DNA of 64,000 nt from an uncultured Nitrospiraceae bacterium. Its GTDB lineage: Bacteria; Nitrospirota; UBA9217. Location of the stretch: contig CAYUSP010000001.1 in the NCBI GenBank assembly GCA_964447405.1, positions 495,909 to 559,908 of the forward strand. The letters are read 5' to 3'. Position numbers and translations under genes: made by a program. Numbering within the stretch: position 1 is the first letter of the stretch; each line of letters starts with the position of its first letter. Below the pieces are notes generated by a model. It did no database searches. It had not been told where the DNA came from and saw only the letters and a program-made list of their open reading frames with translations. Positions 1 through 64,000 of this stretch are shown piece after piece.

Positions 1-688
1 TAGTATCGCCGTCCTCTGTGATCCAGGAGAATGCCTCCATGCCCTGGAATGTTTCCCGGAGCTTGTATACAATCAGATCGCGGTCCCCGATCTTGATCTT
101 TTCTTTAGCTTCCACTACGACAAACGCGTCCTCAGTGCTCATGGTCGCCGGATTGAAGACCGGGAATCGATATTTTTTGCCTGATTCGAGACCCAGAAGA
201 ACGAGCGAGGGCTTCACGTTTGGGGAAAGGTAGGGTGGTTCCTTGAGCGGGATGCGCTCGCTTCTGGATTGCCCGCCTGTCTGTATATCCAGAACGAGCT
301 GGTTTTTCACTACCGCACCCTTGATCTTCATGGAACTCAGTTTCGACGTCAGTTCGAAGTCGAAGTATTTAAGCAGGAAATTCCTGGTCGTATAGCTGTT
401 GATCTTGGTCCCTATTCTTTGTACCGATCCCAGCACGAGAAGGTCGAGCTCCGATTCCTCGCTGATGCGGTACGTATCAGCCTCCCGTGAGATGGTGATG
501 TGCGCAAAGCCGATCTTGCGGCCCTGCTGGTAGATTCCGTGCCAATCGTCTCTTGCGCGGACGCCTTCCTCGGCTATCTGATCGAGAGCAATCACATGGG
601 ATGGACGGAGGTAGGTGCGCTCGATAAGTATACCGAGCATGGTGAACCAAAAGAGCAAAATGAGCGAACTGATGATTTTTTTCAACAT
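1..688 (-). CDS. Hypothetical membrane-anchored protein. It is 3'-truncated at the window edge; the N-terminus is MLKKIISSLILLFWFTMLGILIERTY…
   Basis: The reverse-strand frame is open from the ATG (complement of 686-688) to position 1 with no stop. It has an N-terminal hydrophobic helix. The + strand ORFs at 18-233, 269-490 and 500-715 are antisense artefacts of this gene. Confidence 0.6.
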   Translation of the reverse strand, partial: MLKKIISSLILLFWFTMLGILIERTYLRPSHVIALDQIAEEGVRARDDWHGIYQQGRKIGFAHITISREADTYRISEESELDLLVLGSVQRIGTKINSYTTRNFLLKYFDFELTSKLSSMKIKGAVVKNQLVLDIQTGGQSRSERIPLKEPPYLSPNVKPSLVLLGLESGKKYRFPVFNPATMSTEDAFVVVEAKEKIKIGDRDLIVYKLRETFQGMEAFSWITEDGDT

Positions 689-868
689 AAGAGAGAGGTC
701 TGGAATTTCGGCTAAGCGTATTCGATCTCTTCTATGGTAGCTAGAATAGCTGGTATTGTCAAATATCACGCCCTGCAGGTTTCGGGTATGGACTTTTTCT
801 GCCAGCTGTAGTAATGTCTGCATCGAGAGTATAAAGCGGATATTGTCTCATGAAAGGGGAGGTGCCCT

Positions 869-1163
869 CATGCGGAAGCGAGATGAAAACGGGATCAAGC
901 AGGAGTTCAAGGCGCGCCAGACCAGGCAGATCGTGGCTATTGCCGCGGCCTTGTTCCTGGTGCTGCTGGGCGCGGTGCTCTACAAACGCCCCGATCTCCT
1001 GGGAGCAGTGTCCCATCGGACGCTGTTCGGGCTGCAGGCCATCAGCATTGCTTCGTTCCTGGTGTTTACGACCTATAACTGGCAATGCCCGTCCTGCAAC
1101 AAGTTTCTGGGAAGCAATATCCACCGGCATCGCTGCGGAAAATGCGGAGCACGGCTGCAATAG
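869..1163 (+). CDS. Small membrane protein with two TM helices and a C-terminal CxxC…CxxC zinc ribbon
   Basis: A GGGGAGG Shine-Dalgarno sequence sits immediately 5' of ATG 869. The protein has two hydrophobic helices, then CPSCNKF…CGKCGARLQ. Confidence 0.5.
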
Positions 1164-1213
1164 CATTGAACGAATAGACGCCTGTAGCAGGTTTGAATTG
1201 CCAAAGGAAAACC

Positions 1214-1684
1214 ATGAGACTGCTTTCGATCTTATTTATGGTTTGTTCAGTGGTCATATCAACCGCCAACTGCCACAAGGAGACTGAACAGGACAGGGTC
1301 CGCAAGGTCATTATAAACATCCAAAAGGCGTCCGAAGACAAGGATGTCGGAAAAGTCATCAGCTACCTTTCCCGTAACTACAGCGATCCGCAGGAATTTA
1401 CCTATGACACCATCAAGGGGCTCTTGCTCGGATACTTCTTGCGGCACCAGCGAATATCAGCATATATGACCGGACTGGAAGTCACTACGGAGAATAACGC
1501 AGCTCGGGCGATTTTCCAGGTGATCCTGACCGGAGGTACGCGGACCGGAAATACAGCTGACCTGCTCCCCGAGGCTCTTGGTATGTATTCCTTCGATGTG
1601 GCGCTTATCAAGGAGTCGGGAGATTGGAAAGTTGTAAGCGCGAAATGGGTGAGGATGGCGGACCAGGGCGGAAGCGGACCTTAG
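1214..1684 (+). CDS. Hypothetical secreted protein (signal peptide; possible NTF2/SnoaL-like fold)
   Basis: AGGAAA precedes the ATG. The N-terminal signal peptide is MRLLSILFMVCSVVISTANC. I found no recognisable catalytic motif. Confidence 0.45.
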   Translation: MRLLSILFMVCSVVISTANCHKETEQDRVRKVIINIQKASEDKDVGKVISYLSRNYSDPQEFTYDTIKGLLLGYFLRHQRISAYMTGLEVTTENNAARAIFQVILTGGTRTGNTADLLPEALGMYSFDVALIKESGDWKVVSAKWVRMADQGGSGP

Positions 1685-1781
1685 AGCATAACCTTCATGT
1701 ATGATCGCGCTATTACTCGATCAAGGGTGTGCTGTGTGGTGATCAGGGAAATTGAAATAGGGGGATTATAGAGCGGATACT

Positions 1782-2426
1782 ATGAAAAAAATAATCATAT
1801 TCATCTTTATCGCAGTAGCAGGCTACTGGAGCTACAACAATTATCATTACGTTTTGACCAAAATCGGTCTCCGAAACAATATCACAAAAGGGCAGGTGGT
1901 CTTCTTTACCGCTTCTTCCTGTGGCACACCCTGCTCAGTAGTATCGGACGAACTAAAGAGACGCGGTATTGTTTTTGAGGAAGTCGACGTAATGACCGAA
2001 GAAGGTCGCGGCCGTTTCTACAAGTATAGTCAAGAGACAATCATACCTCTAACCGTAATCGGTGATGTTAAAGTTGTTGGAAGCGATTTACTGGCGCTCG
2101 GGTCTGCTATTACTGAGGCTGCGGGCATGGATTCGCTGACGTCTTCAGAGCAGCAGGCGATGATGAAGCATTTTGATGACAACGGTAATCCTCGGGTGGT
2201 GATGTATGGTACTGAACGGTGCCCGTATTGTAAGAAGTTGAGGGCATTCATGGAAAGGAGCAATACGCCTTATATTTTCGCTGATATAGAGGGAAGCAGC
2301 GAAGCAAAAGACGATTATGTTGCCCTTCGTGGCAGAGGATATCCGCTGACGTTCATTGGCTTCCGCCGCATCGATGGGTATGATGAGAATAAGGTGGGTC
2401 AGGCGGTGAGGGAATTGCTGCGATGA
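1782..2426 (+). CDS. Membrane-anchored tandem glutaredoxin/thioredoxin-fold protein
   Basis: An N-terminal TM helix is followed by two Grx-like domains with CGTPC and CPYC active-site motifs. Confidence 0.75.
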   Translation: MKKIIIFIFIAVAGYWSYNNYHYVLTKIGLRNNITKGQVVFFTASSCGTPCSVVSDELKRRGIVFEEVDVMTEEGRGRFYKYSQETIIPLTVIGDVKVVGSDLLALGSAITEAAGMDSLTSSEQQAMMKHFDDNGNPRVVMYGTERCPYCKKLRAFMERSNTPYIFADIEGSSEAKDDYVALRGRGYPLTFIGFRRIDGYDENKVGQAVRELLR

Positions 2427-2534
2427 GGCAGAACCTGCGTTATTAAGCCGCAATCGTAAATTGCTCATCATATTTTCGCGGCACCAACAATGCCTTGAAT
2501 CCCGCAATATTTTGTGCAATAATCCCATTCCGTC

Positions 2535-3686
2535 ATGACTAACCTCCGATCCTTACTAACGAACAATTTGTCCTTCCTCGTAATTCCGCTCTGGGCCGGG
2601 ATGCTTGCGTTTCCCTTCACCGGTTTAGGCAGTGCTGCTGGCATTGCGGCGGCAGCTGTTGCACTTATCGCCCTCTGGAAATTTACTAAACTTGATTCTG
2701 TTGTTATTGTCATCCGTACCGCGATCAGCAGAATAGCAGCTGCCGTTCGATCTGTTTCTATACCCCGCCTCACGCACAAACCCTTCCTGTACGTGGCAAG
2801 CGTAGCACTGTGCATCATTCTACCATTGTTCCTGAATGATTATTACCGGGATATCATGACACTTACAGGCATGTATATCGTCCTCGCCCTTGGTCTGAAC
2901 ATCGTGGTAGGGCAGGCCGGCCTCCTGAACCTGGGGTACGTGGCATTCTATGCCCTGGGTGCCTACACCTATGCGATACTGTCCACAACCATCGGATTAT
3001 CTTTCTGGCCGGGGCTTGTTGCAGGCGGTCTGGTTTCAGCGGCGTTCGCGGCACTCCTCGGGATGATGACTCTGAAACTGCGCGGGGACTATTTTGCCAT
3101 CGTAACCTTGGGGCTCGGCGAGATCACACGCATCATTGCGAATAATTGGGACAGCATGACCGGCGGACCGAACGGCATCTCAGGGATCGGAAGGCCGCGC
3201 ATTGCGGGCTATGAAATCCATACAACCATGGATTTTTATTATCTCATGCTTATCCTGGTCATCCTGACCGTGTTCTCCATGCAGCGGCTTATAGCGTCAC
3301 GCATCGGGAGGGCCTGGATCGCCATCCGGGAGGATGAGATCGCGGCAGAGGCAATGGGGATCAATACCTACAGGCTGAAATTGCAAGCGTTCGTAATCGG
3401 GTCTGCGTGGGCGGGTGTGGTCGGCGTATTTTTCGCGGCTAAGATGGCATTTGTGTCTCCGGAGAGCTTCACGTTCTTTGAATCGGTGATCATTCTCTGC
3501 ATGGTCGTTCTGGGAGGCATGGGCAGCATCGCGGGCATCATTCTCGGCGCCCTGCTCCTGATCACGCTCCCTGAGATTTTTCGCGAATTTCAGGATTACC
3601 GCATGCTGGCATTCGGCGTTGCCCTCGTTGTAATGATGGTCTTCCGGCCGCAGGGGCTATTGGGTGGAGTGAGAAAAGCGGTTTAA
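2535..3686 (+). CDS. livM: Branched-chain amino acid ABC transporter permease (LivM family)
   Basis: It is a polytopic membrane protein carrying the LivM signature NLGYVAFYALGAYTYA. Confidence 0.8.
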   Translation: MTNLRSLLTNNLSFLVIPLWAGMLAFPFTGLGSAAGIAAAAVALIALWKFTKLDSVVIVIRTAISRIAAAVRSVSIPRLTHKPFLYVASVALCIILPLFLNDYYRDIMTLTGMYIVLALGLNIVVGQAGLLNLGYVAFYALGAYTYAILSTTIGLSFWPGLVAGGLVSAAFAALLGMMTLKLRGDYFAIVTLGLGEITRIIANNWDSMTGGPNGISGIGRPRIAGYEIHTTMDFYYLMLILVILTVFSMQRLIASRIGRAWIAIREDEIAAEAMGINTYRLKLQAFVIGSAWAGVVGVFFAAKMAFVSPESFTFFESVIILCMVVLGGMGSIAGIILGALLLITLPEIFREFQDYRMLAFGVALVVMMVFRPQGLLGGVRKAV

Positions 3687-3738
3687 GCTGATTTTTGTAC
3701 TTTTATGCCATGTTCTTAATCAAAGCAGAACCATTTTT

Positions 3739-3814
3739 CACACGAAGTCACGAAGTCACGAAGAACGACAATCGCTGATTCATGGTTTTTTTCGTGGCTT
3801 TGCGGCTTCGTGTG
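3739..3814. repeat. Imperfect 24-nt inverted repeat (cacacgaagtcacgaagtcacgaa … ttcgtggctttgcggcttcgtgtg). It contains an 8-mer cacgaagt tandem triplet and lies in the livM-livG gap.
   Basis: My direct read gives 20 of 24 complementary positions. It shares the core gaagccgcaaagcc with the repeat at 5400-5510. Confidence 0.7.
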
Positions 3815-3873
3815 ATATCGCTTTGTATGCTGTTTTTGCTTCATCTGTCTGAGGCTTTACCTCGTTTACTATT

Positions 3874-4644
3874 ATGTTGCTACTGGAAACTAAAAATCTG
3901 GCAAAGAACTTCGGAGGTCTCAAGGCGCTCGACGGCATTGACATGCGCGTGGAGCGGGAGCGGATCGTCGGCATAATCGGTCCGAACGGCGCGGGCAAGA
4001 CGACCTTCTTCAACTGCGTCACCGGTATGTACCAGCCCACACGGGGTAGAGTGATCTTCCATGACCGGGATATCACCCGTATGCCGCCCCACGAGATAAC
4101 GTCCATGGGGATCGCGAGAACATTTCAGAACATACGGCTCTTTAACGGTATGACGGTCAAGGAAAATGTCATAGCCGCAGCGCACTGCCGGTCAAATGCA
4201 GGCGTGTGGGGCGCCATCATGAGGACCCGGCGCGTGCGGAAGGAAGAACGCGACCTTGCCTTCCGGGCAATGGACATTCTGAAGTTCGTGGGGATCGAGG
4301 ACCTGCATGACCATGTTGCCTCCAACCTGTCTTATGGCGAACAGCGCAGGCTGGAGATCGCGAGAGCGCTCGGGACCGAGCCGCACCTGCTGCTGCTCGA
4401 TGAGCCGGCCGCAGGTATGAATCCGCTGGAAACGCAGGACCTGATGGCGCTGATCAGGAAAATACGGGACAACGGGGTGGCAATCCTTCTGATCGAACAT
4501 GACATGAAAGTAGTTATGGGAATATCGGACCGGGTGATTGTGCTGGACCACGGCGTGAAAATAGCCGAGGGTCTGCCTAAGGACATCCAGTCTGATCCGG
4601 CCGTGATCGAGGCGTATCTCGGCAAGGAGAGCGTGCATGCTTGA
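3874..4644 (+). CDS. livG: Branched-chain amino acid ABC transporter ATP-binding protein (LivG family)
   Basis: Walker A GPNGAGKTT, the ABC signature LSYGEQRRLEIARAL and Walker B LLLLDEPAAG are all present. Confidence 0.85.
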   Translation: MLLLETKNLAKNFGGLKALDGIDMRVERERIVGIIGPNGAGKTTFFNCVTGMYQPTRGRVIFHDRDITRMPPHEITSMGIARTFQNIRLFNGMTVKENVIAAAHCRSNAGVWGAIMRTRRVRKEERDLAFRAMDILKFVGIEDLHDHVASNLSYGEQRRLEIARALGTEPHLLLLDEPAAGMNPLETQDLMALIRKIRDNGVAILLIEHDMKVVMGISDRVIVLDHGVKIAEGLPKDIQSDPAVIEAYLGKESVHA

Positions 4645-5338
4645 GCTCCGGGATGTGACCGTATCCTACGGCATGATCGAGGCGCTCAAGGGTATCAGCC
4701 TTGCAGTGAGGCAAGGTGAGATCGTTGCGCTGATCGGCGCTAATGGCGCCGGGAAGTCTACGGCGCTGATGACGATTTCCGGTATCGTTTCCCCGCGATC
4801 GGGCACTATCACATACCTTGGAAAAGAAGTAACCTCCTTTCCGTCGCATCAGATCGTGCACATGGGCATTTCGCAGGTGCCCGAAGGCAGGCGCATTTTT
4901 TCCTCGATGACAGTACGCGAGAATCTGGAGATGGGCGCCTTCACCCGGGAAACGCGGGAAATTGATGTCTCCCTCAGGCGAATATTTGAAGTGTTTCCCA
5001 CCCTGGAAGAGCGTCAGCAACAGCTGGGAGGCACACTCTCAGGCGGGGAACAGCAGATGCTTGCCATCGGTCGCGCACTTATGGCAAGACCTCAGCTCCT
5101 GCTTCTTGACGAACCATCGCTCGGACTTGCTCCGATCATGGTCAGCAGGATATTCAAGATCATCAAGGAGATCAACAGTCAGGGTACGACCATCCTTCTT
5201 GTCGAGCAAAATGCCAAAGCAGCTCTCAGGCTTGCGCAACGCGCCTATGTCATGGAAACAGGAATGATCGTGATGCAGGGTAAGTCCGCGGAATTGGAAA
5301 ACGACCCGGGTATCAAGAAGGCTTATCTGGGGGAATAA
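4637..5338 (+). CDS. livF: Branched-chain amino acid ABC transporter ATP-binding protein (LivF family)
   Basis: Walker A GANGAGKST and the signature LSGGEQQMLAIGRAL are present. It overlaps livG by 8 nt. Confidence 0.85.
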   Translation: MLELRDVTVSYGMIEALKGISLAVRQGEIVALIGANGAGKSTALMTISGIVSPRSGTITYLGKEVTSFPSHQIVHMGISQVPEGRRIFSSMTVRENLEMGAFTRETREIDVSLRRIFEVFPTLEERQQQLGGTLSGGEQQMLAIGRALMARPQLLLLDEPSLGLAPIMVSRIFKIIKEINSQGTTILLVEQNAKAALRLAQRAYVMETGMIVMQGKSAELENDPGIKKAYLGE

Positions 5339-5399
5339 TATGTATGAATGAGGAATTAATTTCCACGGAGTCAAACTCTGCGCAAAATAGCAGGAATAT

Positions 5400-5510
5400 T
5401 TTCGCGCAAAGCCGCAAAGGCGCCAAGAAAGTCCCAACAAGAGGCTCAGACTTCTGGTTTTAACCATAGGTTTAAGGGTTTATTTGCGCGCTTTGCGGCT
5501 TTGCGCGAAA
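5400..5510. repeat. Perfect 20-nt inverted repeat (tttcgcgcaaagccgcaaag / ctttgcggctttgcgcgaaa) separated by 71 nt, downstream of livF
   Basis: Exact reverse-complement arms lie at 5400-5419 and 5491-5510. The core motif aagccgcaaag is shared with the repeat at 3739-3814. Confidence 0.8.
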
Positions 5511-5550
5511 CGGCTTTTTGTTTCCGGCTTGTCCGGGTCAGGAATGCGAA

Positions 5551-6300
5551 ATGCTGCGCAACATTAAACTCGTTATCGAATACGACGGCACCAATTACCA
5601 TGGCTGGCAGTCCCAGATCGGAACAGGCAGGCCTACGATCCAGGATTCGATAGAGATGGCTATTGCCATGGTTGCCGCGGAAGACGTAACTACCTATTCG
5701 TCCGGACGGACGGATGCAGGCGTGCACGCATGGGGCCATGTGGCGAATTTCAGGACCTGCAGCACGATCCCTGCCGAGGCCTGGACCCCCGCATTAAACC
5801 ACGTGCTTCCTCCAGACATCCGGGTGGTCTCTTCGGTGGAGGTAAAAGACGATTTCCATGCCCGGTTCAGCGCGTTGAGGAAAACCTATGTGTACCGAAT
5901 TCTGAACCGGAAAGCACCGTCTGCAATTCATCGGCATTATTCCTGGCATGTGAACAGGCCGCTTGATCTTGAACGCATGCGACAGGAAGCCCTCCATCTT
6001 CAGGGAAAGCACGATTTCTCAGCCTTTCGAGGATCAGGTTGCGCTGCTAAAACGACGGTGAGGACGATGACGTCTGTGGCCATTCTGCACGAAGGCGATT
6101 TTGTTCTGGTCCGGATGGAAGCTGATGCTTTTCTGATGCATATGGCTCGGAATATCGTGGGAACTCTCGCGGAAATCGGGCTCGGCCGTTTTCAAGCTGA
6201 AGACGTTGCCATGATACTGGCTTCCCGTGACCGGACAAGGGCGGGCAGGACGGCCCCTCCCCAGGGTCTGTACCTGGAATCAGTGCGCTATACGGAATGA
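5551..6300 (+). CDS. truA: tRNA pseudouridine(38-40) synthase TruA
   Basis: Motifs LVIEYDGTNYHGWQ and RTDAGVHA (catalytic Asp) are present. I chose the MLRNIKL start. Confidence 0.85.
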   Translation: MLRNIKLVIEYDGTNYHGWQSQIGTGRPTIQDSIEMAIAMVAAEDVTTYSSGRTDAGVHAWGHVANFRTCSTIPAEAWTPALNHVLPPDIRVVSSVEVKDDFHARFSALRKTYVYRILNRKAPSAIHRHYSWHVNRPLDLERMRQEALHLQGKHDFSAFRGSGCAAKTTVRTMTSVAILHEGDFVLVRMEADAFLMHMARNIVGTLAEIGLGRFQAEDVAMILASRDRTRAGRTAPPQGLYLESVRYTE

Positions 6301-6401
6301 ACAACCGCGAATCGTTCGCAAAAGTGAAACAACTTTAGATGAATTCTCATACTTGCGAAAGCAAACCATTTGCTATATAGTATGAAAACAACAGCTTAGT
6401 G

Positions 6402-6417
6402 CTGGCATAGTACGTGC
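6402..6417 (+). promoter_or_regulatory. Candidate sigma54 (-24/-12) promoter TGGCAT-N5-GTGCA upstream of the cytochrome operon
   Basis: GG at 6403-6404 and GC at 6415-6416 with exact 10-nt spacing. It differs from the TGGCAC-N5-TTGCA consensus at 2 positions and lies about 220 nt upstream of ATG 6637. Confidence 0.4.
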
Positions 6418-6636
6418 ATTCCTGTGACCCGGACCATTGCATCATTGAGGAATGTCCGGATAGTTTCCGCTTCACCATCATTGCCCTCAGCAAATAATTA
6501 AACGTACAGCATTGCAGGCAGTTTTATAGTTCGCCTGGTTACGAGCCCGAAGAGCGCTGTTTCGTTGTGTCGAAGCACATTCGCACAGCTTGTATTTGTG
6601 CATACTACATACACTAGATTGTGAAAGGAGAACGTA

Positions 6637-7542
6637 ATGAGGAATTGGTTGAGCGCAGTACCGATTTTGTTGTGCATCCTCATCCTGGCCCCTTCGGCGG
6701 GTGCCGCGACCGACGCCGCGACCTGTCTGGGATGCCATGGATCCATGGAAGGAGCCGCTCAGGTGAACCAGGACAAATTCACCAAGTCGGTTCACGGGGG
6801 GATGAACGACTGCCTGATGTGCCATGTGACCCTGAAGGGAGCACAGCACCAGGGCCTGTCAGGAGGGAAACCTGACAAAATAGTACAGGCGCTTGCTGCC
6901 GGTCTGCTGCACAAAAGCAAGAAGGATGCCATTGCGCAGGCTGCCTGCGTGACATGCCATTCCGACAGCTATGAAAGCTACAAAGCGAGCGTGCATGGCC
7001 AGAACGTCCTTGCCAAAAAATTGAGCGATGGTCCTGTATGCACTGACTGCCACGGTTCGCCGCACTATATCCAATCCAAGGCCAGCAAGGAATCCGCGGT
7101 CAATCATTTCAACGTGGTCCAGAAAGCCTGCGGCAAGTGCCATGAAGAGAAGCATATGGCGGAGAAGTACGGTTTCTCGCCCAAGGTCATGGAGCGCTAC
7201 CTCGAGAGCTTCCACGGCAGAAAGCTGAAAGTCGGCCATAGCGGGGCACCATCATGTTCAAGCTGCCATGGTTCCCACGACATCAAGAGTGCCAAGGACT
7301 CAGCGTCGCCCGTAGTCGGTGCCAATAAGAAAAAGACCTGTGCGAAGTGCCATTCCGGAGCTACGGATAAATTCGTTGCCGCGATCACGCATAAACCGCT
7401 CCATCCCATCGCGCATTTCACCGAATTGGCTTTGATCGTCCTTACCATGGGCGTGTTTGTTTTTATCTGCATCCATGTTCTGCTGGATATTATCGCGGAC
7501 ATCCGCGAGAAAGTGTTCAAGAAGGGGGGCGGCCATGAATAA
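6637..7542 (+). CDS. Heptaheme c-type cytochrome with signal peptide and C-terminal membrane anchor (CbcA-like)
   Basis: There are seven CxxCH motifs: CLGCH, CLMCH, CVTCH, CTDCH, CGKCH, CSSCH, CAKCH. A GGAG Shine-Dalgarno sequence is present, and a C-terminal TM helix. Confidence 0.85.
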   Translation: MRNWLSAVPILLCILILAPSAGAATDAATCLGCHGSMEGAAQVNQDKFTKSVHGGMNDCLMCHVTLKGAQHQGLSGGKPDKIVQALAAGLLHKSKKDAIAQAACVTCHSDSYESYKASVHGQNVLAKKLSDGPVCTDCHGSPHYIQSKASKESAVNHFNVVQKACGKCHEEKHMAEKYGFSPKVMERYLESFHGRKLKVGHSGAPSCSSCHGSHDIKSAKDSASPVVGANKKKTCAKCHSGATDKFVAAITHKPLHPIAHFTELALIVLTMGVFVFICIHVLLDIIADIREKVFKKGGGHE

Positions 7543-8242
7543 TACCATACCGACCGAGATAGAGAGGTTCGACCTCTCTGCGAGAATTCAGCATGTCATC
7601 ATGTTCACGACGTTCCTGCTCCTGTCCTTTACCGGCTGGGGGCTGAAGTACGCATACCAGGATCCGGCCAGTTCCTGGATCCAGTTCTGGGGCGGCGCGA
7701 AGAGCGCCGGCCTTATCCACCGTGTGGCCGGCATTATCATGCTGCTGGATTTTGTGTACCACCAGTTCTATCTCGTAAACCAGGCGCGCAAAGGCGGTTT
7801 CCGTTTCTCCCTGGTGCCCATGCCCAAGGATGTGGTGGATGCATTCCACAACTTCATGTATTTTTTCGGTGTCCGGAAAGAGCGGCCGTATTTCGGCAAG
7901 TTCAACTACATGCAGAAGTTCGATTACTGGGCGGTTTACTGGGGAATGTTCATCATCGGGGCTTCGGGATTTTTTCTCGCATTCCCGGTTACCGTATCGC
8001 CGCTCTTCCCGTCATTTACGATCCCGTGGATCTGGGATGTGATGTTTGCCATGCATAGTGATGAGGCTCTGCTGGCGATCGTGTTCATTCTGATCTTCCA
8101 TTTTTACAACGAGCACCTGCGTTCTGAGGTGTTCCCCATGAACTGGATGTGGCTCACCGGCAAGATGACGATCGAACAGTTGAAGCATCACCATCCGGCT
8201 GAATATGATTACCAGTTCGGGGATAAAAATAAGAAGAAGTAA
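7535..8242 (+). CDS. Dihaem b-type cytochrome, FdnI/HydC (cytochrome b561) family membrane subunit (CbcB-like)
   Basis: Four TM helices carry conserved His residues (IQHVIMF, LIHRVAG, MHSD…HFYNEH). It overlaps the upstream cytochrome c gene by 8 nt (ATGAATAA), and GGGGGG precedes the ATG. Confidence 0.75.
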   Translation: MNNTIPTEIERFDLSARIQHVIMFTTFLLLSFTGWGLKYAYQDPASSWIQFWGGAKSAGLIHRVAGIIMLLDFVYHQFYLVNQARKGGFRFSLVPMPKDVVDAFHNFMYFFGVRKERPYFGKFNYMQKFDYWAVYWGMFIIGASGFFLAFPVTVSPLFPSFTIPWIWDVMFAMHSDEALLAIVFILIFHFYNEHLRSEVFPMNWMWLTGKMTIEQLKHHHPAEYDYQFGDKNKKK

Positions 8243-8270
8243 AACGCACTGAGCGTCTTTCAATAATTAC

Positions 8271-8309
8271 AAAACAAAACGGCGACCCATTGGGCCGCCG
8301 TTTTGTTTG
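8271..8309. terminator. Bidirectional rho-independent terminator between convergent genes
   Basis: aaaacaaaacGGCGaCCCattGGGcCGCCgttttgtttg forms a GC stem flanked by an A-run and a T-run. Confidence 0.7.
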
Positions 8310-8363
8310 CAGATATCGTTGGATATATAGTCCCCCGTGAAGAACCTCACGTGCGACCAACGC

Positions 8364-8768
8364 TTATTTTACCAATTTTACGATCCCATCAAAATCCATT
8401 GATGTGCCGGATTTCGCTGCTTCTTCCTTTCGTTGGAAGGCAGCGATGCCCCAGCCCATGGGAGTGCTGAACTGTCTGGGCGAACTGATGTAAAAAGCCT
8501 TCCGAGCGTCGATCCATGAGCTTGTGGAAAAATCCCTTACCTCGGCAATGCCCGCGTTCAGTCCCTTTCTCTTGAGATGGACGATCAAATCGCCGATATC
8601 GCAGAAATGCAGAAAGGAATCCTGGTGGGTAAGCCGGGCACTGAATTTTGAGGCTGCATCGACCCTCATGCCGCACTCCGCGCAGGTATTGACAGCGGCG
8701 ATTGCCGGTGTCAGAGCTAAAACTGCGAGAATCAGTGCCGCCCCCGGGAAGGACAGATACTTTTTCAT
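8364..8768 (-). CDS. NosL-family (copper-chaperone-like) lipoprotein
   Basis: Signal peptide MKKYLSFPGAALILAVLALTPAIAAVNTC, then the CAECGM motif typical of NosL/DUF, about 135 aa. Confidence 0.55.
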   Translation of the reverse strand: MKKYLSFPGAALILAVLALTPAIAAVNTCAECGMRVDAASKFSARLTHQDSFLHFCDIGDLIVHLKRKGLNAGIAEVRDFSTSSWIDARKAFYISSPRQFSTPMGWGIAAFQRKEEAAKSGTSMDFDGIVKLVK

Positions 8769-8820
8769 CGGGTGTTTCCTTTCCGCGATATGCCCGGCTG
8801 AACGATCATACGTGCAAGCC

Positions 8821-8854
8821 GGAAACAAAAACCCCCCGAAAAGAATGCGGGGGG
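8821..8854 (-). terminator. Rho-independent terminator after rpmB
   Basis: A ccccccg…cgggggg hairpin is followed on the minus strand by tttttgttt. Confidence 0.65.
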
Positions 8855-8879
8855 TGTGGAAAAAACGGGGATGAAAATA

Positions 8880-9074
8880 TTAGCTGACTTTTTTTGCCTT
8901 GCCGGAACGGATGCAGCGGGTGCAAACATGCATGCGGACATGGGATCCGTTTGGTCCTACCGTCTTTACGCTCTGAATATTGGGTTTGCTGAACTTTTTG
9001 CTTTTGTTGTTGGCATGGCTCACTTTGTTGCCGCTCAGCTTGCCTTTGCCGCATTTCTGACAGGTACCTGACAC
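8880..9074 (-). CDS. rpmB: 50S ribosomal protein L28
   Basis: 64 aa: MSGTCQKCGKGKLSGNKVSHANNKSKKF…VCTRCIRSGK, the L28 pattern. Confidence 0.85.
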   Translation of the reverse strand: MSGTCQKCGKGKLSGNKVSHANNKSKKFSKPNIQSVKTVGPNGSHVRMHVCTRCIRSGKAKKVS

Positions 9075-9175
9075 TGTAATGATCCTCCGTGATAGATATT
9101 AGGTTGCAACGCAGGCGTACCATACCATAAGACGATAGCTCATGCAAGATAAAAAGCGGTAAAAGTGGCGGCCGC

Positions 9176-9219
9176 TTGACATTCACGCTGCCCTGATGTA
9201 ATGTAAGCACCTGCTTACA
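9176..9219 (+). promoter_or_regulatory. Sigma70-like promoter (TTGACA-17-TAATGT) overlapping an 18-nt operator palindrome TGTAAGCA-CC-TGCTTACA, immediately upstream of the TetR gene
   Basis: The -35 element is at 9176-9181, the -10 at 9199-9204, and a perfect 8+8 palindrome at 9202-9219. The ATG is at 9223. Confidence 0.6.
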
Positions 9220-9222
9220 ATT

Positions 9223-9831
9223 ATGCGAAAAACCGCCACCAAAGCGAAGTTGTTAGAAGCCACACTCAAACTGATCTCGGAAAAAGGTTATCTCGGGGCC
9301 ACCACGCGGGAGATTGCTCATCAGGCAGGTGTCACCGAACTTACCCTGTTTCGGCATTTTGGGACAAAGGAAAAGCTCTTTGAAGAGCTCTTGAACAGCC
9401 ATACGTTCCTCCCGACCCTAAAGGAACTGCTTCCGGAACTGGAACACCATTCCTCTGAGGACGCCCTCAAACTCATTGCCACACGGTTTTTGCTTTCCTT
9501 GAATGAACGAAAAGCCATGGTCAAGATCATGTATTCCGAGGTCACCATCTATCCCGAGAAAATACGGGCGGTCTACAATAAGTTCATTGACGAGATGCGG
9601 TCAACGCTCGCCGGTTATTTTTCCCTCTTGAAGCGCCGCGGCCTGTTGAAAAAAAAGATATCCCCGGAGTTTGCGGCGAAGGTGTTTCTCTGGATCCTTT
9701 TTTCCTATTTTCGATCCGAGGAGATCATGCGTAAAGGCACCGGTATGAAAGGACCAAAGCTGCAAAAAAACATTGCAGAGATCGTAGATATATTCATGAG
9801 CGGGACCACGAACAGAAATCCAGTTCAGTAG
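9223..9831 (+). CDS. TetR/AcrR family transcriptional regulator
   Basis: An N-terminal HTH (TTREIAHQAGVTELTLFRHFGTKEKLF) begins the efflux operon. Confidence 0.85.
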   Translation: MRKTATKAKLLEATLKLISEKGYLGATTREIAHQAGVTELTLFRHFGTKEKLFEELLNSHTFLPTLKELLPELEHHSSEDALKLIATRFLLSLNERKAMVKIMYSEVTIYPEKIRAVYNKFIDEMRSTLAGYFSLLKRRGLLKKKISPEFAAKVFLWILFSYFRSEEIMRKGTGMKGPKLQKNIAEIVDIFMSGTTNRNPVQ

Positions 9832-9845
9832 CGGGAGAATTCACC

Positions 9846-11225
9846 ATGAGCCGAGAACGTCAATTCTTATTAATCGCTCTTTTTGTATTCTTTGTAACGC
9901 TGATGCCGGGGTTTGCATCTGCGGAGACAGCATCCCAGGTCCAGTCATTGGAAAGTCCGGAGCCCGCAACAAAGCAGAGCTTGACCTCCGGCATGGAGGT
10001 CCAGCAGATCCCGGTCCTGACTCTCAACCAGTGCATTGAAACGGCGCTCAGGAAGAATCCGGGCATAGTTGCAGCAGGCTCTACCGTGGATGTCAACCGG
10101 AGCAGAGTGGGAGAAACGCGAGCAGCTTATTACCCGCAGGTAAACGCACAGGCAGCGTATACCAGGACGAAGTCTTCAACAGAAACTTCCGGAGTCATCT
10201 CGAGCGGTTCCTCTCCGGTCAATGCAAGGACCGGCAGCATTACCTTGTCTCAAAATATCCTGGATTTCGGAAAGACCTCAAGACAGGTAGATATATCAAA
10301 ATTCAACCTCGATTCCTCCCGTGCAGATCTCGATGCTTCACAGAACACGATTATTTTTAACGTGAAACAGGCTTACTACACCGTTCTGCAGGCGCGAAGG
10401 AACCGTGATGTGGCTGCAGACGTCATCAAGCAGTTCCAACTGCACCTTGATCAGGCAAAGGGCTTCTATGATGTCGGAACCAAGGCGAGGATCGACGTGA
10501 TAAAGGCAGAGGTTGATCTCAGCAATGCCAGGCTCAAGCTCATTAATGCGGAGAACGCCCTGAATATAGCGTGGGTCACCCTCAATAATGCGATGGGCGA
10601 TCCAGACATGCCTGTTTATCGTATAGAAGACAACCTCTTGTTTCAGAAATACCCAATAACGCTTGAGGAGGCCAAAGCGCGTGCTTTCGAGAACAGGCCC
10701 GACCTCAGGTCGCTCATTGCGAAACAACAGGCGGCCGGGGAGAACGTCAGCCTCCAGCGGTCCGGCTATTATCCCGTTCTCATGGGCAATGCCACCTATG
10801 CCAAGACGGAACTTGATTCGCCGTCGGATACGACGACGAACAGCTGGAATGTCGGCGTTGTTCTGACCTTTCCTCTGTTCAGCGGCTTTCTGACAACGCA
10901 TCAGGTGGCGGAAGCAAAAGCAAACCTCTACGCATTGAAAGCGAGCGAAGAGTCGCTCAGGCAGCAGGTCCTGCTGGAGGTCCGACAGGCGTACCTGAAC
11001 CTGGAAGCGGCTGAGGCAAGCATTGCTACGGCGGAGCTGGCAGCTTCCCAGGCCAGGGAAAACTTGGATCTCGCTAATGGCAGATATTCTGCGGGAGTGG
11101 GGAGCCCTATTGAAGTGTCTGATGCCTTTGCAACGCATGTTGCTGCCCAGGCGAACTATACTGGATCCCTTGCCAATTATCGGATAGCCCAGGCAGCGAT
11201 CGAAAAGGCCATGGGCAAACGATGA
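9846..11225 (+). CDS. TolC-family outer membrane efflux protein
   Basis: It has a signal peptide, two repeated coiled-coil/beta halves, and a GGGAGA Shine-Dalgarno sequence. Confidence 0.85.
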   Translation: MSRERQFLLIALFVFFVTLMPGFASAETASQVQSLESPEPATKQSLTSGMEVQQIPVLTLNQCIETALRKNPGIVAAGSTVDVNRSRVGETRAAYYPQVNAQAAYTRTKSSTETSGVISSGSSPVNARTGSITLSQNILDFGKTSRQVDISKFNLDSSRADLDASQNTIIFNVKQAYYTVLQARRNRDVAADVIKQFQLHLDQAKGFYDVGTKARIDVIKAEVDLSNARLKLINAENALNIAWVTLNNAMGDPDMPVYRIEDNLLFQKYPITLEEAKARAFENRPDLRSLIAKQQAAGENVSLQRSGYYPVLMGNATYAKTELDSPSDTTTNSWNVGVVLTFPLFSGFLTTHQVAEAKANLYALKASEESLRQQVLLEVRQAYLNLEAAEASIATAELAASQARENLDLANGRYSAGVGSPIEVSDAFATHVAAQANYTGSLANYRIAQAAIEKAMGKR

Positions 11226-11256
11226 CGCGGGGCCGGACGAGAACAGGAAGGGAACA

Positions 11257-12423
11257 GTGATGCAGAATTCAAATCAAAGGTTGCCGTATTTCATCCATCT
11301 TTCACTCGTGCTGGTGCTTGTCATACCAGGTGCGTGCTCCAAGAGCAAGCAACCGCCTCCCAGGACCGTACCCGTGATCGCGGAAATTGCCGATCAAAGG
11401 AACATCCCGCTCCAGCTTAAGGTCATCGGCAATGTTGAACCGTTTAATGCCGTCACGGTAAAAGCCCTGGTTGGAGGTGAGATCGCAGGAGTTTATTTTA
11501 AGGAAGGGCAGGAGGTCAGGAAAGAAGCGCTCCTGTTCAAGATAGATCCGCGGCCCTACGAAGCCGCTCTCAAGCAGGCTGAAGCCTCTCTTGCGCGGGA
11601 TGTCGCACAGGCAAGGAACGCGGAGGAACAGGCCAAGCGATACGCCATTCTGGTGCAGAAGGATTATGTATCCAAGGACCAGTATGACCAGCTTCGCGCC
11701 AATGCCGATGCCCTCCTGGCCGTGGTTGAGGCTGACAAAGCCAATGTCGAGAACAGCCGGCTTCTGCTTGCCTATTGCACGATCAAGTCTCCGATCAACG
11801 GACGGGCCGGAAGCGTACTGGTCAATGCCGGTAACGTGATCAAAGCGAATGATATCGCGCTGACGACGATCAACCAGATGGTGCCGATTTACGTGACTTT
11901 TTCCATACCCGAGCAAAGCCTTGCGGATATAAAGAAATATACAGCGCAGGGCGAACTGAAGGTAGCCGCGATTATACCCGGGGATGAAAAAAGACCCGCG
12001 CTGGGCGATCTGACTTTTATCGACAATACCGTAGACAAGACCACGGGCACGATCAAGCTAAAGGGTACCTTTGCCAACGAGGATCGGAGGCTCTGGCCGG
12101 GTCAGTTCGTTGACGTCGTTCTGACGCTCACCACAGAACGGAACCGGGTAGTTGTTCCGTCACAGGCTGTGCAGACGGGCCAGCAGGGTCAATACGTCTA
12201 TGTGATAAAGGATGATATGAGCACGGATCTTCGTGTTGTTACCGTGGAGAGGGCATATGAAGGTTTTGCCGTCATCGGAAAGGGTATTGCAGCAGGCGAA
12301 AAGGTGGTAACCGATGGACAACTGCGTCTCGTGGCGGGGGCGAAGGTAGAGATCAAGAACTCAAAACCGGGGGAAGAGAAGACGGAAAAAAAACCGGAGC
12401 CAAAAGAAGAAACAAAGAAATAG
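11257..12423 (+). CDS. Efflux RND periplasmic adaptor (MFP, AcrA/MexA family) lipoprotein
   Basis: The lipobox is PGAC. It has MFP coiled-coil and beta-barrel regions and a Lys/Glu-rich C-terminal tail. Confidence 0.85.
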   Translation: MMQNSNQRLPYFIHLSLVLVLVIPGACSKSKQPPPRTVPVIAEIADQRNIPLQLKVIGNVEPFNAVTVKALVGGEIAGVYFKEGQEVRKEALLFKIDPRPYEAALKQAEASLARDVAQARNAEEQAKRYAILVQKDYVSKDQYDQLRANADALLAVVEADKANVENSRLLLAYCTIKSPINGRAGSVLVNAGNVIKANDIALTTINQMVPIYVTFSIPEQSLADIKKYTAQGELKVAAIIPGDEKRPALGDLTFIDNTVDKTTGTIKLKGTFANEDRRLWPGQFVDVVLTLTTERNRVVVPSQAVQTGQQGQYVYVIKDDMSTDLRVVTVERAYEGFAVIGKGIAAGEKVVTDGQLRLVAGAKVEIKNSKPGEEKTEKKPEPKEETKK

Positions 12424-12461
12424 TATTCCTCTGCGTCCTTTGCTGTTAAAACGGTTTTCCT

Positions 12462-15400
12462 ATGAATATCTCTGAACTATTTATCCGCCGTCCGGTCATG
12501 ACCACCCTGGTCATGCTCTCGATCCTGTTTGTCGGTATAGCCGGGTATCGTCAATTGCCTGTAAGCGACCTTCCTAACGTTGACTTTCCCACGATCCTGG
12601 TGTCGGCAAACGTTCCGGGAGCAAGCCCGGAGACAATGGCTTCTGCCGTTGCAACACCCCTTGAAAAGCAGTTCTCGACCATTGCTGGCATTGATTCCAT
12701 GACCTCGGCAAATGCGCAGGGTCTTACGACGATCACCATACAGTTTACACTGAGTCGCAGCATTGATGCCGCTGCCCAGGATGTGCAGGCTGCCATTGCA
12801 GCAGCAGCGCGTCAATTGCCGCAGGACATGCCGAGCCCGCCATCCTACCGCAAGGTTAATCCGGCTGACTCGCCAGTGCTCTATATGGCGCTCAGTTCCC
12901 CGACGTTGCCGCTTTCAAAAGTAGATGACTTCGCCCAGACCCTGATCGCCCAGCGTGTCTCCATGGTCAGCGGCGTTGCACAAGTGCAGGTCTACGGGTC
13001 CCAGAAATATGCAGTAAGGGCGCAGCTGAATCCTCGCGCCATGGCATCACGCGGCATCGGTATAGATGAAGTGGCAACTGCGGTTGCCCGCGCGAACGTG
13101 AATCTGCCCACCGGGACGCTCTACGGCGCCAATCAAGCCTTTACCGTTCAGGCCACAGGCCAACTCAATGATGCTGAAGCCTATCGTCCGATCATCGTGG
13201 CATACCGGGGCGGTTCACCGGTCCGCCTTCAGGAGCTTGGCCGGGTTATTGACAGCGTGGAAAATGACAAGGTAGCAAGCTGGTATCGCGATACTCGCGC
13301 CATCATCCTCGCGGTCCAGCGCCAGCCGGGCACGAATACGGTTGAGGTCGTTGATTCCATCAAGAAGCTCATACCGACGTTCAAGGAGCAGATGCCGGCA
13401 TCGGTAAAACTTGATATCCTGTTTGACCGGTCCATCTCCATTCGGGATTCGGTCGAGGATGTGAAATTCACCTTGTTCCTCACCGTTTGTCTCGTTGTCA
13501 TGGTCATTTTCCTGTTCCTCAGAAACCTCTCCGCTACGGTCATTCCCAGTTTGGCGCTTCCCATGTCCATTGTGGGGACGTTTGCCGTCATGTATCTGTG
13601 CGATTACAGCCTGGACAACATGTCGCTCATGGCGCTTACTCTTTCTGTCGGATTCGTAGTTGACGACGCCATTGTGATGCTCGAAAACATAATCCGTCAT
13701 ATGGAGATGGGAGAGACGGTCATGGAAGCCGCGCTCAAGGGGTCCAAAGAGATCGGCTTTACGATCCTTTCCATGACCATCTCGCTCGTGGCTGTCTTTC
13801 TTCCCGTGTTCTTCATGCCCGGCATCATCGGCCGACTCTTGCATGAATTCGCGGTAACCATTGGCATGTCCATTCTGATATCTGGTTTTGTCGCACTCAC
13901 GCTCACGCCCATGCTCGCGAGCCGTTTTATCAGGCCCCATGGCGGTGAACAGCACGGCAAGCTGTACCATGCATCGGAACGGTTCTTTGCCAGAATGCTC
14001 GCATTTTATGAACGGACGTTGACCTTTGTGCTCAGGCATCCAAAGGCCACCATGGCCGCTTCCGGGGTCATCCTTGCGGGCACCGTTGTCCTGTTCATGA
14101 TCATGCCAACCGGATTTCTGCCCAGCGAGGATACGGGGCAGTTGTTCATCGTCACGGAGACGGCGCAGGGAACGTCGTTCGACTCCATGAAACAACACCA
14201 GCTGGCACTATCAGACATCGTCATTAAGGATCCGAACGTCGACGGCTACATGTCGAGCATTGGCGCGGGTGGTGCGAACTCTTCAGGCAATCAGGGGCGT
14301 TTTTTTATCCGTCTCAAACCGCGCTCTGAACGCGATCTGCATGTCGACCAGGTAATCCAGAAATTGCGGCCCAAGCTGTCACAGGTGCCGGGTATCATGG
14401 CATTTCCGCAAAACCCGCCGCCAATCCGCATCGGTGGTACGCTCACCAAAAGTCTCTACCAGCTCACCCTCCAGAGTCCCAATACGGATGAGCTCTACGA
14501 ATACGCCCCAAAGCTCGAGGCAAAACTCCGCAATCTATCTCAGCTCCAGGACGTAACGAGCGATCTTCAGATCAAGAATCCGCAGGTGAATGTCGAAATA
14601 GACCGCGACAGGGCGTCGGCGCTCGGCATAACAGCCACGCAGGTTGAGGGGGCTCTCCAGACTGCATACAGCCAGCAGCAGATATCGACCATTTATGCGC
14701 CGACCAATCAATACCGGGTCATCATGGAGTTGGAGCCGCTGTATCAACGTGACCCCAATTCTCTCTCCCTGCTTTACATCCGGTCGTCAGCAGGCCCCTT
14801 AGTGCCGATCAGTGCTGTCTCGAAACTTTCCCAGAGTCTGGGGCCCTTATCCGTGAATCACCTGGGCCAATTGCCAGCGGTCACCCTGTCGTTTAACACG
14901 CGGCCTGACGTGTCCCTGGGCACTGCGGTTGATGCGGTGAACAAGGCTGCCCGACAAACGCTGCCGGCATCCATTACCACGAGTTTCCAGGGGACTGCCC
15001 AGGCATTCCAGTCGTCGATGCAGGGACTGGGGATACTCCTTATCGCAGCAACCATCGTTATCTATATCGTGCTCGGTATCTTGTACGAAAGCTTCATTCA
15101 TCCGTTCACGATCCTGTCAGCGCTGCCCTTCGCCGGCTTCGGCGCGCTTGTGACGCTCATGATCTTTGGATCCGATCTGAACGTCTATGCTTTTGTGGGA
15201 ATCATCCTCCTGGTGGGCTTGGTGAAAAAGAACGGCATCATGATGGTCGACTTTGCCCTCGATGCCCAGCGCAAAGAGGCAGCAGCACCAAAGGATGCCA
15301 TCTACAAGGCCTGTATTATACGGTTCCGTCCCATTATGATGACCACCATGGCCGCACTGCTTGGTACGCTTCCCATAGCCCTTGGTTTCGGTGCTGGTGC

Positions 15401-15569
15401 AGAATCACGACGTCCTCTCGGCCTTGCTGTGGTAGGAGGTCTCCTTTTCTCGCAAACATTAACCCTTTACGTTACCCCTGTTGTGTATCTGTATATGGAT
15501 CGGCTCCAAAGGAAGCTTGACCGATTGAAGATATTCCAGATACGGAAAAAAGTGATATCAATCGAGTAA
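12462..15569 (+). CDS. RND multidrug efflux transporter permease (AcrB/HAE1 family)
   Basis: 1035 aa, 12-TM architecture, with the conserved GFVVDDAIVMLENI motif. Confidence 0.9.
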   Translation: MNISELFIRRPVMTTLVMLSILFVGIAGYRQLPVSDLPNVDFPTILVSANVPGASPETMASAVATPLEKQFSTIAGIDSMTSANAQGLTTITIQFTLSRSIDAAAQDVQAAIAAAARQLPQDMPSPPSYRKVNPADSPVLYMALSSPTLPLSKVDDFAQTLIAQRVSMVSGVAQVQVYGSQKYAVRAQLNPRAMASRGIGIDEVATAVARANVNLPTGTLYGANQAFTVQATGQLNDAEAYRPIIVAYRGGSPVRLQELGRVIDSVENDKVASWYRDTRAIILAVQRQPGTNTVEVVDSIKKLIPTFKEQMPASVKLDILFDRSISIRDSVEDVKFTLFLTVCLVVMVIFLFLRNLSATVIPSLALPMSIVGTFAVMYLCDYSLDNMSLMALTLSVGFVVDDAIVMLENIIRHMEMGETVMEAALKGSKEIGFTILSMTISLVAVFLPVFFMPGIIGRLLHEFAVTIGMSILISGFVALTLTPMLASRFIRPHGGEQHGKLYHASERFFARMLAFYERTLTFVLRHPKATMAASGVILAGTVVLFMIMPTGFLPSEDTGQLFIVTETAQGTSFDSMKQHQLALSDIVIKDPNVDGYMSSIGAGGANSSGNQGRFFIRLKPRSERDLHVDQVIQKLRPKLSQVPGIMAFPQNPPPIRIGGTLTKSLYQLTLQSPNTDELYEYAPKLEAKLRNLSQLQDVTSDLQIKNPQVNVEIDRDRASALGITATQVEGALQTAYSQQQISTIYAPTNQYRVIMELEPLYQRDPNSLSLLYIRSSAGPLVPISAVSKLSQSLGPLSVNHLGQLPAVTLSFNTRPDVSLGTAVDAVNKAARQTLPASITTSFQGTAQAFQSSMQGLGILLIAATIVIYIVLGILYESFIHPFTILSALPFAGFGALVTLMIFGSDLNVYAFVGIILLVGLVKKNGIMMVDFALDAQRKEAAAPKDAIYKACIIRFRPIMMTTMAALLGTLPIALGFGAGAESRRPLGLAVVGGLLFSQTLTLYVTPVVYLYMDRLQRKLDRLKIFQIRKKVISIE

Positions 15570-15629
15570 TTGGCGGCGTGGCAATCATCAAAGAAGAATG
15601 ATGCTCCCATGCAGTGTTAAGGAGAAACG

Positions 15630-16832
15630 GTGATGCGTTCCGGCAGAGACAAATGCAGCGTGGTACAACGGAAACCGAGGACGGCACAGCGTGTGATCAA
15701 GGTACTCATCCTGGCAATGGTGCTGTTCAGTTGCAAAGGCGATGGCCCCGCATTCAGGACCGAGCCAATAACGCGCGGCGATGTTCAGCAGACCGTAACC
15801 GCAACAGGAACGGTCAATGCCGTGACCACGGTACTGGTCGGCACGCAGGTTTCGGGCACGATCAAGAGTCTCTTCGTGGATTTTAATTCACGCGTCACAA
15901 AAGGTCAGCTCATTGCTTTAATCGATCCTGAGATGTTTGAGGCGCAGGTTGCCCAGGCAAAGGCGAACGTGGAAAAAGCCGAAGCGACCTTCCGTGACGC
16001 GGACCGGTCGATCACCAGAAACCGGGAATTGTTCTCAAGAAACCTTGTTCCCCGAAGCGATCTCGATACCGCTGAGACGAACTTTGACAGCGCCAAGGCG
16101 CAGGTGGAGCAGGCAAAGGCGGCTCTCAGGGTGGCGGACACGAATCTCCGCTATACGCGCATCCTGTCGCCGGTGGACGGCGTCGTCATCTCCCGGAACG
16201 TGGACATCGGCCAGACCGTTGCAGCCAGTTTTCAGACCCCGACCCTGTTTACGATCGCGCAGGATCTGACCAAGATGCAGCTCAACACGAATATCGCCGA
16301 GTCGGACATCGGCATCGTCAAGGTTGGGCAGGATGTCGAGTTCACGGTCGATGCTTATCCTGATACGATATTCAAGGGAAAGGTCTGGCAAAAGCGGCAG
16401 GCCCCGATCACGGTGCAGAACGTTGTGACCTACGATGTCGTCATCAAGGTCGACAACAGCGACCTGCGTTTGATGCCGGGTATGACCGCCAATGTCTCGA
16501 TCATCATAACTATACGGAACAACGTGCTCAGGATATCGAATACCGCACTGCGATTTAAAATGATTGACAAGCCGGCCGGAGCTTCAGGTGGTAATACCGG
16601 TTCCACCGGCGAGGCAAACAAACGCGGAGGCCCGAGCGCTGAAAAAAAGGGTCCGGCCGTATGGGTCCTTGAAGACGGAAAACCGAAGCGCATGGCCATA
16701 GAATCGGGCATTAGTGACGGAAATTATACCGAGGTCGTATCCGGCGACCTGAAAGAGGGGAACCAGGTCATTATCGAATCCTTAAAGAAGAACAAACCTC
16801 AACAGGCGCCGTCAGGTCCGAGGATGTTCTAA
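15630..16832 (+). CDS. MacA-like periplasmic adaptor (HlyD/MFP family)
   Basis: It has a TM anchor or signal, coiled-coil and beta-barrel regions, and directly precedes the MacB-type ABC genes. Confidence 0.8.
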   Translation: MMRSGRDKCSVVQRKPRTAQRVIKVLILAMVLFSCKGDGPAFRTEPITRGDVQQTVTATGTVNAVTTVLVGTQVSGTIKSLFVDFNSRVTKGQLIALIDPEMFEAQVAQAKANVEKAEATFRDADRSITRNRELFSRNLVPRSDLDTAETNFDSAKAQVEQAKAALRVADTNLRYTRILSPVDGVVISRNVDIGQTVAASFQTPTLFTIAQDLTKMQLNTNIAESDIGIVKVGQDVEFTVDAYPDTIFKGKVWQKRQAPITVQNVVTYDVVIKVDNSDLRLMPGMTANVSIIITIRNNVLRISNTALRFKMIDKPAGASGGNTGSTGEANKRGGPSAEKKGPAVWVLEDGKPKRMAIESGISDGNYTEVVSGDLKEGNQVIIESLKKNKPQQAPSGPRMF

Positions 16833-16833
16833 G

Positions 16834-17526
16834 ATGACGCTCATTGAAGCACGGAACCTAAGTAAGGTCTATAGTCTTGGTGATGTGGACGTGCGCGCAT
16901 TGGACGGAATCTCCACGACCATCGATAAAGGCGAGTTCGTCGCGATCATGGGGCAGTCCGGTTCGGGCAAGTCGACCTTCATGAACATGCTTGGCTGCCT
17001 GGATACGCCCACGGGCGGTCACTATCTCCTTGACGGTGTTGATACCAGCGGCCTGTCGCGTGACGATCTGGCGGAGATACGGAACAAGAAACTCGGTTTC
17101 GTGTTTCAGGGTTTTAATCTCCTGTCGCGCACGTCAGCCGTGGAGAACGTGGAGCTGCCTCTGCTGTACGATGGTTCGCCCGCGAAGGAGCGAAGGGTGC
17201 GGGCGCGGGCCGCTCTCAAGAGCGTCGGACTCGAGGGGAGGGAGGGGCATCATCCCAACCAGCTTTCCGGCGGTCAGCAGCAGCGCGTTGCCATCGCACG
17301 CGCGCTGGTGAACGATGCGCCCATCATCCTAGCCGATGAACCAACGGGGAACCTCGACACGAAGACCAGTGTCGAAATCATGGAACTACTCGTTAAGCTC
17401 AATCGCGATTCGAACATAACGGTCATCCTGGTGACCCATGAATCGGATATAGCGTCTTTCAGCAAGAGGATCATCCGGTTCTCGGACGGCCGCATCGTCA
17501 GCGATAAACCGGTAAACAAACCATGA
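16834..17526 (+). CDS. ABC transporter ATP-binding protein (MacB/LolD family)
   Basis: GQSGSGKST, LSGGQQQRVAIARAL and [11 protein letters not shown] are present. Confidence 0.9.
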   Translation: MTLIEARNLSKVYSLGDVDVRALDGISTTIDKGEFVAIMGQSGSGKSTFMNMLGCLDTPTGGHYLLDGVDTSGLSRDDLAEIRNKKLGFVFQGFNLLSRTSAVENVELPLLYDGSPAKERRVRARAALKSVGLEGREGHHPNQLSGGQQQRVAIARALVNDAPIILADEPTGNLDTKTSVEIMELLVKLNRDSNITVILVTHESDIASFSKRIIRFSDGRIVSDKPVNKP

Positions 17527-18752
17527 TCAATATTCCATCCACCTTCAAGATATCCTTCCGCGCACTGCGGGTGAACAAGATGCGTTCCGCCCTTACCATG
17601 CTCGGCATCATCATCGGCGTCGGCGCCGTGATCGCCATGGTCGCCGTGGGTACGGGAGCAAGCCAGAAGATCGCCGAGCAGATCTCCAGCATGGGCAGCA
17701 ACCTGCTGATTATTCTTCCCGGTGCAACGACCGCTGGTGGCGTTCGCATGGGCGCAGGAACGCAGCCTACGCTCAGCATGGGCGATGCAGAAGCGATCAT
17801 CCGGGAATGCCCTGCGGTATCGGATGCGGCTCCTATCCACAACGGTGTTGCACAGGTGGTCTTTGGCCATATGAACTGGTCAACGGGAGTCATCGGCACG
17901 ACCCCGTCCCTGCTTATCGTTCGGGAATGGGACCTTACGGCAGGAAGGTCGTTCACTACACAGGACGTAAAAAGTGCTACGAAAGTAGCCATGCTCGGAC
18001 AGACCGTGGTGGACAATCTATTTGGGGAACAAAATCCCGTGGGACAATCGATCAGGATCAAGAACGTCCCTTTCACCGTGATCGGTGTTCTCGGGAAAAA
18101 AGGGCAGAATGCCCAGGGTCAGGACCAGGATGATACGATCATGATACCGGTGACCACGGCGCAGAAGAAGCTCTTCGGGACCCAGTTCCCGGGCATGGTG
18201 CGGATCATCACCGTCAAAGCCAGGAGCGCCGAAGATCTTGCCGGGGCTGAACGTCAGATCAATGAACTTCTCCGGCAGCGGCACCGGATCGGCCCAAAAC
18301 AGGACAATGACTTCACGGTCAGGAACCTCACGCAGATCATGCAGGCTGCGGAGGCGTCAACGAAAGTGATGACCATGCTGCTTGGGGCCATCGCTTCGGT
18401 CTCGCTCCTCGTCGGCGGGATCGGCATTATGAACATCATGCTCGTGTCGGTCACCGAACGTACCCGCGAGATCGGGATCCGCATGGCCATCGGCGCCAAG
18501 ACGTGGGACATCCGGCTCCAGTTCATAATTGAAGCGCTCACCTTGTCGCTGATCGGGGGGGTCGTCGGCATCATTATCGGAGTATCCGCATCCATCGTCC
18601 TTTCCTCGATCTCGGGCTGGCCAACCGTAGTATCAGGTCTCTCGATTGTTCTGGCTTTTGGTTTCTCCGGCTTCATCGGAATCTTTTTCGGTTTCTACCC
18701 CGCGTACAAAGCCTCGCTCCTGAATCCGATCGACGCACTCAGATATGAATAG
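17523..18752 (+). CDS. ABC transporter permease, FtsX/MacB family
   Basis: An N-terminal TM helix, a large periplasmic domain, then 3 C-terminal TM helices with the ERTREIGIRMAIGA motif. Confidence 0.85.
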   Translation: MINIPSTFKISFRALRVNKMRSALTMLGIIIGVGAVIAMVAVGTGASQKIAEQISSMGSNLLIILPGATTAGGVRMGAGTQPTLSMGDAEAIIRECPAVSDAAPIHNGVAQVVFGHMNWSTGVIGTTPSLLIVREWDLTAGRSFTTQDVKSATKVAMLGQTVVDNLFGEQNPVGQSIRIKNVPFTVIGVLGKKGQNAQGQDQDDTIMIPVTTAQKKLFGTQFPGMVRIITVKARSAEDLAGAERQINELLRQRHRIGPKQDNDFTVRNLTQIMQAAEASTKVMTMLLGAIASVSLLVGGIGIMNIMLVSVTERTREIGIRMAIGAKTWDIRLQFIIEALTLSLIGGVVGIIIGVSASIVLSSISGWPTVVSGLSIVLAFGFSGFIGIFFGFYPAYKASLLNPIDALRYE

Positions 18753-18801
18753 TCATTGCTTGACATCAGTGCTTCGCTGGTTTATTCTGCGTACCATCAT
18801 G

Positions 18802-20055
18802 ATCAAGGCTCTGTTCATCTCATTTTGCATTCTTGCGGGGACGTCGCTCCCTGCCTACAGTGCCTCAACCATACAGGTGGTGTCTGCTGATGAAGGCACG
18901 TTCGTCATCCAGGGGGTCGACCTTGATGGCGCAGCAGCATTCGATCTTACCCTGACCTATGATACGACTGCGCTTGCCAATCCCCAGGTAACACAGGGAG
19001 AGCTGGTTGCGGGCGCCATGATGGCCGTAAACCCGAACATTGCGGGGACGATCCGGATGGCGCTCATCCGCACAACGCCAGTCACAGGCACTGGGCTGAT
19101 AGCGACCATCCGGTTTGAAAGAAGAAATAATTCACCGGGCAAATTATTTACCTTCCAGGCAAAACTCGCAAATATCAATGGGAAGTCGATCCCGGTTGTA
19201 ACCCGTGTCATCAATCCTTCTGAAAACACGCCAGGCACCCAACACCAAGAACAAAACATTCATCAAGGAAGCACGACTTCTTCGGGAACTCCCGTTGTTC
19301 AGCCGCTGGCGCCCCCAGGTTTCCTGACCAGTGTCACGGTACCCGCTCCATCACCTGATCAGAAGGAAAAGACCCCTTCTGCTGAACGTGCGGCTGACGT
19401 TCCGCGCGATTCACCTGAAGTATCCGGGGATGTGAAAACTGCGCTTCAAAAAAAGAACGATGCTCTTTCAGCACATGATCAGGAAAAGAAGATCTATACT
19501 CAGGACAGCGTGCTGGAACGATTCCGGTCATTCCTGGGGGAAAAGAGCATCCATTCTTATACCGGCCTGTTCGATCTTGAATCACTGATTGGATTCAGAC
19601 AGGACCCGGGCATTGCCTTGTCCGACGGGAAAACAGCGGTCAGGGTGACCTTTTTGTCCCTGTCAACGGTGCACGCAGCGCCTGATGTCGCGTTAATAAG
19701 CGCACGTCTGGTCTCCCTGAATAAAGATGCGGATAACTCGAACACCTGGATCGCAGAGATTATTCCGGACCGCGGCACTCCAGCAGCCAACCTTGCCGTG
19801 GCACAGGGGACAATGAACATGGTTTACCCCCTTACGGTGGCGCCTAAGATTAACATCGATCTCGATGGGTCAGGCATGGTCAATGAAGCGGATTTTACCC
19901 TTTTTCTCGGGGATCGGGGCACACTAGCCAAGCCTCTATTCGATCTGAACAAAGACGGGAAAAGGGATCAGCTTGACGACTATATTTTCACCGCGAACTT
20001 CCTTGCCTCCACTGCAAAGCAGCTGACGCAGGAAAAGTCCAAGAAGGTCCAGTAG
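18802..20055 (+). CDS. Secreted protein with an N-terminal cohesin-like domain and a C-terminal type-I dockerin (two Ca-binding F-hand repeats)
   Basis: Signal peptide MIKALFISFCILAGTSLPAYSAS. The beta-rich N-terminal domain fits a cohesin pattern. The dockerin repeats are DLDGSGMVNEAD and DLNKDGKRDQLD. An alternative start at 18745 would overlap the upstream stop. Confidence 0.55.
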   Translation: MKALFISFCILAGTSLPAYSASTIQVVSADEGTFVIQGVDLDGAAAFDLTLTYDTTALANPQVTQGELVAGAMMAVNPNIAGTIRMALIRTTPVTGTGLIATIRFERRNNSPGKLFTFQAKLANINGKSIPVVTRVINPSENTPGTQHQEQNIHQGSTTSSGTPVVQPLAPPGFLTSVTVPAPSPDQKEKTPSAERAADVPRDSPEVSGDVKTALQKKNDALSAHDQEKKIYTQDSVLERFRSFLGEKSIHSYTGLFDLESLIGFRQDPGIALSDGKTAVRVTFLSLSTVHAAPDVALISARLVSLNKDADNSNTWIAEIIPDRGTPAANLAVAQGTMNMVYPLTVAPKINIDLDGSGMVNEADFTLFLGDRGTLAKPLFDLNKDGKRDQLDDYIFTANFLASTAKQLTQEKSKKVQ

Positions 20056-20155
20056 CTTCCATGGTTTGACAGTCCTATCGGTCAGAAAACCTTGGCAACG
20101 AATCAATCAACCTACTGATTCTCGTTCTCGACAAAACCCCTGAAATACTCTAATA

Positions 20156-22621
20156 TTGTTCATGCCCATGGACGATGTCATAACCACCCTGCAGCGCATC
20201 CGGCAGCCTCTCGCTTTCGCCAGCCGGGATAATTTTGCCCGTCTTGGCAGTCTCGCGGATATGGAGCGCTTTATCCAGGCTCAGCTGCCGGAACTCAAGG
20301 GTGCGCAGGTTGATCAGCAGTTGCTCCATGAGCTCGAACGGCTTTTCCAGAATTTTGATACTGCTACCCTGGATGTGAAAAAGGAGCGTCTTCTTCTTGT
20401 TGAAATGGTTCTGCGGTCTATTGAAGATTCCAGGTCACCGTTTCCCCCGCAGCAGAAAGCAGCATTGAAAACACCCAAACCAACACGAATTGCAGAGCCT
20501 GATCCTGTCTCGCCCGTGGTTAAACTGGATTCTCCCATTCAATACTGCAAGGGAATCGGCCCTAAACGGGCTGAAATGCTCGGCAAACTCGGCATCTCCA
20601 CGTTCGAAGATGCGCTTCTGTTTCTTCCCTGGAGGTATGAAGACAGGGGCAATCTAAAAAAGATCGGAAGAGTTACTTACGGTTCCTATGAGACGGTAAC
20701 GGGCGAGGTGGTTTCCGCGGAGGTGGTCCAGACAAAGCGGCAGCGGGTAAAAATATTCGAGTTGATCATAAACGATCGGAGCGGGATGCTCGTAGGGTCC
20801 TGGTTCAACCAGCCCTTTATGAAAAAAATGTTCAAACAAGGCCAGAAACTCGTGCTTTCGGGTGTGGTAAAATCGAATCCCTACCGCGGCGGCCTGCCGC
20901 AAATGGATAATCCGGACTACGAGATCCTGGATGATGATGAATCGGAAAATCTAATCCACGCGGGAAGGACCGTACCGATCTATCGAGCCACTGCAGGTTT
21001 GTCGGTGCGAGCCATACGTTCGATGATGAAAAATATCATAGACTCGATCGCGGGCACGGTCCAGGAGTCGTTGCCCGATGACATCGTGACCCGCTATTCG
21101 CTTATGGCGCCAGGAGAGGCCCTGTCTGAAGCGCATTTTCCTGCAGCAGAAAAGGACATCACCGTTCTGAACCGCGGTGTGAGTGCAGCTCATCGGCGAT
21201 TATGCTTTGAGGAGCTTTTCACGCTTGAACTCGGCCTTGCGCTCAGGAAACAGGGTGTGTCCGAGAAAAAAAAGGGGATCTCGTTCAAACCCGTCGGCAC
21301 TCTGGAAACGGCTCTCCGGAAGGGGCTTTCCTTCAGTCTGACCGAGGCGCAGGAGCGGGTCATCGGGGAGATCAAAAAGGACATGATGGCCGATCGTCCC
21401 ATGAACCGTCTTGTGCAGGGCGATGTGGGCTGCGGAAAGACCGTTGTTGCCATGGTGGCAATGGCGAATGCCGTGGAGAGCGGTTATCAGACGTGCGTCA
21501 TGGCACCCACGGAGATCCTGGCGGACCAGCACTTCAGGAATATTGAAGCCATGGCGAAGCGGATCGGTATAAGCGTGAGATCCCTTACCGGAGGACGGAA
21601 AAAAAAGGAGAAGCAGCAAATCCTCGCTGATATCGCATCTGGGGAAGCACACGTCATCATAGGGACCCATGCGCTCATCGAGGAGGATGTTCTGTTCAAA
21701 CGACTTGGCCTTGCGGTGATCGACGAACAGCACCGCTTCGGCGTATTGCAGCGCTCTATGCTCACGTCCAAGGGATACGAGCCTGACGTGCTTGTGATGA
21801 CGGCAACACCCATACCAAGAACGCTGGCGCTCACGGTCTACGGCGACCTCGATGTCTCGGTGATAGATCAGCTGCCGCCAGGAAGGAGCCCGATCTCGAC
21901 CAGGTTGTATTTCGAGCCGCGGCGTCTGGAGGCTTATGGGTTCATGGAAGGTGAAATGAAGAAGGGGCGGCAGATCTATATTGTTTATCCTCTTGTTGAA
22001 GAGACCGAAAAGAGCGATCTCAGGGCTGCCACTGAAATGGCGGCGCACCTGCAGAGCGGGGTATTCCCCGGCTGGAAGATCGGTTTGCTGCACGGGAGGA
22101 TGAAGGGGGATGAGAAGGGACGCATCATGGAGGCTTTCAAGTCCGGCGATCTGCACGCTCTTGTATCAACCACTGTGATCGAGGTTGGCGTGGACGTACC
22201 CAACGCCACGGTTATGGTGATAGAGCATCCCGAGCGCTTCGGGCTGGCACAGCTCCACCAGCTTCGGGGAAGGGTCGGGCGTGGCGCACATCAATCCTAT
22301 TGCATCCTGATGGGCCCCCGGATGTTCGCAGAGGACGCGCGGGAGCGTCTGAATGCCTTTGCGAGAACGAATGACGGGTTCAAAATAGCCGAGGAGGACC
22401 TGAGGCTCCGGGGTCCGGGCGAGTTCTTCGGCACGCGCCAGTCAGGCCTGCCGGACCTGCGCGCTGCGAACATCATTCGTGACGCAGATCTTCTTGAACA
22501 GGCCCGAATGGAAGCGTTTGGCCTGGTGCAGCAGGACCCGGGACTGCTGCGCCATCCGCGGCTGGCAGAACTGGTGCGGAGGAAATGGAAAGGAAGGTTC
22601 GGGCTGCTATCTGTTGGTTGA
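20156..22621 (+). CDS. recG: ATP-dependent DNA helicase RecG, with an N-terminal extension of about 120 aa
   Basis: Wedge/OB region, DExH helicase motifs (GDVGCGKT, DEQH), and the RecG C-terminal domain. Confidence 0.9.
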   Translation: MFMPMDDVITTLQRIRQPLAFASRDNFARLGSLADMERFIQAQLPELKGAQVDQQLLHELERLFQNFDTATLDVKKERLLLVEMVLRSIEDSRSPFPPQQKAALKTPKPTRIAEPDPVSPVVKLDSPIQYCKGIGPKRAEMLGKLGISTFEDALLFLPWRYEDRGNLKKIGRVTYGSYETVTGEVVSAEVVQTKRQRVKIFELIINDRSGMLVGSWFNQPFMKKMFKQGQKLVLSGVVKSNPYRGGLPQMDNPDYEILDDDESENLIHAGRTVPIYRATAGLSVRAIRSMMKNIIDSIAGTVQESLPDDIVTRYSLMAPGEALSEAHFPAAEKDITVLNRGVSAAHRRLCFEELFTLELGLALRKQGVSEKKKGISFKPVGTLETALRKGLSFSLTEAQERVIGEIKKDMMADRPMNRLVQGDVGCGKTVVAMVAMANAVESGYQTCVMAPTEILADQHFRNIEAMAKRIGISVRSLTGGRKKKEKQQILADIASGEAHVIIGTHALIEEDVLFKRLGLAVIDEQHRFGVLQRSMLTSKGYEPDVLVMTATPIPRTLALTVYGDLDVSVIDQLPPGRSPISTRLYFEPRRLEAYGFMEGEMKKGRQIYIVYPLVEETEKSDLRAATEMAAHLQSGVFPGWKIGLLHGRMKGDEKGRIMEAFKSGDLHALVSTTVIEVGVDVPNATVMVIEHPERFGLAQLHQLRGRVGRGAHQSYCILMGPRMFAEDARERLNAFARTNDGFKIAEEDLRLRGPGEFFGTRQSGLPDLRAANIIRDADLLEQARMEAFGLVQQDPGLLRHPRLAELVRRKWKGRFGLLSVG

Positions 22622-22678
22622 TATTTGCAGGGTATTCTGATACAGTAAAAAAAACGACAGGTTCTTCGGGGAGTTACG

Positions 22679-23047
22679 ATGACGATCTGGGAAAAAGTTA
22701 TTCTGAATATACGGCGCGGTTCGCAGCGGGTCGCCATTGCTGCAGCGCTTGTGGCGGAGCGGGCGCGGGCCGAGCTTACTATCGTGCGGCTGCGGATCAG
22801 GCACGATGAGGTCAATGCCACGATCAATGAATTGTACCAGGGAATCGGACGCAGGGTCAAAAGCCTCGCAACAAGCGGAACCATGCCTAAAACATGTGAG
22901 CTACTTCTGCAGGATGAGGAAATTACATCCGCATTTGCCGAGTTGATCGAGCGGGAGAAGGAGATCGAGGAGCTGAACAACGAGATCAGGAGCGTTCAGG
23001 TGACGATCAAGACAGCGCCGAAACAGCGGGCGGAAGGCAGCGCATGA
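22679..23047 (+). CDS. Hypothetical coiled-coil protein translationally coupled to pilD
   Basis: 122 aa, predicted helical. It overlaps the pilD start by 4 nt (ATGA). Confidence 0.5.
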   Translation: MTIWEKVILNIRRGSQRVAIAAALVAERARAELTIVRLRIRHDEVNATINELYQGIGRRVKSLATSGTMPKTCELLLQDEEITSAFAELIEREKEIEELNNEIRSVQVTIKTAPKQRAEGSA

Positions 23048-23871
23048 TCACTGCCGTGGTTTTTATTTTCGGTCTTATCGTGGGCAGTTTTTTGAACGTT
23101 TGTATCGCGCGGATCCCTCTTGGACGTTCCATTGCGACCCCGCCGTCCCACTGTCCGCAGTGCAGCAAAGGGATCCGGTTTTATGACAACATCCCTCTGC
23201 TCAGTTATCTTCTGCTCCGGGGCAGGTGCCGACACTGCGGCCTGCCGATTTCCTTCAGATATCCGCTCGTCGAGCTCATGAATGGCCTCCTCTATGTCTG
23301 GATCGAGCATGAGTTCTGGCTTGGCGGCGAAACACTGCTCATCATGCTGTTGTGTTCGGCATTGATCGTAATCACTTTCATTGATTATGACCATCAGATC
23401 ATCCCCGATGTCATCAGCCTGCCGGGGATGCTGATAGGGATCGTGATCGCTCCGTTCTTCCTGATGGCGCTGGCGGAGCCGCTTCCGTTCCCGATCGATC
23501 GCATGATGCCTCTCGCAGGACCGTACCTGACAGCGCTCACGAACTCATTGCTCGGAGTGCTGTGCGGCGGCGTCCCGCTATTTGCCATCGGGTGGATTTG
23601 GGAAAAGTTACGTCATGTGGAGGCAATGGGCGGCGGTGATATAAAACTGATGGGAATGGTCGGAAGCTTTCTGGGCTGGAAGGGCGCACTGCTCACCATC
23701 ATGATCGGCTCACTAGCCGGGTCACTGGTCGGTGTTCTTCTGATCCTGCTCAAAAAGCATGAGATGGGCAAGGTTATGCCGTTCGGTCCCTATCTGGCAT
23801 TTGGCGCCGTGCTCAGTGCTTTCTATGCCTCAGATATCATTTCGTGGTACCTTGGATTCATCCGGCTATGA
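23044..23871 (+). CDS. pilD: Prepilin peptidase / N-methyltransferase (A24 family)
   Basis: The N-terminal tetra-Cys motif is CPQC…CRHC. It is polytopic with the conserved LMNGLLYVW… pattern. Confidence 0.85.
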   Translation: MITAVVFIFGLIVGSFLNVCIARIPLGRSIATPPSHCPQCSKGIRFYDNIPLLSYLLLRGRCRHCGLPISFRYPLVELMNGLLYVWIEHEFWLGGETLLIMLLCSALIVITFIDYDHQIIPDVISLPGMLIGIVIAPFFLMALAEPLPFPIDRMMPLAGPYLTALTNSLLGVLCGGVPLFAIGWIWEKLRHVEAMGGGDIKLMGMVGSFLGWKGALLTIMIGSLAGSLVGVLLILLKKHEMGKVMPFGPYLAFGAVLSAFYASDIISWYLGFIRL

Positions 23872-25139
23872 CATCGCAAATCGTGCTCATACTCTTGCTG
23901 GGCGTGCTGATCATACTGGCGGGCGCCGCTGTATTCTGGGGCATCACTCGCAGATATCGCCGCGAGCTGGGAATGCAGAGCGAAGTGCGGGACAAGACCT
24001 CTGAAACCTCTTTCATTATTAATGCCTTTCAGGATGTCACGAAACAACTGAAGGAAAAGGAAAAGGAACTTGAACGGCTTAAAGCAATTGCTGAGCAGCG
24101 TGCGGAGACGATCGAGAGCTATCACGAAAACATCCTCCAGTGCGTTACGAGCGGGGTGATGACATTTGATGCCGCCTGCCGCCTGACCACCTTTAACCGC
24201 TCCGCCGAGGAACTGCTCGGTCTGAAACAGGGAAGCGCGGACAGGGTGGACTGCGTTACCCTGTTCGGTGACAACGAAATCACGAGAGCGGTGCATACGA
24301 CGCTCGACACAGGGACGCCCTCTGCACGCATGGAGGCAATGATAACGAGACAGGATGGCAGAATATGGCTGGGTTTCAATACCGCGATCCTTGCTGATAG
24401 AAAAGGCTCCGCGCTTGGTGTTATTCTGTCATTTTCAGACCTCACTGAAGTGAAGCGTTTGCAGGAACAGGTGGAATTGCGCGAGCGGCTCTCGGCGCTT
24501 GGCGAGATGTCCGCCGGCATCGCACACGAATTGCGGAATCCCATGGCTGTCATGAGCGGCTATCTCAGCCTGCTGTCGAAGAAGGCTAGCAGCGAGCATC
24601 AGAAAATCATTCAGAGCATCACCAGCGAGATCACCGGGATGAACCGCATCATCGGCGAGCTCCTCGCCTTCGCGAGGCCCGCTTCGCTCAACCGGGTAAA
24701 GGTTTCCCTGAAAGAAATGGTTGAAGGATGTGTAGTTCAAGCTCTGCAGGCCGCTGGGGCGGGAAAAACCGTGAAGACCGAAATCAGTCTGGTTGACGGT
24801 GATATAGCCGCTGACGAGATGCTGATCAGGCAGGCTGTCACGAACTTGTTCCAGAATGCCATTGAGGCAATGTCGGAAGAGGGGACGCTGACGGTGTCCT
24901 TGCGGCGTAGTGCAGAGGATGTCATTCTTGAAGTCAAGGACACGGGGCAGGGTATAGCGCCCGGCAATATTAAAAAAATATTCATGCCATTTTTTACGAC
25001 GAAGGACAACGGCATCGGTATGGGGCTCGCACTGACGCACAAGATCGTAACGTCCCATGGCGGGCGGATCGAAGTGGAGAGCGAGCCTGGCAGAGGGACG
25101 ACGTTCCGCGTTTCGCTTCCGCGAGGTAACTGTTCATGA
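23868..25139 (+). CDS. Sensor histidine kinase (PAS + HisKA + HATPase), PilS/NtrB-like by context
   Basis: One TM helix, a PAS domain, H-box AHELRNPM, N/G boxes. ATGA overlaps the pilD stop. Confidence 0.8.
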   Translation: MTSQIVLILLLGVLIILAGAAVFWGITRRYRRELGMQSEVRDKTSETSFIINAFQDVTKQLKEKEKELERLKAIAEQRAETIESYHENILQCVTSGVMTFDAACRLTTFNRSAEELLGLKQGSADRVDCVTLFGDNEITRAVHTTLDTGTPSARMEAMITRQDGRIWLGFNTAILADRKGSALGVILSFSDLTEVKRLQEQVELRERLSALGEMSAGIAHELRNPMAVMSGYLSLLSKKASSEHQKIIQSITSEITGMNRIIGELLAFARPASLNRVKVSLKEMVEGCVVQALQAAGAGKTVKTEISLVDGDIAADEMLIRQAVTNLFQNAIEAMSEEGTLTVSLRRSAEDVILEVKDTGQGIAPGNIKKIFMPFFTTKDNGIGMGLALTHKIVTSHGGRIEVESEPGRGTTFRVSLPRGNCS

Positions 25140-26521
25140 CGGATACCATCCTCGTGATAGAGGACAAAGAAAGCATGCTGGAAATGCTTACGCAGACCCT
25201 CGAAGGGGTCGGATACCGGGTTATCCCCGCACGGGACGGCGCGGACGGAATTAAAAAATTAGCCGACGAGCGCATCGGCATGGTGCTCACAGACCTGAAG
25301 CTTCCCAAGAAGGACGGATTCGATGTATTGAAAGCGGTGAAGCAGGACTATCCTCTGCTGCCGATCATCGTGATGACGGCGTTCGGTACCATTGAGACAG
25401 CCGTGCGGGCAGTGAAGGAAGGAGCATATGATTTTCTGACCAAACCTTTCGACACCGACCATCTCCTCGTACTCATCAACCGGGCGCTCGCCGCATCCCG
25501 ATTGGCTGCGGAGAATATTCTGCTCCGTGAGGAATTCGCCGAGAAGCTCGGGCTGCCCAAGATCATCGGCAAGAGCGTCCAGATGCAGGAGATCACGGCG
25601 AAGATCCAGAAAGTGGCTCCCACGAACGCGACCGTGATGATCCACGGGGAAAGCGGCACGGGAAAGGAACTCTTCGCGCGCGCCATCCATTATCTGAGTC
25701 AGAGAAAGCAGTCGCCATTCGTCGCGATCAATTCCGCCGCCATACCCCGCGAATTGCTGGAGAGCGAACTGTTCGGATATGAGAAGGGGGCTTTCACCGG
25801 TGCTGACGCCCGCAAGCTGGGGAAGCTTGAACTCGCTGACAAGGGTACGGTCTTTCTCGATGAGATCGGCGACATGGATATGGCGCTCCAGGCCAAGATG
25901 CTTCGCGTGCTCCAGGAGCAGGTGATCGAGCGGATTGGGGGCGGGAAGCCGATCAAAATAGACGTGCGGATCGTTGCTGCTACGAACAAGGATCTTGAAA
26001 AAGCGGTGGACGAAAAGCTGTTTCGTGAGGACCTGTTCTATCGATTGAATGTGTTTCCCCTCACCATCCCGCCCCTGCGCGAACGCAGGGATGACATTTC
26101 CGGGCTGGCGCAGCACTTCCTGATCAAATTCTGCGCAGAGGTCCGAAAGGGTCCGCTGTCAATCTCGGAAGAAGCCATGGAGATTCTTCTCAAATCACGC
26201 TGGAAAGGCAACGTGCGCGAGCTGGAAAACGTAATTGAGCGCGCGGTAATCTATGCCGAAGGCGGGACAATCCGCGCACGGGATCTCGGCATCAGCGAGG
26301 CAAGCATCATGGATGCGCTTGCCGAGCATGCACCGACGGAAGGACCGCTGCAGGATATCGCCGCGGCAGCGGTGCGTATTGTCGAATCGCGCAGGATCAA
26401 ACAGGTGCTTAAACAAACTGGCGGCAACAAGTCGAGGGCCGCGGAGATATTGCAGGTGAGCTACAAGACGCTTCTCACAAAGATAAAGGATTACCGGCTG
26501 GAAGAGAAGGGCGGGGAATAG
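25136..26521 (+). CDS. Sigma54-dependent response regulator (REC + AAA+ + Fis HTH), PilR/NtrC family
   Basis: REC domain with D in GMVLTDLKLP, GESGTGKE Walker A, the GAFTGA sigma54-contact motif, and a C-terminal HTH. Confidence 0.9.
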   Translation: MTDTILVIEDKESMLEMLTQTLEGVGYRVIPARDGADGIKKLADERIGMVLTDLKLPKKDGFDVLKAVKQDYPLLPIIVMTAFGTIETAVRAVKEGAYDFLTKPFDTDHLLVLINRALAASRLAAENILLREEFAEKLGLPKIIGKSVQMQEITAKIQKVAPTNATVMIHGESGTGKELFARAIHYLSQRKQSPFVAINSAAIPRELLESELFGYEKGAFTGADARKLGKLELADKGTVFLDEIGDMDMALQAKMLRVLQEQVIERIGGGKPIKIDVRIVAATNKDLEKAVDEKLFREDLFYRLNVFPLTIPPLRERRDDISGLAQHFLIKFCAEVRKGPLSISEEAMEILLKSRWKGNVRELENVIERAVIYAEGGTIRARDLGISEASIMDALAEHAPTEGPLQDIAAAAVRIVESRRIKQVLKQTGGNKSRAAEILQVSYKTLLTKIKDYRLEEKGGE

Positions 26522-26533
26522 TGGGAGCGCAGT

Positions 26534-27124
26534 ATGCACGATAAACATGATCTTATCCCGCCTCACGGCGGATATCGCAAACTGCGTAGTTTTCAATCTG
26601 CTCAGATAGTATATGACGCTACTGTCGTTTTTTGCGAACGCTTTGTGGAAAAACGATCGCGCACTCATGATCAAATGGTGCAGGCAGCAAGGAGCGGCGT
26701 GCAGAATATCGCCGAGGGGAGCATGGCCTCTGCTACCTCTAAAAAGACAGAACTGAAATTAACCAATGTCGCCAGAGCAAGCCTGGAAGAGTTGCTGTTG
26801 GACTATGAGGACTTTCTTCGTCAGCGCGGTCTGCGTATTTGGGACAAGAATTCAACTGACGCGCTCGCTATCCGAAATCGTTATAAGTCGGATGAGTCGG
26901 ACAAGTCTGACAGGTCGGACGGGTCTGACATTTACGGCTTTAAAACAGCATCTGCGGAAATAGCTGCAAACACTCTCATTTGTCTCATCAATCAGGCCAG
27001 CTACCTACTCGCAAGGCAAATTCAAGAGTTAGAAAAATCATTCCTATCGGAAGGTGGATTCACCGAGAGACTTTACCGTCAGAGAATGGCAGCGCGAAAT
27101 CCACGCAACCGGAACAATAAATAA
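26534..27124 (+). CDS. Four-helix-bundle protein (23S rRNA intervening-sequence protein / DGR Avd family, PF05635-like) with an inserted (SDx)n repeat and a basic C-terminal tail
   Basis: Family motifs present: YRKLRSFQSAQIVYDATVVFCERF, RTHDQMVQAARSGVQNIAEG, SKKTELKLTNVARASLEEL. The SDESDKSDRSDGSD insertion is encoded by 9-nt tandem units. Confidence 0.6.
   Translation: MHDKHDLIPPHGGYRKLRSFQSAQIVYDATVVFCERFVEKRSRTHDQMVQAARSGVQNIAEGSMASATSKKTELKLTNVARASLEELLLDYEDFLRQRGLRIWDKNSTDALAIRNRYKSDESDKSDRSDGSDIYGFKTASAEIAANTLICLINQASYLLARQIQELEKSFLSEGGFTERLYRQRMAARNPRNRNNK
26888..26929 (+). repeat. Imperfect 9-nt tandem repeat (tcggatgag|tcggacaag|tctgacagg|tcggacggg|tctgac) encoding (S-D-x)4.5
   Basis: My direct read of the sequence inside the four-helix-bundle gene. 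Confidence 0.75.
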
Positions 27125-27168
27125 GATTATACGCACGGGGTTGGCTCAGAAGTAAAATTCAATCTACA

Positions 27169-29157
27169 ATGAAACACGTTAAAAAACTAACAAAAGAACA
27201 TCTTCGAATTCTAAGACAATCGTCAATCAAGTTTGCTTTGCTTTCTGAAGCACGAGTGATTGATATCATGCAGCATCCACTATATGTGGCGACTCTGAGC
27301 GACGCCGAGCTTGTAGAATTCCTTAAGATCGCAAATGCATTATATAGAGGCGGAAGCCCAATAATCAGCGATGCGGAATATGAATCTGTCTATTTAGAGG
27401 AGCTCATAAAACGCAGTCCTCAGCACGAGTTTCTTAAGAACGTCGAGCCAGAGTCCGCTTTTGAGGGTGCAAAACTTGCCTTGCCAGTTCAAATGTATTC
27501 TACCGAGAAAAGAACGTCACAAAAGAGCATCGAAAGCTGGTTGGAAACGAAGCAAAAAGAAGCAAAAAAAATTGGATTGGATGTAAACGAACTTCGTATA
27601 AGGGTGACACCTAAACTCGATGGGTTTGCGGCATACGATGACGGAAATATTCTCTATACACGCGGTGATGGCAGGAGAGGGACAGATATAAGCCGAGTTT
27701 TCCGCAGAGGATTGTCAGTAGCTGGAAATATACGAGGCAAAGGGCCTGGCGAAATAGTCGTCGATAGGGAGTATTTTGAAAAATATTTGTCAGATCATTT
27801 TGAAAATCCCAGAAATTTTCAAGCGGCGATAATAAAAGAAATGACATTAGACCCTTATGTTGATGAGGCAATAAAAGAAAAGGCTGCTCTTTTCGTTCCT
27901 TTTTCTGAATTGCCTGCAAAGGAATTATCTATCGTGGAGATTAAAGAGCGATTTGCGGAAGTTGTTGAGCAAGTATGGAATTCTGTTCCATATGATGTCG
28001 ATGGTGTGGTTTTGGAAATTACTGATCTGCGGTTTAAGGAATATGTTAAGTCCACAAGCCAGCATCATAGATGGCAAGTTGCGTATAAGACGAATGTAGA
28101 AAAAGCCCAAGTTACAGTGATCTCTGTGACACCACAAACATCGCGTGCAGGTCGAATTACGCCTGTCGCTGAATTGGAACCGACTAAATTATCGGGAGTG
28201 AAAATATCTCGTGCAACTGCACACCACTATGGCATGGTGAAAGCAAAAGGTATTGGTCCAAACGCAGTAATTGAACTTGTTAGAAGCGGAATGGTAATTC
28301 CAAAAATTGAAAAAGTAATCCGTAGGTCGACACCTCAAATACCTGAGAACTGCCCAAGCTGTAATACTCTACTCTCTTGGGATGGTGATAATCTGATATG
28401 TACCAATGTGGGTGGTTGTCCGGCACAAATTATCAATACGATTGAGCATTTTTTTAAAACACTGAGGAATGTGGACGGATTCGGCATGGCAACTATTGAA
28501 AAACTGTATACACAGGGAGTAAGAACTATTTACGACATTTATACGCTTCAAGAGGACATGCTAAGATCCTTTGGTTTTGGCGAAAAGCAAGCTCAAAATC
28601 TTATTTCAGAACTTAATAGAAGCAAGACAGAATCGCTTGAAGATTGGCGATTTCTAGCGGCTTTTGGCGCACATCGGCTTGGGTTGGCAAGTTGTGAACA
28701 TTTATTAAAGCACGTTAAACTTAGCGACATTTTTACGATTTCCGTTGATCAGATTGTTACGAGAAAGATATTTGCAAATAAGACTGCCGAAATTATCGTT
28801 AGAGGTCTTCGTAATATTAAGACCGAGTTTACTAGAGTGTTCGAATTAGGTTTTAATCTGGATTATTCTATGTTGCTTTCAGAAATGAGGACGCAAGGAG
28901 TTATAAGTCCGATTACTGGAAAACAATTAGTTTTTACAGGCTCAATGCTGAATGGATCAAGATTTGAAATGGAAAAGAAGGCTAGGCTTCTCGGGGCTAA
29001 AGTCGGAAAGACGGTAACTGGGAGAACGGATTTACTTATTACTGGCAAGGATGTTGGAGCCAAGAAAATAGAATTAGCAAAAGCGAAAGGTGTTAAGGTT
29101 ATTACAGAACAAGAATATATATATTTGATTGCAAAGTATGTGGTTACTCAGCATTAG
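27169..29157 (+). CDS. Divergent NAD+-dependent DNA ligase (LigA-type: Ia + adenylation KxDG + OB + Zn finger + HhH + BRCT), low GC
   Basis: TPKLDGFAAYDDGNILYTRGDGRRGTDIS (motif I and RGDG), PGEIVVDREYF, DVDGVV, WQVAYK, Zn finger CPSC…C..GGC, a C-terminal BRCT, and an N-terminal Ia-like segment ISDAEYESVY. GC is about 40% against a 56% background. Confidence 0.8.
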   Translation: MKHVKKLTKEHLRILRQSSIKFALLSEARVIDIMQHPLYVATLSDAELVEFLKIANALYRGGSPIISDAEYESVYLEELIKRSPQHEFLKNVEPESAFEGAKLALPVQMYSTEKRTSQKSIESWLETKQKEAKKIGLDVNELRIRVTPKLDGFAAYDDGNILYTRGDGRRGTDISRVFRRGLSVAGNIRGKGPGEIVVDREYFEKYLSDHFENPRNFQAAIIKEMTLDPYVDEAIKEKAALFVPFSELPAKELSIVEIKERFAEVVEQVWNSVPYDVDGVVLEITDLRFKEYVKSTSQHHRWQVAYKTNVEKAQVTVISVTPQTSRAGRITPVAELEPTKLSGVKISRATAHHYGMVKAKGIGPNAVIELVRSGMVIPKIEKVIRRSTPQIPENCPSCNTLLSWDGDNLICTNVGGCPAQIINTIEHFFKTLRNVDGFGMATIEKLYTQGVRTIYDIYTLQEDMLRSFGFGEKQAQNLISELNRSKTESLEDWRFLAAFGAHRLGLASCEHLLKHVKLSDIFTISVDQIVTRKIFANKTAEIIVRGLRNIKTEFTRVFELGFNLDYSMLLSEMRTQGVISPITGKQLVFTGSMLNGSRFEMEKKARLLGAKVGKTVTGRTDLLITGKDVGAKKIELAKAKGVKVITEQEYIYLIAKYVVTQH

Positions 29158-29171
29158 AAGGGAAATAACCA

Positions 29172-29507
29172 ATGAATGAAATTGAATTTCTTGTGCAAGG
29201 TTCGGCACAATTTCCTTATAAAGTTCGATTCATCCGAAAAGACCTCAATAGTATTTCAATTACTTGCACATGCCCTGCGGGAGAGATGGGGCAAAGCTGT
29301 AAACATCGTCTAAGAATTCTCAGCGGAAGTGATGAGGGGATTGTAAGTGCAAACAAGACGGAGATTGCAAGCATTAAAGAATGGCTACAAAGTACTGGAC
29401 TTGAAGATGCTGTGAAAGACACAGTTAATGGTGAAAGGTGTCTTGAAGAGGCAAAAAAGAAACTGTCACTTGCCAAGAAAAAACTTGCAGCACTCATGCA
29501 CGGGTGA
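29172..29507 (+). CDS. Small SWIM zinc-finger protein
   Basis: The CTCPAGEMGQSCKH motif fits CxCxnCxH. 111 aa, low GC, with a C-terminal Lys-rich coiled coil. Confidence 0.5.
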   Translation: MNEIEFLVQGSAQFPYKVRFIRKDLNSISITCTCPAGEMGQSCKHRLRILSGSDEGIVSANKTEIASIKEWLQSTGLEDAVKDTVNGERCLEEAKKKLSLAKKKLAALMHG

Positions 29508-29515
29508 TTAATAGC

Positions 29516-30361
29516 ATGCGTCTCGGTTTCCATGTTTCCATATCAGGCGGCTTCGCCCTATCAGTTCAGCGGGCATTCGATCTTGGCTGCACCTGTATGC
29601 AGATCTTCTGCCGCAATCCGCGCGGCTGGACCGTGAAACCGCTCGATGCCGATGACATTGCGGAGTTCAAAAAACTGCGGCAGCAGCACGACATCGGCCC
29701 TGTGTTCGTGCATACGAATTACCTGATCAACCTCGCCTCGTCCAAACCCGATCTGTATCAACGATCCATTGAACAGTTCGTCATCGACCTGGAGCGCACC
29801 GAGGCCCTCGGCGCCGAGTACCTGGTGACCCATCTCGGATCTGCAAGCGGCCAGGATGTGGAGTGGATGATTGCCCGGGTGTCGGATGCTTTGAACCTGG
29901 CCATGAAGCTCCACCCGCCCAAGGCGATGATCCTACTGGAAAACACAGCTGGTGAAAAAGGGGACATGGGGTACACGTTCGAGCAGGTTCAAGAGGTCAT
30001 ATCCCGTCTTGATGCTTCAAAGAGAATCGGTATCTGCTATGATACCTGCCATGGATTTGCTGCGGGTTACGATATCCGGTCAAAGAGTTTACTGGACGGG
30101 CTTGCAAAAATAATCGATTCCACGGTTGGTCTGGAACGTTTGAAGGGGATGCATTTGAACGACTGCCTCAGGGAATTCAACTCGCGTGTGGACCGCCATT
30201 GGCATGTCGGAGAGGGTAAAATCGGATTGGATGGATTCAAAGCGCTGCTCAATCACCCGGCATTCAGGGAAGTCCCCAAGATTATGGAAACGCCGAAAGA
30301 AACCGAGGAAGATGATCCGAAAAACATGAAAGTTGTCAGGTCGCTAATTCGAACTAATTAG
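29516..30361 (+). CDS. nfo: Endonuclease IV (AP endonuclease family 2)
   Basis: MRLGFHVSISGG start, TIM-barrel Nfo pattern with conserved His/Glu/Asp metal ligands (HTNYLINL, HLNDC). Confidence 0.85.
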   Translation: MRLGFHVSISGGFALSVQRAFDLGCTCMQIFCRNPRGWTVKPLDADDIAEFKKLRQQHDIGPVFVHTNYLINLASSKPDLYQRSIEQFVIDLERTEALGAEYLVTHLGSASGQDVEWMIARVSDALNLAMKLHPPKAMILLENTAGEKGDMGYTFEQVQEVISRLDASKRIGICYDTCHGFAAGYDIRSKSLLDGLAKIIDSTVGLERLKGMHLNDCLREFNSRVDRHWHVGEGKIGLDGFKALLNHPAFREVPKIMETPKETEEDDPKNMKVVRSLIRTN

Positions 30362-30375
30362 ACGAGGGGGTGCCG

Positions 30376-30834
30376 ATGAAAATCCATGATTCAGCAGTTA
30401 TCGCGGTGATGTGTTTAGTGCTGGCTACCCAGGCATTTGCAGCAGGTCCAGACGACATCCTTGGAATCTGGAACAATCAGGAAAAGGAGGCAAAGATCGA
30501 GGTTTACCGATGCGGTCAGAAGTACTGCGGCAAGATCATTTGGCTCAGGATGCCCGACTATCCGGCAGGCTCGGTGGAGGGTGCACCCGGAACGCCCAAA
30601 CTCGACAATAATAATCCCGATCCGAATCTCAGGAGCAAACCGCGTCTGGGTCTGGAAATAGTATACGGATTCGCCTATGCGGGAGAGAACAGGTGGACAG
30701 ATGGCAAAGTCTATGACCCGAAGAGTGGAAAAACATACAGCGGAAAGATGACGCTGGTTTCTCCGGAACAATTGGATTTGCGCGGTTATATGGGGATATC
30801 ATTGTTAGGCAGGACCACCTCGTGGACAAGATAA
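30376..30834 (+). CDS. DUF2147 family periplasmic protein
   Basis: Signal peptide plus ILGIWNNQEKEAKIEVYRCGQKYCGKIIWL, which is typical of DUF2147. Confidence 0.6.
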   Translation: MKIHDSAVIAVMCLVLATQAFAAGPDDILGIWNNQEKEAKIEVYRCGQKYCGKIIWLRMPDYPAGSVEGAPGTPKLDNNNPDPNLRSKPRLGLEIVYGFAYAGENRWTDGKVYDPKSGKTYSGKMTLVSPEQLDLRGYMGISLLGRTTSWTR

Positions 30835-31003
30835 GGGTGTAACGAAAGTTGCGGATGCGGTTTGCTTACCCACCTTCCCGGTCTACAATAAAATCCAGTA
30901 TGGATTTTTCGGCATGCCTCTGGTATAGTACGCGCGATGCTATCCACCTGAATCAGTTGCGGTTTTGTGGCAGCTGTTCATCAACGCACTCAGAGCCTAT
31001 GGC

Positions 31004-31957
31004 ATGAAAATAGCCCTTATTCCTGAAAAAAAGATCTCATCCAGACGATACAGCGCGTTTGGTCCGTACATGAAAAATTTGTACGGACAGCCTGTGTATA
31101 AAGTGAACGTGGACGCGGGCTTTACCTGCCCGAACCGCGACGGATCTGTAGCAACCGGCGGCTGTATTTACTGCAACAACGACAGTTTCCGGCCCACAGC
31201 CTGCACGAGCGCGGCATCCATCCGTACGCAGATAGAGCAGGGCATACCCTATCTGCGATCGAGGTACGGCGCGCAGCGTTTCCTGGTCTATTTCCAACCC
31301 TATACGAATACCTATGCACCCGTTGATGTTCTGGAACGACTCTATCGAGAGGCTCTTGACAATCCAGGCGTCGTGGGTCTCGCTATCGGCACTCGTCCCG
31401 ACTGCGTGGACGAAGGCAAGATTGCTCTTCTTGAAAACCTTGCACGCGAACACTTTATCCTGGTTGAGTACGGGCTGCAATCCATCCATGATCGGACGCT
31501 GGCATTCATTAATCGGGGGCATGATTATGCCTGCTTCAAACACGCACTTTCCCTGACAGTCAATCGAGGGATCAGAGTCGGGGCTCATCTGATCCTCGGA
31601 TTTCCGACCGAGACGCGGGATGAAATGCTGCAAATGGCGGATGAACTATCCTGTCAGCCCATTGAGTTTCTGAAGATCCATCAATTGCAGGTTGTGCAAG
31701 GAACTGCGCTCGCTGATTTGTACGCACGCAGTCCGTTTCCAGTCCTTGCGTATGCGGAATATCTTGAGTTACTTGCGGAATTCTTGGACCGCCTTCATCC
31801 GCGGATCGTTCTGCAAAGATTGTTCGCAGCAGCGCCGGACGACATTCTGATCGCGCCGGTGTGGAACAAAACAAGAAGCGAGTTTCTCCGGGACCTGGAT
31901 ATTCGCCTTGAGGAAAGAGGGAGCCTGCAGGGCAGGCTCTGTGTGGCAATACGTTGA
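31004..31957 (+). CDS. Radical SAM protein, TIGR01212 (YhcC-like) family
   Basis: KVNVDAGFTCPNRDG…GGCIYCNN cluster. The start is uncertain (30965, 31004 or 31070). Confidence 0.7.
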   Translation: MKIALIPEKKISSRRYSAFGPYMKNLYGQPVYKVNVDAGFTCPNRDGSVATGGCIYCNNDSFRPTACTSAASIRTQIEQGIPYLRSRYGAQRFLVYFQPYTNTYAPVDVLERLYREALDNPGVVGLAIGTRPDCVDEGKIALLENLAREHFILVEYGLQSIHDRTLAFINRGHDYACFKHALSLTVNRGIRVGAHLILGFPTETRDEMLQMADELSCQPIEFLKIHQLQVVQGTALADLYARSPFPVLAYAEYLELLAEFLDRLHPRIVLQRLFAAAPDDILIAPVWNKTRSEFLRDLDIRLEERGSLQGRLCVAIR

Positions 31958-32030
31958 ATAGGCTGGATAGACTCATGGCCTGCTGCAGGTCGCTAATGTT
32001 TTGTTTCAAAGTTAACAGTGAGGTGCTCCC

Positions 32031-32699
32031 ATGATCGATCTCCATACTCACTCCCTCTTCAGCGACGGAGTGCTGGTGCCTTCTGAACTGGTCCGTCGGG
32101 CCGCAATGAAAGGATACGAAGTAATCGCTATCACGGACCATGCCGATGCGTCAAACCTGGACTTTACGATCCCCCGTGTGGCAGCCGCCTGCAAGGAACT
32201 GAACCGTCGTTGGAAGATCAAGGCGCTGCCGGGCATTGAACTGACGCACATTCCGCCGGAGACCTTCGATGAACTGACCAAACGCGCCCGTTCTCTTGGT
32301 GCTGTGATTGTGGTTGCCCATGGTGAGACGCTGGTGGAACCCGTGCATCCGGGCACGAACCGGGCGGCAATTGAAGCATGCGTTGACATATTGGCGCACC
32401 CGGGCATGATTACGATCGAAGAGGCTGCCCTTGCTGCGAAGAATGGCGTCTTTCTCGAGATCACTGCGCGTAAAGGGCACAGTCTCTCGAACGGCCATGT
32501 TGCGAGTGTCGCTGAAACCGCAGGGGCAAGGCTTGTTATTGATACTGACACCCATGAACCCGGAGATCTGATCGACGATGAGTTCGCAAGGAGCGTGCTG
32601 CTTGGAGCGGGGATAGACGGGTCGAAGGTCGCACAAATCATGCAGAATTCACGGGATCTCGTTGCCAGGGCGCTGTCAGTACAAACATCTATGCCATAA
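32031..32699 (+). CDS. PHP-domain (histidinol-phosphatase-like) metal-dependent phosphoesterase
   Basis: MIDLHTHSLFSDG N-terminus and conserved His/Asp ligands. Confidence 0.75.
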   Translation: MIDLHTHSLFSDGVLVPSELVRRAAMKGYEVIAITDHADASNLDFTIPRVAAACKELNRRWKIKALPGIELTHIPPETFDELTKRARSLGAVIVVAHGETLVEPVHPGTNRAAIEACVDILAHPGMITIEEAALAAKNGVFLEITARKGHSLSNGHVASVAETAGARLVIDTDTHEPGDLIDDEFARSVLLGAGIDGSKVAQIMQNSRDLVARALSVQTSMP

Positions 32700-32774
32700 A
32701 AGGCGAATTCACCTCATGCAATGCGCGAGAACGCATGGGTAAAGAGGGGATAAATACTTGGGGAGGTTTTACCG

Positions 32775-33485
32775 ATGCCGATTTCCAGAAAGAAGAAAGA
32801 TGTTGCAAAACACAATCATGAACAGGGAATCGAAACGATTATGCACAGAATCACCGACTTATTAACCCGCTATCAGAAGCAGGCTGCAGCGGTTGCGGCA
32901 GTTGTTGTTGTCCTACTGCTTGTCATCGCTGTCACCACCTACATGCGGTCACAGAACGAACGGAGTGCTGCGCCGATGGTCGCGGTGGCATACGAGGTCT
33001 ACAGCCCCGGCAACCAATCAGCACCGGATTATGGCAGAGCGCTGGGCATGTTCCGGGAAGTTCAAAAGAAGTACGCTGGCACCATGAGTGCAGCGATTGC
33101 TCAGTATTACGCCGGAAATTGCCTCGCAAACGCCGGTCGGAATGAAGAAGCACTCAAAGAATATCAGGCATTCACCAACGAATATTTCAAGGAAAAGTTC
33201 CTGCTCGGGCTGGTATACCAGCGAATGGGGGCACTGTATCAAGTCATGGGACGGCAGCAGGATGCGATCAAGACATACGAAATGTCAGAAGCTCTCATGG
33301 GTCCTGGGATCGCGACTGTGGAGATAGCGCGGTTGTACGAGAGTGCCGGGAACCTGGTGGATTCCAAACAGAAATACAAAACTGTGCAGGAAAAACTTGG
33401 AGGCACTGCATGGAGTAGGGAGGCCATGGGCAAAGTGCAGCTTCTTGCACCTGCGCCAGGCAGCAAAGAAGGTTCTGCGAAATAA
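32775..33485 (+). CDS. Membrane-anchored tetratricopeptide-like repeat protein
   Basis: An N-terminal TM helix with TPR-like helical repeats. It overlaps the next gene by 1 nt (TAATG). Confidence 0.55.
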   Translation: MPISRKKKDVAKHNHEQGIETIMHRITDLLTRYQKQAAAVAAVVVVLLLVIAVTTYMRSQNERSAAPMVAVAYEVYSPGNQSAPDYGRALGMFREVQKKYAGTMSAAIAQYYAGNCLANAGRNEEALKEYQAFTNEYFKEKFLLGLVYQRMGALYQVMGRQQDAIKTYEMSEALMGPGIATVEIARLYESAGNLVDSKQKYKTVQEKLGGTAWSREAMGKVQLLAPAPGSKEGSAK

Positions 33486-33955
33486 TGCTGCGTACAGCAA
33501 CGAAGCATGATAATACCATCACTGCAGTGTGCCTGATCATTTCGCTATTGTCCTTTTTGCTCACTGCTGGAGGATGCTCATCAGGCATTCCGAAGATAGA
33601 GGTCCAGGAACCGGAAGCCTGGATTTCACCGCTTATTATCGGTTCAGGATCCATATTCATGAAGATCGAAAATTCGGGAGACGGCAAGGATACGCTGATT
33701 GGCGCGGAACTGGATGTGCCCGGCTCACTGGTGGAACTTCATGACGTAGATGACCGGAAAATGATCAAAACCGACAGTATCACGGTCCCGGCAAAAAACA
33801 TCGTGCATTTGAGGCCTGCGGGCGTGCATATCATGGTCTTCAAACTGCCTAAAGAGTTGATAGGCGGCCGTCCCTGTACCTTGACCCTGATGTTCGCAAA
33901 GTCAGGAAGAATCAGCGTCCCCCTGCAGTTTAAAAGTAATGCAATTAACCGTTAA
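33485..33955 (+). CDS. Copper chaperone PCu(A)C (DUF461) family lipoprotein
   Basis: Lipobox LTAGGC, plus the MKIENSGD…LVELHDV…GVHIMVFKL pattern with the H..M Cu ligands of PCuAC. Confidence 0.65.
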   Translation: MLRTATKHDNTITAVCLIISLLSFLLTAGGCSSGIPKIEVQEPEAWISPLIIGSGSIFMKIENSGDGKDTLIGAELDVPGSLVELHDVDDRKMIKTDSITVPAKNIVHLRPAGVHIMVFKLPKELIGGRPCTLTLMFAKSGRISVPLQFKSNAINR

Positions 33956-34159
33956 AAAGAGGCTGGTATTAAACATCTAAAGTTATAATTTGGTGTTGAC
34001 GCGGACAAAAGCATGTGTTAGTTTACTTCACCTTCTAAAAGATAAATACCCTTTTTATAAAAGGAGGTGGTTCGAAAAAAGCACTTAGAATCAGAGCCGC
34101 ATATTTTAGAGTTCCATTGGGTTTAATTCCATTAACGATAAAGAACGGGGAGGAATGGC

Positions 34160-35308
34160 ATGATGAGAAAATTTGCATTGATCGCAGTAGTGATTATTGT
34201 AGTCTGCTTCACTTATTTGAGCTTTACCGCGGTTGACACCAGGACGCAGACTGCTGTTGCATCCGGCAATACCTACAGCGGAACCGTGTATGTTGCAGGG
34301 ATGGGCGGCCACTTTGCCAAGGCTGATGTAACAATTGACCCTAGCAATGCGAACGAGCCGGTGAAGGTGAACAGCCTTGATAAGGTTGATATCGGTGACA
34401 AAAAGACGCATCCGACCCATGATGCACGCATAGATTCCAATGATCCTAACATATTGTTCTGGTCAACGTATGTTCTTGACCCGAACAACAAGCAGCATGT
34501 AGGCAAGACCGATCTCAAAACCGGCAAAGTGATCAAGGACGTCGCAATGAGCCCGGATGCAAGCGCTCCCGGCACGAAGCCCCCGATCTATTGCGCTTCC
34601 GGCCAGAGCAAAAACTTTTATATGCCCGTGTTTATGGGCATGGAAGGTTACATTGATGTGTTTGATAAAGCCACACTTACCCATAAGGAAAGGGCATGGG
34701 TCAGTGATCTTGGCTACGAAAAAGGAACCTACAAGTTCACGCACGGTATCAACTCTCCGGACATGAAGACCTTCCTCGTGGTTCTGAACCAGGCCAAGGA
34801 CGGCAAAGGCAACGGCAACATTGATTTCATTCTTGTGGATATGGCATCGCTGGAAAAAGGGAAACTGAAGAAAATCGCAAAGGCCACCTTGAAGGGCGAG
34901 CCGGATAAGACTATCACCTTCCGCCAGTATTTCTCCAATGATGGCACCAAGATATTCCAGTCAGCGGGCGACCGCCTCTGGGTACTTGATGCAAAGACCC
35001 TTGCTCTTATCGACGAGAAGATGCTGCCAGCAGGAAACCAGATCCATGATGCACAGCCGACCGCTGATGACAAGTTCGCGCTCCTGACCGTACGCACGGT
35101 CACGGCGGGCTGCGATGCGGATGGCAAGGCGATCGTAAAAGAAGGCAAGGGCGTTGACATCACCGATGGCACGTTTATGCTGTATGATATTACCGCGAAG
35201 ACGCTGAACGACAAATCCACCTCGACCTGCCTGGCCTGCCACAAGAACATGGGGCTTGGCGACAAGAACGCAGTCCTCTGCGGTCTTGACACCAACTGGA
35301 AGAAGTAG
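34160..35308 (+). CDS. Periplasmic/secreted beta-rich (propeller-like) protein with a C-terminal monohaem CxxCH motif (CLACHKNM)
   Basis: It has a signal anchor, one CxxCH about 25 aa from the C-terminus, and a GGGGAGGAA Shine-Dalgarno sequence. It belongs to no family I can name. Confidence 0.6.
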   Translation: MMRKFALIAVVIIVVCFTYLSFTAVDTRTQTAVASGNTYSGTVYVAGMGGHFAKADVTIDPSNANEPVKVNSLDKVDIGDKKTHPTHDARIDSNDPNILFWSTYVLDPNNKQHVGKTDLKTGKVIKDVAMSPDASAPGTKPPIYCASGQSKNFYMPVFMGMEGYIDVFDKATLTHKERAWVSDLGYEKGTYKFTHGINSPDMKTFLVVLNQAKDGKGNGNIDFILVDMASLEKGKLKKIAKATLKGEPDKTITFRQYFSNDGTKIFQSAGDRLWVLDAKTLALIDEKMLPAGNQIHDAQPTADDKFALLTVRTVTAGCDADGKAIVKEGKGVDITDGTFMLYDITAKTLNDKSTSTCLACHKNMGLGDKNAVLCGLDTNWKK

Positions 35309-35336
35309 TAATCTGAAATCAAAGAATGAACTAACA

Positions 35337-35375
35337 AACCTTCTCTGCGGGGCTTCCCGTGGAGAAGGTTTTTTT
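35337..35375 (+). terminator. Rho-independent terminator after the 34160 gene
   Basis: aaccttctc…gagaaggtt stem followed by ttttt. Confidence 0.65.
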
Positions 35376-35392
35376 ATGCTATTATAATAATC

Positions 35393-36589
35393 ATGGCTGA
35401 TCAATTTACCCTTTCTTCAATGGCAATCAGGAATTTGCGCAGACGTCCTCTGCGCACGGGCATACTGATCGCTGCCCTGTCCCTGATGGTGGCGGCGCTC
35501 GTATTTGCCCTTTCGTTCGTTTTGCGGGTAAATGCCAGCATTCAGCTGACCTCAGACCGTCTCGGCGCCGACCTCCTTATTGTGCCGACAGGCGCGCGGG
35601 GAGCAGCTGAGGATATCCTGGTCGAGAACCGCGCCACTTCGTTTTACATGAACAAGTCCTTCCTGGACCGGATCGGGAAGGTAAAGGGCATTGAAAAGGT
35701 TTCCGCGCAAACCTATCTTGTCACCTTGACGGGTTTGTGCTGTTCTGTTCCTTCATCCATGGTGGTTGCCTTTGATCAGGATACCGACTTTATCGTGACC
35801 CCATGGCTCAAGAACAAACTGGGGAGAAAACTCAAGAAAGGCGAGGCAGTCGTTGGCAGCGAGTCTGCTTACAACATCAGCCTGGGGCTTGTGGATGTGG
35901 AAGGCATGCTGTTCGGCAGCGTGTTCAAAATGGTTGGCGTACTCGACAAAACAGGGTCAGGGCTGGACACTGCTGTGTTCGTCAGCGACGAAAATATCCG
36001 TGAACTCATCGATAACAGCAAAGCGGACATCAAGCCCGATCAGATTTCGGTGATCTTTGCGAAAATCGGCAAGGGTGTGGACGCTTACAAGGTCATGTCG
36101 GATATAGAAGGCACGATGATCGAAGTTGATGTCGTCATGCGCAAAGACATCGGCAAAAGCCTGCTCACCACGCTGGAAGATATCAGAAAAATCTTCTACC
36201 TCACCATGGCGCTCGCGACTCTGCTTTCCCTGTTTCTTGTCTGGGCTATTTTTACCGCCATCGCGAATGAACGGACCCGTGAAGTGGGCATCATGCGAGC
36301 GCTCGGAGCAAAGGAAAGGCATGTGGTAAGCCTCTTTCTGTTCGAGGTCCTGGTGCTGGGAGCGATCGGGAGTATCGTGGGGATTCTTGCCGGAACATCG
36401 CTGACGTTCTTGATGGCTAAGAGCTTCTCGATACTGAAAAACCTTCCGGTTGACCTGAGTCTGACAGCTCGCATCGTCATTTCCCTGTCCGGTCTGCTCT
36501 TTGGTACTGGTATCTGCGTCCTGGGAGCTCTTTCCCCGGTACAAAGACTTAAGAAACTGGAGCCGTTGCTAGTTCTCAAACAGGAGTGA
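35393..36589 (+). CDS. ABC transporter permease, FtsX/MacB/LolCE family
   Basis: One N-terminal TM helix, a large periplasmic domain, then 3 C-terminal TM helices with ANERTREVGIMRALGA. Confidence 0.85.
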   Translation: MADQFTLSSMAIRNLRRRPLRTGILIAALSLMVAALVFALSFVLRVNASIQLTSDRLGADLLIVPTGARGAAEDILVENRATSFYMNKSFLDRIGKVKGIEKVSAQTYLVTLTGLCCSVPSSMVVAFDQDTDFIVTPWLKNKLGRKLKKGEAVVGSESAYNISLGLVDVEGMLFGSVFKMVGVLDKTGSGLDTAVFVSDENIRELIDNSKADIKPDQISVIFAKIGKGVDAYKVMSDIEGTMIEVDVVMRKDIGKSLLTTLEDIRKIFYLTMALATLLSLFLVWAIFTAIANERTREVGIMRALGAKERHVVSLFLFEVLVLGAIGSIVGILAGTSLTFLMAKSFSILKNLPVDLSLTARIVISLSGLLFGTGICVLGALSPVQRLKKLEPLLVLKQE

Positions 36590-36592
36590 TAC

Positions 36593-37273
36593 GTGTCCCG
36601 TATAGCACTGAACGCTGTGACCAAAACCTATAGTGTCGGAGACCAAATCATCCGCGCGGTCAGTGATGTGACCCTGGAGATCAATAAGGGTGATTTTATC
36701 TCCATTGTCGGGCATTCTGGTTCTGGAAAAACGACGCTGCTCTCCATGATCGGAGGCATCACCAGCCCGTCGTCTGGATCGATATTGTTTGATGGCGTGG
36801 ACCTCTCCGCGCTCGGGAGCGACCAGCTTTCCGAATACCGCAGCCGCAAGATAGGCTTCATGTTCCAGTTTGCCAGCCTGCTTCCCATGCTGACAGTCCA
36901 GGAAAATCTTATGCTTCCAACGGCATTCACGGAACAGCCCGAGTTGCTGGAAAAGGCAGGGGAAAAGGCGGCTGAACTCCTGAAACTGGTTGGCCTGGCT
37001 GATAAGATCGGCCACTTCCCCCCTCAACTCTCCGGCGGCCAGCAGCGGCGCGTGGCCATAGCTCGCGCATTCATCAATGATCCCGTTATAATTCTGGCGG
37101 ATGAGCCGACCGGCGATCTGGATGAGGATACGGAAATGGACATGATGAATTTTATAAAGACCATGAACAATGCATATCAGACAACGTTCATCATGGTCAC
37201 TCATAATACCGATCTCGCAAAAAAGGCGCAGCGCAGGCTTCGGATGACGCAGGGTCTGCTTCAGGAACAGTAA
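36593..37273 (+). CDS. ABC transporter ATP-binding protein (LolD/MacB-like)
   Basis: [24 protein letters not shown] and [11 protein letters not shown] are present. Confidence 0.9.
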
Positions 37274-37436
37274 TTCCGCACTAGTCCTGTTTTTGTTACA
37301 TCTCGAACATTCTTCCTCCTCCAGAAATACCAATCCGCAATTGACATCCACAGCATAACAGTTTACATTATCCCTGATATGCAGAAACGCTCCGGCAGGT
37401 TGTATCTGACCGGTCGGCGTTCACAGGCGATATCTC

Positions 37437-40037
37437 ATGAGAAAAAATAACCAGGAACAAAGGATCATCCACTATTCGATCGCTGGCGGTCTGCTGTTTT
37501 GGGTAATCGACGCCTTCATGGATTCTGCCGTCTTCAGAAGTGGTTCCTTTCTGGATTCACTTATCCTGAAACCCTCCGCGCATGAGCTGTATTTTCGCAT
37601 ACTCTTCTTCGTCGGTTTTGTCGCATTCGGGATCGTTGTATCAAGAATCATGGCGAAGCGCCGACAGGTTGAGGAACGGTATGAGAATCTCGTTGAATTA
37701 TCCGCGGACATAATATATATCGCTGGCACAGACGGGAAAATACAGTATTTGAACGATGCCGGATGCCGCACTCTTGGATTGAAGACTGATGAGGCAGCAG
37801 GAAAACCGTTGCTTGACGTTATTCACCCCGATGACAGACAGCGAGCTGCAGAACAGTTGACCAGAATGCTCGCAGACGGAAAAGACTCATTCAACTGTGA
37901 AAAGAGATTTGTCAGCAAAACCGGAGCAACCTTTAGTGTATTAGGCAGTATCCGCGTGCTCAGGGATGCTATGGGGGTGGTCATCGGTACGCAGAGTATT
38001 TGTCGGGATGTAACCGAACAGAAACGGAGCGAGGAACTGCTGCAAAAGGCACTCCATCTTTCGGAAAACGAAAAAGCCCGGTCAATGTCCATTCTGTCCG
38101 CGATCGGCGACGGTATTAGTATTCAAAACACTGACTTTAAAATCGTGTATCAGAATCAGATCCATAAAAAACTGAGCAGTGGAGACTGTCTTGGTCAAAC
38201 GTGTTATCAGGCGTATGCGCATAGAGAGGATGTTTGCCCCGAATGTCCCGTGGCCGAGTCGTTCAAAGATGGGGAGATCCATACTCATCAAAAGATCATT
38301 CAGACCAACGGAGAAACGCGCGTACTCGAAATCAAAGCTTCACCCTTAAGGGATGCCGATGGGACGATAGTGGCGGGCATTGAGGCTGTCCGCGACATCA
38401 CTGCCCGTAAAAAAGCGGATGAAAAACTGAAGCTGTTTTCCGAGGCGATTGAAGCGGCTACGGACGGAATTCAGATTGTTGATCTGGATGGGGCAATTGT
38501 TTATTCCAACAAGGCGGTTCATGCTATTTACGGTTATTCACCGGAAGAACTTGCGGGGCGGCATGTCAATGACATGAACGTGGACAAGGAATTCGCCGGG
38601 CGGGTCATTCTTCCCGCCATCCAGGATACCGGGCATTGGAACGGTGAATTGACCGTCATTCACAAGGAGGGGAAGACCTTCCCCATATGGCTTTCAACGT
38701 CCATGGTCAGGGACGATACCGGATCACCCATCGCCATGATCGGGATTATCCGGGACGTTTCCGAACGGAAACAGGCAGAGGACATACTCAAACGCCACCA
38801 TGAACAGCTCATGAGGCTCGTCGAAGAGCGTACGCGTGAGCTTTCGACTGCTAATGAAAAGCTCCGTAGAGAAATCGCGGACCGTGAAAAGATGGAAACG
38901 GAGCTGCTGAAAGCACAGAAACTCGAATCGCTCGGCATTCTCGCCGGCGGCATTGCGCACGATTTCAATAATCTGCTCGCCGCGATCATGGGGAACATTT
39001 CCCTTGCAATGCTGGATCTGAACCCGGAGGCGGGAGTGTACGGTCAATTGGAGGCTGCTGAAAAAGCATCTCTCCGGGCGCAGGACCTGACACAGCAACT
39101 GCTGACTTTTTCCAAGGGGGGTTCACCGGTCAAAAAAACCCTATCCGTCAAGGACCTGATTGAGGAGGCAGCCGCATTTGCCCTCAGAGGCTCGCGGGTA
39201 AGCTATGATTTTCATTTCGATGAGCAGCTCTGGCGGGTCGAAGCTGATTTCGGGCAAATCAGCCAGGTCATTCATAACCTCGTCATCAATGCTGACCACG
39301 CCATGCCCGAGGGCGGCATGATAATGATTACCTGCGAGAATTCGACAATTACGGACTCCACGGGAATTCCGCTGCGGCTTGGCGATTATGTGAAGATCAG
39401 CGTGCAGGACCATGGTGTCGGGATTACCAAGGAACACCTTGCGAAGATTTTCGATCCCTATTTCACCACAAAGCAAAAGGGTAGCGGCCTCGGTCTGGCA
39501 ACATGCTACTCCATTATCAGGAAGCATGGAGGTCATATATCCGCCGTTTCAGAACTGGGGAAGAGCACTACCTTCACGCTCTATCTACCCGCATCAATGA
39601 AGCGGGAAATGCCGGAAAAAAAGACTGAGGGAATGCAGCTAAGGACCGGCACGGGGAAGATCCTGCTTATGGACGACGAGCAGAATGTGCGCCAGACAAC
39701 AGGTGCAGTGCTTGCGCGGCTCGGGTATACCGTTGAATTCGCGGAGGATGGCGTACAGGCTATTGAACACTATCAGCATGCGCGTGAAGCCGGCGCTCCC
39801 TTTGACGCAGTCATCATGGACCTTACCATTCCGGGAGGAATGGGAGGGAAAGATGCTGTGCAAAAGCTGCTTCAGATTGATCCGGACCTCAAGGCGATCG
39901 TATCGAGCGGCTATTCAAATGATCCTATCATGGCGGAATACAGCAAGTATGGTTTTCGCGGTGTTGTTGCCAAACCCTACCGGATCAATGATCTGGGAGA
40001 AACATTGCAGAAGGTGCTGCGGAAAAGTCCTGTTTAA
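37437..40037 (+). CDS. Hybrid sensor histidine kinase/response regulator with multiple PAS domains
   Basis: An N-terminal TM region, 3-4 PAS domains, H-box AHDFNNLL, an HATPase domain and a C-terminal REC domain (MDLTIPGG). Confidence 0.85.
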   Translation: MRKNNQEQRIIHYSIAGGLLFWVIDAFMDSAVFRSGSFLDSLILKPSAHELYFRILFFVGFVAFGIVVSRIMAKRRQVEERYENLVELSADIIYIAGTDGKIQYLNDAGCRTLGLKTDEAAGKPLLDVIHPDDRQRAAEQLTRMLADGKDSFNCEKRFVSKTGATFSVLGSIRVLRDAMGVVIGTQSICRDVTEQKRSEELLQKALHLSENEKARSMSILSAIGDGISIQNTDFKIVYQNQIHKKLSSGDCLGQTCYQAYAHREDVCPECPVAESFKDGEIHTHQKIIQTNGETRVLEIKASPLRDADGTIVAGIEAVRDITARKKADEKLKLFSEAIEAATDGIQIVDLDGAIVYSNKAVHAIYGYSPEELAGRHVNDMNVDKEFAGRVILPAIQDTGHWNGELTVIHKEGKTFPIWLSTSMVRDDTGSPIAMIGIIRDVSERKQAEDILKRHHEQLMRLVEERTRELSTANEKLRREIADREKMETELLKAQKLESLGILAGGIAHDFNNLLAAIMGNISLAMLDLNPEAGVYGQLEAAEKASLRAQDLTQQLLTFSKGGSPVKKTLSVKDLIEEAAAFALRGSRVSYDFHFDEQLWRVEADFGQISQVIHNLVINADHAMPEGGMIMITCENSTITDSTGIPLRLGDYVKISVQDHGVGITKEHLAKIFDPYFTTKQKGSGLGLATCYSIIRKHGGHISAVSELGKSTTFTLYLPASMKREMPEKKTEGMQLRTGTGKILLMDDEQNVRQTTGAVLARLGYTVEFAEDGVQAIEHYQHAREAGAPFDAVIMDLTIPGGMGGKDAVQKLLQIDPDLKAIVSSGYSNDPIMAEYSKYGFRGVVAKPYRINDLGETLQKVLRKSPV

Positions 40038-40050
40038 AACTTCATCCAAA

Positions 40051-40092
40051 AAAAAAGGCACTTGGCGTTTGCCAGTGCCCTTTTTTTATAAC
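40051..40092. terminator. Bidirectional rho-independent terminator (convergent HK / mltD)
   Basis: An A-run, then ggcacttggc-gttt-gccagtgcc, then a T-run. Confidence 0.65.
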
Positions 40093-40097
40093 TGGCG

Positions 40098-41438
40098 CTA
40101 TATAAGATCAGTATCTACGATCAGCTTGATCTTCTGTCCGACGCGAACTGAAGTGTTGATTCCTGTGTTCCATTCCCGAATATTGGCGACCGTAACGTTG
40201 TGTTTTTTCGCGATCCGCTGGAGTGTTTCGCCGCGTCTAACCCGGTATAGAATTTGCTGCTGCCTGACGGCCTGCTGGGCCGTAGTTAAATAGTTCAGGT
40301 TGCGATCCTTCCCATTCAGGTCGATAGGAATGAGTATGTGCCTGCCTGGATCCAGTCTGCTGTTTCTGATACGGTTTATATCACGGATGGATTCGATCGT
40401 GGTGTTGTAGTGTTTTGCGAGCGATGCAAGGGAATCGCCTTTTTTAACCTCGTGTCGTTCCCAACGGATCTTCTGCTCCGGCGGTATGGCAGTATAATTG
40501 GCAAGAAAAATATCCTTCCTTCCAGCCGGAATCCTGAGCGTGTAGTTGGTGAAGTGGGGCGGTGTTACCCAACGTTTCAGTTCAGGATTCAGATCTTTGA
40601 TCTCCTGATAGGTGCACTCGACGCACTTTGCCACAAGGCGCAGATCGATACATTCTTCTATCGCGACCACATCATAAGTAAAAGGTTCGATTTTTGAAGA
40701 AATGAACCCGTACGCTTCCGGATTTTTAGCAATGATGGTGGCAGCCATGTACTTCGGGACATAGTTCTTGGTCTCTTTGCGGATAAACCGCGATGCTTTC
40801 AGGTCCCAGAAGTCATCCGAGCGTGTTCTGAGAACAGCACGCTGTACCTTGCCAGCGCCGGCATTGTATGACGCAAGGGCAAGGGGCCAGGAGCCAAACA
40901 GATTATGCAAGTCTTTAAGATGTTCTGCGGCAGCCATCGTGGATTTAATAGGATCCTTCCGTTCATCGATCCACCAATCAATCTTAAGGCCATAGAGTTT
41001 TCCGGTCGCCGGCATGAATTGCCAGGGTCCTACTGCGCGAGCCCAGGAAACTGCATAGGGATTGAAACCGCTTTCTATCATCGCAATATATACGAGATCC
41101 TCGGGAAGGTTCTTTTCCCGGAAGATATCCTTCATAAGGGGGATGTATCGCGCAGAACGGTCGAGCCAAATCTGGAAAACATCGCGGCCGCGAGTCTTAA
41201 AATATTCAAGATGATTTTCCACGCTGTCGTTCAGAATCATCGGAATATGGTAGAGTTTAGCATCATCTATGTCATCGATGAGTTCCTCGAGCTGAGCGAC
41301 ATCATCTGAAGGCGGCTTCAACTGGGAAGGAATTATACCAGTACTGTGCTGGGGGAGCGGTTCTGCGATTGTTGAAGGTGGCAGGAAGGCCGCAACACAG
41401 CCTCCTATAAGAAGAAAATGCAATAAACTACGTTTCAT
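40098..41438 (-). CDS. mltD: Membrane-bound lytic murein transglycosylase D-like (SLT domain + C-terminal LysM repeats)
   Basis: The signal peptide is followed by the SLT motif MIESGFNPYAVSWARAVGPWQFMP, then LysM repeats (GDSLASLAKHYNTT, GETLQRIAKKHNVT, GDSLASIAKHYNTTIDSI). Confidence 0.8.
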   Translation of the reverse strand: MKRSLLHFLLIGGCVAAFLPPSTIAEPLPQHSTGIIPSQLKPPSDDVAQLEELIDDIDDAKLYHIPMILNDSVENHLEYFKTRGRDVFQIWLDRSARYIPLMKDIFREKNLPEDLVYIAMIESGFNPYAVSWARAVGPWQFMPATGKLYGLKIDWWIDERKDPIKSTMAAAEHLKDLHNLFGSWPLALASYNAGAGKVQRAVLRTRSDDFWDLKASRFIRKETKNYVPKYMAATIIAKNPEAYGFISSKIEPFTYDVVAIEECIDLRLVAKCVECTYQEIKDLNPELKRWVTPPHFTNYTLRIPAGRKDIFLANYTAIPPEQKIRWERHEVKKGDSLASLAKHYNTTIESIRDINRIRNSRLDPGRHILIPIDLNGKDRNLNYLTTAQQAVRQQQILYRVRRGETLQRIAKKHNVTVANIREWNTGINTSVRVGQKIKLIVDTDLI

Positions 41439-41625
41439 CGAACCTCCTCATCTTCCTTAAAAATAACTCATTTTCGTCCTTGTGTCAAGAAATATGAGAT
41501 AAAACTATAATTACTTGTCCATTGAAAAGCATCATCACTGTATTTGAAAAAGACCCATTCAGGACAGCAAGTCATGCCATAATTACACTTGTAATCGTCC
41601 TTTCTGTTCTGTATCATTTGAAACT

Positions 41626-42381
41626 ATGAAGAGCGCGCGTGTTCATGAAGTTTTTACATCCCTACAAGGAGAAGGCCCCTGGGTCGGCGAACGACAGATA
41701 TTTGTCCGTTTTTCAGGTTGTGATATCCGTTGCCGATACTGCGACACAGGCGATGCCCTGGTCCATAAAAATAAAGAACACCAATCCCATGATTGCAGTG
41801 TGCAGATCGGGATTGACACCATGGACAGGGAATCAGTGCCGAACCCTGTTTCGTTATCCAGCCTTACGTCTTATTGCGCACGATTGATAGCACCCGGACC
41901 ATCGCGTCCCACGATCAGCCTGACGGGGGGAGAGCCTTTGCTGCAGATTGATTTTCTGGAGGAATGGCTCACTGAGGTCGGAAGCAAGTACCGCATCTAT
42001 CTTGAAACGAGCGGCATCCATTATGAGCACATGCGCAGGATCAGGGAACTTGTTGATGTCGTAAGTCTTGATTTTAAATTGCCATCTGCCACAGGGCTTC
42101 GGTCTTTTTGGCAGGAGCATGCCGAGTTCCTTTCAGCGGCGAAAGGCAAGATGCTGTATGTGAAAGCGGTTGTTACCAACGATACGACGATGGAAGACAT
42201 TATGGAGGCTGCTCGACTCATCTCCCGTTTCGAACCACGCACCTTATTCGTCCTGCAGCCCGCTGGTGCACCTTTGTCTCCTGCGTCGCATCTTCTGATT
42301 GCATTGCAGACTGCCGCCCTCGGCCTGCTCGAGGAGGTGCGTGTCATTCCCCAGGTGCATACCATACTGCAAGTACCCTGA
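41626..42381 (+). CDS. queE: Radical SAM protein, QueE-like (7-carboxy-7-deazaguanine synthase family)
   Basis: The N-terminus FTSLQGEGPWVGERQIFVRFSGCDIRCRYCDT is typical of QueE and activase-like radical SAM proteins. Confidence 0.5.
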   Translation: MKSARVHEVFTSLQGEGPWVGERQIFVRFSGCDIRCRYCDTGDALVHKNKEHQSHDCSVQIGIDTMDRESVPNPVSLSSLTSYCARLIAPGPSRPTISLTGGEPLLQIDFLEEWLTEVGSKYRIYLETSGIHYEHMRRIRELVDVVSLDFKLPSATGLRSFWQEHAEFLSAAKGKMLYVKAVVTNDTTMEDIMEAARLISRFEPRTLFVLQPAGAPLSPASHLLIALQTAALGLLEEVRVIPQVHTILQVP

Positions 42382-42541
42382 TAGAGGCTATCCGTCGCAG
42401 AATAATGATTCTTTAATCGATCGGCAGATTTAGCAGGCTTTTAAACGTGATTATTCACCCGATGTGAAAGGCAACGCGTGAAAATTCCCTTTACAGATAT
42501 GGGAGTTTCGAGTAGTATTTCCTTACACGAGGCGAACACTC

Positions 42542-44476
42542 ATGACTAAGAAAATCGTAATATCCCTTCTCATATCCCTTCTCATGTTCGCGGTCACCAT
42601 CACCCTCCAGTACTTCGGCATGTTTGAAAAACCGGAACACTACGCGTATGATCTACAGGCAAAGCTGCTTCGTTCAGACAAGTCAACCAACAGCCAGCTT
42701 AAAGTCATTCTCGTGGATGAGGCGTCGCTCAAGTCCATGGCGGACATTGCAGGCAGGTGGCCCTGGCCGCGAGCGATCTGGGCAGATCTGCTTGATTTTC
42801 TCTCCATGGGCGGGGCCAAAGCGGTCCTCTTTGATATTGTGTATCTTGAGCGGCAGGATGAACTGAATGACAAGGCACTAATCGATGCGACGGCTGCTGC
42901 GCAGAATGTGTATCACAGCATGATGATAAACCGTGAGGACCCTGAGAAGGATTTGTCGGGAAATACCGGCCTGAACCGGCCTCTGCCGCGGGAATTTGTC
43001 AAACGCTTCGCATTGAAAAATGTGAGCGGTAATCTTCAGGTCAGTCCAAACACTTCGTACAATGATTATTCGCTGCCTATTCCCGGACTCGCAGAAGCAT
43101 CCCGCGGCATGACCGTGGTTGAATTCTCGCCGGACATTGACGGCGTTTTCAGGAGGACCAGGCCACTCCGGGAGTATGGTGGGAGTTATTTCCCCGTGCT
43201 CGGCCTTGGTCCGCTCCTGCGCCCGGGTTCTGCTATCACCATTACCAATGATTCAATTTCCATCGATGGAAAGACCATTCCGGTGGACGAGAATGGAAAT
43301 TGCATCATCAACATGTACGGCATCGATAAGGTTGACACTTATTCCATGAGCGGAATCTTCGCATCGCTTCAGAAGATCCGAAAAGGCGAAATTGAAGACA
43401 TCCTGGTGAATCCCGAGGTTTTCAAGGACAGCATCGTCTTCATCGGAGCAAGTGCTGTTGGGACTGCGGACCTGAAAGCCATCCCTTTATCGCGGAGCGC
43501 ACCCGGTGTGATGCTCCACATTTTTCTTGCAAACAACTACCTGAACAATGATTTCATGAAACCGGCGGACAAGCGGCTGACGTTTTTTTCTATCCTCATC
43601 GGTGTATTCCTGACGACTTGGGCCGTGATGTTCAATAAACGCCTCGTCATAAGGGCAATTTTCCCCATGCTTCTGCTGACGCTGTACATGGGATTTGCAT
43701 TGTTTTCATTCAAATCGAACGCCCTCGTGGACATGACGCCTTTTATCTATGCCACCATGTCAACCGGTTTTCTCTCCTTCGGCTATCTTACTTTCACAGA
43801 AGCTGCTGAAAAGCGCCGGGTTTCCCATCTCTTCACCCAATACGTGTCCAAAGACGTCCTGAACGAAGTGTTAACCAATTATAAGGAATATTTAAAATCG
43901 AGCGCCGGGCAAAAGGTCGAGCTTACCGTGCTGTTTTCTGATATCCGAGGTTTCACGACAATGTCGGAGACAACCCCCCCGGAAAAGATTGTTGAAATGC
44001 TGAATGTCCATTTTACAGTCATGGCCGATATCATCCTGAAACACAACGGAACGATCGACAAGTATATCGGGGACGCGATCATGGCATTCTGGGGAGCGCC
44101 CGTCAAAACGTCCGATCATGCAGAACAGGCCGTGCTGGCGGGTGTGGAAATGCTGGAAGGATTGAAACAGGTCAACGCGACGCTGCAAGAGCTGGGATTT
44201 GCCCATGAAGTGAAGATCGGCATCGGTATTAACACCGGTGTGGCTACGATCGGGAACATCGGTTCGGAACTTAAAAAGAATTATACCGTGGTAGGCGACA
44301 CGGTGAACCTGTCTTCCCGTCTGGAAAGCATTACCAAAGAATATAAAACACCGCTCTTGTTCTCGGAATACACCTATGAAAAGGTCAAGGACAAGATGAA
44401 CTGTACGCTGATAGGAAATGTCAAAGTGAAGGGAAGGGAACAGCCGGTCCATATTTATACGATCGAGAAAGTTTGA
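42542..44476 (+). CDS. CHASE2-sensor class III adenylate/guanylate cyclase
   Basis: An N-terminal TM helix, a CHASE2 periplasmic region and multiple further TM helices. The C-terminal cyclase has FSDIRGFT and IGDAIMAFWGAP. Confidence 0.85.
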   Translation: MTKKIVISLLISLLMFAVTITLQYFGMFEKPEHYAYDLQAKLLRSDKSTNSQLKVILVDEASLKSMADIAGRWPWPRAIWADLLDFLSMGGAKAVLFDIVYLERQDELNDKALIDATAAAQNVYHSMMINREDPEKDLSGNTGLNRPLPREFVKRFALKNVSGNLQVSPNTSYNDYSLPIPGLAEASRGMTVVEFSPDIDGVFRRTRPLREYGGSYFPVLGLGPLLRPGSAITITNDSISIDGKTIPVDENGNCIINMYGIDKVDTYSMSGIFASLQKIRKGEIEDILVNPEVFKDSIVFIGASAVGTADLKAIPLSRSAPGVMLHIFLANNYLNNDFMKPADKRLTFFSILIGVFLTTWAVMFNKRLVIRAIFPMLLLTLYMGFALFSFKSNALVDMTPFIYATMSTGFLSFGYLTFTEAAEKRRVSHLFTQYVSKDVLNEVLTNYKEYLKSSAGQKVELTVLFSDIRGFTTMSETTPPEKIVEMLNVHFTVMADIILKHNGTIDKYIGDAIMAFWGAPVKTSDHAEQAVLAGVEMLEGLKQVNATLQELGFAHEVKIGIGINTGVATIGNIGSELKKNYTVVGDTVNLSSRLESITKEYKTPLLFSEYTYEKVKDKMNCTLIGNVKVKGREQPVHIYTIEKV

Positions 44477-44539
44477 CGCTATCAGAATGCGAGGCGGAAA
44501 GCGCAGGACGCTCGGGAAATCGAACCAAGGAGGTGTACT

Positions 44540-45025
44540 ATGAAAAAGAAGCTGGTATTGTTGGCGATCACAATGTGTCTGTGTCTTATGTCAACGGTGA
44601 ATGCTCAGGAAACATACTATGTCCAGAGCGCAAAAGCCAAGATAATGGCAAGCCCATCTTTTAAAGCAGCAGTGCTCGGGGAGGCCTTCAAGGGATTTAA
44701 ACTTGCCGCAATCGGAAAACAAGGCATGTGGATGAAGGTCAGGTTCAATGACAAGGACGGATTCGTTTCTACGTTGCTTGTTTCGAACCGGCCTCCCATG
44801 GAGAAGGTAGGCGTTATCAAAGGGGATGATTCTGAAATAAAGCAGGGTGTCCGTCGCCGCGCGTCGTCGTATACGAGCGCTGCCGCAGCGCGTGGCCTTG
44901 CGCAGGACGATCGGCGGAGGCTTTCCCGGGAGGAAAAGAGCGATTACGAGTCTATAGAAAAAATGGAGTCCTTCACTCTGAGTGCCGAGGAAGTATCCCG
45001 CTTCATGGAGGGCAATAAACTATGA
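44540..45025 (+). CDS. Secreted SH3b-domain protein
   Basis: Signal peptide plus an SH3b-like beta domain (YVQSAKAKIMASPS…MWMKVRF). Confidence 0.5.
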   Translation: MKKKLVLLAITMCLCLMSTVNAQETYYVQSAKAKIMASPSFKAAVLGEAFKGFKLAAIGKQGMWMKVRFNDKDGFVSTLLVSNRPPMEKVGVIKGDDSEIKQGVRRRASSYTSAAAARGLAQDDRRRLSREEKSDYESIEKMESFTLSAEEVSRFMEGNKL

Positions 45026-45873
45026 AAAAGATAATCACACTTCTGGCGCTTATTGCAGCAGTCGGCATGACAGCCGGCCCCTTGGCCCTCCATGCGGCAG
45101 AAACCGAAGAACAGTTTCGTCATCGCATCTCAGCAAGCGATGAAGTTGGGTCGTCTGACATAGCTGAAGAGGTCAGATTCGGACGTGAAGTCGCCTCGCG
45201 GGTTGTCGCGCGGTTCGGACTCTACGAAAATCCCGTGATGATGAAATATGTGAACCTGGTAGGGCGCGTTCTCGTTCAAAGCACGAACCGGCCGGAAATC
45301 GAATTCCGGTTCGCTGTTCTGAACACCGACGATATCAACGCCTATGCCGCGCCGGGAGGCTATGTATTTGTTACGCGCGGTGCATTGGCAAGGATGCGTG
45401 ACGAATCGGAGCTTGCCGGCGTGCTCGCGCACGAGATCGCTCACATCGTCGAAAAGCACGTTGTTAAAGAATTGAACATTAAGGGGTCTGACCAATCGAC
45501 TGCGGCCGGTTTCGCGACGCTGATCGGCGGCACCTCCCAGTCGGCGCGCACCGCGTTCGCGCAGGCTGTGGACAAGGCCCTGGACATGCTTTTCAAAGAC
45601 GGCTATAAACGGGTGGATGAAACCCAGGCTGACAAGGACGCAGTCATGTTCAGCGCGATGGCGGGATACGATCCTTCCGGTCTTGTAAAATATTTCGAAA
45701 GGATCAGCACAAGCAAGGAAAAAAAGAACACTGAGGTCCTCGACAAGACCCATCCGGCCTATGATGTCAGGATCGCATGGATGAAAAGCACCATTACGCA
45801 GGAGGGCATGGACTCGGGCACGTATAAGATTCAGAAGGAACGATTTGCCGATGCATTGAAACAAATGAAATAA
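45022..45873 (+). CDS. M48 family zinc metallopeptidase
   Basis: Signal peptide and an HEIAHIVEKH (HExxH) motif. It overlaps the upstream gene by 4 nt. Confidence 0.75.
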   Translation: MKKIITLLALIAAVGMTAGPLALHAAETEEQFRHRISASDEVGSSDIAEEVRFGREVASRVVARFGLYENPVMMKYVNLVGRVLVQSTNRPEIEFRFAVLNTDDINAYAAPGGYVFVTRGALARMRDESELAGVLAHEIAHIVEKHVVKELNIKGSDQSTAAGFATLIGGTSQSARTAFAQAVDKALDMLFKDGYKRVDETQADKDAVMFSAMAGYDPSGLVKYFERISTSKEKKNTEVLDKTHPAYDVRIAWMKSTITQEGMDSGTYKIQKERFADALKQMK

Positions 45874-46002
45874 TAACAACATTGTAGATAAAGCGGTTTT
45901 TTGCCGCACAGAATGCTCTACACCAACCAGCAGCATCCCTGAGAAATGTATTATCGATCGCAGCATAGGCACTTCACAAAACATTGCAAGGGAGGGGGCA
46001 AT

Positions 46003-47250
46003 ATGTTCGTGAGATATTTCATGGCAGCTGTCTGGGCTTTCATCTCGCTGGTGATCCTCGTCGGTCAGGCAACGGCGGATGAGTTCCATTATACGAATTA
46101 TCTCATCGGCGACAGGGCGTCAGGCATGGGAGGTGCTTACACTGCGGTCGCCGATGATGCGTCTGGTCTCTATTACAATCCAGCAGGCATTGTTTATACA
46201 CAGGGGCGCAGCCTGTCGGCCAGTGTGAATGCCTACAACAAAACCACCAAAAAATATGAGCAGGTGATCGGCGGCAATGGCTGGGAAAGAAAATCCTCAT
46301 CGCTGCTCCCGAACTTTTTCGGTGTCATTCAGCCCATCGGGCGGTATAGGATCGGATTGTCCTATGCCGTGCCGGACTCCATTCAGGAAAACCAGGACCA
46401 GACCTTTTACGATCTGCCCTCGAAATTCGTGGGCATCACCGCGACTCAATACATTATCAATTTCAAGAACGAGGACAATACCTACAATTTCGGCCCCTCG
46501 ATTGCCGTGGACATCGATAAGGATTTTGCGGCCGGATTGACGCTTTACTACCATCAGCGTACCCACCAGCAGATCCTGAACCAGCGCATTAACCTGAGCA
46601 ACGGCAAGTACGAATGGACGAACTCCTACTATCTGCTGAATGAACGGGGCGTCAAGCCTGTTGCCGGTGTCATGTGGACGCCCGTGGAAAAAATGACACT
46701 CGGCCTCACACTATCCAAAACATTTCTTACGAATTCAAACGCCACAACGCATGACATTTTCAAGGACAGCAATTTTGATGGCAACACGCTTGTGGTTGAT
46801 GATACTTCCACCAATACAAAAAGAAAATACCCAACGCAAATTCGTGGAGGTTTTGCCTACTTTGTATCGAACGCGCTCTTATTTACTGCTGACGGAGCCT
46901 GGTACAGTAAAGTGAACGGAGAAGGGATTGATCAGCGCGTAAGCGTGTTCAATGGAGCGATGGGCGCTGAGTATTACCCTGACCGGAACTGGGCGTACCG
47001 GGCAGGCCTGTTCTCGGATCTTGCGAATACCCCGAGGATCAATGGAGATCGCTGGGGACAGGCTGAGCAGGTTGATATCTACGGGGCCAGCCTGAGCGCA
47101 ACCCATTTTACCCGAAACACATCCATCACCCTGGGAGGTAATCTGAGTCAGGGCCGCGGTAAGGCGCAACTGCTTGCCGGACAGACTGACCAGCAGCAGG
47201 TCTCTGTTTTATCATGGACGCTCTTTTTGTCGTCGTCCTACTCGTATTAG
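46003..47250 (+). CDS. Outer-membrane beta-barrel, FadL/TodX (OMPP1) family
   Basis: Signal peptide, the N-terminal hatch motif GDRASGMGGAYTAVADDASGLYYNPAG (NPA), and an aromatic-rich C-terminal strand. Confidence 0.65.
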   Translation: MFVRYFMAAVWAFISLVILVGQATADEFHYTNYLIGDRASGMGGAYTAVADDASGLYYNPAGIVYTQGRSLSASVNAYNKTTKKYEQVIGGNGWERKSSSLLPNFFGVIQPIGRYRIGLSYAVPDSIQENQDQTFYDLPSKFVGITATQYIINFKNEDNTYNFGPSIAVDIDKDFAAGLTLYYHQRTHQQILNQRINLSNGKYEWTNSYYLLNERGVKPVAGVMWTPVEKMTLGLTLSKTFLTNSNATTHDIFKDSNFDGNTLVVDDTSTNTKRKYPTQIRGGFAYFVSNALLFTADGAWYSKVNGEGIDQRVSVFNGAMGAEYYPDRNWAYRAGLFSDLANTPRINGDRWGQAEQVDIYGASLSATHFTRNTSITLGGNLSQGRGKAQLLAGQTDQQQVSVLSWTLFLSSSYSY

Positions 47251-47303
47251 AGAAAGTACTTATTTTGCGATACAGGCCATAATGCCAGAAGGAGGAACAG
47301 ATC

Positions 47304-50165
47304 ATGAAAAAACTTAAGGTATTGTTTATCGCGGCCGGACTGCTGCTTCTTTTCGCATTTATTTTGACCGGTTGCAGGGGCAAGAGCTCGGATACATCCG
47401 GGCAGGCGCAGACCACCGGAAGCGACCAGCCGTCATTCAATGTGGCGGGGTCAAAACAATTGGTTGCTCTTTCAAATACTGTCGCACCCGCTACATCAAC
47501 ATCAGGAGCGCGAGGATTCCTCGCTGCGGCTTTCGGAAGTAAAGAACCGTTTCAGTACCGGATCGTGAGCCAGGGCCTGACTGATCAGGAGATACGGTCA
47601 CGAGCCAAAGGCCTGGTTCCTTCGTTTTATCGTGCCGCGGCCACATCGCAGCAATTCGGAACGAACCTTCTGGCCGTGGATGAAAACGGGAATGCGACAC
47701 TGGCGATCAATTCGAACTATCTGGTCAAGGTCATGTACTCAGTGACGGACCCGAAGGGCGAATATGTCTATCTGGCGCTGGATCCTGGGTTCATCAAGCC
47801 TGATGGGAACGATTATACTCAATTTATAGGCCAGAATAATTGCGCCTTCTACCGCATCAAGATTGCGGATAACTCCTTCACCTGTGTGCAGAATGGCGTT
47901 TATGTGCAGCCTATGGATGATGTGTATCTGCAGCGTGTCAGCAGCAGTCAGAAGCCGATACAATTTGACAGCAGAGGTAACGTATATTTTGCGGCAACGA
48001 CCTTCAATCGTACCTGCGATAATTCCGGCGTCTGCACCATGGTTGCTGCTGATTGGAACCCCCGTATTTACCGGCTGACGACATCAACGGGCGCCGTGAT
48101 CGCGTTGACGCAGGACAACCAGAAAATAAGCTATTTTATGACTCTTCAGACCGGTGAGATCGCGTATCAGTCCATTGACGTGAACGGTGATATTGCACTC
48201 TACTTGTGGCAGGCAGGTATCGACCCGGTCATTAACCCGAACGGCAAGACCATCAACCTGACCGGCAGGACCGTCGGCGTGGATTATTTTGCCGTGGATA
48301 CCTATAATACGGTCATGTGGGGCGGATGGACAGAGAATGGCATCCGCTTTGCGCGGCCTTCAGCAAGCGGATTGATAGAAAAGGCCAGTCTTGATACCAA
48401 CATATTCAAGACTCGTACTAATTTTAATAATAACTTTGCAAACTATCCGGCTCTGCGCGTAATCATCGGAGATGATGGAAAACTCTACGGTGTATTCCAA
48501 GACTTCGTAAGAGAACCGGACCCGAACGACCCTAATAAAGATGTCTATTTCAGCAACTTGAAGGTGAATCAGGTGCTGCCCTATCTTTCAATCCCCAAGA
48601 TCCAGGTAAAAATTCAAATCAAGGATATTTTTTCTGAAGTGTATGGGGGCAAAAAGACATGGCAGCAGTGGATGGGATACACACCTTTTCAGGTTTCCCA
48701 GGGGTTCATTTACTATAAGGAACCAGTCGAAAAGATCGGATATGGCAATCATGACGTAATCAAGATGGTCAGCCTTGCGGACCGGCGCACTATACCGCTG
48801 TTGGTGAATAATTCCTATGAGGTCTACACCTGGCGGTTGAGGGGCGACAAACTCTACTTCTCTGCCCTCGACCTGGATCAGACAACCGTGATCGCCGGAG
48901 AAATAAACACGACCATTGTAAAAAGCAATCCCCTGGCGGACCCGCTCTCCACGTTCATGACGGTTAAGAGGATTGCGTCCGCGCTTGGGGCAACCAGCAG
49001 AGTCCAGGATATTGAGGCATTGTCCGCTCTGCCGACGCTGGATGTTTCCGCAGCTCCGGTGGTGAAAGAGATCGCGGTCAGTCCGGAAAATCTCTACTCG
49101 GCAAGCATCGAGTTCAACAAGCTCATGAACCCGACGTCGGTCGAGAACAATATGACCTTTACTGATGCAGCCGCTACATCAATATCGACCATGAAGGTAT
49201 GGATCAATAATTATCTCCATTTGATCCCTGATCTGGATGTGAATAACGCCACGACGCCACCGACAGCGAATGATGCTTTGCTCGACCTGACCCATACGAC
49301 ACCGTTATCATTTGGGACAACCTATTCCATTGCCTTCGGCGCCGCTTCCGCTGATCTGTCCGGAACGACTCTCGGTGCAGTAGCAGCGAAGTCATACACA
49401 ACTCGTCCGGAAAACGGATGGTTCGTTTCCTCGGACAAAGTGGGGAAATTCTATGGCAGCAAGAAAGAATCGGACGGAACCATGCCCCAGGAAAGCTATC
49501 AGCTCTCAACAGGAGGGACCGGCACTGCGCCGATTGCCACTCTGTCCACTGATTTCCGTTTTCAGTTCAGGGTAAAAAACCAGACCTGGGGAGGCCTGGG
49601 AATTTCGTATTATGACAAAACTTCTGTAGCCAAACCATTCGTGGAAGTTGCCTTACGGGATTACATGGAAATATCGTACGATGCTGTGCAAACATCGGGA
49701 ACCACGACCTGGAATGCCGCGCACGCCTGGGCAAGAACCGCGGATTACAATTCACAGCTCTGGAACGGTGAATGGATGTATTACCGCATAGATGTATATG
49801 GTTCGAACTGCGTGATCTCCTACTCAGCTACAGAGGGTGGAACGTATACGGTTATCCCCGTGGAATATTACGATTACACGCTAGGTGCCTATGCGACCAA
49901 GGACAACGTACGGAATGTAATGTCGAGAACGGCAGGGCATGATTTCCGGCTCATCTTGACAGGAAGCGAGGCAGTTGATCTGGATGATATGAAGCTTTGG
50001 AACCTGAGTGCGTCGGGCATCTTGGGCACGTTGATCTGGTCTGAAGATTTTACATCCGGAACCTTGCCCGCCTACTTAAAATACGAAAATAGGGTCAGTA
50101 CTACTGACAGTAATACACCGGTTTCCGTTAATAACCCCTATTATGATTTTTATCCATACCTGTAG
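47304..50165 (+). CDS. Large (953 aa) predicted surface lipoprotein, function unknown
   Basis: The lipobox is LTGCRG. It is beta-rich with no recognisable catalytic motif and sits between the FadL-like paralogs. Confidence 0.6.
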   Translation: MKKLKVLFIAAGLLLLFAFILTGCRGKSSDTSGQAQTTGSDQPSFNVAGSKQLVALSNTVAPATSTSGARGFLAAAFGSKEPFQYRIVSQGLTDQEIRSRAKGLVPSFYRAAATSQQFGTNLLAVDENGNATLAINSNYLVKVMYSVTDPKGEYVYLALDPGFIKPDGNDYTQFIGQNNCAFYRIKIADNSFTCVQNGVYVQPMDDVYLQRVSSSQKPIQFDSRGNVYFAATTFNRTCDNSGVCTMVAADWNPRIYRLTTSTGAVIALTQDNQKISYFMTLQTGEIAYQSIDVNGDIALYLWQAGIDPVINPNGKTINLTGRTVGVDYFAVDTYNTVMWGGWTENGIRFARPSASGLIEKASLDTNIFKTRTNFNNNFANYPALRVIIGDDGKLYGVFQDFVREPDPNDPNKDVYFSNLKVNQVLPYLSIPKIQVKIQIKDIFSEVYGGKKTWQQWMGYTPFQVSQGFIYYKEPVEKIGYGNHDVIKMVSLADRRTIPLLVNNSYEVYTWRLRGDKLYFSALDLDQTTVIAGEINTTIVKSNPLADPLSTFMTVKRIASALGATSRVQDIEALSALPTLDVSAAPVVKEIAVSPENLYSASIEFNKLMNPTSVENNMTFTDAAATSISTMKVWINNYLHLIPDLDVNNATTPPTANDALLDLTHTTPLSFGTTYSIAFGAASADLSGTTLGAVAAKSYTTRPENGWFVSSDKVGKFYGSKKESDGTMPQESYQLSTGGTGTAPIATLSTDFRFQFRVKNQTWGGLGISYYDKTSVAKPFVEVALRDYMEISYDAVQTSGTTTWNAAHAWARTADYNSQLWNGEWMYYRIDVYGSNCVISYSATEGGTYTVIPVEYYDYTLGAYATKDNVRNVMSRTAGHDFRLILTGSEAVDLDDMKLWNLSASGILGTLIWSEDFTSGTLPAYLKYENRVSTTDSNTPVSVNNPYYDFYPYL

Positions 50166-50193
50166 ATTGTAAATTATCTGCGAAGATCCGATA

Positions 50194-50221
50194 ACGGCGG
50201 CCTTTATGGCCGCCGTTTTAT
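50194..50221 (+). terminator. Rho-independent terminator
   Basis: aacggcggcc-ttta-tggccgccgtt followed by tta tt. Confidence 0.7.
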
Positions 50222-50311
50222 TGATTAGCCGTTTTTGACCTTGCATTTTAGTGGATTTTAGACTATCTTTTAAACCTTAAAAGATGCTTTTTTCTCGAAG
50301 AGGGGGCAATA

Positions 50312-51592
50312 ATGTACAATAAAATCTTCGGATCCATTCTCTTTATATGCGTGAGCGTGTTCATCGCGGGACCGGCAACCGCCGATGATTACCACTATAC
50401 CAATCTTCTCATTGGCGACCGGGCATCGGGAATGGGTGGAGCGTACACCGCGTTGTCCGATGACGCGACGGGCCTCTATTATAATCCTGCGGGCATAGCC
50501 TACACAGCGGGACGCAGTATTTCCGCGAGCGTCAATGCCTACTATAATATCGAGAAAAAATACAAGAGCGTGATCGCCGGGAACGGATGGGTACGGACGT
50601 CCTCCTCGCTTCTGCCGAACTACTTCGGCGTGGCGCAGCCGGTGGGAAAGTTCAAGGTCGGCATTTCCTACGCGGTGCCTGAATCTCTTATGGCCGACCA
50701 GGACCAGGTTTTCACAGATCTGCCGCTGAGTTCGTCCATTCAGACCTATAATCCGGGCGCTCGCATATCAAGCTATCTCATCAATTTCAACGAGGAGAGC
50801 AATACTTACAACTTCGGTCCTTCGATTGCCACGGAGATATCGGACAAACTGTCCGCCGGGCTTACCCTTTACTATTACCAGAGAAAGAACCAGTGGATAT
50901 TGAACCAGCTCATAAAAACGACCACTGCGGGCTACGAATGGACAAATGACTATTATCAAGCGGAAGAGTGGGGGCTGCGGCCGATCCTTGGATTCATGGC
51001 GTCGCCGGTGAATGGTATCTCTATTGGACTGGCGATTTCCAAGGTCCTTATCCAGGGTTCAGAAACGAAGTTTCAGCATTCCTATCGTCGCGAAAATATC
51101 GCCATAGACAATAATCCGAGCAATAGCAATGTCGTGGACCTGCCAGACGGGTTTCTCAGTCTCAGCGAGAAACGTAAATATCCGACCCAGGTCAGCCTTG
51201 GCATTGCCTGGTTCGCTTCGCAGAGCCTGCTGGTCACCGGAGACCTCAATCATTTTACCGCGGTAAGCAGCCAGAACGCCGAAGCGGTGAATAATATTGC
51301 CATTGGCACAGAATATTATCTGGATAGAAACTGGGCTTTGCGGGGTGGATTTTTTACGGATTATGCCAACACGCCAAAGCTTAAATCTGGCACCACGAAC
51401 CAGAATGAACATATAGATCTCTACGGCCTGACTACATCCATCAGCCATTTTACCCGGAACACCTCCGTGACCCTGGGCGGTGGATATACGACGGGTAATG
51501 GCAAAGCGCAGATCATCGGCGGAAGTTTTAATATGCAGGATGCGTCATCCGAAGGATGGATGTTCTTCCTCTCTTCGTCATATTCGTATTGA
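50312..51592 (+). CDS. Outer-membrane beta-barrel, FadL/TodX family (paralog of the 46003 gene)
   Basis: It shows a near-identical N-terminal hatch (GDRASGMGGAYTALSDDATGLYYNPAG) and the same C-terminal SSSYSY. Confidence 0.65.
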   Translation: MYNKIFGSILFICVSVFIAGPATADDYHYTNLLIGDRASGMGGAYTALSDDATGLYYNPAGIAYTAGRSISASVNAYYNIEKKYKSVIAGNGWVRTSSSLLPNYFGVAQPVGKFKVGISYAVPESLMADQDQVFTDLPLSSSIQTYNPGARISSYLINFNEESNTYNFGPSIATEISDKLSAGLTLYYYQRKNQWILNQLIKTTTAGYEWTNDYYQAEEWGLRPILGFMASPVNGISIGLAISKVLIQGSETKFQHSYRRENIAIDNNPSNSNVVDLPDGFLSLSEKRKYPTQVSLGIAWFASQSLLVTGDLNHFTAVSSQNAEAVNNIAIGTEYYLDRNWALRGGFFTDYANTPKLKSGTTNQNEHIDLYGLTTSISHFTRNTSVTLGGGYTTGNGKAQIIGGSFNMQDASSEGWMFFLSSSYSY

Positions 51593-51703
51593 ACCCCAGA
51601 AATAGCCCTTCGAAATCCTTTACTAATAGTATGAAACCGGGTAATATGCACCTGCTTTTATTGCCGCCGATTCCGTAAACTCATCGCTATAAGAGGAGTT
51701 TTC

Positions 51704-54100
51704 ATGAGGATGTTACTCACTCGACTTGCTTCGCTTCTCCTGCTCCTTCTGTGCAACACTTCTCCGGTCCTCGCCGCCCCCCACATTAACAGAACCATCC
51801 CCGAGCCGATTGAACTTCCCGGGAGAACACTGGAAGAGCGTGCTGCCCAGAGTATTCAACCGAGCATGATGCTTGCCGCTCCCGTGTCCTACACATCACC
51901 CACGACGGTGAATGTGCTTTTTTTGCGCGTGGAATTCCAGCCGGAACCGAATCCATCCGGTGCACGGGTTACAGGCAACGGACTCTGGAATTCCTATTTG
52001 CCGCCTGCTGTTACAGGCAGTAGTAATCCAGACCACTGGGTAACCAACGCGAAAATGAAATTCACGGACTATTGGAAAGAGGTTTCCTACGGACTGCTTA
52101 CGGTTGTTGTCGATCTTTCGACAAGAGTATACCAGCTTCCGCAGACAATGGCATACTACGCAGGCGGCACCGCAATTTCCATTGAAAATATCATCTACGA
52201 CAGTATCACTACTGTCAATACGGACGCAACGACAACAATCAATTTCGCGCAGTACGATGGCGTATTCATCGTGCACGCGGGGGTGGGGCAGGAGACCGAT
52301 ACCACGGGCGTGGCGCCGAACGACCTGTGGTCCCTGTATTATTCGGGTGGTAGCAGCATCTGCAGGAACGCAGCAGGATCAACCTGCCTATCGACAAAAC
52401 TCAAGGACGGCCGGCCTTTGAGTGAAGCCATTATTATGCCGCAAACCGACTCACGGACGGGGCTGGTGGTTGATCCGCTCGGTGTGTACGTGCATGAATT
52501 CGGCCACTGGCTGGGTCTGCCTGATCTGTATTGCGTCAGCACGTCCTCTCCCTGCACCACAGAAGGCGTCGGCATGTGGAGCCTGATGGATTACGGCAGC
52601 TACAATGCGAGTGCATCAACCATACGCGGCAGCTCACCGGCACATTTGGACGCCTGGAGTTTGCTGAAACTCGGCTGGGTGTCACCAGATGTGCTTAATC
52701 CTGCACAGCCCGATCGCGGTGCAATGAGTCTGTTTCCTGTCGCGATTGTACCGGCTCCGGTAAGCGGAGCTGCGGGTACGAACGTACTCAAGGCGCAGGC
52801 GTCAACCACAAACGCAAATCAGTATTTCCTGATTGAGAACCGGCGGAAAATCGGATTTGACGAAGGACTTCCCGGTGAAGGATTGCTCGTCTGGCTTATA
52901 AACCAGGACGTGATCAATGCGGCGCTTGCCACCAATACCGTAAATAGCAGAGCTTCAGCACCTGGAGTTAAACTCATCGAAGCTGATGGAGACTGGGCGC
53001 TGCAAAACGCGGCTTTGCATGACTTTGGCAGCGCGGGCGATCCTTTTCCCGGTTCCAGGGGAAACACCACGCTTTCACCCATGACCAGCCCGTCCAGCAT
53101 CCCGTATACCGCCTTTGGTTGGCTGAATATCAGGAGCATCGTGGACGGATCGTCGGCAATCTCGTTCAAGATCGGTTTCGGCCCACGTGCGCCCGTCAAC
53201 CTCAGATTGGATAGGGCAGCGAAGCAATTAAGTTGGGATGCAAATACCGAAATTGATATCAATCATTATCTAATTTATAAGAATAATACATCCACACCTC
53301 TTGTTTCTGTTCCGACGACCAGCGCCGCGAACTATGTGGACAGTACGTTTACCTCAACAGATGTCTACATGGTCACCGCTGTAGATACGAACGGCAATGA
53401 GTCCCAGGCAGCTGTAATAGCGCCGGTCATCCTGGTCAGTCCGCTAACCTTGACCTTCAGCGACTCGGTGACCAGCAATACTGTAAACGTACTTAATAAT
53501 GGAAACGCGGACCTTGTTTTCTCAGCCATGTCCTTGAACGGTTCAAATTCAGCGGAATTCAGCTACACGAGTGCATGCCCATCCACACTAACCATCGCAG
53601 CATCATGTCAGATTACCATATCATTTGCCCCAAGATCGACAGGATCAAAATCCGCTTCCTTTACCATTTCCTCCAATGATCCGCAATCACAAGCAGTTTC
53701 AGTTCAACTGAGCGGAAACTTGACGCAAGCCAGCCAGCCCGCGTCCAATGGGGGAGGCAGTTCATCCAGATCGCCCTGTTTTATCGCAACGGCCGCTTAT
53801 GGATCGTATCTTGACCCCCATGTTGAGGTCCTGAGGCAATTCCGCGACGGTTATCTTATGACGAATATGCCTGGAAGAGCATTTGTGAAATGGTATTATC
53901 ACTATTCACCGCCAATTGCTGACTATATAGGCAGTCATGAAGTGCTCAGAACAGCGGTCAGGTGGTCGCTTGCGCCTCTGATCTTGGGGATTGAATATCC
54001 CTGGCTAATAATGCTGGTGATGATTCTTGGGAGCGGAATGCTATTGTATCGGAAACGCATCTCAAACATGAGGTTATCGCGTTCTTGCCATGGAAAATAG
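51704..54100 (+). CDS. M6 (immune inhibitor A-like) family metalloprotease with FN3/Ig-like domains and a conserved C-terminal anchoring module
   Basis: [16 protein letters not shown] (HExxH…PDxY, the M6 signature). The C-terminal module [10 protein letters not shown]…LRQFRD…[12 protein letters not shown] + TM + RKR spans 53777-54100. Confidence 0.75.
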
Positions 54101-54150
54101 AGCAAGTAATCAAAAAATAGTCCGACCTGTTAATTCCAGTGAATAGTACC

Positions 54151-54179
54151 TTGACTTTGTTATGATGTAGAGATAAAAT
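54151..54179 (+). promoter_or_regulatory. Near-consensus sigma70 promoter TTGACT-17-TAAAAT
   Basis: Read directly, in the AT-rich gap upstream of the lipoprotein gene. Confidence 0.5.
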
Positions 54180-54379
54180 TGATTACACTTTATAACAAAA
54201 GCTGGTGAATATATTCCTAAGGACAGGCTGGTTCCCTGCACTATTTACCAATCCGTATTAACGTTATGGCATCTGTTAATTGTCCGATTATGTAACATAT
54301 TTTAAAAGAACAGGAGGTGATGGCTGTATCTTTTTGCAACACCCGCAGTCAAATTATCACATATCTTACAGGAGGATAC

Positions 54380-56299
54380 ATGAAAACTTTCGGAAAAATA
54401 GCTTTAGTAGCAATATTGATCGTCACTTTTGCCATGTTGTTTTCGGCATGCAGCAGCAAGAGCAGTGATAGCACCACCTCTGGTACCAGCGGCGGAACCG
54501 TAAGCGCCATTACCACCTCAACACAGGGCAGGCAGGCTGCTGCATCCTCCACGCAAAGCGCCAGCATGTCGCAGGGATCCGGCCAGACCTTCCGCAATCT
54601 CGGCAACGTTGGTTTGACAGCCACCGGAAACGATGTGCCGCACTTCAGGACTTCCAATACTTTTAAATCCAAAGGCGCTTTGGCAAAAGTTGAGAAAGTA
54701 TCAGCTAAATTCGCCAAATCCAACGCTGCTATGGCAGCTGCTCAGTCAATGAGAAAAGCGGTCAACGCGGCTAAGGCCTCTATTTCAAGCGCGCCCAGTT
54801 CAACCAGCGGCACGATAAACTGTGCTGATGGTGGAAGCGTCGCCTATACTGGTACTATTGACTTGACCGCAGGTACCTTTGGCTTGGATCTCACATTTAG
54901 CAGCTGCCGCGAAGACGATTCGCAGACGGGCGGTTTATACAAATTGTCCGCAACAGAAACATCGACAAGCCTCACAATGAATATCACGCTCGGTACGACT
55001 GCAACGCCATTCACCATACTCGACTACAGCGCCGGCTATTCAGCGTTGATTGCGAATACCGCCATGAGTGCTTTCAGCCTGACCGAAACGTTAACCGTTT
55101 CCGCTACCAGCATATCACTTGACATGAAGGCAGACGGCACCATGTCATATCATGATTATTTCACGGGCGAAGACTACTCGCTTCAGTTCACGAACAATTA
55201 TGATCAACTTGTGTCGATCGCGACAGCTGGTTCCGCAACAAATCCCAGCAGCGTTACCCTCGCCTTTACCACGAACGGTGATTTCAAGGAAGTATGGAGC
55301 GCTCCAACCAGCACGACATCCGCTGCAGCAGCCAGGGCGGTTGCCAGCGGCCCATCAGTGACCCATTCTGTATCTGCTTCGTTCACTGCCTTGAAACTTG
55401 ATCTCACCATCGGTGGTTTGACAAGCACAGTAACTTCAACAGTCCCCTATGAAGAAGTAACCCTGAACGGCCAGTTCTCAATAACGTTCTCACCGGAGAC
55501 CTGCATGAGCGGATCGTTCAAGTTTGTGACGAATACACCTATAAGAGCTGGACTTGCTACAGGCAACACCTATCAGGGCAAGATCACGATCAACGACGCG
55601 ACCGTTATTACATATAATGCCGACGGTACAGTTACGGTAACTACCGCTGCTGTAGATACAAAGTTTAACAGCAAGGCAGAGATGGTTCCTGATGAATGCG
55701 AGATAGCGGAGATGGGGGGTGACACAGCGCCATCATCAACAGCAGTTTCCAGCAACGGCACCTATACCGCTACAGGCAATGTGACCATTACCCTGACCTG
55801 GAATAAGGTCAATGATATGGACCTCCATTTGGCGCACTGGGTAACGAAGCCGACAAGTAATGCAAGCCTGCCGAGTATATCTTCATCCGGAGTCACGACC
55901 AACAGCGATTGGCACCTCTATTTCGGCACTGGCCCCGGTGGAGCATGTTCAAACAGCAATTACATAGGTACATCAACAAGTATGATCGCAGAGCTTGATA
56001 TAGACAAGTGTTCCTCGGTAGGGTATGGTCCGGAGCATATCACTATGACTACCATGCAGACCGGTTACTATATCGTATTTGTTGACGCATACACTGCAAG
56101 CGAAGCAACGGTAAACGATCTGTCTATTCAGGTTGGTGATAAAGTATTCACCTATCCGGCGCATACGTTCCAGTCAGATCTTGATGCCAACTGGATCGCA
56201 GCAGCATTCAGCGTAAGCGCTAGCGGTGTTGTAACATTAGAAACACCCATGACGAATAGCATCAATTACACTGGTGCGATGAGAGCACCTAAATTCTAG
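54380..56299 (+). CDS. Ser/Thr/Ala-rich predicted surface lipoprotein (about 640 aa), function unknown
   Basis: GGAGGA Shine-Dalgarno sequence. The lipobox is LFSACSS. It is low-complexity and T/S-rich throughout. An upstream in-frame ATG at 54320 also has a Shine-Dalgarno sequence. Confidence 0.6.
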   Translation: MKTFGKIALVAILIVTFAMLFSACSSKSSDSTTSGTSGGTVSAITTSTQGRQAAASSTQSASMSQGSGQTFRNLGNVGLTATGNDVPHFRTSNTFKSKGALAKVEKVSAKFAKSNAAMAAAQSMRKAVNAAKASISSAPSSTSGTINCADGGSVAYTGTIDLTAGTFGLDLTFSSCREDDSQTGGLYKLSATETSTSLTMNITLGTTATPFTILDYSAGYSALIANTAMSAFSLTETLTVSATSISLDMKADGTMSYHDYFTGEDYSLQFTNNYDQLVSIATAGSATNPSSVTLAFTTNGDFKEVWSAPTSTTSAAAARAVASGPSVTHSVSASFTALKLDLTIGGLTSTVTSTVPYEEVTLNGQFSITFSPETCMSGSFKFVTNTPIRAGLATGNTYQGKITINDATVITYNADGTVTVTTAAVDTKFNSKAEMVPDECEIAEMGGDTAPSSTAVSSNGTYTATGNVTITLTWNKVNDMDLHLAHWVTKPTSNASLPSISSSGVTTNSDWHLYFGTGPGGACSNSNYIGTSTSMIAELDIDKCSSVGYGPEHITMTTMQTGYYIVFVDAYTASEATVNDLSIQVGDKVFTYPAHTFQSDLDANWIAAAFSVSASGVVTLETPMTNSINYTGAMRAPKF

Positions 56300-56316
56300 C
56301 CGTAATTCGGACTCAG

Positions 56317-56346
56317 GCGGGGCCTACGTGCCCCGCCTTTTTTTTG
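56317..56346 (+). terminator. Rho-independent terminator
   Basis: ggcggggc-ctacgt-gccccgcc followed by tttttttt. Confidence 0.8.
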
Positions 56347-57024
56347 ACCATGAATAAACTATTTATTGCGTTAATAAGCGTACTTGTTCTTATCCCTCAT
56401 ACTCATGCATCAGGCATGGAATCCCATGACCTAAGCCTTATCTATTTTTATTCAACCACCTGTCCGCATTGTAAAGCTGTAGAACCTACGGTAATAGCTT
56501 TGAGTAAGGAAATGAGTATTCAGGGTGTGGTTTTCGGCAAGGGCGTACCAGCACCCATGCCATTTACAGTGCAGAAAGGTGATAAATCGGCTTTACGCAA
56601 GTATAGCCTGGAAGGTGTTCCAGCGCTGGTAGTTCTTCAAAAAGAAACAGTCAGGCATATCTTTCGCGGCGAACATAATATACGCGCCTCACGGCTATTC
56701 CTGCGTGGTTTAGCAAAAGGGGCTTTAACCGTGACAGAAGCGGTTAGCCGCGGGCAACAAAAGGATGTAATCCTGACTGGATGGATAGAGGGCGTTGGAG
56801 AGTATTTCAAAGACAAACAGTTCATATTTACAGACCGTAAAAAGAGCATTATGATAAGACCGTGGCTGCCCCTTGAAGCGGTGCGATCGCCTGTAGGAAA
56901 TAAGCGGCCGAGGCTCATGTCAGATGTAATGGATAAGGCAGTTGCACTGCGCGGTGAGTTGCAAATGAATGATGGGACTTTCTATTTTACAGTAAAAGAA
57001 GAACTAAACCTCGAATCGCAATAA
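56344..57024 (+). CDS. Periplasmic thioredoxin-fold protein (CPHC active site) with an extra C-terminal domain
   Basis: Signal peptide; YFYSTTCPHCKAVEP; about 110 aa of uncharacterised C-terminal sequence. Confidence 0.65.
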   Translation: MTMNKLFIALISVLVLIPHTHASGMESHDLSLIYFYSTTCPHCKAVEPTVIALSKEMSIQGVVFGKGVPAPMPFTVQKGDKSALRKYSLEGVPALVVLQKETVRHIFRGEHNIRASRLFLRGLAKGALTVTEAVSRGQQKDVILTGWIEGVGEYFKDKQFIFTDRKKSIMIRPWLPLEAVRSPVGNKRPRLMSDVMDKAVALRGELQMNDGTFYFTVKEELNLESQ

Positions 57025-57045
57025 CGTTTCCGAGATAAACCTATT

Positions 57046-59184
57046 TTGATGCAATCAAAGGATATCGTCGCGAATCCGCGAAAAACACGCATGAATTCAT
57101 CCCTTATTTCTCGAATTATCCCTGTCTTCGGATTAAGCCGTCTTGCCTTAGCACTGACAGCTCTTAACCTGGTCCTGTTATTATTCCCCCTGAATATTCA
57201 AGCAGCACCACACATCTTCAAAACAAAAAAAGAACCTGTCGTCCAACCAGGGCCATCATTAACAGCGAGAATGACAGCACGCCGGCCTGAGGGCTATTAT
57301 CACGCGCCCGCACTCTATCCGGCTGCAGTCAATATTCTGCTTCTCCGGGTCGAGTTCCAGGGAGAAGCAAATCCGTCCGCTTCGACAGTGACGGGGTCAG
57401 GGCTGTGGAATAACCCGCTGTACGCGCGTAATGGTGATCCTGATTATTGGGTCAATGCAGCCAAGAACAGTTTTATCAACTACTGGACAGAAGTCTCTTA
57501 CGGCAAATTGCTGGTTTCCATTGATACCTCAACAGTAGTTTATCAGCTGCCCGGCACCACCGCATCATACGGTAATGAATCAAATTCAGCACTTGAGAAC
57601 CTGATCTATGACAGCATTTCGCTTGCATCGATGGATCCTGATATCGCAACGCGGCCAACCTTCTCAAACTATGATGCGGTGCTGATCGTACATGCCGGAG
57701 TTGGTGAGGAATCTGATGTGGCGGGTGATACGCCCAATGACCTCTGGTCTCTCTATTATGCTGATACCTGCATTTCAAAGAATGCCACGGGCAACGGCTG
57801 TCTTGCGATAACTCTCAAAGACGGAAGGCCGATTACCGAGGCCATCATCATGCCGCAAACGGACTCACAGGATGCATTCACCATTGACCCTTTGGGCGTC
57901 TATGTGCATGAGTTCGGCCACTGGCTTGGCCTTCCGGACCTGTACTGCACAGGTATGATCTGTTTTCCCGACGGGGTGGGAAAATGGAGCCTGATGGGCG
58001 ACGGCATCTATAATCCTGATCCCGCACTCTGTCCTGCCGCCGGAACACAATGTTTGTACGGGAGTTCACCGGCGCATTTGGATGCATGGAGCAAGGTTTA
58101 TCTCGGATGGGTAGCGCCTTTGACCGCTCTTATGCCAACGGACTTGGGTGTTCATAACTTTCAGGCTGTAGAGAATACACCGGATATCATCAAGGTCCAG
58201 GCATCATCAACAGCGGATACGCAATACTTTCTTCTGGAAAACCGTCAAAGGACGGGATTTGACAAGGGCCTGCCTGGCCACGGTCTGCTGATCTGGCTGG
58301 TTGATGACGTTGTCGTGGCGAACAATATGGCTTCTAATACGATCAACAACAGCAGCTTTCATCCCGGTATCAAAGTCGTGGAAGCTGACAATGACGGGAA
58401 TCTGCAATCTTATGGCTGCGCACCGCCTAATGATTGCGGCAGTTCAGGAGATACGTTCCCGGGTTCGACAGGCAATATCGCTTTGACTCCAATAACATTG
58501 CCATCATCAAATCCCTACTCGTCATCTTCATGGGTGAACATCAGAAACATCACTGAAGCAGCTTCACCTATTGCGGTTGTATCAGCATCTATTGGGTTCG
58601 CGCCGCTTCCTCCGGGAACGCCAGGAATGAATGCAAAAATTGTCAGCTGGCCTTCCCAGTCAGATCCCGAGGTCACCGGCTATAACGTTTATAAGAATGG
58701 CGCTTTGATAGCCACAACTTCCACGACGTCATATCATGATCTCCTTGCTCGAAGATCGGATATCTACCAGATAACGGCAATAGATGCCACGGGAGATGAA
58801 TCCGGCTTTTCCGGCCAGGTGGTGGCGAATATGCAGCTGCAGATCGACAACACGAGTTCACAGTGCTTCATCGCCACTGCTGCATATGGTTCCGCTCTCG
58901 ACCCGCATGTTATGGCGCTGCGAACATTCCGCGACCGATTCCTTCTTACCAATGCGCCGGGCAGCGTGCTGGTATCTCTGTACTATCGGTACTCACCGCC
59001 CCTGGCGGATTATATAAGCAGACACGAGGACATGAGAACCATGTCACGGGTATTGCTTACACCTGTGGTGTATGCGGTTCTCTATCCGTCAGCAGCCATC
59101 CTGCTTGCACTCTGCTCAGTCGCCTGGTTGATGATCGTAAGAAAGCGATTGGTGCCGGAAGACGTCCGTAGGGATCGCACTTGA
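57046..59184 (+). CDS. M6 family metalloprotease paralog with the same C-terminal module
   Basis: [16 protein letters not shown] again. Module [10 protein letters not shown]…LRTFRD…[12 protein letters not shown] + TM + RKR spans 58864-59184. Confidence 0.75.
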
Positions 59185-59224
59185 AGCGCAATACTGGGGA
59201 GATTGTAAATGCGCTGTGAATTGG

Positions 59225-59998
59225 TTACTTCTTTTTGCTTTCCTGCCAAAGCATTTCCATCTCATCCAATGTCATATCATTCAGTGATTTCCCTTCATTC
59301 GCCGCATGCTCCTCGATATACCGGAACCGGTGAATGAACTTGCTGATGGTCTTACGGAGCGCTTCCTCGGGATTGACCCCAAGGAAACGCGAGATGTTCA
59401 CCAGCATAAAGAATATATCACCGAGTTCCTCCTCGATGCCTGCCGCATCCTTGCTTTTCAGTGATTCCTTGAATTCAGAGATTTCCTCATCAAGTTTGGG
59501 CAGGGCTTCGTCGATTTTGCTCCAATCGAAGCCAACCCGCGCGGCGCGCTCCTGCAGGCTGTGGGCGCGAAGCAGCGAGGGCAGGTGGCGGGGGACTCCT
59601 TCGAGGATGGACGTGCGTTCCTCATAGCCTTTTTCCTTTTTCTTGATCTCTTCCCAGTTTGAAAGGACCTCTTTGTCCGTGGTCAGGCGCGCATCGCCAA
59701 AAACATGGGGATGGCGGCGGGTCATCTTCTCTACAGACCCGGCAATGACGTCATGGATCGTGAATTGAGCGTTCTCTTCGGCGATGCGGGCATGAAATAT
59801 GATCTGGAAGAGCAGGTCGCCCAGCTCTTCTTTTACCTTCTCGGGATCGTTTTCATCAAGTGCATCGACGACCTCGTAGCACTCCTCAATGAGAAACGGC
59901 TTGAGCGATGACGTGGTCTGTTTGCGGTCCCAGGGGCAGCCGTCAGGTCCGCGAAGCCTTGCCATAAGTGCAGTAAGTTCAGATAAATTGTCGGTCAT
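59225..59998 (-). CDS. mazG: Nucleoside triphosphate pyrophosphohydrolase MazG
   Basis: Two EExxE-type MazG repeats (EECYEVVDALDE; EELGDIFFMLV). I chose the MTDNLSEL start. Confidence 0.8.
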   Translation of the reverse strand: MTDNLSELTALMARLRGPDGCPWDRKQTTSSLKPFLIEECYEVVDALDENDPEKVKEELGDLLFQIIFHARIAEENAQFTIHDVIAGSVEKMTRRHPHVFGDARLTTDKEVLSNWEEIKKKEKGYEERTSILEGVPRHLPSLLRAHSLQERAARVGFDWSKIDEALPKLDEEISEFKESLKSKDAAGIEEELGDIFFMLVNISRFLGVNPEEALRKTISKFIHRFRYIEEHAANEGKSLNDMTLDEMEMLWQESKKK

Positions 59999-60141
59999 TG
60001 TGAAGAATCCCCCTTCATGCGTGACAAAGATACACAAGCAACCAATTGTTTGCAAGCTTTTTTCTTGAAGGCATCCTTCAACTATGGTAATGTATTCACA
60101 GTGTTCCCATTCGCACCGTTTCCGATGAAAGGAGATTCATC

Positions 60142-60555
60142 ATGTTTCCACGTGCTATTTACGCGGTCATTCTCATTGCTTCCTGCATCCTGCTCACTGG
60201 AATGGGAGGGACCGGGGGATTCGAACGGGCGCCCAGAGTGGAAAAGAACTTTTCTGTCATTGTCACCGACTCGGCCGGTGGCAAGATAGAGGGCGAGAAA
60301 TTCAGCTGGGAAGGCCGCATTCATTTCTCGGGCTACCTGGGGATGGCGCAGGTGACCATGCCTTTCGAAAAGATCAGAGAACTTACGGTCGGAGAGAGAC
60401 GGGAAAAAAAGGTAAAAGTAACCGCACAACTGCTTGACGGAACCACGGCGGAATTCGATGTGGACGCGAAAACACGCTGCTTCGGAGAAGCGGGTTTCGG
60501 CAGTTTTATGCTGATGATGGATGAGATAAAGTCGGTTGTGTTCAAGAAGAAATGA
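60142..60555 (+). CDS. Hypothetical small lipoprotein
   Basis: Lipobox LIASC, GGAG Shine-Dalgarno sequence, 137 aa. Confidence 0.45.
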   Translation: MFPRAIYAVILIASCILLTGMGGTGGFERAPRVEKNFSVIVTDSAGGKIEGEKFSWEGRIHFSGYLGMAQVTMPFEKIRELTVGERREKKVKVTAQLLDGTTAEFDVDAKTRCFGEAGFGSFMLMMDEIKSVVFKKK

Positions 60556-60701
60556 CGTTAGTCATCGCCGAAGACACAGCAGGAAAGTTTCGAGAGAAGC
60601 TGTTGCAGGGACGGCAAGCACAATATCCCGACGTTTCCTGACCGCCTCTATGAACAGATCTGCGTGCGTTTTTCATTAACATCCACTTTCTCTTACCTCC
60701 A

Positions 60702-63275
60702 GTGAACGGCTTGAATCAAACACAATCATCAGCAGGTTACAGCGGCATCAGGGCGCTGCTTGAAGAAGAAGGCGCGGTCATTCGTGAAGCCCACTTTGCC
60801 GGTGCAGGCGGCAGCGAGGTTGTCCAGCGCCGCACCAGCCTCATAGACAGAATCCTCCGCGAAACGCATGTACAACTGAACACCGATGGTTCCTTGCCGG
60901 TTCTCCTCGCCGTAGGCGGTTATGGCAGAGGGGAGATGAATCCCTATTCAGACATCGATATCATGCTGCTGTGCAGGGATGAACGGGACCGTCAACGTTC
61001 CCCGGACCTTCTCTATCCGCTATGGGACGCGGGCATGGATGTGGGATACAGTGTCCGCACCATTGATGAGTGTGTTGCTCTTGCACGTCAGGACATCAAG
61101 ATACGGACCTCACTTTTCGAGTCACGGCATATTGCAGGATCACCGGATTTGTTCGCAACGTTCCTCAAGACCATGCAGAGTGAGGTCTTTTACTGGAGGG
61201 TGGATAATTTCATCAAGGAAAAGCTGGCCGATCGAGGTGATATCCGCCAGAAGTTTGGCGGATCGATCTATCTGCGGGAACCCAATATTAAAGAGGGCAC
61301 GGGCGGCCTGCGGGACATCCATACCGCGATGTGGGCCGCCTTCGCGCGCTTCAGGACTCAGTCGCTGGACGACCTGGCAGCCAGGAAGCTGATCACAGAA
61401 GGGCAACTTGCGGTCTTCCTTCGATCGCGCGGCTTTCTCTGGAGGCTCAGGAACGAGATCCACTACTTGTCCGGCAGAAAGAACGACCACTTGACTTTCG
61501 ATTTGCAGGAGCGCGTGGCAAAGGATTTTAAATACCGGGACTCCGCGCACCTGCTCGCGGTTGAGCGCTTTATGAAGGCCTACTTTATCCACGCCCGGAA
61601 TATCCGTGAATTTTCGAACATCATCATCGACGCCGTCCTGCACAAACCATCGTGGAAATGGTACGAACACACAATACGATTGGGTCCCTTTTCCATTAAA
61701 GGCCGAACGCTATTCCCGGCATCCGATACGGTCATCAAAGAGAATCCATCCCTGTCCATCACCGCATTCGAATTGGCTCACCTCAGGCATGCTACCCTGT
61801 CGGACCATTTGAAAGAAATGATCCGGTTATGCAGAATCAGCGACGAGGTACGAGCTTCTTCTTCGGCGTCCGCTGCATTTTGTTCGATATTGAACAATCC
61901 CGACGGTCTTTCGCAAACTCTGATCCTGATGAAGGAGCTCAAACTTCTCGGTCGATATCTGCCAGAATTCCGTGCGATACAGGCACTGGCAAGGCACGAT
62001 TACTATCATCGCTATACTGTTGACGAACATATCCTGCTTGCGATACGCAACCTGGAACTCGTGTGGACAGGCCAGCTGACAGGCCATCCAACGCTCGCGG
62101 AGGCATTTCGCAGTGTAAAAAAAAGGTGGATACTTACCCTTGCCCTTCTGCTGCATGACCTGGGAAAAGCGTTTAGGGACAACCATGAGTTGCGAGGGGA
62201 GGAACTTGCCAAGGGCATCCTTGACCGATTGGGCATTGTCGGCGATGATCGGCAGAGAATTCTCCTGCTGATCAGGCATCATGTGGTCATGACGCTTCTG
62301 TCGCAGAGGAGGGAACTGGGCGATCGGAAAGTCATCGATGATTTTGCGAGATTGGTGCAGGACCGCGAAAACCTCAACATGCTTTATCTGCTTACCTATG
62401 CGGATATTTCAGCGGTAAATCCTACGGCCTGGACACAGTGGAAATCAGTGCTTTTACGGGACTTGTATGTGAGAACACTGCACAGCCTCGAGGGGCGCGC
62501 GAACCTTGACGAGGAGACACAAGACAGGCTGGCCTCAGCACGGGAAAGAATCACCCGTGGATTGCAGGGCCGCTTCCCGTTGGAAGAAATAGAGGCCTAT
62601 CTCGCTACAATGCCTGAACAGTATATCCTGATGGTTTCAAATCAACGCGTGGCTGATCATCTTGAGATGATGCGGGTTCTTCCTAAAGAAAACCTCGTAA
62701 TCCGGCATCGTCACGAACCCGAACGTGGCTACACGGAACTCACGGTATGCGCTTATGACGCCTACGGCATGTTCTACCGGACAGCCGGAGCGATCGCGGC
62801 CAAACATCTGAGCATTTTGCGCGCTCAGGTGTTCACCTCTAAACAGGGCGTGATGCTTGATACATTCCAGATCACCGATCCCGCTGGCAACATGTGCGAT
62901 TACGAAGATGTTTGGGAGAGCGTGCGCACAGACTTGCGCAATGTCTTAATGCACGGGGGGCGTCCGCCGGAACCGGGCCTGTTCAAGACGCCGGCAGGCA
63001 CAACCGTAGTTGCATCGCCAACCGTTGAATTTGACAATACCACCTCGGATCAATTCACGATCATCGATATCACTGCCCGGGACAGGGTAGGATTTCTTTA
63101 TCATGTGGCCAGAACTCTCTTTGAACTGAACCTGGATATCTGTTCTGCGAAGATCGTCACTGAAGGTTCGAGGGTCATGGATGCTTTTTATGTGACCGAT
63201 CTCTTCAGAAGGAAAATCGATGACAGCGCCCGGTTGATTAAAATTAAAGACGCCTTGACGAGTGTTATCGCTTAA
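60702..63275 (+). CDS. glnD: [Protein-PII] uridylyltransferase/uridylyl-removing enzyme GlnD
   Basis: NTase domain (GGYGRGEMNPYSDIDIML), HD domain, two C-terminal ACT domains, 857 aa. Confidence 0.85.
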   Translation: MNGLNQTQSSAGYSGIRALLEEEGAVIREAHFAGAGGSEVVQRRTSLIDRILRETHVQLNTDGSLPVLLAVGGYGRGEMNPYSDIDIMLLCRDERDRQRSPDLLYPLWDAGMDVGYSVRTIDECVALARQDIKIRTSLFESRHIAGSPDLFATFLKTMQSEVFYWRVDNFIKEKLADRGDIRQKFGGSIYLREPNIKEGTGGLRDIHTAMWAAFARFRTQSLDDLAARKLITEGQLAVFLRSRGFLWRLRNEIHYLSGRKNDHLTFDLQERVAKDFKYRDSAHLLAVERFMKAYFIHARNIREFSNIIIDAVLHKPSWKWYEHTIRLGPFSIKGRTLFPASDTVIKENPSLSITAFELAHLRHATLSDHLKEMIRLCRISDEVRASSSASAAFCSILNNPDGLSQTLILMKELKLLGRYLPEFRAIQALARHDYYHRYTVDEHILLAIRNLELVWTGQLTGHPTLAEAFRSVKKRWILTLALLLHDLGKAFRDNHELRGEELAKGILDRLGIVGDDRQRILLLIRHHVVMTLLSQRRELGDRKVIDDFARLVQDRENLNMLYLLTYADISAVNPTAWTQWKSVLLRDLYVRTLHSLEGRANLDEETQDRLASARERITRGLQGRFPLEEIEAYLATMPEQYILMVSNQRVADHLEMMRVLPKENLVIRHRHEPERGYTELTVCAYDAYGMFYRTAGAIAAKHLSILRAQVFTSKQGVMLDTFQITDPAGNMCDYEDVWESVRTDLRNVLMHGGRPPEPGLFKTPAGTTVVASPTVEFDNTTSDQFTIIDITARDRVGFLYHVARTLFELNLDICSAKIVTEGSRVMDAFYVTDLFRRKIDDSARLIKIKDALTSVIA

Positions 63276-63319
63276 CAAATGATCCCGGGTTTGCTGGGAT
63301 CGGCCCAATCAGATTGATT

Positions 63320-64000
63320 ATGTCTTATTCCAAGAAAAAAAAATATGCGCTGCTCCTGATCATCCTGATCTCAACTCTTTCAGGGATCGAACTGTATGTC
63401 CAGAGCGACGCGTTCAGCCTGATGATCAGGCCGTATGTTGTCGTACCACTCAAAGAAATGCTTGGCGAGGAAGTCCGCATAGGCCGGGTTAAAGCACGCT
63501 TTCTCCCGCCATCGCTCGAGGTCCGGGACCTATCCTTTCAAGGAAGGAATGGGGATGAAATTGCGGCAATCAGGAGAATAACCGCTTATCTGAATCCCGT
63601 TCCGCTCATCCTGAAAAAAGTCCGCATACCATCGATTACCATATTGGAGCCTCGCGTTTTCGCGGTCAGATCGCAGGATGGCTCCATAAATCTGCAGCCG
63701 CTCGCGGAACGGTTGCGACAAGGTTTTGCTGTTAAACAGCCAACAGGGGCTGACACTGACGGCTATCATTTGCTGCTCCGCTCGATCATCATTAAAAAAG
63801 GCCGAATTGTCTTCCAGGATGATTCGACCCCTGCTAACCTGTCCCTAGCTGACCTCTCCATGATTGTGAGCGTAGACGTTTCTCAGGAGCGCGTTACGAC
63901 CTCATTACAGGAAGGGCGTCTGAGTATTTCGGCGCCTGCATACCCGGAGTTGACCGGTAATCTCAAAGCCAAGGTGAGATATGATCATGGCCGCATTCAT
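63320..64000 (+). CDS. AsmA/TamB-like envelope protein. It is 3'-truncated at the window edge.
   Basis: The frame is open from ATG 63320 to the window end (227 codons). It has an N-terminal TM anchor (YALLLIILISTL) and a beta-rich periplasmic region. Confidence 0.45.
   Translation, partial: MSYSKKKKYALLLIILISTLSGIELYVQSDAFSLMIRPYVVVPLKEMLGEEVRIGRVKARFLPPSLEVRDLSFQGRNGDEIAAIRRITAYLNPVPLILKKVRIPSITILEPRVFAVRSQDGSINLQPLAERLRQGFAVKQPTGADTDGYHLLLRSIIIKKGRIVFQDDSTPANLSLADLSMIVSVDVSQERVTTSLQEGRLSISAPAYPELTGNLKAKVRYDHGRIH

Follow-up and report, generated by a model that had tools for sequence, protein, structure and literature searches.

Two tandem-octamer hairpins around livG and livF resemble gene-less copies of a palindromic element that encloses GxxExxY nuclease genes in many bacterial phyla

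Two related palindromes lie on either side of the livG and livF genes of an uncultured Nitrospiraceae bacterium, and the locus raises the question of whether they belong to the control of the transporter operon or came to it from elsewhere. The initial annotation of this locus had left both answers standing. It described the palindromes either as members of a REP/MITE-like family of intergenic repeats or as structured sites of mRNA processing or attenuation. We followed up the two elements, here called E1 and E2, in the window (the whole stretch of DNA that was analysed, 64 kb in length), among related liv loci and in other bacterial genomes.

E1 (3738-3815) and E2 (5400-5510) exceed in length all other short-range inverted repeats of the 64-kb window, and both are intergenic (Table 1). 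The arms of E1 are 28 nt each, 82% complementary and 22 nt apart; the 24-nt imperfect repeat that had been described in the livM-livG gap pairs at 20 of its 24 positions and extends to these longer arms. The three-fold octamer tandem reported inside E1 was recovered as 2.9 copies of CACGAAGT at 3741-3763, and so was the perfect 20-nt inverted repeat after livF, whose arms at 5400-5419 and 5491-5510 are 100% complementary and 71 nt apart. Each element contains three plus two strict octamer units, closed by TCA...TGA in E1 and by TCG...CGA in E2. Both were predicted to fold much more stably than shuffled controls, with z = −7.8 (E1) and z = −6.2 (E2). The gap between the livM stop codon (3686) and the livG ATG (3874) is long, 187 nt, but it is not filled by the repeat as had been stated, since the E1 hairpin occupies 78 nt. 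E2 begins 62 nt past the livF stop codon (5338) and finishes 41 nt 5' of the truA ATG (5552).

Table 1. Positions of the hairpin parts and neighbouring genes in the window, with a model arm of the family.
Feature	Position	Strand	Sequence or basis
E1 left arm	3738-3765	+	TCA, then three octamer units CACGAAGT, CACGAAGT, CACGAAGA; nhmmer arm profile E = 9.5e-4
E1 loop	3766-3787	+	22 nt; unlike the loops of other family members
E1 right arm	3788-3815	+	TTCGTGGC, TTTGCGGC, TTCGTG, then TGA; nhmmer arm profile E = 4e-4
E2 left arm	5400-5428	+	TTTCG, then CGCAAAGC, CGCAAAGG, CGCCAAGA; nhmmer arm profile E = 1.2e-8
E2 loop	5429-5482	+	Between the octamer arms
E2 right arm	5483-5510	+	TTTGCGCGC, TTTGCGGC, TTTGCG, then CGAAA; nhmmer arm profile E = 1.5e-4
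livM-like permease gene	2535-3686	+	5' of E1; ORF; Pfam BPD_transp_2 for the identical gene in contig L001
livG	3874-4644	+	ORF; ABC_tran and BCA_ABC_TP_C; names given at source to close homologues
livF	4637-5338	+	ORF; ABC_tran; names given at source to close homologues
truA-like gene	5552-6300	+	ORF; PseudoU_synth_1 in the syntenic gene of relatives
Model arm			Three tandem copies of an example octamer unit: CGCAAAGN

A repeat family should have further copies. In the window the arm-profile search returned E1 and E2 alone, but other genomes were rich in related hairpins. A 19-nt pattern common to the arms was found at no fewer than 120 genome loci in some twenty phyla, where about 35 matches would be expected by chance according to our own estimate under uniform base composition. 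The phyla include Verrucomicrobiota, Planctomycetota, Acidobacteriota, Chloroflexota, Nitrospirota, Desulfobacterota, Myxococcota, Bacteroidota, Cyanobacteria and Elusimicrobia, among others. All four arms of E1 and E2 matched a profile built solely from other genomes (E = 1e-8 to 1e-3). No published description of such a family was found under octanucleotide repeats, REPs of Planctomycetes or Verrucomicrobia, or PDDEXK genes with inverted repeats, and a full-text search of the literature with arm sequences gave chance matches alone.

The family has a uniform arm design. The 5' arm consists of two to four octamers CRCNRAGN in tandem and the 3' arm of their complement, with (C)TCA...TGA(G) or TCG...CGA as the closing motif. 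A third unit lay directly upstream in 68 of 126 pattern matches, and in 56 of the 126 there was a left arm with two or more units no farther than 220 nt away; neither feature is demanded by the 19-nt search pattern. Conservation that the pattern does not force was also seen at the successive positions just outside the octamers of 244 distinct arms, where the frequencies were 0.72 for C, 0.94 for T, 0.97 for C and 0.82 for A or G; E1 has TCA and E2 has TCG there. The loops differ across the family in both sequence and length, and the lengths are bimodal: solo hairpins have loops of 3-160 nt, the range in which E1 (22 nt) and E2 (approximately 54-71 nt) fall, and a second main cluster at about 380-590 nt holds a gene inside. 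Only three pattern matches were found on viral contigs, which indicates that the element is mostly not phage-borne. A BLAST search of plasmids with a consensus hairpin gave no match, perhaps owing to the low-complexity filter. Among 93 ORFs adjoining hairpins, Pfam identified ordinary housekeeping genes and two matches to PDDEXK_3, and these two led to the gene described below.

In three loci selected by their hairpins (L110, L112 and L037), a gene of the PF13366/TIGR04256 family, called GxxExxY, was flanked by hairpins. The reverse test used 80 metagenome loci picked by similarity to the GxxExxY protein alone. Octamer arms were located within 250 nt upstream of the gene in 54 of 72 loci and within 250 nt downstream in 63 of 77, against a background of 0.055 octamer runs per 250 nt in the remaining sequence of these 80 loci. 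The association of gene and arms is positional and statistical. Most commonly the gene lay within the hairpin loop. Where the sequence extended for 150 nt or more to either side of the gene (69 loci), the order was left arm, gene, right arm in 26 and hairpin, gene, hairpin in 10; in compact loci the arms came to within 0-3 nt of the ATG and of the stop codon. Nothing recurrent besides GxxExxY was found between the arms. Distant GxxExxY genes have other terminal repeats, likewise built of tandem units, here of about 12 nt, and each protein subfamily has its own unit sequence; one identical protein (P0442) was found in at least two genomic contexts. Assemblies break at the octamer repeats. Many contigs carrying GxxExxY are just 500-900 bp long, and two Logan contigs with the liv genes of the window (L001 and L002) stop at about window position 5426, inside the left arm of E2.

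GxxExxY proteins (about 125 aa) belong by family to the minimal PD-(D/E)XK nucleases and form 29,696 clusters at 50% identity; the family has been listed as 'Unknown' (PMC3424549). The catalytic residues D67, E77 and K79 and the motif residues E27 and Y30 were invariant in 40 sequences, and the predicted structure (pLDDT 93.6) has the PD-(D/E)XK fold. Judged from these residues and this model, the nuclease looks functional. The top structural match was Cas4 SSO0001 (Foldseek E = 5e-4, TM 0.53). A sequence search of the PDB gave no match, the fold search gave generic PD-(D/E)XK matches alone, and PADLOC and PHROGs gave weak likeness to the Cas4 active site and nothing more. We know of no established precedent for a stand-alone PD-(D/E)XK protein acting as a transposase.

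These results suggest, with a probability that we put at about 0.7, that E1 and E2 are solo copies, devoid of the gene, of an unnamed palindromic element of many phyla whose full form encloses a GxxExxY gene. They resemble emptied shells of a selfish mini-element, not control built into the transporter operon, and are best read as non-autonomous copies of a mini-element of REPIN/RAYT-like or IVS-like kind. In the full-length element, the two arms would serve as terminal inverted repeats placed directly around the gene of about 125 codons. The nuclease may bind the repeated units and so mobilise or maintain the arms. The source lineage probably acquired its copies by insertion into the livM-livG and livF-truA spacers, where they would persist as neutral or nearly neutral insertions. 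A tblastn search with the GxxExxY protein found no such gene in the 64-kb window and no detectable remnant of one in the E2 loop.

It could be argued instead that the hairpins are structures of the host, acting as RNase III sites, mRNA stabilisers, insulators or terminators, that they spread or arise in a different way, and that GxxExxY is a homing or sheltered guest and not their mobiliser. Many solo hairpins do stand 10-100 nt past a stop codon, the gene was found between complete hairpins as well as within loops, solo loops are free of gene remnants, and 23S rRNA intervening sequences (IVSs) have stems of a like kind that are cut by RNase III (PMC4990558). We nevertheless regard this explanation as unlikely. 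Unit positions 4 and 8 were paired in just 34-63% of hairpins and positions 1, 3, 6 and 7 were fixed, a pattern that agrees better with a sequence under recognition than with a stem under selection, although the invariance of the latter four is imposed by the search pattern that defines the arms. A structure selected in RNA should favour G-U pairs on the transcribed strand, and across the family these were not in excess (25 G-U against 38 A-C). The neighbours of the hairpins are unrelated genes in all orientations, and 10 of 71 hairpins lay between divergent genes. Finally, each of the distant GxxExxY subfamilies has its own tandem-repeat ends, which indicates that gene and ends travel and evolve together.

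A narrower proposal is that E1 and E2 form a conserved cis-regulatory RNA of the liv operon, an attenuator, processing site or terminator selected for the transporter. Their position agrees with it, E1 being within the operon and E2 just past it, and so does the fold of E1, which is stronger in the sense (−41.2 kcal/mol) than in the antisense strand (−29.8 kcal/mol) because, of the four E1 mismatches, three become G-U pairs in the sense RNA. This bias, however, is not a property of the family, as the counts above show, and family members adjoin unrelated genes in about twenty phyla. The comparison with relatives also goes against the proposal. In L206 and L208, where LivG is 82-83% identical and the gene order is conserved, the livM-livG spacers are 33 nt and 31 nt and contain no hairpin. 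In another of the relatives, L210, the livM-livG spacer holds a different member of the octamer-hairpin family. E2 is missing in all four relatives. The fact that hairpins are missing at the orthologous junctions of L206 and L208 indicates that E1 and E2 are gains of the source lineage and not conserved liv regulators. Exact insertion boundaries could not be defined by aligning the livM-livG spacers of the relatives, the intergenic sequence being too diverged, and no orthologous liv locus was present among the loci selected by hairpins.

Searches for known regulatory signals pointed the same way. Rfam at the gathering threshold gave no match in the window and none in 18 family loci; at E ≤ 10 over positions 3600-5700, E1 and E2 resembled generic miRNA-precursor models alone, far under threshold. 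The intrinsic terminator scan found four sites in the region against 2.3 expected, with only a weak sub-hairpin at 5492-5509 in E2 and none at E1, and neither element carried a canonical stem-plus-U-tract terminator or a promoter. A regulatory origin in the liv operon, which the initial annotation had entertained, is thus very improbable as the reason for the two elements.

The other suggestion of that annotation fared better in part. E1 and E2 belong to an intergenic repeat family, one of tandem octamers that extends over many phyla and is tied to GxxExxY genes, yet an origin as classical REPs or REPINs, with a RAYT (HUH Y1) transposase as mobiliser, or as MITEs of a DDE-transposase insertion sequence is very unlikely. 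In favour of such an origin, E1 and E2 are repeated palindromes in intergenic DNA, E2 at about 110 nt has the size of a REPIN, and terminal inverted repeats are present. By the criteria of Di Nocera et al. (2013, PMC3733652), a REP has a stem of 5-13 bp together with an unpaired tag, GTAG or CGTC; the tandem-octamer stems are 24-28 bp and lack the tag. No transposase recurred in the 25 commonest of the 115 families formed by the 93 ORFs adjoining hairpins, and the gene between the arms belongs to PF13366. Direct repeats at paired ends were no commoner than with shuffled partners in 158 hairpins, so that flanking repeats were at chance level and no target-site duplication was detected. Together with the solo loops free of gene remnants, this indicates that solo hairpins are not simple internal-deletion derivatives. 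That the likeness of E1 and E2 is a coincidence between two unrelated palindromes, as their mere two copies per 64 kb might suggest, is refuted by the count of the common core AAGCCGCAAAG (three copies in the window against 0.08 expected, a number reached in none of 100 shuffles), by the three-unit octamer pattern (three matches against 0.02 expected) and by the arm profile.

Transcription of E1 and E2 would yield stems of 20-28 bp. RNase III might cut such stems, or exonucleases might be halted by them, and the expression of livM would then be uncoupled from that of livG and livF. An incidental effect on liv mRNA is possible, and the predicted stems would suit RNase III. For annotation, the consequence is that a hairpin of this kind inside an operon, such as the one separating livM and livG, is to be treated as an insertion, not as a conserved attenuator.

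A broader generalisation can be put forward more tentatively. GxxExxY and its tandem-repeat terminal inverted repeats might constitute an unrecognised class of bacterial mini mobile elements, whose sole protein would be a nuclease recognising the repeated unit, which would shed gene-less hairpins like E1 and E2 across many phyla and whose sister element might be the 23S rRNA IVS. If this holds true, the large PF13366/TIGR04256 nuclease family would gain its first concrete and testable role, that of acting on the tandem-repeat hairpins to either side of its own gene. Strong intergenic hairpins in about twenty phyla, which break metagenome assemblies and can easily be mistaken for regulatory RNAs or terminators, would also be accounted for, and octamer hairpins would gain an architectural tie to the long-unexplained 23S rRNA intervening sequences.

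Among known nucleases, free-standing PD-(D/E)XK homing endonucleases such as I-Ssp6803I and the Cas4/RecB-type nucleases have the fold and the catalytic D...E-x-K in common with GxxExxY. GxxExxY differs in that it lacks an Fe-S cluster domain, is only half as large as Cas4 and has no link to introns or CRISPR loci.

As for whole elements, the REPIN/RAYT system of Proteobacteria (Bertels & Rainey 2011, PMC3116915; PMC3733652) likewise consists of short palindromes scattered between genes, its inverted repeats flank one small nuclease-type gene, and most of its copies are gene-less. The octamer element differs in its protein, which is PD-(D/E)XK (PF13366) and not an HUH Y1 transposase, and in its arms, which are tandem units of 24-28 nt with neither GTAG nor CGTC tag. 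Its gene is often inside the loop with the arms touching the start and stop codons, its arm sequence is common to about twenty phyla, and its protein family is large (29,696 clusters).

The 23S rRNA IVS of Coxiella burnetii (Warrier et al. 2016, PMC4990558) is a selfish element of about 430 nt in which a terminal stem of about 28 bp encloses a small ORF. It carries three tandem copies of GACAGAT directly 5' of the ATG, and its stem is a proven RNase III substrate (PMC4990558). Terminal inverted repeats, a small ORF and tandem short repeats are thus found in both. IVSs, however, reside in helix 25/45 of 23S rRNA and encode the four-helix-bundle S23p protein, whereas octamer elements lie between protein-coding genes, encode GxxExxY and are built of another unit sequence, and their stems are only predicted RNase III substrates. 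E1 and E2 likewise sit between protein-coding genes and not in 23S rRNA helix 25/45, and no rRNA was found in the window. On the proposed reading, the solo hairpin would stand to the GxxExxY gene as the REPIN does to the RAYT gene and as the ORF-less IVS does to the ORF-bearing 23S rRNA IVS.

Bacterial MITEs (for example Correia/NEMIS, Nezha and Chunjie) are also non-autonomous elements of tens to hundreds of nucleotides with terminal inverted repeats, and they can lie within operons and leave the genes intact. They differ from the octamer element, which has neither a target-site duplication nor a parent insertion sequence of the DDE type. The ends of Mu, Tn7 and CACTA elements contain multiple binding sites for their transposases. 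The ends of the octamer element, being tandem arrays of one unit, are closer to these than to the typical repeat of a MITE.

The longest short-range inverted repeats of the 64-kb window are E1, the hairpin in the livM-livG spacer, and E2, the hairpin between livF and truA. Both palindromes reported around livG-livF by the initial annotation were located in the sequence as claimed, and the window contains their common core, AAGCCGCAAAG, three times (0.08 expected), a count reached in 0 of 100 shuffles. RNA folding, which had been proposed as a check, gave structures much stronger than those of shuffled sequence for E1 (z = −7.8; −41.2 kcal/mol in the sense direction) and E2 (z = −6.2). E1 does not fill the livM-livG gap as had been stated, since it takes up 78 nt of a 187-nt spacer (livM-like stop at 3686, livG ATG at 3874). 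E2 lies downstream of livF (stop at 5338), and the truA-like ATG follows 41 nt past its end. No canonical terminator or promoter was found at E1 or E2.

All four arms of the two hairpins are built of tandem 8-nt units. The unit reads CRCNRAGN in 5′-arm orientation, with 2.9 copies of CACGAAGT in the left arm of E1; in 3′-arm orientation the arm reads (TTYGYGNC) x3 and ends in YGA, a three-unit pattern matched by three arms in the window against 0.02 expected. The closing motifs are TCA...TGA in E1 and TCG...CGA in E2. The likeness of the two does not stop at the arms but takes in the loop's 3′ part and the flank to its right (..GCTTTG..; 72% over 46 nt between 3779-3824 and 5472-5517), and degenerate outer units are present 10-20 nt outside each hairpin. 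The elements may therefore be longer than their core stems. A further tandem repeat at 26885-26930 (9-nt unit AAGTCGGAC x4, also scored as an 18-nt unit x1.9) is unrelated to these octamers.

Close LivG homologues (82-84% identical, assigned to Nitrospirota by some sources) were found in four relatives, L206, L208, L210 and L212, which share with the window the gene order livM-livG-livF-truA-cytochrome genes. E2 was absent from the livF-truA spacer in all four, and the corresponding livM-livG spacers are listed in the table. E1 and E2 are lineage-specific, both copies having been gained in the lineage of the window, and the relatives' spacers are too diverged for exact insertion boundaries. 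Because these spacers lack E1 and E2, the liv operon functions without these hairpins. The different family member at the E1 junction in L210 reflects either repeated insertion there or an old, diverged element. The livF-truA spacer of L206 contains a different G/C-rich palindrome at 4966-5080 (ccctcacccc...ggaggagggag...cctcctctccccgtgggggagggg), possibly of another repeat family. In the liv-like cluster at 1782-3686 of the window, a glutaredoxin-domain ORF precedes the only permease gene (BPD_transp_2, 383 aa), no livH or binding-protein gene is adjacent, and the relatives have an identical arrangement.

Hairpin arms in the window and livM-livG spacers of four relatives.
Feature	Position	Length	Description
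E1 arms	3738-3765 and 3788-3815	28 nt each	82% complementary, 22 nt between
E2 arms	5400-5419 and 5491-5510	20 nt each	perfect inverted repeat, 71 nt between
L206 livM-livG spacer		33 nt	without hairpin
L208 livM-livG spacer		31 nt	without hairpin
L210 livM-livG spacer	3270-3500	231 nt	different octamer-family member, CGCTGAGACGCCGAGGCGCAGAGA..., CGCNGAGN type
L212 livM-livG spacer		107 nt	no clear arm

E1 and E2 are members of a widespread family of palindromes with octamer arms. A scan of one genome per species (596 Gb) with the 19-nt pattern GCTTTGCGGCTTYGYGYGA yielded at least 120 loci, against about 35 chance matches by our own estimate under uniform base composition. The loci listed fall in Verrucomicrobiota, Planctomycetota, Acidobacteriota, Chloroflexota, Nitrospirota, Desulfobacterota, Myxococcota, Bacteroidota, Cyanobacteria, Elusimicrobia, Spirochaetota, Gemmatimonadota, Alpha- and Gammaproteobacteria and others. 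Two features left free in the search pattern recurred among the 126 matches listed: a third unit immediately upstream (68) and a complementary left arm that has two or more units and lies no further than 220 nt away (56). A typical element reads ctCA-CGCAAAGN-CGCAAAGN-CGCAAAGa, the loop, and tCTTTGCG-NCTTTGCG-NCTTTGCG-TGag. The bases flanking the octamers, likewise unconstrained by the pattern, were C 0.72, T 0.94, C 0.97 and A/G 0.82 in 244 distinct arms. An arm profile built with the window excluded matched, in the 64 kb, only the four arms of E1 and E2. Solo hairpins, the gene-less copies, lay between co-directional (48), convergent (13) or divergent (10) genes. In viral contigs L124 (3675-12375) and L125 (3559-7817), several octamer runs stand between successive phage genes, as if hairpins set single genes apart. 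Several MAGs had more than one match, many matches were at contig ends, and Logan contigs with identical liv genes stop inside the left arm of E2. Repeats are where assemblers break in such fashion.

No recurrent transposase was found among the 25 commonest families (of 115) in 93 ORFs adjoining solo hairpins, whose neighbours are ordinary genes; the sole recurrent clue among ORFs adjoining the hairpins was PF13366 (PDDEXK_3). At three loci (L110, L112 and L037) the hairpins flank a gene for a 124-127-aa PF13366 protein (NCBIfam TIGR04256, 'GxxExxY protein'). In the reverse test, 80 metagenome loci were picked solely for encoding a relative of these proteins. Of the loci that could be evaluated, 54 of 72 had strict octamer runs in the 250 nt upstream of the gene and 63 of 77 in the 250 nt downstream; the background over the rest of these loci was 0.055 runs per 250 nt. 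Where at least 150 nt was available on each side, 60 of 69 loci had one run or more; the most frequent layout was left arm, gene, right arm (26/69), and next came complete hairpin, gene, complete hairpin (10/69). Compact loci leave 0-3 nt between arm and ATG and between stop and arm, as in ctcgCGCAAAGGCGCAAAGACGCCAAGTa-ATG...TGA-gcCCTTTGCGTCTTGGCGACTTGGCGggag. Loop lengths of 158 hairpins were bimodal (3-160 nt, with the main second cluster at about 380-590 nt, gene-sized). It is the octamer-arm family that supplies GxxExxY mini-elements with their terminal repeats. The 64-kb window itself holds no GxxExxY gene, and no description of this link was found in the searchable literature, subscription journals being mostly outside its coverage. 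Contigs with GxxExxY genes are in many cases just 500-1000 bp long, barely more than gene and arms, which suggests that the flanking repeats routinely break short-read assemblies.

The GxxExxY family is very large: at E <= 1e-3 it counts 29,696 cluster representatives, of which 12,545 are found at E <= 1e-10. It has been described as of unknown function with 'multiple transfers' (PMC3424549). Five residues, E27, Y30, D67, E77 and K79, do not vary among 40 sequences. No sequence match to any solved structure was found; the closest folds to a confident AlphaFold model (pLDDT 93.6) are Cas4 SSO0001, lambda-exonuclease-like enzymes and a splicing endonuclease (TM ~0.5), and the protein is predicted to be a minimal PD-(D/E)XK nuclease. 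Some representatives of 275-295 aa, P0241-P0244 among them, contain two GxxExxY stretches each, which may be a gene-calling fusion of tandem copies or a true duplication.

Distant homologues have ends of their own. In viral contig L215 (39% identity) the gene lies between the arms of a 56-nt inverted repeat that is 98% complementary and has units of about 12 nt (TTTTACTTAAAA); at L214 (46% identity) hairpins with ATCAGCG / CGCAGAT units lie on the flanks. The Prevotella-type subfamily has terminal repeats of 16-51 nt in every context examined (all but one 35-51 nt), with 12-nt units differing between sub-groups. One 140-aa protein of this subfamily, P0442, occurs in identical form with tandem-repeat ends of about 45 nt in two or more distinct flanking contexts (L224, L225, L226, L227 and L228). 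One of its flank sets resembles another Bacteroidales palindromic repeat (ggtgtcggattacaaatccgacacaac). Since distant relatives bear their own tandem-repeat ends and P0442 sits in different flanks, gene and ends appear to move and diverge jointly.

The main rival explanation takes the hairpins to be host RNA structures in which the GxxExxY gene settles. Between arms, covariation was seen at unit positions 2 and 5 (G-C or A-T, ~90% Watson-Crick); positions 4 and 8 are paired in just 51-63% and 34-42% of hairpins; positions 1, 3, 6 and 7 are fixed, as the search pattern itself demands. G-U pairs are not favoured on the transcribed strand (25 G-U vs 38 A-C mismatches). This pattern fits a protein-read unit repeated in each arm better than a selected perfect RNA stem, and we consider the host-structure explanation unlikely. 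No Rfam match was obtained for the window and 18 family loci, and the arm sequences occurred in the searchable literature only by chance. Of the REP/MITE-like family first suggested, the intergenic repeat family holds; classical REP identity, by tag and stem, does not, nor does target-site duplication, direct repeats beside the hairpins occurring only at chance frequency. The E1/E2 family differs in both stem and tag from GTAG- and CGTC-tagged REPs, whose stems measure 5-13 bp and whose tag is unpaired (PMC3733652).

From this correlative evidence, we infer that the GxxExxY nuclease binds the tandem units and mobilises or maintains the arms, much as transposases occupy multiple end sites. Solo hairpins would be its non-autonomous partners, and we propose that they relate to the nuclease as REPINs do to RAYTs, the transposases paired with them. 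The 23S rRNA intervening sequence (IVS) has a similar architecture to the GxxExxY mini-elements, with a 28-bp terminal stem cut by RNase III, a small ORF and tandem heptamers right before the ATG (PMC4990558); by analogy, the 20-28 bp stems of E1 and E2 may be cut by RNase III when transcribed. We rate the GxxExxY gene with its octamer arms as an element of REPIN/RAYT-like or IVS-like kind.

Follow-up and report, generated by a model that had tools for sequence, protein, structure and literature searches.

The window, a 64-kb stretch of DNA from an uncultured Nitrospirota bacterium that was analyzed as a whole, contains a self-contained two-gene operon for membrane cytochromes, a heptaheme cytochrome c followed by a cytochrome b, which belongs, without great surprise, beside respiratory modules of a kind already known (Table 1). 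The two products are likely to form an inner-membrane bc-type complex that links the menaquinone pool to periplasmic c-type cytochromes and is controlled by sigma-54; we infer complex formation, quinone reactivity, the direction of flow, and the identity of the regulator from the sequence and its relatives. Inner-membrane quinone:cytochrome c gates set how much energy is kept by anaerobes moving electrons to or from the periplasm. To our knowledge, few such gates have been characterized, mostly in Geobacter and Shewanella. The locus extends the design of Geobacter CbcBA and its sigma-54 control logic to uncultured Nitrospirota, and provides a concrete cis-regulatory model, in which an IHF site separates two dyads from a -24/-12 element and the type of regulator is predicted.

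Table 1. Positions of the operon and leader features in the window.
Feature	Position	Strand	Basis
Activator dyad 1 (predicted), TCGCA-AAAG-TGAAA	6316..6329	+	same register as dyad 1 in 37 distinct promoter regions
Activator dyad 2 (predicted), TCTCA-TACT-TGCGA	6345..6358	+	centre 29 bp from dyad 1; 44 nt to TGGCA
IHF-like site AAACAACAGCTTA	6386..6398	+	12/13 positions of WATCAANNNNTTR
Sigma-54 -24/-12 element TGGCATAGTACGTGCA	6403..6418	+	GG 6404-6405, GC 6416-6417; best-conserved leader block
Lineage-specific 5' untranslated region, ~200 nt	6419..6622	+	no function detected
Ribosome-binding site GAAAGGAGA of the cytochrome c gene	6623..6631	+	GAAAGGAGA(A/G)(A/G)GTATG (near-)invariant in 8/8 aligned leaders
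Heptaheme c-type cytochrome, 301 aa	6637..7542	+	seven CxxCH, signal peptide, C-terminal membrane helix
FdnI-fold cytochrome b, four membrane helices, 235 aa	7535..8242	+	PF01292, AlphaFold2 model, fold match
GC-rich palindromic hairpin with T-runs on both strands (predicted intrinsic terminator)	8272..8308	.	17 pairs, 9 of them G-C

The operon and its two products

The truA stop is at 6300 and is followed by a leader of 336 nt up to the ATG of the cytochrome c gene, with a GC content of 43% compared to 51% for the whole window. The start of the cytochrome b gene (ATG at 7535) overlaps the end of the cytochrome c gene by 8 nt (7535-7542, ATGAATAA). The hairpin downstream is predicted to be an intrinsic terminator common to the operon and the convergent nosL-like gene, and together with the overlap it indicates that the two genes are probably co-transcribed. 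An identical public contig (L001) carries gene calls that agree with ours, and in the clade of the window the module is placed between truA and nosL/rpmB. The earlier note had described a seven-CxxCH cytochrome with a C-terminal transmembrane anchor, overlapping by 8 nt an FdnI/HydC-type cytochrome b and preceded by a 340-bp AT-rich leader, and each of these elements was recovered.

The cytochrome c ORF contains exactly seven CxxCH motifs (6724, 6811, 6946, 7039, 7129, 7255, and 7339) between an N-terminal signal peptide (MRNWLSAVPILLCILILAPSAGA, residues 1–23) and a C-terminal hydrophobic helix (FTELALIVLTMGVFVFICIHVLL, about residues 261–285). Nearly every homolog retains the seven motifs. 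In the alignment, the 14 heme cysteines, the seven proximal histidines, and H280, an invariant residue of the membrane anchor (codon 7474-7476), are kept in 69/69 homologs. The distal histidines are H53, H71, H120, H143, H193, H214, and H252.

The cytochrome b matched PF01292 (Ni_hydr_CYTB) at 1e-10, and its AlphaFold2 model (mean pLDDT 94.4) consists of four long helices. Only one PDB fold matched the model significantly, namely FdnI, the gamma subunit of Escherichia coli formate dehydrogenase-N (PDB 1kqf chain C; E 8.5e-6, TM 0.72/0.77), although the identity is only 19%; a sequence search of the PDB matched neither cytochrome. Four histidines (H20, H62, H174, and H189) are invariant and three (H76, H194, and H220) nearly so, and the four canonical b-heme histidines were present in every full-length representative of the top 150 clusters of cytochrome b. 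The four presumably correspond to the FdnI heme ligands H18, H57, H155, and H169, whereas the other three are extra conserved histidines compared to FdnI. The partners also differ: FdnI is associated with FdnGH, and the cytochrome b of the window with a multiheme cytochrome c.

Electron flow, distribution, and relation to CbcBA

In the complex that we consider likely, the seven-heme subunit would be exported and held in the membrane by its C-terminal helix bearing the invariant histidine. This helix should pack against the FdnI-like diheme cytochrome b with its four helices, with H280 as a candidate b-heme ligand, as proposed for the corresponding histidine of CbcA. By analogy with FdnI, the quinone site may lie toward the cytoplasmic face, and electrons would traverse the membrane via the two b hemes, to or from the seven c hemes. 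With the site on the cytoplasmic side, quinol oxidation would therefore have to proceed against the membrane potential, with little energy conserved; periplasmic electrons that reduce quinone would instead build the potential up. The complex may work mostly in reverse, passing electrons from periplasmic cytochromes to menaquinone at the cytoplasmic face and conserving energy in the manner of Fdn-N, a reading that we regard as the less probable one but take seriously. The FdnI fold and the positions of the histidines imply a cytoplasmic-side quinone site, a reversal of CbcBA has been proposed for the sulfate-reducing Seep-SRB2 lineage (PMC10553843), and the Nitrospirota group of the host has Thermodesulfovibrionales and Candidatus Sulfobium as named relatives. 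On the other hand, no donor-side enzymes are encoded near the module, and the reversibility of CbcBA has not been demonstrated even in Geobacter (PMC10553843).

The module is widely distributed. In nearly all scorable related loci, the gene immediately before the cytochrome b encodes a seven-heme cytochrome c homolog, or the two are fused; these loci belong to Nitrospirota, Myxococcota, Chloroflexota, Acidobacteriota, and Armatimonadota. The same arrangement is found in the cultured Firmicute Metallumcola ferriviriculae. The combination of a heptaheme c and an FdnI-like b amounts to ~1,900 clusters at 50% identity, ranging from Nitrospirota and Myxococcota to Firmicutes, Actinobacteria, and Euryarchaeota (the names of ten 50%-cluster representatives are of the last three groups only). 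Eight membrane or near-membrane histidines are conserved, of which the c anchor contributes one and the b subunit the other seven; this number exceeds the need of two b hemes, so a third heme or an unusual quinone or proton site is possible. These features allow the tentative suggestion, which we do not favor, that the module represents not a peripheral CbcBA but a separate, very widespread family of quinone-cytochrome complexes. In Nitrospirota, this family would have its own regulon, in which the enhancer is TTGCA-N4-TGCAA and the regulators are a kinase with a CxxCH-bearing Cache domain and a sigma-54 activator of the receiver type, and the regulon would have outlived the relocation of the module away from its regulator.

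The best-described relative is CbcBA of Geobacter sulfurreducens (Cbc5; GSU0593-0594; Joshi, Chan and Bond 2021), which is reported to comprise a diheme CbcB and a seven-heme CbcA whose C-terminal anchor has a candidate b-heme histidine, with transcription from a sigma-54 promoter and control by BccR, an activator of the receiver type (bioRxiv 10.1101/2021.04.15.440034). Compared with this description, the CbcBA-like architecture proposed in the earlier note is well founded: the window has the seven-heme periplasmic c, the histidine-bearing C-terminal helix, the four-helix FdnI/HydC-like diheme b partner, the order c, b, terminator, and the sigma-54 promoter, and the receiver-AAA+-HTH control exerted by BccR is matched beside the module in sister clades. 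There are some differences. BccR adjoins the Geobacter operon, whereas the window has no adjacent regulator or accessory genes and no activator within 17 kb; the promoter stands directly before the cytochrome c gene in the window but three genes upstream in Geobacter; and the host is a Nitrospirota bacterium. The histidines of Geobacter CbcB were reported as '3 plus 1 from CbcA' (bioRxiv 10.1101/2021.04.15.440034), a published count of three in CbcB against the four canonical and three further conserved histidines here, a discrepancy that may be real or may come from the alignment.

It is nevertheless unlikely that the module is a strict ortholog of Geobacter CbcBA, serving low-potential menaquinol oxidation and extracellular electron transfer near the thermodynamic limit, CbcBA being described as needed by Geobacter to respire below about -0.21 V. 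All architectural and regulatory features of Joshi et al. except the adjacent regulator were matched, the sister clades also have periplasmic c7-type multiheme cytochromes and a receiver-type activator, and a cultured Fe(III) reducer has the module. However, two assemblies in which the window-type module is encoded as well are represented by other proteins in a published CbcB phylogeny that contains G. sulfurreducens WP_010941256.1 and a Nitrospirae clade (PMC10553843, S2 Data), namely SPQ01291.1 but not SPQ01238.1, and NJD57718.1 but not NJD57002.1. Because the tree uses other proteins of these shared assemblies, the type found in the window is probably a paralogous sister subfamily of Geobacter CbcBA. 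In addition, the taxa of the CbcB tree and those nearest to the protein of the window do not overlap, the window contains no genes for an outer-membrane conduit, and the histidine pattern of the cytochrome b may be unlike that reported for Geobacter. Neither the best 80 genome loci nor two lists of the best 120 cytochrome b homologs included Geobacter. A search with an Anaeromyxobacter-type b domain gave no Geobacter and no named cultured Anaeromyxobacter among the matches listed, and a search of a plasmid collection aimed at CbcA/CbcB gave no match. A CbcBA-like architecture is neither orthology nor proof of extracellular electron transfer, and the label 'used near the thermodynamic limit', which the earlier note had attached to CbcBA, cannot be transferred to the module of the window.

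The sigma-54 promoter and the regulator

The 3' end of TGGCATAGTACGTGCA lies 219 nt upstream of the cytochrome c ATG, as the earlier note had placed it (about 220 nt), but the element is not strictly 'near-consensus' as stated there: it agrees with nine of the 12 specified positions of TGGCACG-N4-TTGCW, and its -12 region has G where the consensus has T. Two copies of the TGGCA-N7-TGCA core are present in the window where chance predicts 0.77, which alone is not significant; the second occurrence, at 33077, is within a coding region and was taken as chance. The match gains significance solely because it is conserved in relatives. The dyads, the IHF-like site, and TGGCAT(G/A)-N4-xTGC precede the module with equal spacing in ~18/25 close relatives and in a distant Nitrospirota clade, and no part of the leader is better conserved across 37 distinct relatives than TGGCAT(G/A)-N4-xTGC(A/T). 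The -24/-12 block is kept in five of the eight genome relatives and in 13 of the 17 metagenome relatives with sufficient upstream sequence. The dyad-dyad (29 bp) and dyad-promoter (44 nt) distances are the same in the window and in L021, a locus of a sister cluster. An nhmmer profile was built from seven distant-clade promoters only, whose cytochrome b proteins are 51–59% identical. Its sole significant match in the window was at 6315-6420 (E 4.6e-4; the next, 0.14), and across every fetched locus it matched solely regions upstream of the c/b module. The GG and the dyads are both absent in 3/8 genome relatives (L007, L009, and L010) and 4/17 metagenome relatives, and the sigma-54-type control is therefore not universal. 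The comparative evidence (conserved block, fixed spacing, and profile specificity) supports the view of the earlier note that a real sigma-54 promoter lies upstream of the module, which would presumably be sigma-54-dependent in vivo.

The earlier note had also pointed to activator sites in the leader as something to be sought, and two dyads were located there. They are presumed to be the sites of a response-regulator-type sigma-54 activator, and their family consensus is TTGCA-N4-TGCAA. A subclade version of dyad 2, TTCTCA-N4-TGCGAA, was found again in seven loci (L088-L091, L094, L099, and L104). An inverted repeat TTCGCAA/TTGCGAA with the halves 38 bp apart was considered and dropped, since the comparative data give two 14-bp dyads. 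Both clades keep the sequence AAAATCAA-N4-TT(A/G) downstream of the dyads and ahead of the -24 element; the yardstick for the site in the window was WATCAANNNNTTR, which we take to be the IHF consensus. The layout resembles NtrC-type sigma-54 enhancer promoters in the GG-N10-GC element, in the two dyads ~50–90 bp upstream, and in the IHF-like site between them, whereas the dyad TTGCA-N4-TGCAA and a -12 region with xTGCA, not TTGCA, are peculiar to the group of the window. Transcription would start near 6429, as predicted from the position of the -24/-12 element, and would stay silent until the activator binds both dyads and loops over the IHF-bent spacer.

That the sigma-54-like motif arose by chance or is a relic, with the operon transcribed instead from a sigma-70 promoter within the leader, is improbable. 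The frequency of the motif is at chance level, its GG is missing in several close relatives, and a weak sigma-70-like match (TTGCGA-17-TATAGT, 9/12) is present at 6353-6381. However, the enhancer-promoter block is kept with fixed spacing across clades in leaders that are otherwise unalignable, and the distant-clade profile is specific to this position. Moreover, the -35 hexamer of the sigma-70-like match coincides with a half-site of dyad 2, and the distance from it to an AT-rich hexamer is not conserved.

The untranslated region (6419-6622) had no Rfam match and no BLAST match to any related locus, the untranslated regions of the relatives being ~40 to 210 nt long. The folding z-score was -0.07. 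A riboswitch or structured leader was rejected on these grounds, and no convincing small ORF was found in the leader.

As the earlier note had stated, no enhancer-binding protein is adjacent to the operon. The nearest sigma-54 activator gene (25136-26521) is about 17 kb downstream, and it was the only one found in a search of the window for the cognate activator; rpoN was not seen in the window. The presence of this activator gene indicates that the genome uses sigma-54 activators. Its product is 41–44% identical to the module-linked activators, which are 60–80% identical among themselves, and its gene adjoins those of a prepilin peptidase and its own kinase. It was therefore rejected as the cognate regulator and looks like a pilus-type paralog. 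With no cognate activator in the window, the need for an unlinked regulator stands as the earlier note had it, and the activator and its kinase would be encoded elsewhere in the host genome.

The sister clades suggest what this pair may look like. A sigma-54 activator gene lies 2–3 kb from the cytochrome c start in ~28/80 loci, and receiver-type activators are found next to the module in sister clades and Myxococcota. The pair beside the sister-clade operon consists of a dCache-PAS-HisKA-HATPase kinase, which bears a CxxCH motif, and a receiver-AAA+-HTH activator. Sister Nitrospirota clusters (for example L021, L023, L027, and L028) have the arrangement small ORF, c7, b, and c9, with a convergent kinase, the activator, and a gene for a 95-aa protein. 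Their cytochrome b and c are 51–64% and 42–49% identical to those of the window, respectively, and they share the 8-nt overlap and the dyad-dyad-IHF-sigma-54 enhancer with identical spacing. Unlike the window, they have at least one extra small gene that separates the cytochrome c gene from the promoter, a nine-heme c7-type periplasmic cytochrome, and an adjoining two-component regulator. Judging from this comparison, the clade of the window appears to have lost or moved the extra small genes, the nine-heme cytochrome, and the two-component regulator.

Comparison with formate dehydrogenase and NapC/NrfH proteins

NapC/NirT/NrfH proteins have four hemes and an N-terminal anchor, and no cytochrome b partner. 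It is scarcely credible that the module anchors a formate dehydrogenase or hydrogenase in the membrane or is itself a quinol dehydrogenase of the NapC/NrfH type: the cytochrome b matched TIGR01583 (FdnI) and the cytochrome c matched PF03264 (NapC/NirT; 28.9 bits, above the cut-off of 24.1), but the TIGR01583 score of 45.8 bits is far under the model cut-off of 115.85, no catalytic genes of formate dehydrogenase or hydrogenase were found at this locus or at any related locus examined, and the seven hemes, cleavable signal peptide, C-terminal anchor, and cytochrome b partner of the cytochrome c are unlike NapC/NrfH. By score, gene neighborhood, and architecture, and despite the FdnI-like fold of the cytochrome b, the proteins do not look like the NrfH/NapC-type or formate dehydrogenase gamma subunits that the earlier note had named as the alternative. 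Caution is needed with database annotation, as public records routinely label these proteins 'formate dehydrogenase gamma subunit', and homologs are entered there as 'formate dehydrogenase subunit gamma'.

Coding part of the module and its distribution

The earlier description of the coding part, namely a seven-CxxCH cytochrome c with a C-terminal anchor whose gene overlaps that of an FdnI-type cytochrome b by 8 nt, was correct in all details. The start taken for the 235-aa cytochrome b is that of the gene calls for the public contig and for relatives; an alternative upstream TTG was not used. The protein belongs to PF01292 (Pfam, 1e-10), and its match to the FdnI family of NCBIfam is sub-threshold (45.8 bits vs a cut-off of 115.85). 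An AlphaFold2 model based on 50 homologues (pLDDT 94.4) displays four long helices; the only solved structure that it matches significantly is that of the FdnI subunit from E. coli formate dehydrogenase-N (1kqf_C; E 8.5e-6, TM 0.72/0.77), with 19% sequence identity.

Table. Features of the module and its flanks in the window
Feature	Position	Strand	Remarks
truA	5518-6300		upstream neighbour; PF01416 on the identical public contig
Dyad 1	6316-6329	+	counterpart of distant-clade dyad
Dyad 2	6345-6358	+	counterpart of distant-clade dyad
IHF-like block	6386-6398	+	counterpart of distant-clade block
-24/-12 element, TGGCATAGTACGTGCA	6403-6418	+	GG-N10-GC spacing correct
Cytochrome c gene	6637-7542	+	301 aa; Sec-type signal peptide; exactly seven CxxCH
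Cytochrome b gene	7535-8242	+	235 aa; ATG start 8 nt ahead of the cytochrome c stop
Hairpin at operon end	8272-8308		palindromic, GC-rich, with T-runs
nosL-like lipoprotein gene	8364-8828	-	downstream neighbour, convergent to the operon

The haem-binding residues are strongly conserved. Across 69 homologues of the cytochrome c, no variation was seen at the 14 haem cysteines or the seven proximal histidines, and six of the candidate distal histidines are conserved at 96-100%, the seventh, H71, at 78%. The C-terminal hydrophobic helix of the cytochrome c contains a further histidine, H280 (codon 7474-7476), which is also invariant in this set. In the cytochrome b, none of the full-length sequences from the 150 best cluster representatives lacks H20, H62, H174, or H189, and these four occupy the haem-ligand positions of FdnI. 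All seven histidines of the cytochrome b, with H76, H194, and H220 added, are found in 113 of 151 representatives. Together with the one in the cytochrome c anchor, they exceed the need of two b haems. Judging from helix position, H280, H76, H189, and H194 would lie toward the cytoplasmic side, where FdnI binds quinone.

Among the matches listed, those closest to either protein come from metagenome-assembled genomes of Nitrospirota, Thermodesulfovibrionales and Candidatus Sulfobium being among the named relatives; identical copies of both proteins are already on record in an 877-kb NCBI contig. An exhaustive search found 1,901 clusters (50% identity) related to the cytochrome b, many of which are fusions to multihaem domains, often with seven motifs. 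Among species-representative genomes, we compared the best 80 loci. Almost every scorable locus had a cytochrome c homologue directly upstream of, or fused to, the cytochrome b, and this homologue possessed seven CxxCH almost without exception. The pairing was seen in Nitrospirota, Myxococcota (including Anaeromyxobacter), Chloroflexota, Armatimonadota, and Acidobacteriota, as well as in a cultured Firmicute, the Fe(III) reducer Metallumcola ferriviriculae, which marks the pair as an old unit that has been conserved. The locus of M. ferriviriculae (L166 6115-13437, from CP121694.1) carries two tandem sets of heptahaem cytochrome c, cytochrome b, and 12-haem cytochrome c; of its two cytochromes b, the first shares 41% identity with that of the window, and no sigma-54-like site was seen upstream.

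Relationship to Geobacter CbcBA

In Geobacter sulfurreducens, CbcA has seven haems and a C-terminal anchor with a candidate b-haem histidine, CbcB is a dihaem cytochrome b with four helices, transcription is from a sigma-54 promoter, and the receiver-type activator BccR is encoded divergently from the operon; homologues, gene fusions included, are mentioned for other phyla (Joshi et al., bioRxiv 10.1101/2021.04.15.440034). The CbcBA likeness claimed in the earlier note was partly supported: the window agrees with this published description throughout, save for the adjacent regulator, the likeness being one of architecture.

In their CbcB tree (PMC10553843, S2 Data), Murali et al. include the G. 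sulfurreducens protein WP_010941256.1, presumably GSU0593, and label a Nitrospirae clade. Candidatus Sulfobium mesophilum is represented in this tree by SPQ01291.1, and the window's protein has SPQ01238.1 as its homologue there (62% identical); for another assembly the two proteins are NJD57718.1 and NJD57002.1, respectively. Different proteins from two shared assemblies indicate at least two paralogues per genome, and the paralogue picked up by the Geobacter/Seep-SRB2 seed differs from the window's type. In the part of the tree compared, the taxa include Geobacter, Desulfobulbia, Thermodesulfobacteria, Xanthomonadales, and Burkholderiales, with no overlap with the taxa nearest the window's cytochrome b among the matches listed. 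The paralogues and the non-overlapping taxa argue indirectly against strict orthology with Geobacter CbcBA. We therefore regard the design and control of the locus as CbcBA-like and the locus itself as probably a member of a sister subfamily. The module is a real and well-described finding, and its novelty is modest: a two-gene form, without a linked regulator, in Nitrospirota, and a defined architecture of the enhancer.

Promoter, putative enhancer, and regulator

The -24/-12 element had been called near-consensus; its GG-N10-GC spacing is correct, but it agrees with only 9 of the 12 consensus positions. Since, in addition, its core occurs twice in the window vs 0.77 times expected, the match alone proves nothing. 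The other TGGCA-N7-TGCA match (TGGCACCATGAGTGCA, 33077-33092 (+)) falls within a TPR-protein gene (32775-33485) and is probably a chance occurrence. The claim of a sigma54-type promoter, at chance level as a motif match, proved right on comparison with relatives. Relatives that share the gene order of this region (branched-chain amino-acid-type ABC transporter genes, truA, leader, c, b) show little conservation of the leader beyond a few blocks. In a distant Nitrospirota clade, in which the cytochrome b is 51-64% identical to that of the window and the operon order is [small ORF(s)]-c7-b-c9, TGGCATG-N4-xTGC(A/T) precedes the small ORFs, at a distance of ~0.8-1.3 kb from the downstream cytochrome c gene. 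Upstream of this element are two TTGCA-N4-TGCAA dyads and a block, AAAATCAA-N4-TT(A/G), resembling an IHF site. The leader of the window has counterparts of all three, and the search for upstream activator sites suggested earlier accordingly yielded two predicted dyads. Their spacings equal those in L021, a locus of the distant clade: the dyad centres are 29 bp apart, and dyad 2 and TGGCA are separated by 44 nt.

Both strands of the 64-kb window were scanned with an nhmmer profile built from seven distant-clade promoters only. The scan gave a single significant match, at 6315-6420 (E 4.6e-4). The second-best match, a dyad-like sequence (TTTCTGCATTTCTGCGA) inside the nosL-like gene (8585-8625 (-), E 0.14), was not significant. 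In all fetched loci, the profile matched upstream of the module only. A metagenome scan added 21 further close relatives; 17 of these had 300 nt or more of sequence upstream, and 13 of the 17 carried the promoter block. When genome and metagenome loci of the window's clade are pooled, the block is found in about 18 of 25; overall, 37 distinct promoter sites were stacked. In three relatives (L007, L009, and L010) the GG is absent and so are the dyads, as expected if the elements act as a unit. These comparisons make it very likely that the sigma-54 promoter is real, and transcription should start near 6429, as predicted from the element. The ~200-nt untranslated region that follows is lineage-specific: it matched nothing in Rfam, its predicted folding was unremarkable, and it is not conserved.

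The statement that no activator gene adjoins the module was borne out, the only one in the window being at 25136-26521. This gene shows that the organism uses sigma-54. It encodes a 461-aa receiver-sigma-54 AAA+-HTH_8 protein at the end of a stretch (23044-26521 (+)) that also encodes a prepilin peptidase (PF06750/PF01478) and a 431-aa histidine kinase, an arrangement that looks like a pilS/pilR-type unit. As the cognate regulator it was rejected: its identity to the module-linked activators is 41-44%, against 60-80% among those activators, and it lies beside the prepilin peptidase. We take it to be a pilus-type paralogue.

In the sister clades, a convergent pair beside the operon encodes a dCache-PAS-HisKA-HATPase kinase and a receiver-AAA+-HTH activator, the latter with the domain plan reported for BccR. 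The N-terminal sensor region of the kinase has one or two CxxCH, e.g. CFKCH (L021 13267-15318 (-); also in the loci L023, L028, and L017), pointing to a periplasmic sensor, for redox or for a ligand, that contains c haem. Of the best 80 loci, about 28, many Myxococcota included, carry an activator gene at a distance of 2-3 kb from the start of the cytochrome c. Seven Anaeromyxobacter-type loci (L048, L049, L053, L057, L058, L060, and L063) have c and b fused in one ORF of ~565-590 aa, and in each of them a gene for a receiver-type activator is found downstream, ~1 kb or more from the fused ORF; in L049, L060, and L063 a strong promoter, GGGCATG-N4-GTTGCA, lies 32 nt ahead of the fused-gene start. 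In two further loci (L029 4272-6176 and L052 4087-5775), the module is immediately followed by an activator gene in the same orientation, and a second, fused c7-b paralogue comes next. The conserved dyads imply that an orthologue of the module-linked activators would be encoded elsewhere in the genome.

Possible function and neighbouring genes

In the best-supported reading, the membrane complex would pass electrons between menaquinone and periplasmic cytochromes via two b haems and seven c haems, and would be made only upon activation of an unlinked two-component sigma-54 system. The quinone site would lie on the cytoplasmic side, as in FdnI; quinol oxidation would then be dissipative, in agreement with the low growth yield reported for CbcBA (Joshi et al., bioRxiv 10.1101/2021.04.15.440034). 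The reverse reaction, quinone reduction, would conserve energy, as proposed for Seep-SRB2 (PMC10553843). No gene deciding the direction of electron flow was found in the 64-kb window, the other genes of which concern efflux, DNA repair, peptidases, and signalling.

Directly downstream of the module in two related loci (L002 6815-11219 and L005 6825-10785) are genes for NosL with ABC/FtsX and a beta-propeller protein. The window itself contains, at 33485-37273 (+), genes for a PCuAC copper chaperone, a 382-aa protein without assignment, and FtsX and ABC proteins, which with the nosL-like gene could represent a copper or nos-accessory cluster. The genes at 9223-15569 (+), all on one strand, encode a TetR regulator, an outer-membrane efflux protein, a membrane-fusion protein (all assigned by Pfam on the public contig), and a 1035-aa protein, only presumed to be the RND pump; the stretch looks like an RND efflux operon. 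A second set, HlyD/presumed ABC (230 aa)/FtsX, follows at 15630-18752. Two FadL/TodX-like outer-membrane protein genes and two large M6-peptidase-like protein genes are located at 45946-59184 (+), together with three large ORFs (953, 660, and 382 aa elsewhere) that have no Pfam match. A 64-aa ORF at 8880-9074 (-) (MSGTCQKCGKGKLSGNKVSHANNKSKK...), absent from the gene calls of the public contig L001, resembles ribosomal protein L28 (rpmB).

Follow-up and report, generated by a model that had tools for sequence, protein, structure and literature searches.

A cohesin protein with a dockerin-like calcium-loop tail next to MacAB-type exporter genes in an uncultured Nitrospiraceae bacterium

Cohesins and dockerins outside cellulosomes

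Pairs of cohesins and dockerins outside cellulosomes have been catalogued for years, but what they do has seldom been established, least of all in Gram-negative cells. Here, we analysed a cohesin protein encoded by an uncultured Nitrospiraceae bacterium, within a stretch of 64,000 nucleotides that was analysed as a whole (hereafter, the window). The best structural match to its cohesin is 2xdh from A. fulgidus, a non-cellulolytic anaerobe that has no multi-cohesin scaffoldin and in which the 2xdh protein presumably carries a dockerin in the same chain. In comparison with A. fulgidus, the host here is a bacterial diderm, not an archaeon, and the C-terminal module of the protein is sub-threshold for a dockerin and is fused to an Ig-like domain. 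A comparable layout is found in the cellulosomal adaptor scaffoldins with an X-module-dockerin pair (type II/III), such as C. thermocellum CipA and A. cellulolyticus ScaA, which have in common with the present protein a cohesin, a flexible linker, an Ig-like module and a two-loop C-terminal Ca module. The packing of the Ig-like module against the tail, as modelled here, would be a possible parallel to the X-module-dockerin pair.

Cohesin and dockerin have also been found in one polypeptide in R. bromii, where Amy4 exhibits self-recognition and where the cohesin of Sca2 anchors dockerin-tagged proteins in general, peptidases among them, to the cell surface (PMC4611034). Amy4 and Sca2 differ from the present protein in that they come from Firmicutes, combine catalytic modules with canonical dockerins and have been shown by experiment to bind, whereas our comparison draws on sequence and a structural model. 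Cohesin/dockerin 'adhesins' are further known from non-cellulolytic anaerobes, namely ANME archaea and their sulfate-reducing partners, in which they are located near other putative surface proteins and have been proposed to function in surface display or cell-cell contact (PMC9012536, PMC10553843). These adhesins, which are likened here by description only, differ in lineage and in architecture, having up to five cohesins.

Modules of the encoded protein

The ORF at 18745..20055, called by gene finders and encoding 436 aa, was confirmed as real at its exact coordinates; all features of the window described below are on the + strand, as is this ORF, and residues are numbered from its first codon. 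A Sec-type signal peptide was found at 18799..18864 (residues 19-40), with the hydropathy maximum at residues 18-25. By inspection, it consists of the regions MIK, ALFISFCILAG and TSLPAYS/A with a small residue at position -1, and a lipobox of the form [LVI][ASTVI][GAS]C is absent from it. The alignment of homologues placed the mature N-terminus at STIQV. The protein is thus, as judged from its hydrophobic signal sequence, a Sec-exported protein of ~40 kDa of the signal peptidase I type, in agreement with the original prediction of a secreted protein. In a diderm cell, a Sec signal by itself delivers a protein only to the periplasm, and the cellular location considered below is one that we infer.

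The signal peptide is followed by a β-sandwich cohesin module at 18865..19224 (residues ~41-160). Pfam Cohesin (PF00963) matched residues 54-138 with an E-value of 3.7e-6 and 27.6-27.8 bits, above the curated cut-off of 24.1 bits, and the match was unaltered when the protein was started at ATG 18799. The AlphaFold2 model of the protein showed a mean pLDDT of 83.6, with values of 90-97 across residues 41-160. In a Foldseek search against the PDB, the best 50 matches listed were all cohesins, 49 of them at a probability of 1.00; the top match was the non-cellulosomal cohesin 2xdh (E 3.9e-10, TM 0.71 normalised to the target), at an identity of only 19%. Taking sequence and modelled fold together, the N-terminal domain is a true cohesin of the dockerin-binding family, and the cohesin-like N-terminus that had been predicted is borne out by a significant Pfam match. 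Pfam Cohesin was also matched by 51 of 89 family members.

Between the cohesin and the C-terminal half lies a disordered linker at 19225..19485 (residues ~161-247), which is rich in P, T, S and Q, is ~85 residues long and showed pLDDT values <50 over residues 181-244. Its length and sequence differ between homologues, and the corresponding alignment columns are gappy and unconserved. The linker is followed by a conserved Ig-like β-sandwich, the 'mid' domain, at 19486..19842 (residues ~248-366), which matched no Pfam family and is marked by the motifs SVLERF..Y.GE, Q.P..ALSDGK, NTW and PLTVAP. It is joined directly to the Ca-loop tail, with which it was modelled as a single rigid unit (pTM 0.89). 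Both the linker and the Ig-like domain had been overlooked in the original prediction.

The tail itself, located at 19843..20010 (residues ~367-422) and packed on the Ig-like domain in the model, is dockerin-like or EF-hand-like and is predicted to bind Ca. Loop 1, DLDGSGMVNEAD (19858-19893, residues 372-383), and loop 2, DLNKDGKRDQLD (19942-19977, residues 400-411), each have 12 residues, with Asp, Asn or Ser at positions 1, 3, 5, 9 and 12; in the model, each loop leads into a helix. Two duplicated segments, each consisting of a 12-residue Ca-binding loop and a helix, as in type I dockerins, are thus present in the tail. The two loops are not due to chance, as no other match to an EF-loop pattern was found when all six-frame ORFs of >=100 aa from the window were scanned.

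The match of the tail to dockerins was nonetheless weak throughout. Pfam Dockerin_1 (PF00404) gave 12.5 bits with the whole protein and 16.0 bits with the C-terminal half, below the cut-off of 22.9 bits, and an E-value <=0.1 was reached by only 6 of the 89 family members. When a profile of the tail family was compared with PDB sequences, the E-values were 0.001 for a dockerin, 0.01 for an EF-hand protein and 0.06-0.13 for more dockerins. In hhalign, the tail and the two-segment dockerins encoded beside relatives could be aligned over one Ca loop only, with a probability of 13%. Loop 2 and its helix (DLNxDGKRDYxDDYIFTANYL) are nearly invariant in the family, in comparison with loop 1, which is retained by only a subset of the family and is missing from the short paralogues. 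Because the tail was sub-threshold for a dockerin in every test and most relatives keep loop 2 only, the label 'type I' is unfounded as far as sequence comparison goes, and the tail is only loosely dockerin-like. What remains of the two canonical type-I dockerin segments of the original prediction is therefore the presence of both Ca loops; likewise, the proposed combination of cohesin and dockerin in one polypeptide is to be read as a cohesin with a Ca-loop module of dockerin-like layout. Being equally close to EF-hands and dockerins and failing the Pfam dockerin cut-off, the tail may not be a cohesin ligand at all. Cellulosomal dockerins have recognition surfaces that evolve fast, whereas the tail is nearly invariant across two phyla; this may instead be a sign of intramolecular packing, and a Ca dependence of the tail is putative.

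When HMMs built for the three modules of the family (cohesin, Ig-like domain and tail) and Ca-loop/dockerin patterns were run against all six-frame ORFs of the window, only the ORF itself was found; the window contains no gene for a dockerin, cohesin or secretin partner. At their C-termini, the large secreted proteins and M6 peptidases of the window carry a sequence motif and a transmembrane anchor, not a dockerin. The window contains no cellulolytic genes, consistent with the non-cellulolytic setting that had been proposed. No RNA family was detected in the window by Rfam at gathering thresholds, and the region of the ORF contains a single weak two-copy direct repeat, probably due to chance.

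Start codon and the upstream exporter genes

The MacAB-type exporter at 15630..18752 was assigned by Pfam and comprises a membrane-fusion protein (15630-16832), an ABC ATPase (16834-17526) and a MacB_PCD/FtsX permease (17523-18752), as in tripartite exporters of the MacAB-TolC type; none of the pump components is homologous to the cohesin protein, and we regard the exporter as context outside the feature. ATG 18745 of the longest ORF overlaps the stop codon of the permease gene by 8 nt, as originally predicted, but this overlap exists for that ATG only. The first 18 codons are probably untranslated, and the true start is probably ATG 18799, which sits 46 nt past the macB stop; the resulting CDS (18799..20055, 418 aa) begins MIKALFISFCILAGTSLPAYSA, followed directly by STIQ. 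The 18-codon extension upstream from ATG 18745 has no counterpart in the alignment of homologues, most of whose signal peptides are ~22-35 aa long. In L055, the closest syntenic relative, the gene begins 155 nt past the macB stop, is preceded by a GAGGG ribosome-binding site of its own and encodes a signal peptide of 22 aa. The signal-peptide lengths of the homologues, the arrangement in L055 and an upstream promoter-like site are the reasons why we favour ATG 18799. This sigma-70-like site (18760..18788; TTGACA, a 17-nt spacer and TATTCT; 10/12) was the top match within 15400-20400, by agreement with the consensus only. As it ends 10 nt ahead of ATG 18799, transcription from it would yield a nearly leaderless mRNA. 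We infer from these features that the cohesin gene starts at this codon and may have a promoter of its own. Further genes of the window are likewise devoid of a Shine-Dalgarno sequence and have -10-like boxes near their ATG.

The overlap at 18745-18752, of the ATGA type, had been taken to indicate co-expression with the exporter, and the cohesin protein could on this basis be a co-translated partner or cargo of the pump. The gene order of L055 is identical and without insertion, no convincing terminator was found between the permease and cohesin genes, and L001 and L062 likewise have a MacAB/RND cluster next to the homologue. However, the gap and the ribosome-binding site in L055, together with the promoter-like site and the extension unmatched in homologues, argue against coupling. 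In L001, macB and the homologue are separated by an insertion of ~4 kb (two genes); the MacAB/RND cluster of L062 lies on the opposite strand in convergent orientation; and in L063, there are no MacAB genes. In the other 55 loci of the genome collection, the fetched flanks contained no match to a MacB-type permease or MacA. Some of these 55 loci carry merely an unrelated ABC ATPase. Direct adjacency to macAB was thus found in the window and L055 only, and a co-oriented arrangement is not conserved. The substrates known for MacAB are small molecules and small peptides rather than folded proteins of 40 kDa. We consider it highly improbable that the cohesin protein is a partner or cargo of the exporter; the link appears positional, not functional, and the adjacency looks accidental.

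The protein family, its gene neighbourhoods and proposed function

The cohesin/Ig/Ca-loop protein belongs to a little-studied, uncharacterised family. A profile of the C-terminal module found 689 representatives (~690 clusters at 50% identity), and the named organisms are almost all Nitrospirota, Geobacteraceae or related Desulfuromonadales. Two length classes were observed, one of ~410-450 aa with the cohesin and one of ~220-370 aa without it, and the Ig-plus-tail module is C-terminal in most representatives among the matches listed. NCBIfam gave no meaningful match for the protein, a PDB sequence search with the whole protein returned only matches with E >1, and our literature search found no publication on this family or on cohesin-bearing secretins.

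The occurrence of both modules in one polypeptide, with a flexible linker of ~85 residues between them and no partner encoded in the window, would be consistent with a self-assembling matrix protein, whose cohesin binds the tail of another molecule to form head-to-tail chains or a surface lattice. Amy4 of R. bromii, the cohesin of which binds its own dockerin, provides a precedent (PMC4611034), and proteins with cohesin and dockerin modules are also known from A. fulgidus, the source of 2xdh (PMC6394049). However, the tail is not demonstrably a dockerin, and a large sub-family has the Ig-plus-tail unit without any cohesin, so that the function of the tail must be independent of the family's cohesin. 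In addition, the neighbours of relatives bear a different dockerin-like type and are more obvious cohesin ligands. Self-assembly is not the best-supported reading, and we judge it to be quite unlikely.

Neighbours with C-terminal two-segment dockerin-like modules were found at ~8 of ~53 loci. They include an M6 peptidase in L001, two di-haem peroxidases in L003, giant Ig/cadherin adhesins in L005, L038 and L062, and, in L009 and L012, an S8 subtilase together with a multicopper oxidase whose Dockerin_1 match (29.8 bits) is over the cut-off. A lipoprotein gene lies immediately upstream at 9 of the 50 scanned loci, as well as in L062 and L063 (~12 in all). In some relatives, the cohesin gene thus comes after genes for dockerin-tagged secreted enzymes or adhesins and a lipoprotein. 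The neighbourhood is varied overall, with dockerin-tagged neighbours and the upstream lipoprotein present in a minority of loci. We did not accept the upstream lipoproteins as hidden cohesins: cluster C24 was aligned with the family cohesin by hhalign with a probability of 58% over 45 columns, and cluster C7 matched C24 in the lipobox region only.

In Geobacteraceae, ~11 loci are located downstream of a secretin with a terminal cohesin, which was recognised by the family's own cohesin profile with E-values down to 6e-8. Judged by its gene content, the secretin cluster seems to correspond to the Pul type II system, which is required for secretion of the multicopper oxidase OmpB (PMC3543383). 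Other Geobacteraceae paralogues adjoin genes for OmpB-like multicopper oxidases. SpoIID, QueA, Tgt, SecDF, RecJ, a CDF transporter, a ParA-like protein and a YibQ-like deacetylase recur as neighbours in Geobacteraceae and were rejected as functional partners, their presence being housekeeping synteny.

A different role of the tail, as a Ca-dependent clasp that stabilises the Ig-like domain, would make the protein a cohesin-fold/Ig-fold adhesin or envelope protein with a non-dockerin ligand, for example a polysaccharide, a mineral or peptidoglycan. The rigid packing of the tail on the Ig-like domain would agree with such a clasp, as would the helix DDYIFTANYL, nearly invariant across phyla, and the score of the EF-hand protein 1jfj, which is almost like that of dockerins against the tail profile. 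The gene is moreover set in a cell-envelope cluster in Geobacteraceae, between ftsEX-envC-ctp and the gene for a YibQ-type deacetylase. Both sequence and fold, however, clearly place the cohesin in the dockerin-binding family, and dockerin-tagged proteins are repeatedly encoded just upstream in relatives. A clasp of this kind, together with its suggested ligands, seems to us unlikely.

We prefer, with a slight leaning in its favour, the hypothesis that the window gene is an orphan copy of a single-cohesin adaptor from a non-cellulosomal cohesin-dockerin system, which has its own start and is not a partner of the exporter. In such an adaptor, built of a signal peptide, a cohesin, a long flexible linker, an Ig-like domain and a helical tail with two Ca-binding loops, exported proteins that bear a dockerin would be captured by the cohesin, and the Ig-like domain and Ca-loop tail, as one rigid unit, would attach the adaptor to a further component of the envelope. 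The window copy would be orphaned in that the upstream genes for a dockerin-tagged enzyme and a lipoprotein, present in some relatives, are missing, which would have left it beside the MacAB permease gene. Binding by the cohesin or by the tail, and the identity of the partners, are thus putative parts of this model.

A wider proposal, which we put forward only tentatively and regard as rather doubtful, is that in diderm anaerobes (Nitrospirota and Geobacteraceae) the whole family acts as the adaptor of a display system resembling a cellulosome, with the tail plugging into an outer-membrane anchor. The exoproteins caught by the cohesin would then be peptidases, peroxidases, multicopper oxidases and giant adhesins that carry a dockerin; either the directly upstream-encoded lipoprotein or the terminal cohesin of the Pul-type secretin would serve as the anchor; and secreted redox enzymes such as OmpB would be kept at the cell surface beside the secretion portal.

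For the window itself, the outcome is mostly clarifying: the cohesin is real by sequence and modelled fold, the 'type-I dockerin' is merely dockerin-like, and the link to the pump is positional. If the adaptor hypothesis is true, it would provide a concrete and testable model for the surface retention of secreted enzymes in Nitrospirota and in relatives of Geobacter, which in Geobacter would include the OmpB-type oxidases linked to metal-oxide reduction.

Domain architecture of the cohesin protein

The cohesin gene lies exactly where it had been predicted, at 18745-20055 on the + strand, as an ORF of 436 aa that was called identically by gene finders on three public assemblies. Its N-terminal domain matched Pfam Cohesin with 27.6 bits (E 3.7e-6), above the curated cut-off of 24.1. 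In the AlphaFold2 model, built with 77 family sequences, the mean pLDDT was 83.6, with values of 90-97 across residues 41-160, and a Foldseek search of the PDB returned cohesins in 50 of the 50 matches listed, the best among them being 2xdh, a non-cellulosomal cohesin of Archaeoglobus fulgidus (E 3.9e-10, target-normalised TM 0.71). Sequence match and predicted fold thus agree with the original prediction in showing a genuine cohesin at the N-terminus.

The cohesin is followed by a disordered linker of ~85 residues, rich in P, T, S and Q (pLDDT < 50) and differing in length between homologues, and then by a conserved domain of ~120 residues, which had been missed in the original prediction and for which no Pfam family was found. 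When residues 240-436 were modelled alone (89 sequences), this domain formed an Ig-like sandwich (pLDDT 93.7) and was predicted to make one rigid unit with the C-terminal tail (pTM 0.89). Two Ca-type loops lie in the tail (residues 372-383 and 400-411), and a helix comes after each of them, which is the loop-helix layout of dockerins; across the window's six-frame ORFs of 100 aa or more, the EF-loop pattern matched these two loops only.

Although the loops and their layout agree with the dockerin that had been predicted, the label "canonical type I" was not supported by sequence comparison. Pfam Dockerin_1 gave 12.5 bits, or 16.0 bits with the C-terminal half alone, below its cut-off of 22.9, and reached E <= 0.1 in only 6 of 89 relatives. 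The best match of the tail profile against all PDB sequences was a Bacteroides cellulosolvens dockerin (E 0.001), followed by an Entamoeba EF-hand protein (E 0.01) and two more dockerins (E 0.06-0.13). In hhalign, only one loop could be aligned with the two-segment dockerins encoded beside relatives (probability 13%). The second loop with its helix (DLNxDGKRDYxDDYIFTANYL) is nearly invariant across the family; the first is retained in a subset and lost in an entire sub-family. Since the Dockerin_1 score is sub-threshold, the profile matches are weak and only the second loop is conserved, we refer to the tail as "dockerin-like". The protein is a cohesin by the membership tests and falls short of the dockerin sequence threshold. 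As a rival reading, the protein would be a Ca-stabilised adhesin of Ig and cohesin folds, the tail of which is not a docking module; we consider this unlikely.

Relation of the cohesin gene to the MacAB-type exporter genes

Upstream of the cohesin gene lie a TetR, OEP, MFP and RND efflux set and then the genes of a MacAB-type exporter, encoding a membrane-fusion protein (15630-16832), an ABC ATPase (16834-17526) and a MacB_PCD/FtsX permease (17523-18752). The predicted overlap of the gene start with the permease stop codon is true for ATG 18745 (8 nt). The 18 additional codons from this start have no counterpart among homologues, and ATG 18799 yields a textbook 22-residue signal peptide (MIKALFISFCILAGTSLPAYSA, followed by STIQ). 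A signal sequence is obtained from either start, and the proposed secretion therefore holds. The best sigma-70-like match within 15.4-20.4 kb, at 18760-18788 (TTGACA, 17-nt spacer, TATTCT), stops 10 nt short of ATG 18799.

Further genes of the window are likewise without a Shine-Dalgarno sequence and carry -10-like boxes near the ATG, as represented by a TetR regulator at 9223 and an FtsX-type permease at 35393, with TACAAT and TATAAT, respectively, a few bases before the ATG, suggesting leaderless or near-leaderless transcripts in the source organism. The latter gene belongs to a region (34160-37273) with a second pair of MacB/FtsX-type permease (35393-36589) and ABC ATPase (36593-37273); ahead of this pair, the window encodes an exported protein of 382 aa that has a C-terminal CxxCH motif and was unmatched in Pfam.

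At L055, the closest syntenic relative, a gap separates macB, which ends at 9896, from the homologue, whose start at 10052 follows a GAGGG site and gives a signal peptide of 22 residues. At L001, the RND pump of which shares 86% identity with that of the window, the homologue is separated from macB by genes for an M6 peptidase and a lipoprotein, and at L062 the same three-gene block is inverted, leaving the pump convergent on the other strand. No match to a MacB-type permease or MacA was found within the fetched flanks of the other 55 genome-collection loci. The gap and GAGGG site of L055, the promoter-like match, the arrangement at L001 and L062 and the loci without MacAB argue that the cohesin gene is independent of the pump, and its abutment on macB in the window would be best explained by the loss of the two genes found there at L001. 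Since pump adjacency is not kept across relatives and the 18-codon extension is unmatched, coupling to the exporter was not supported; that the protein is a MacAB partner, as the 8-nt overlap might suggest, is highly improbable.

Beside the cohesin gene, the window encodes RecG and, after it, a prepilin peptidase and a PilS/PilR-like two-component pair (20156-26521). RecG is also found nearby in the window's close relatives and, at four Geobacteraceae loci (L016, L017, L020 and L051), lies ~1.6 kb upstream of the homologue, so that the neighbourhood recurs in two phyla.

Relatives and their genomic neighbours

A word-indexed search returned 112 relatives, the closest non-identical one sharing 44% identity; few of them bear a name, which is either "cohesin domain-containing protein" or "hypothetical protein". 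When the Ig-plus-tail profile was used in a full HMMER scan, 689 cluster representatives were obtained, in two length classes, ~410-450 aa with the cohesin and ~220-370 aa without it, and the unit was C-terminal in most of the matches listed. The genome scan, in a collection that excludes the window's own organism, gave 57 loci, of which nearly all belong to Nitrospirota MAGs and Geobacteraceae or related Desulfuromonadales, with two paralogues in several genomes. The synteny and identity of the window's genes with those of its neighbours place its source among uncultured Nitrospirota.

Some relatives, mainly in Nitrospirota, have genes for one to three large secreted proteins shortly upstream of them. 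The dockerin-tagged neighbours carry a C-terminal two-segment module of the type GDLNGDG..DALKALRIAAG ... GDVAPLVNG.P.PDGKI..DV..LL, and include an M6 peptidase with BACON domains, two di-haem peroxidases, giant Ig/cadherin adhesins and an S8 subtilase; a neighbouring multicopper oxidase scored 29.8 bits with Dockerin_1, above the cut-off. Between the dockerin-tagged and cohesin genes, 9 of the 50 scanned loci, plus L062 and L063, have a gene for a small lipoprotein (lipobox SACGGGGG), which directly precedes the cohesin gene in Nitrospirota (L001 9285-9971, L005 9443-9967, L038 2176-2718, L062 9415-9990, L063 9325-9858). Its conserved, beta-rich domain of ~150 aa had no match in Pfam and showed weak similarity to the family cohesin in hhalign (probability 58%). 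The window lacks this lipoprotein, as well as the dockerin-tagged, cohesin-secretin and multicopper-oxidase partners of the relatives.

An envelope gene cluster of the window (45946-59184) encodes two FadL/Toluene_X-like outer-membrane channels (45946-47250 and 50312-51592), two large lipoproteins without a Pfam match (47304-50165 and 54317-56299) and two M6 (immune inhibitor A) peptidases (51704-54100 and 57046-59184). The latter end in a conserved motif, ...DPHV..LR.FRD, and a transmembrane helix, in contrast to the M6 peptidase of L001, which has a C-terminal dockerin-like module and adjoins the cohesin gene.

In ~11 Geobacteraceae loci the order is PilO-like, secretin, two pseudopilins, FtsE, FtsX, M23 peptidase, S41 peptidase, an optional Big_1 lipoprotein and the cohesin gene. 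The type II secretion-like secretin (TPR, Secretin_N, Secretin), as at L061 671-3115 of Geotalea sp. SG265 and in the C9 secretin cluster (L014, L023, L031, L039, L046 and L057), itself ends in a cohesin, which the family cohesin profile recognised with E down to 6e-8. In classical secretins, it is the pilotin-binding S-domain that occupies the C-terminus. Our literature search found no published description of a cohesin-ended secretin. From its gene content, the cluster appears to be the Geobacteraceae Pul type II system, on which the multicopper oxidase OmpB depends for its secretion and which lies near cell-division and DNA-metabolism genes (PMC3543383). In ~9 Geobacteraceae loci (L041, L042, L043, L044, L047, L049, L050, L052 and L054), a family member, often of the short form (Ig-like domain and Ca-loop tail, no cohesin), adjoins an OmpB-like multicopper oxidase of 1160-1745 aa; nearby genes resemble, by eye, a Sco1-type copper chaperone and an FKBP-type isomerase, together with a cytochrome c/periplasmic-binding protein.

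Proposed role of the cohesin protein

The protein joins its cohesin through a long flexible linker to a rigid C-terminal unit, and dockerin-tagged exoproteins recur beside relatives. On these grounds we lean towards a role as monovalent adaptor or anchor in a cohesin-dockerin system of the non-cellulosomal kind. The cohesin would capture dockerin-tagged cargo, and the Ig-plus-Ca-loop unit may fasten to another envelope component. Cellulosomal adaptor scaffoldins with an X-module-dockerin pair have a similar layout, although no homology of the Ig-plus-tail unit to X-module-dockerin modules was found. That the protein polymerises with itself, its cohesin binding its own tail, has a precedent in R. 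bromii Amy4 (PMC4611034) but seems quite improbable with a tail scoring below the dockerin threshold.

Cohesin and dockerin modules are well documented in non-cellulolytic bacteria and archaea (Peer et al. 2009, according to PMC9012536), including ANME archaea and their partners (PMC10553843) and R. bromii (PMC4611034), as are single proteins with both modules (PMC9012536; PMC10553843; PMC4611034). Our literature search found no description of the family-level picture, namely the Ig-plus-Ca-loop unit, the paralogues of the short form, and the links to a cohesin-bearing secretin and to redox enzymes and peptidases with dockerin tags, and it is this picture that deserves follow-up.
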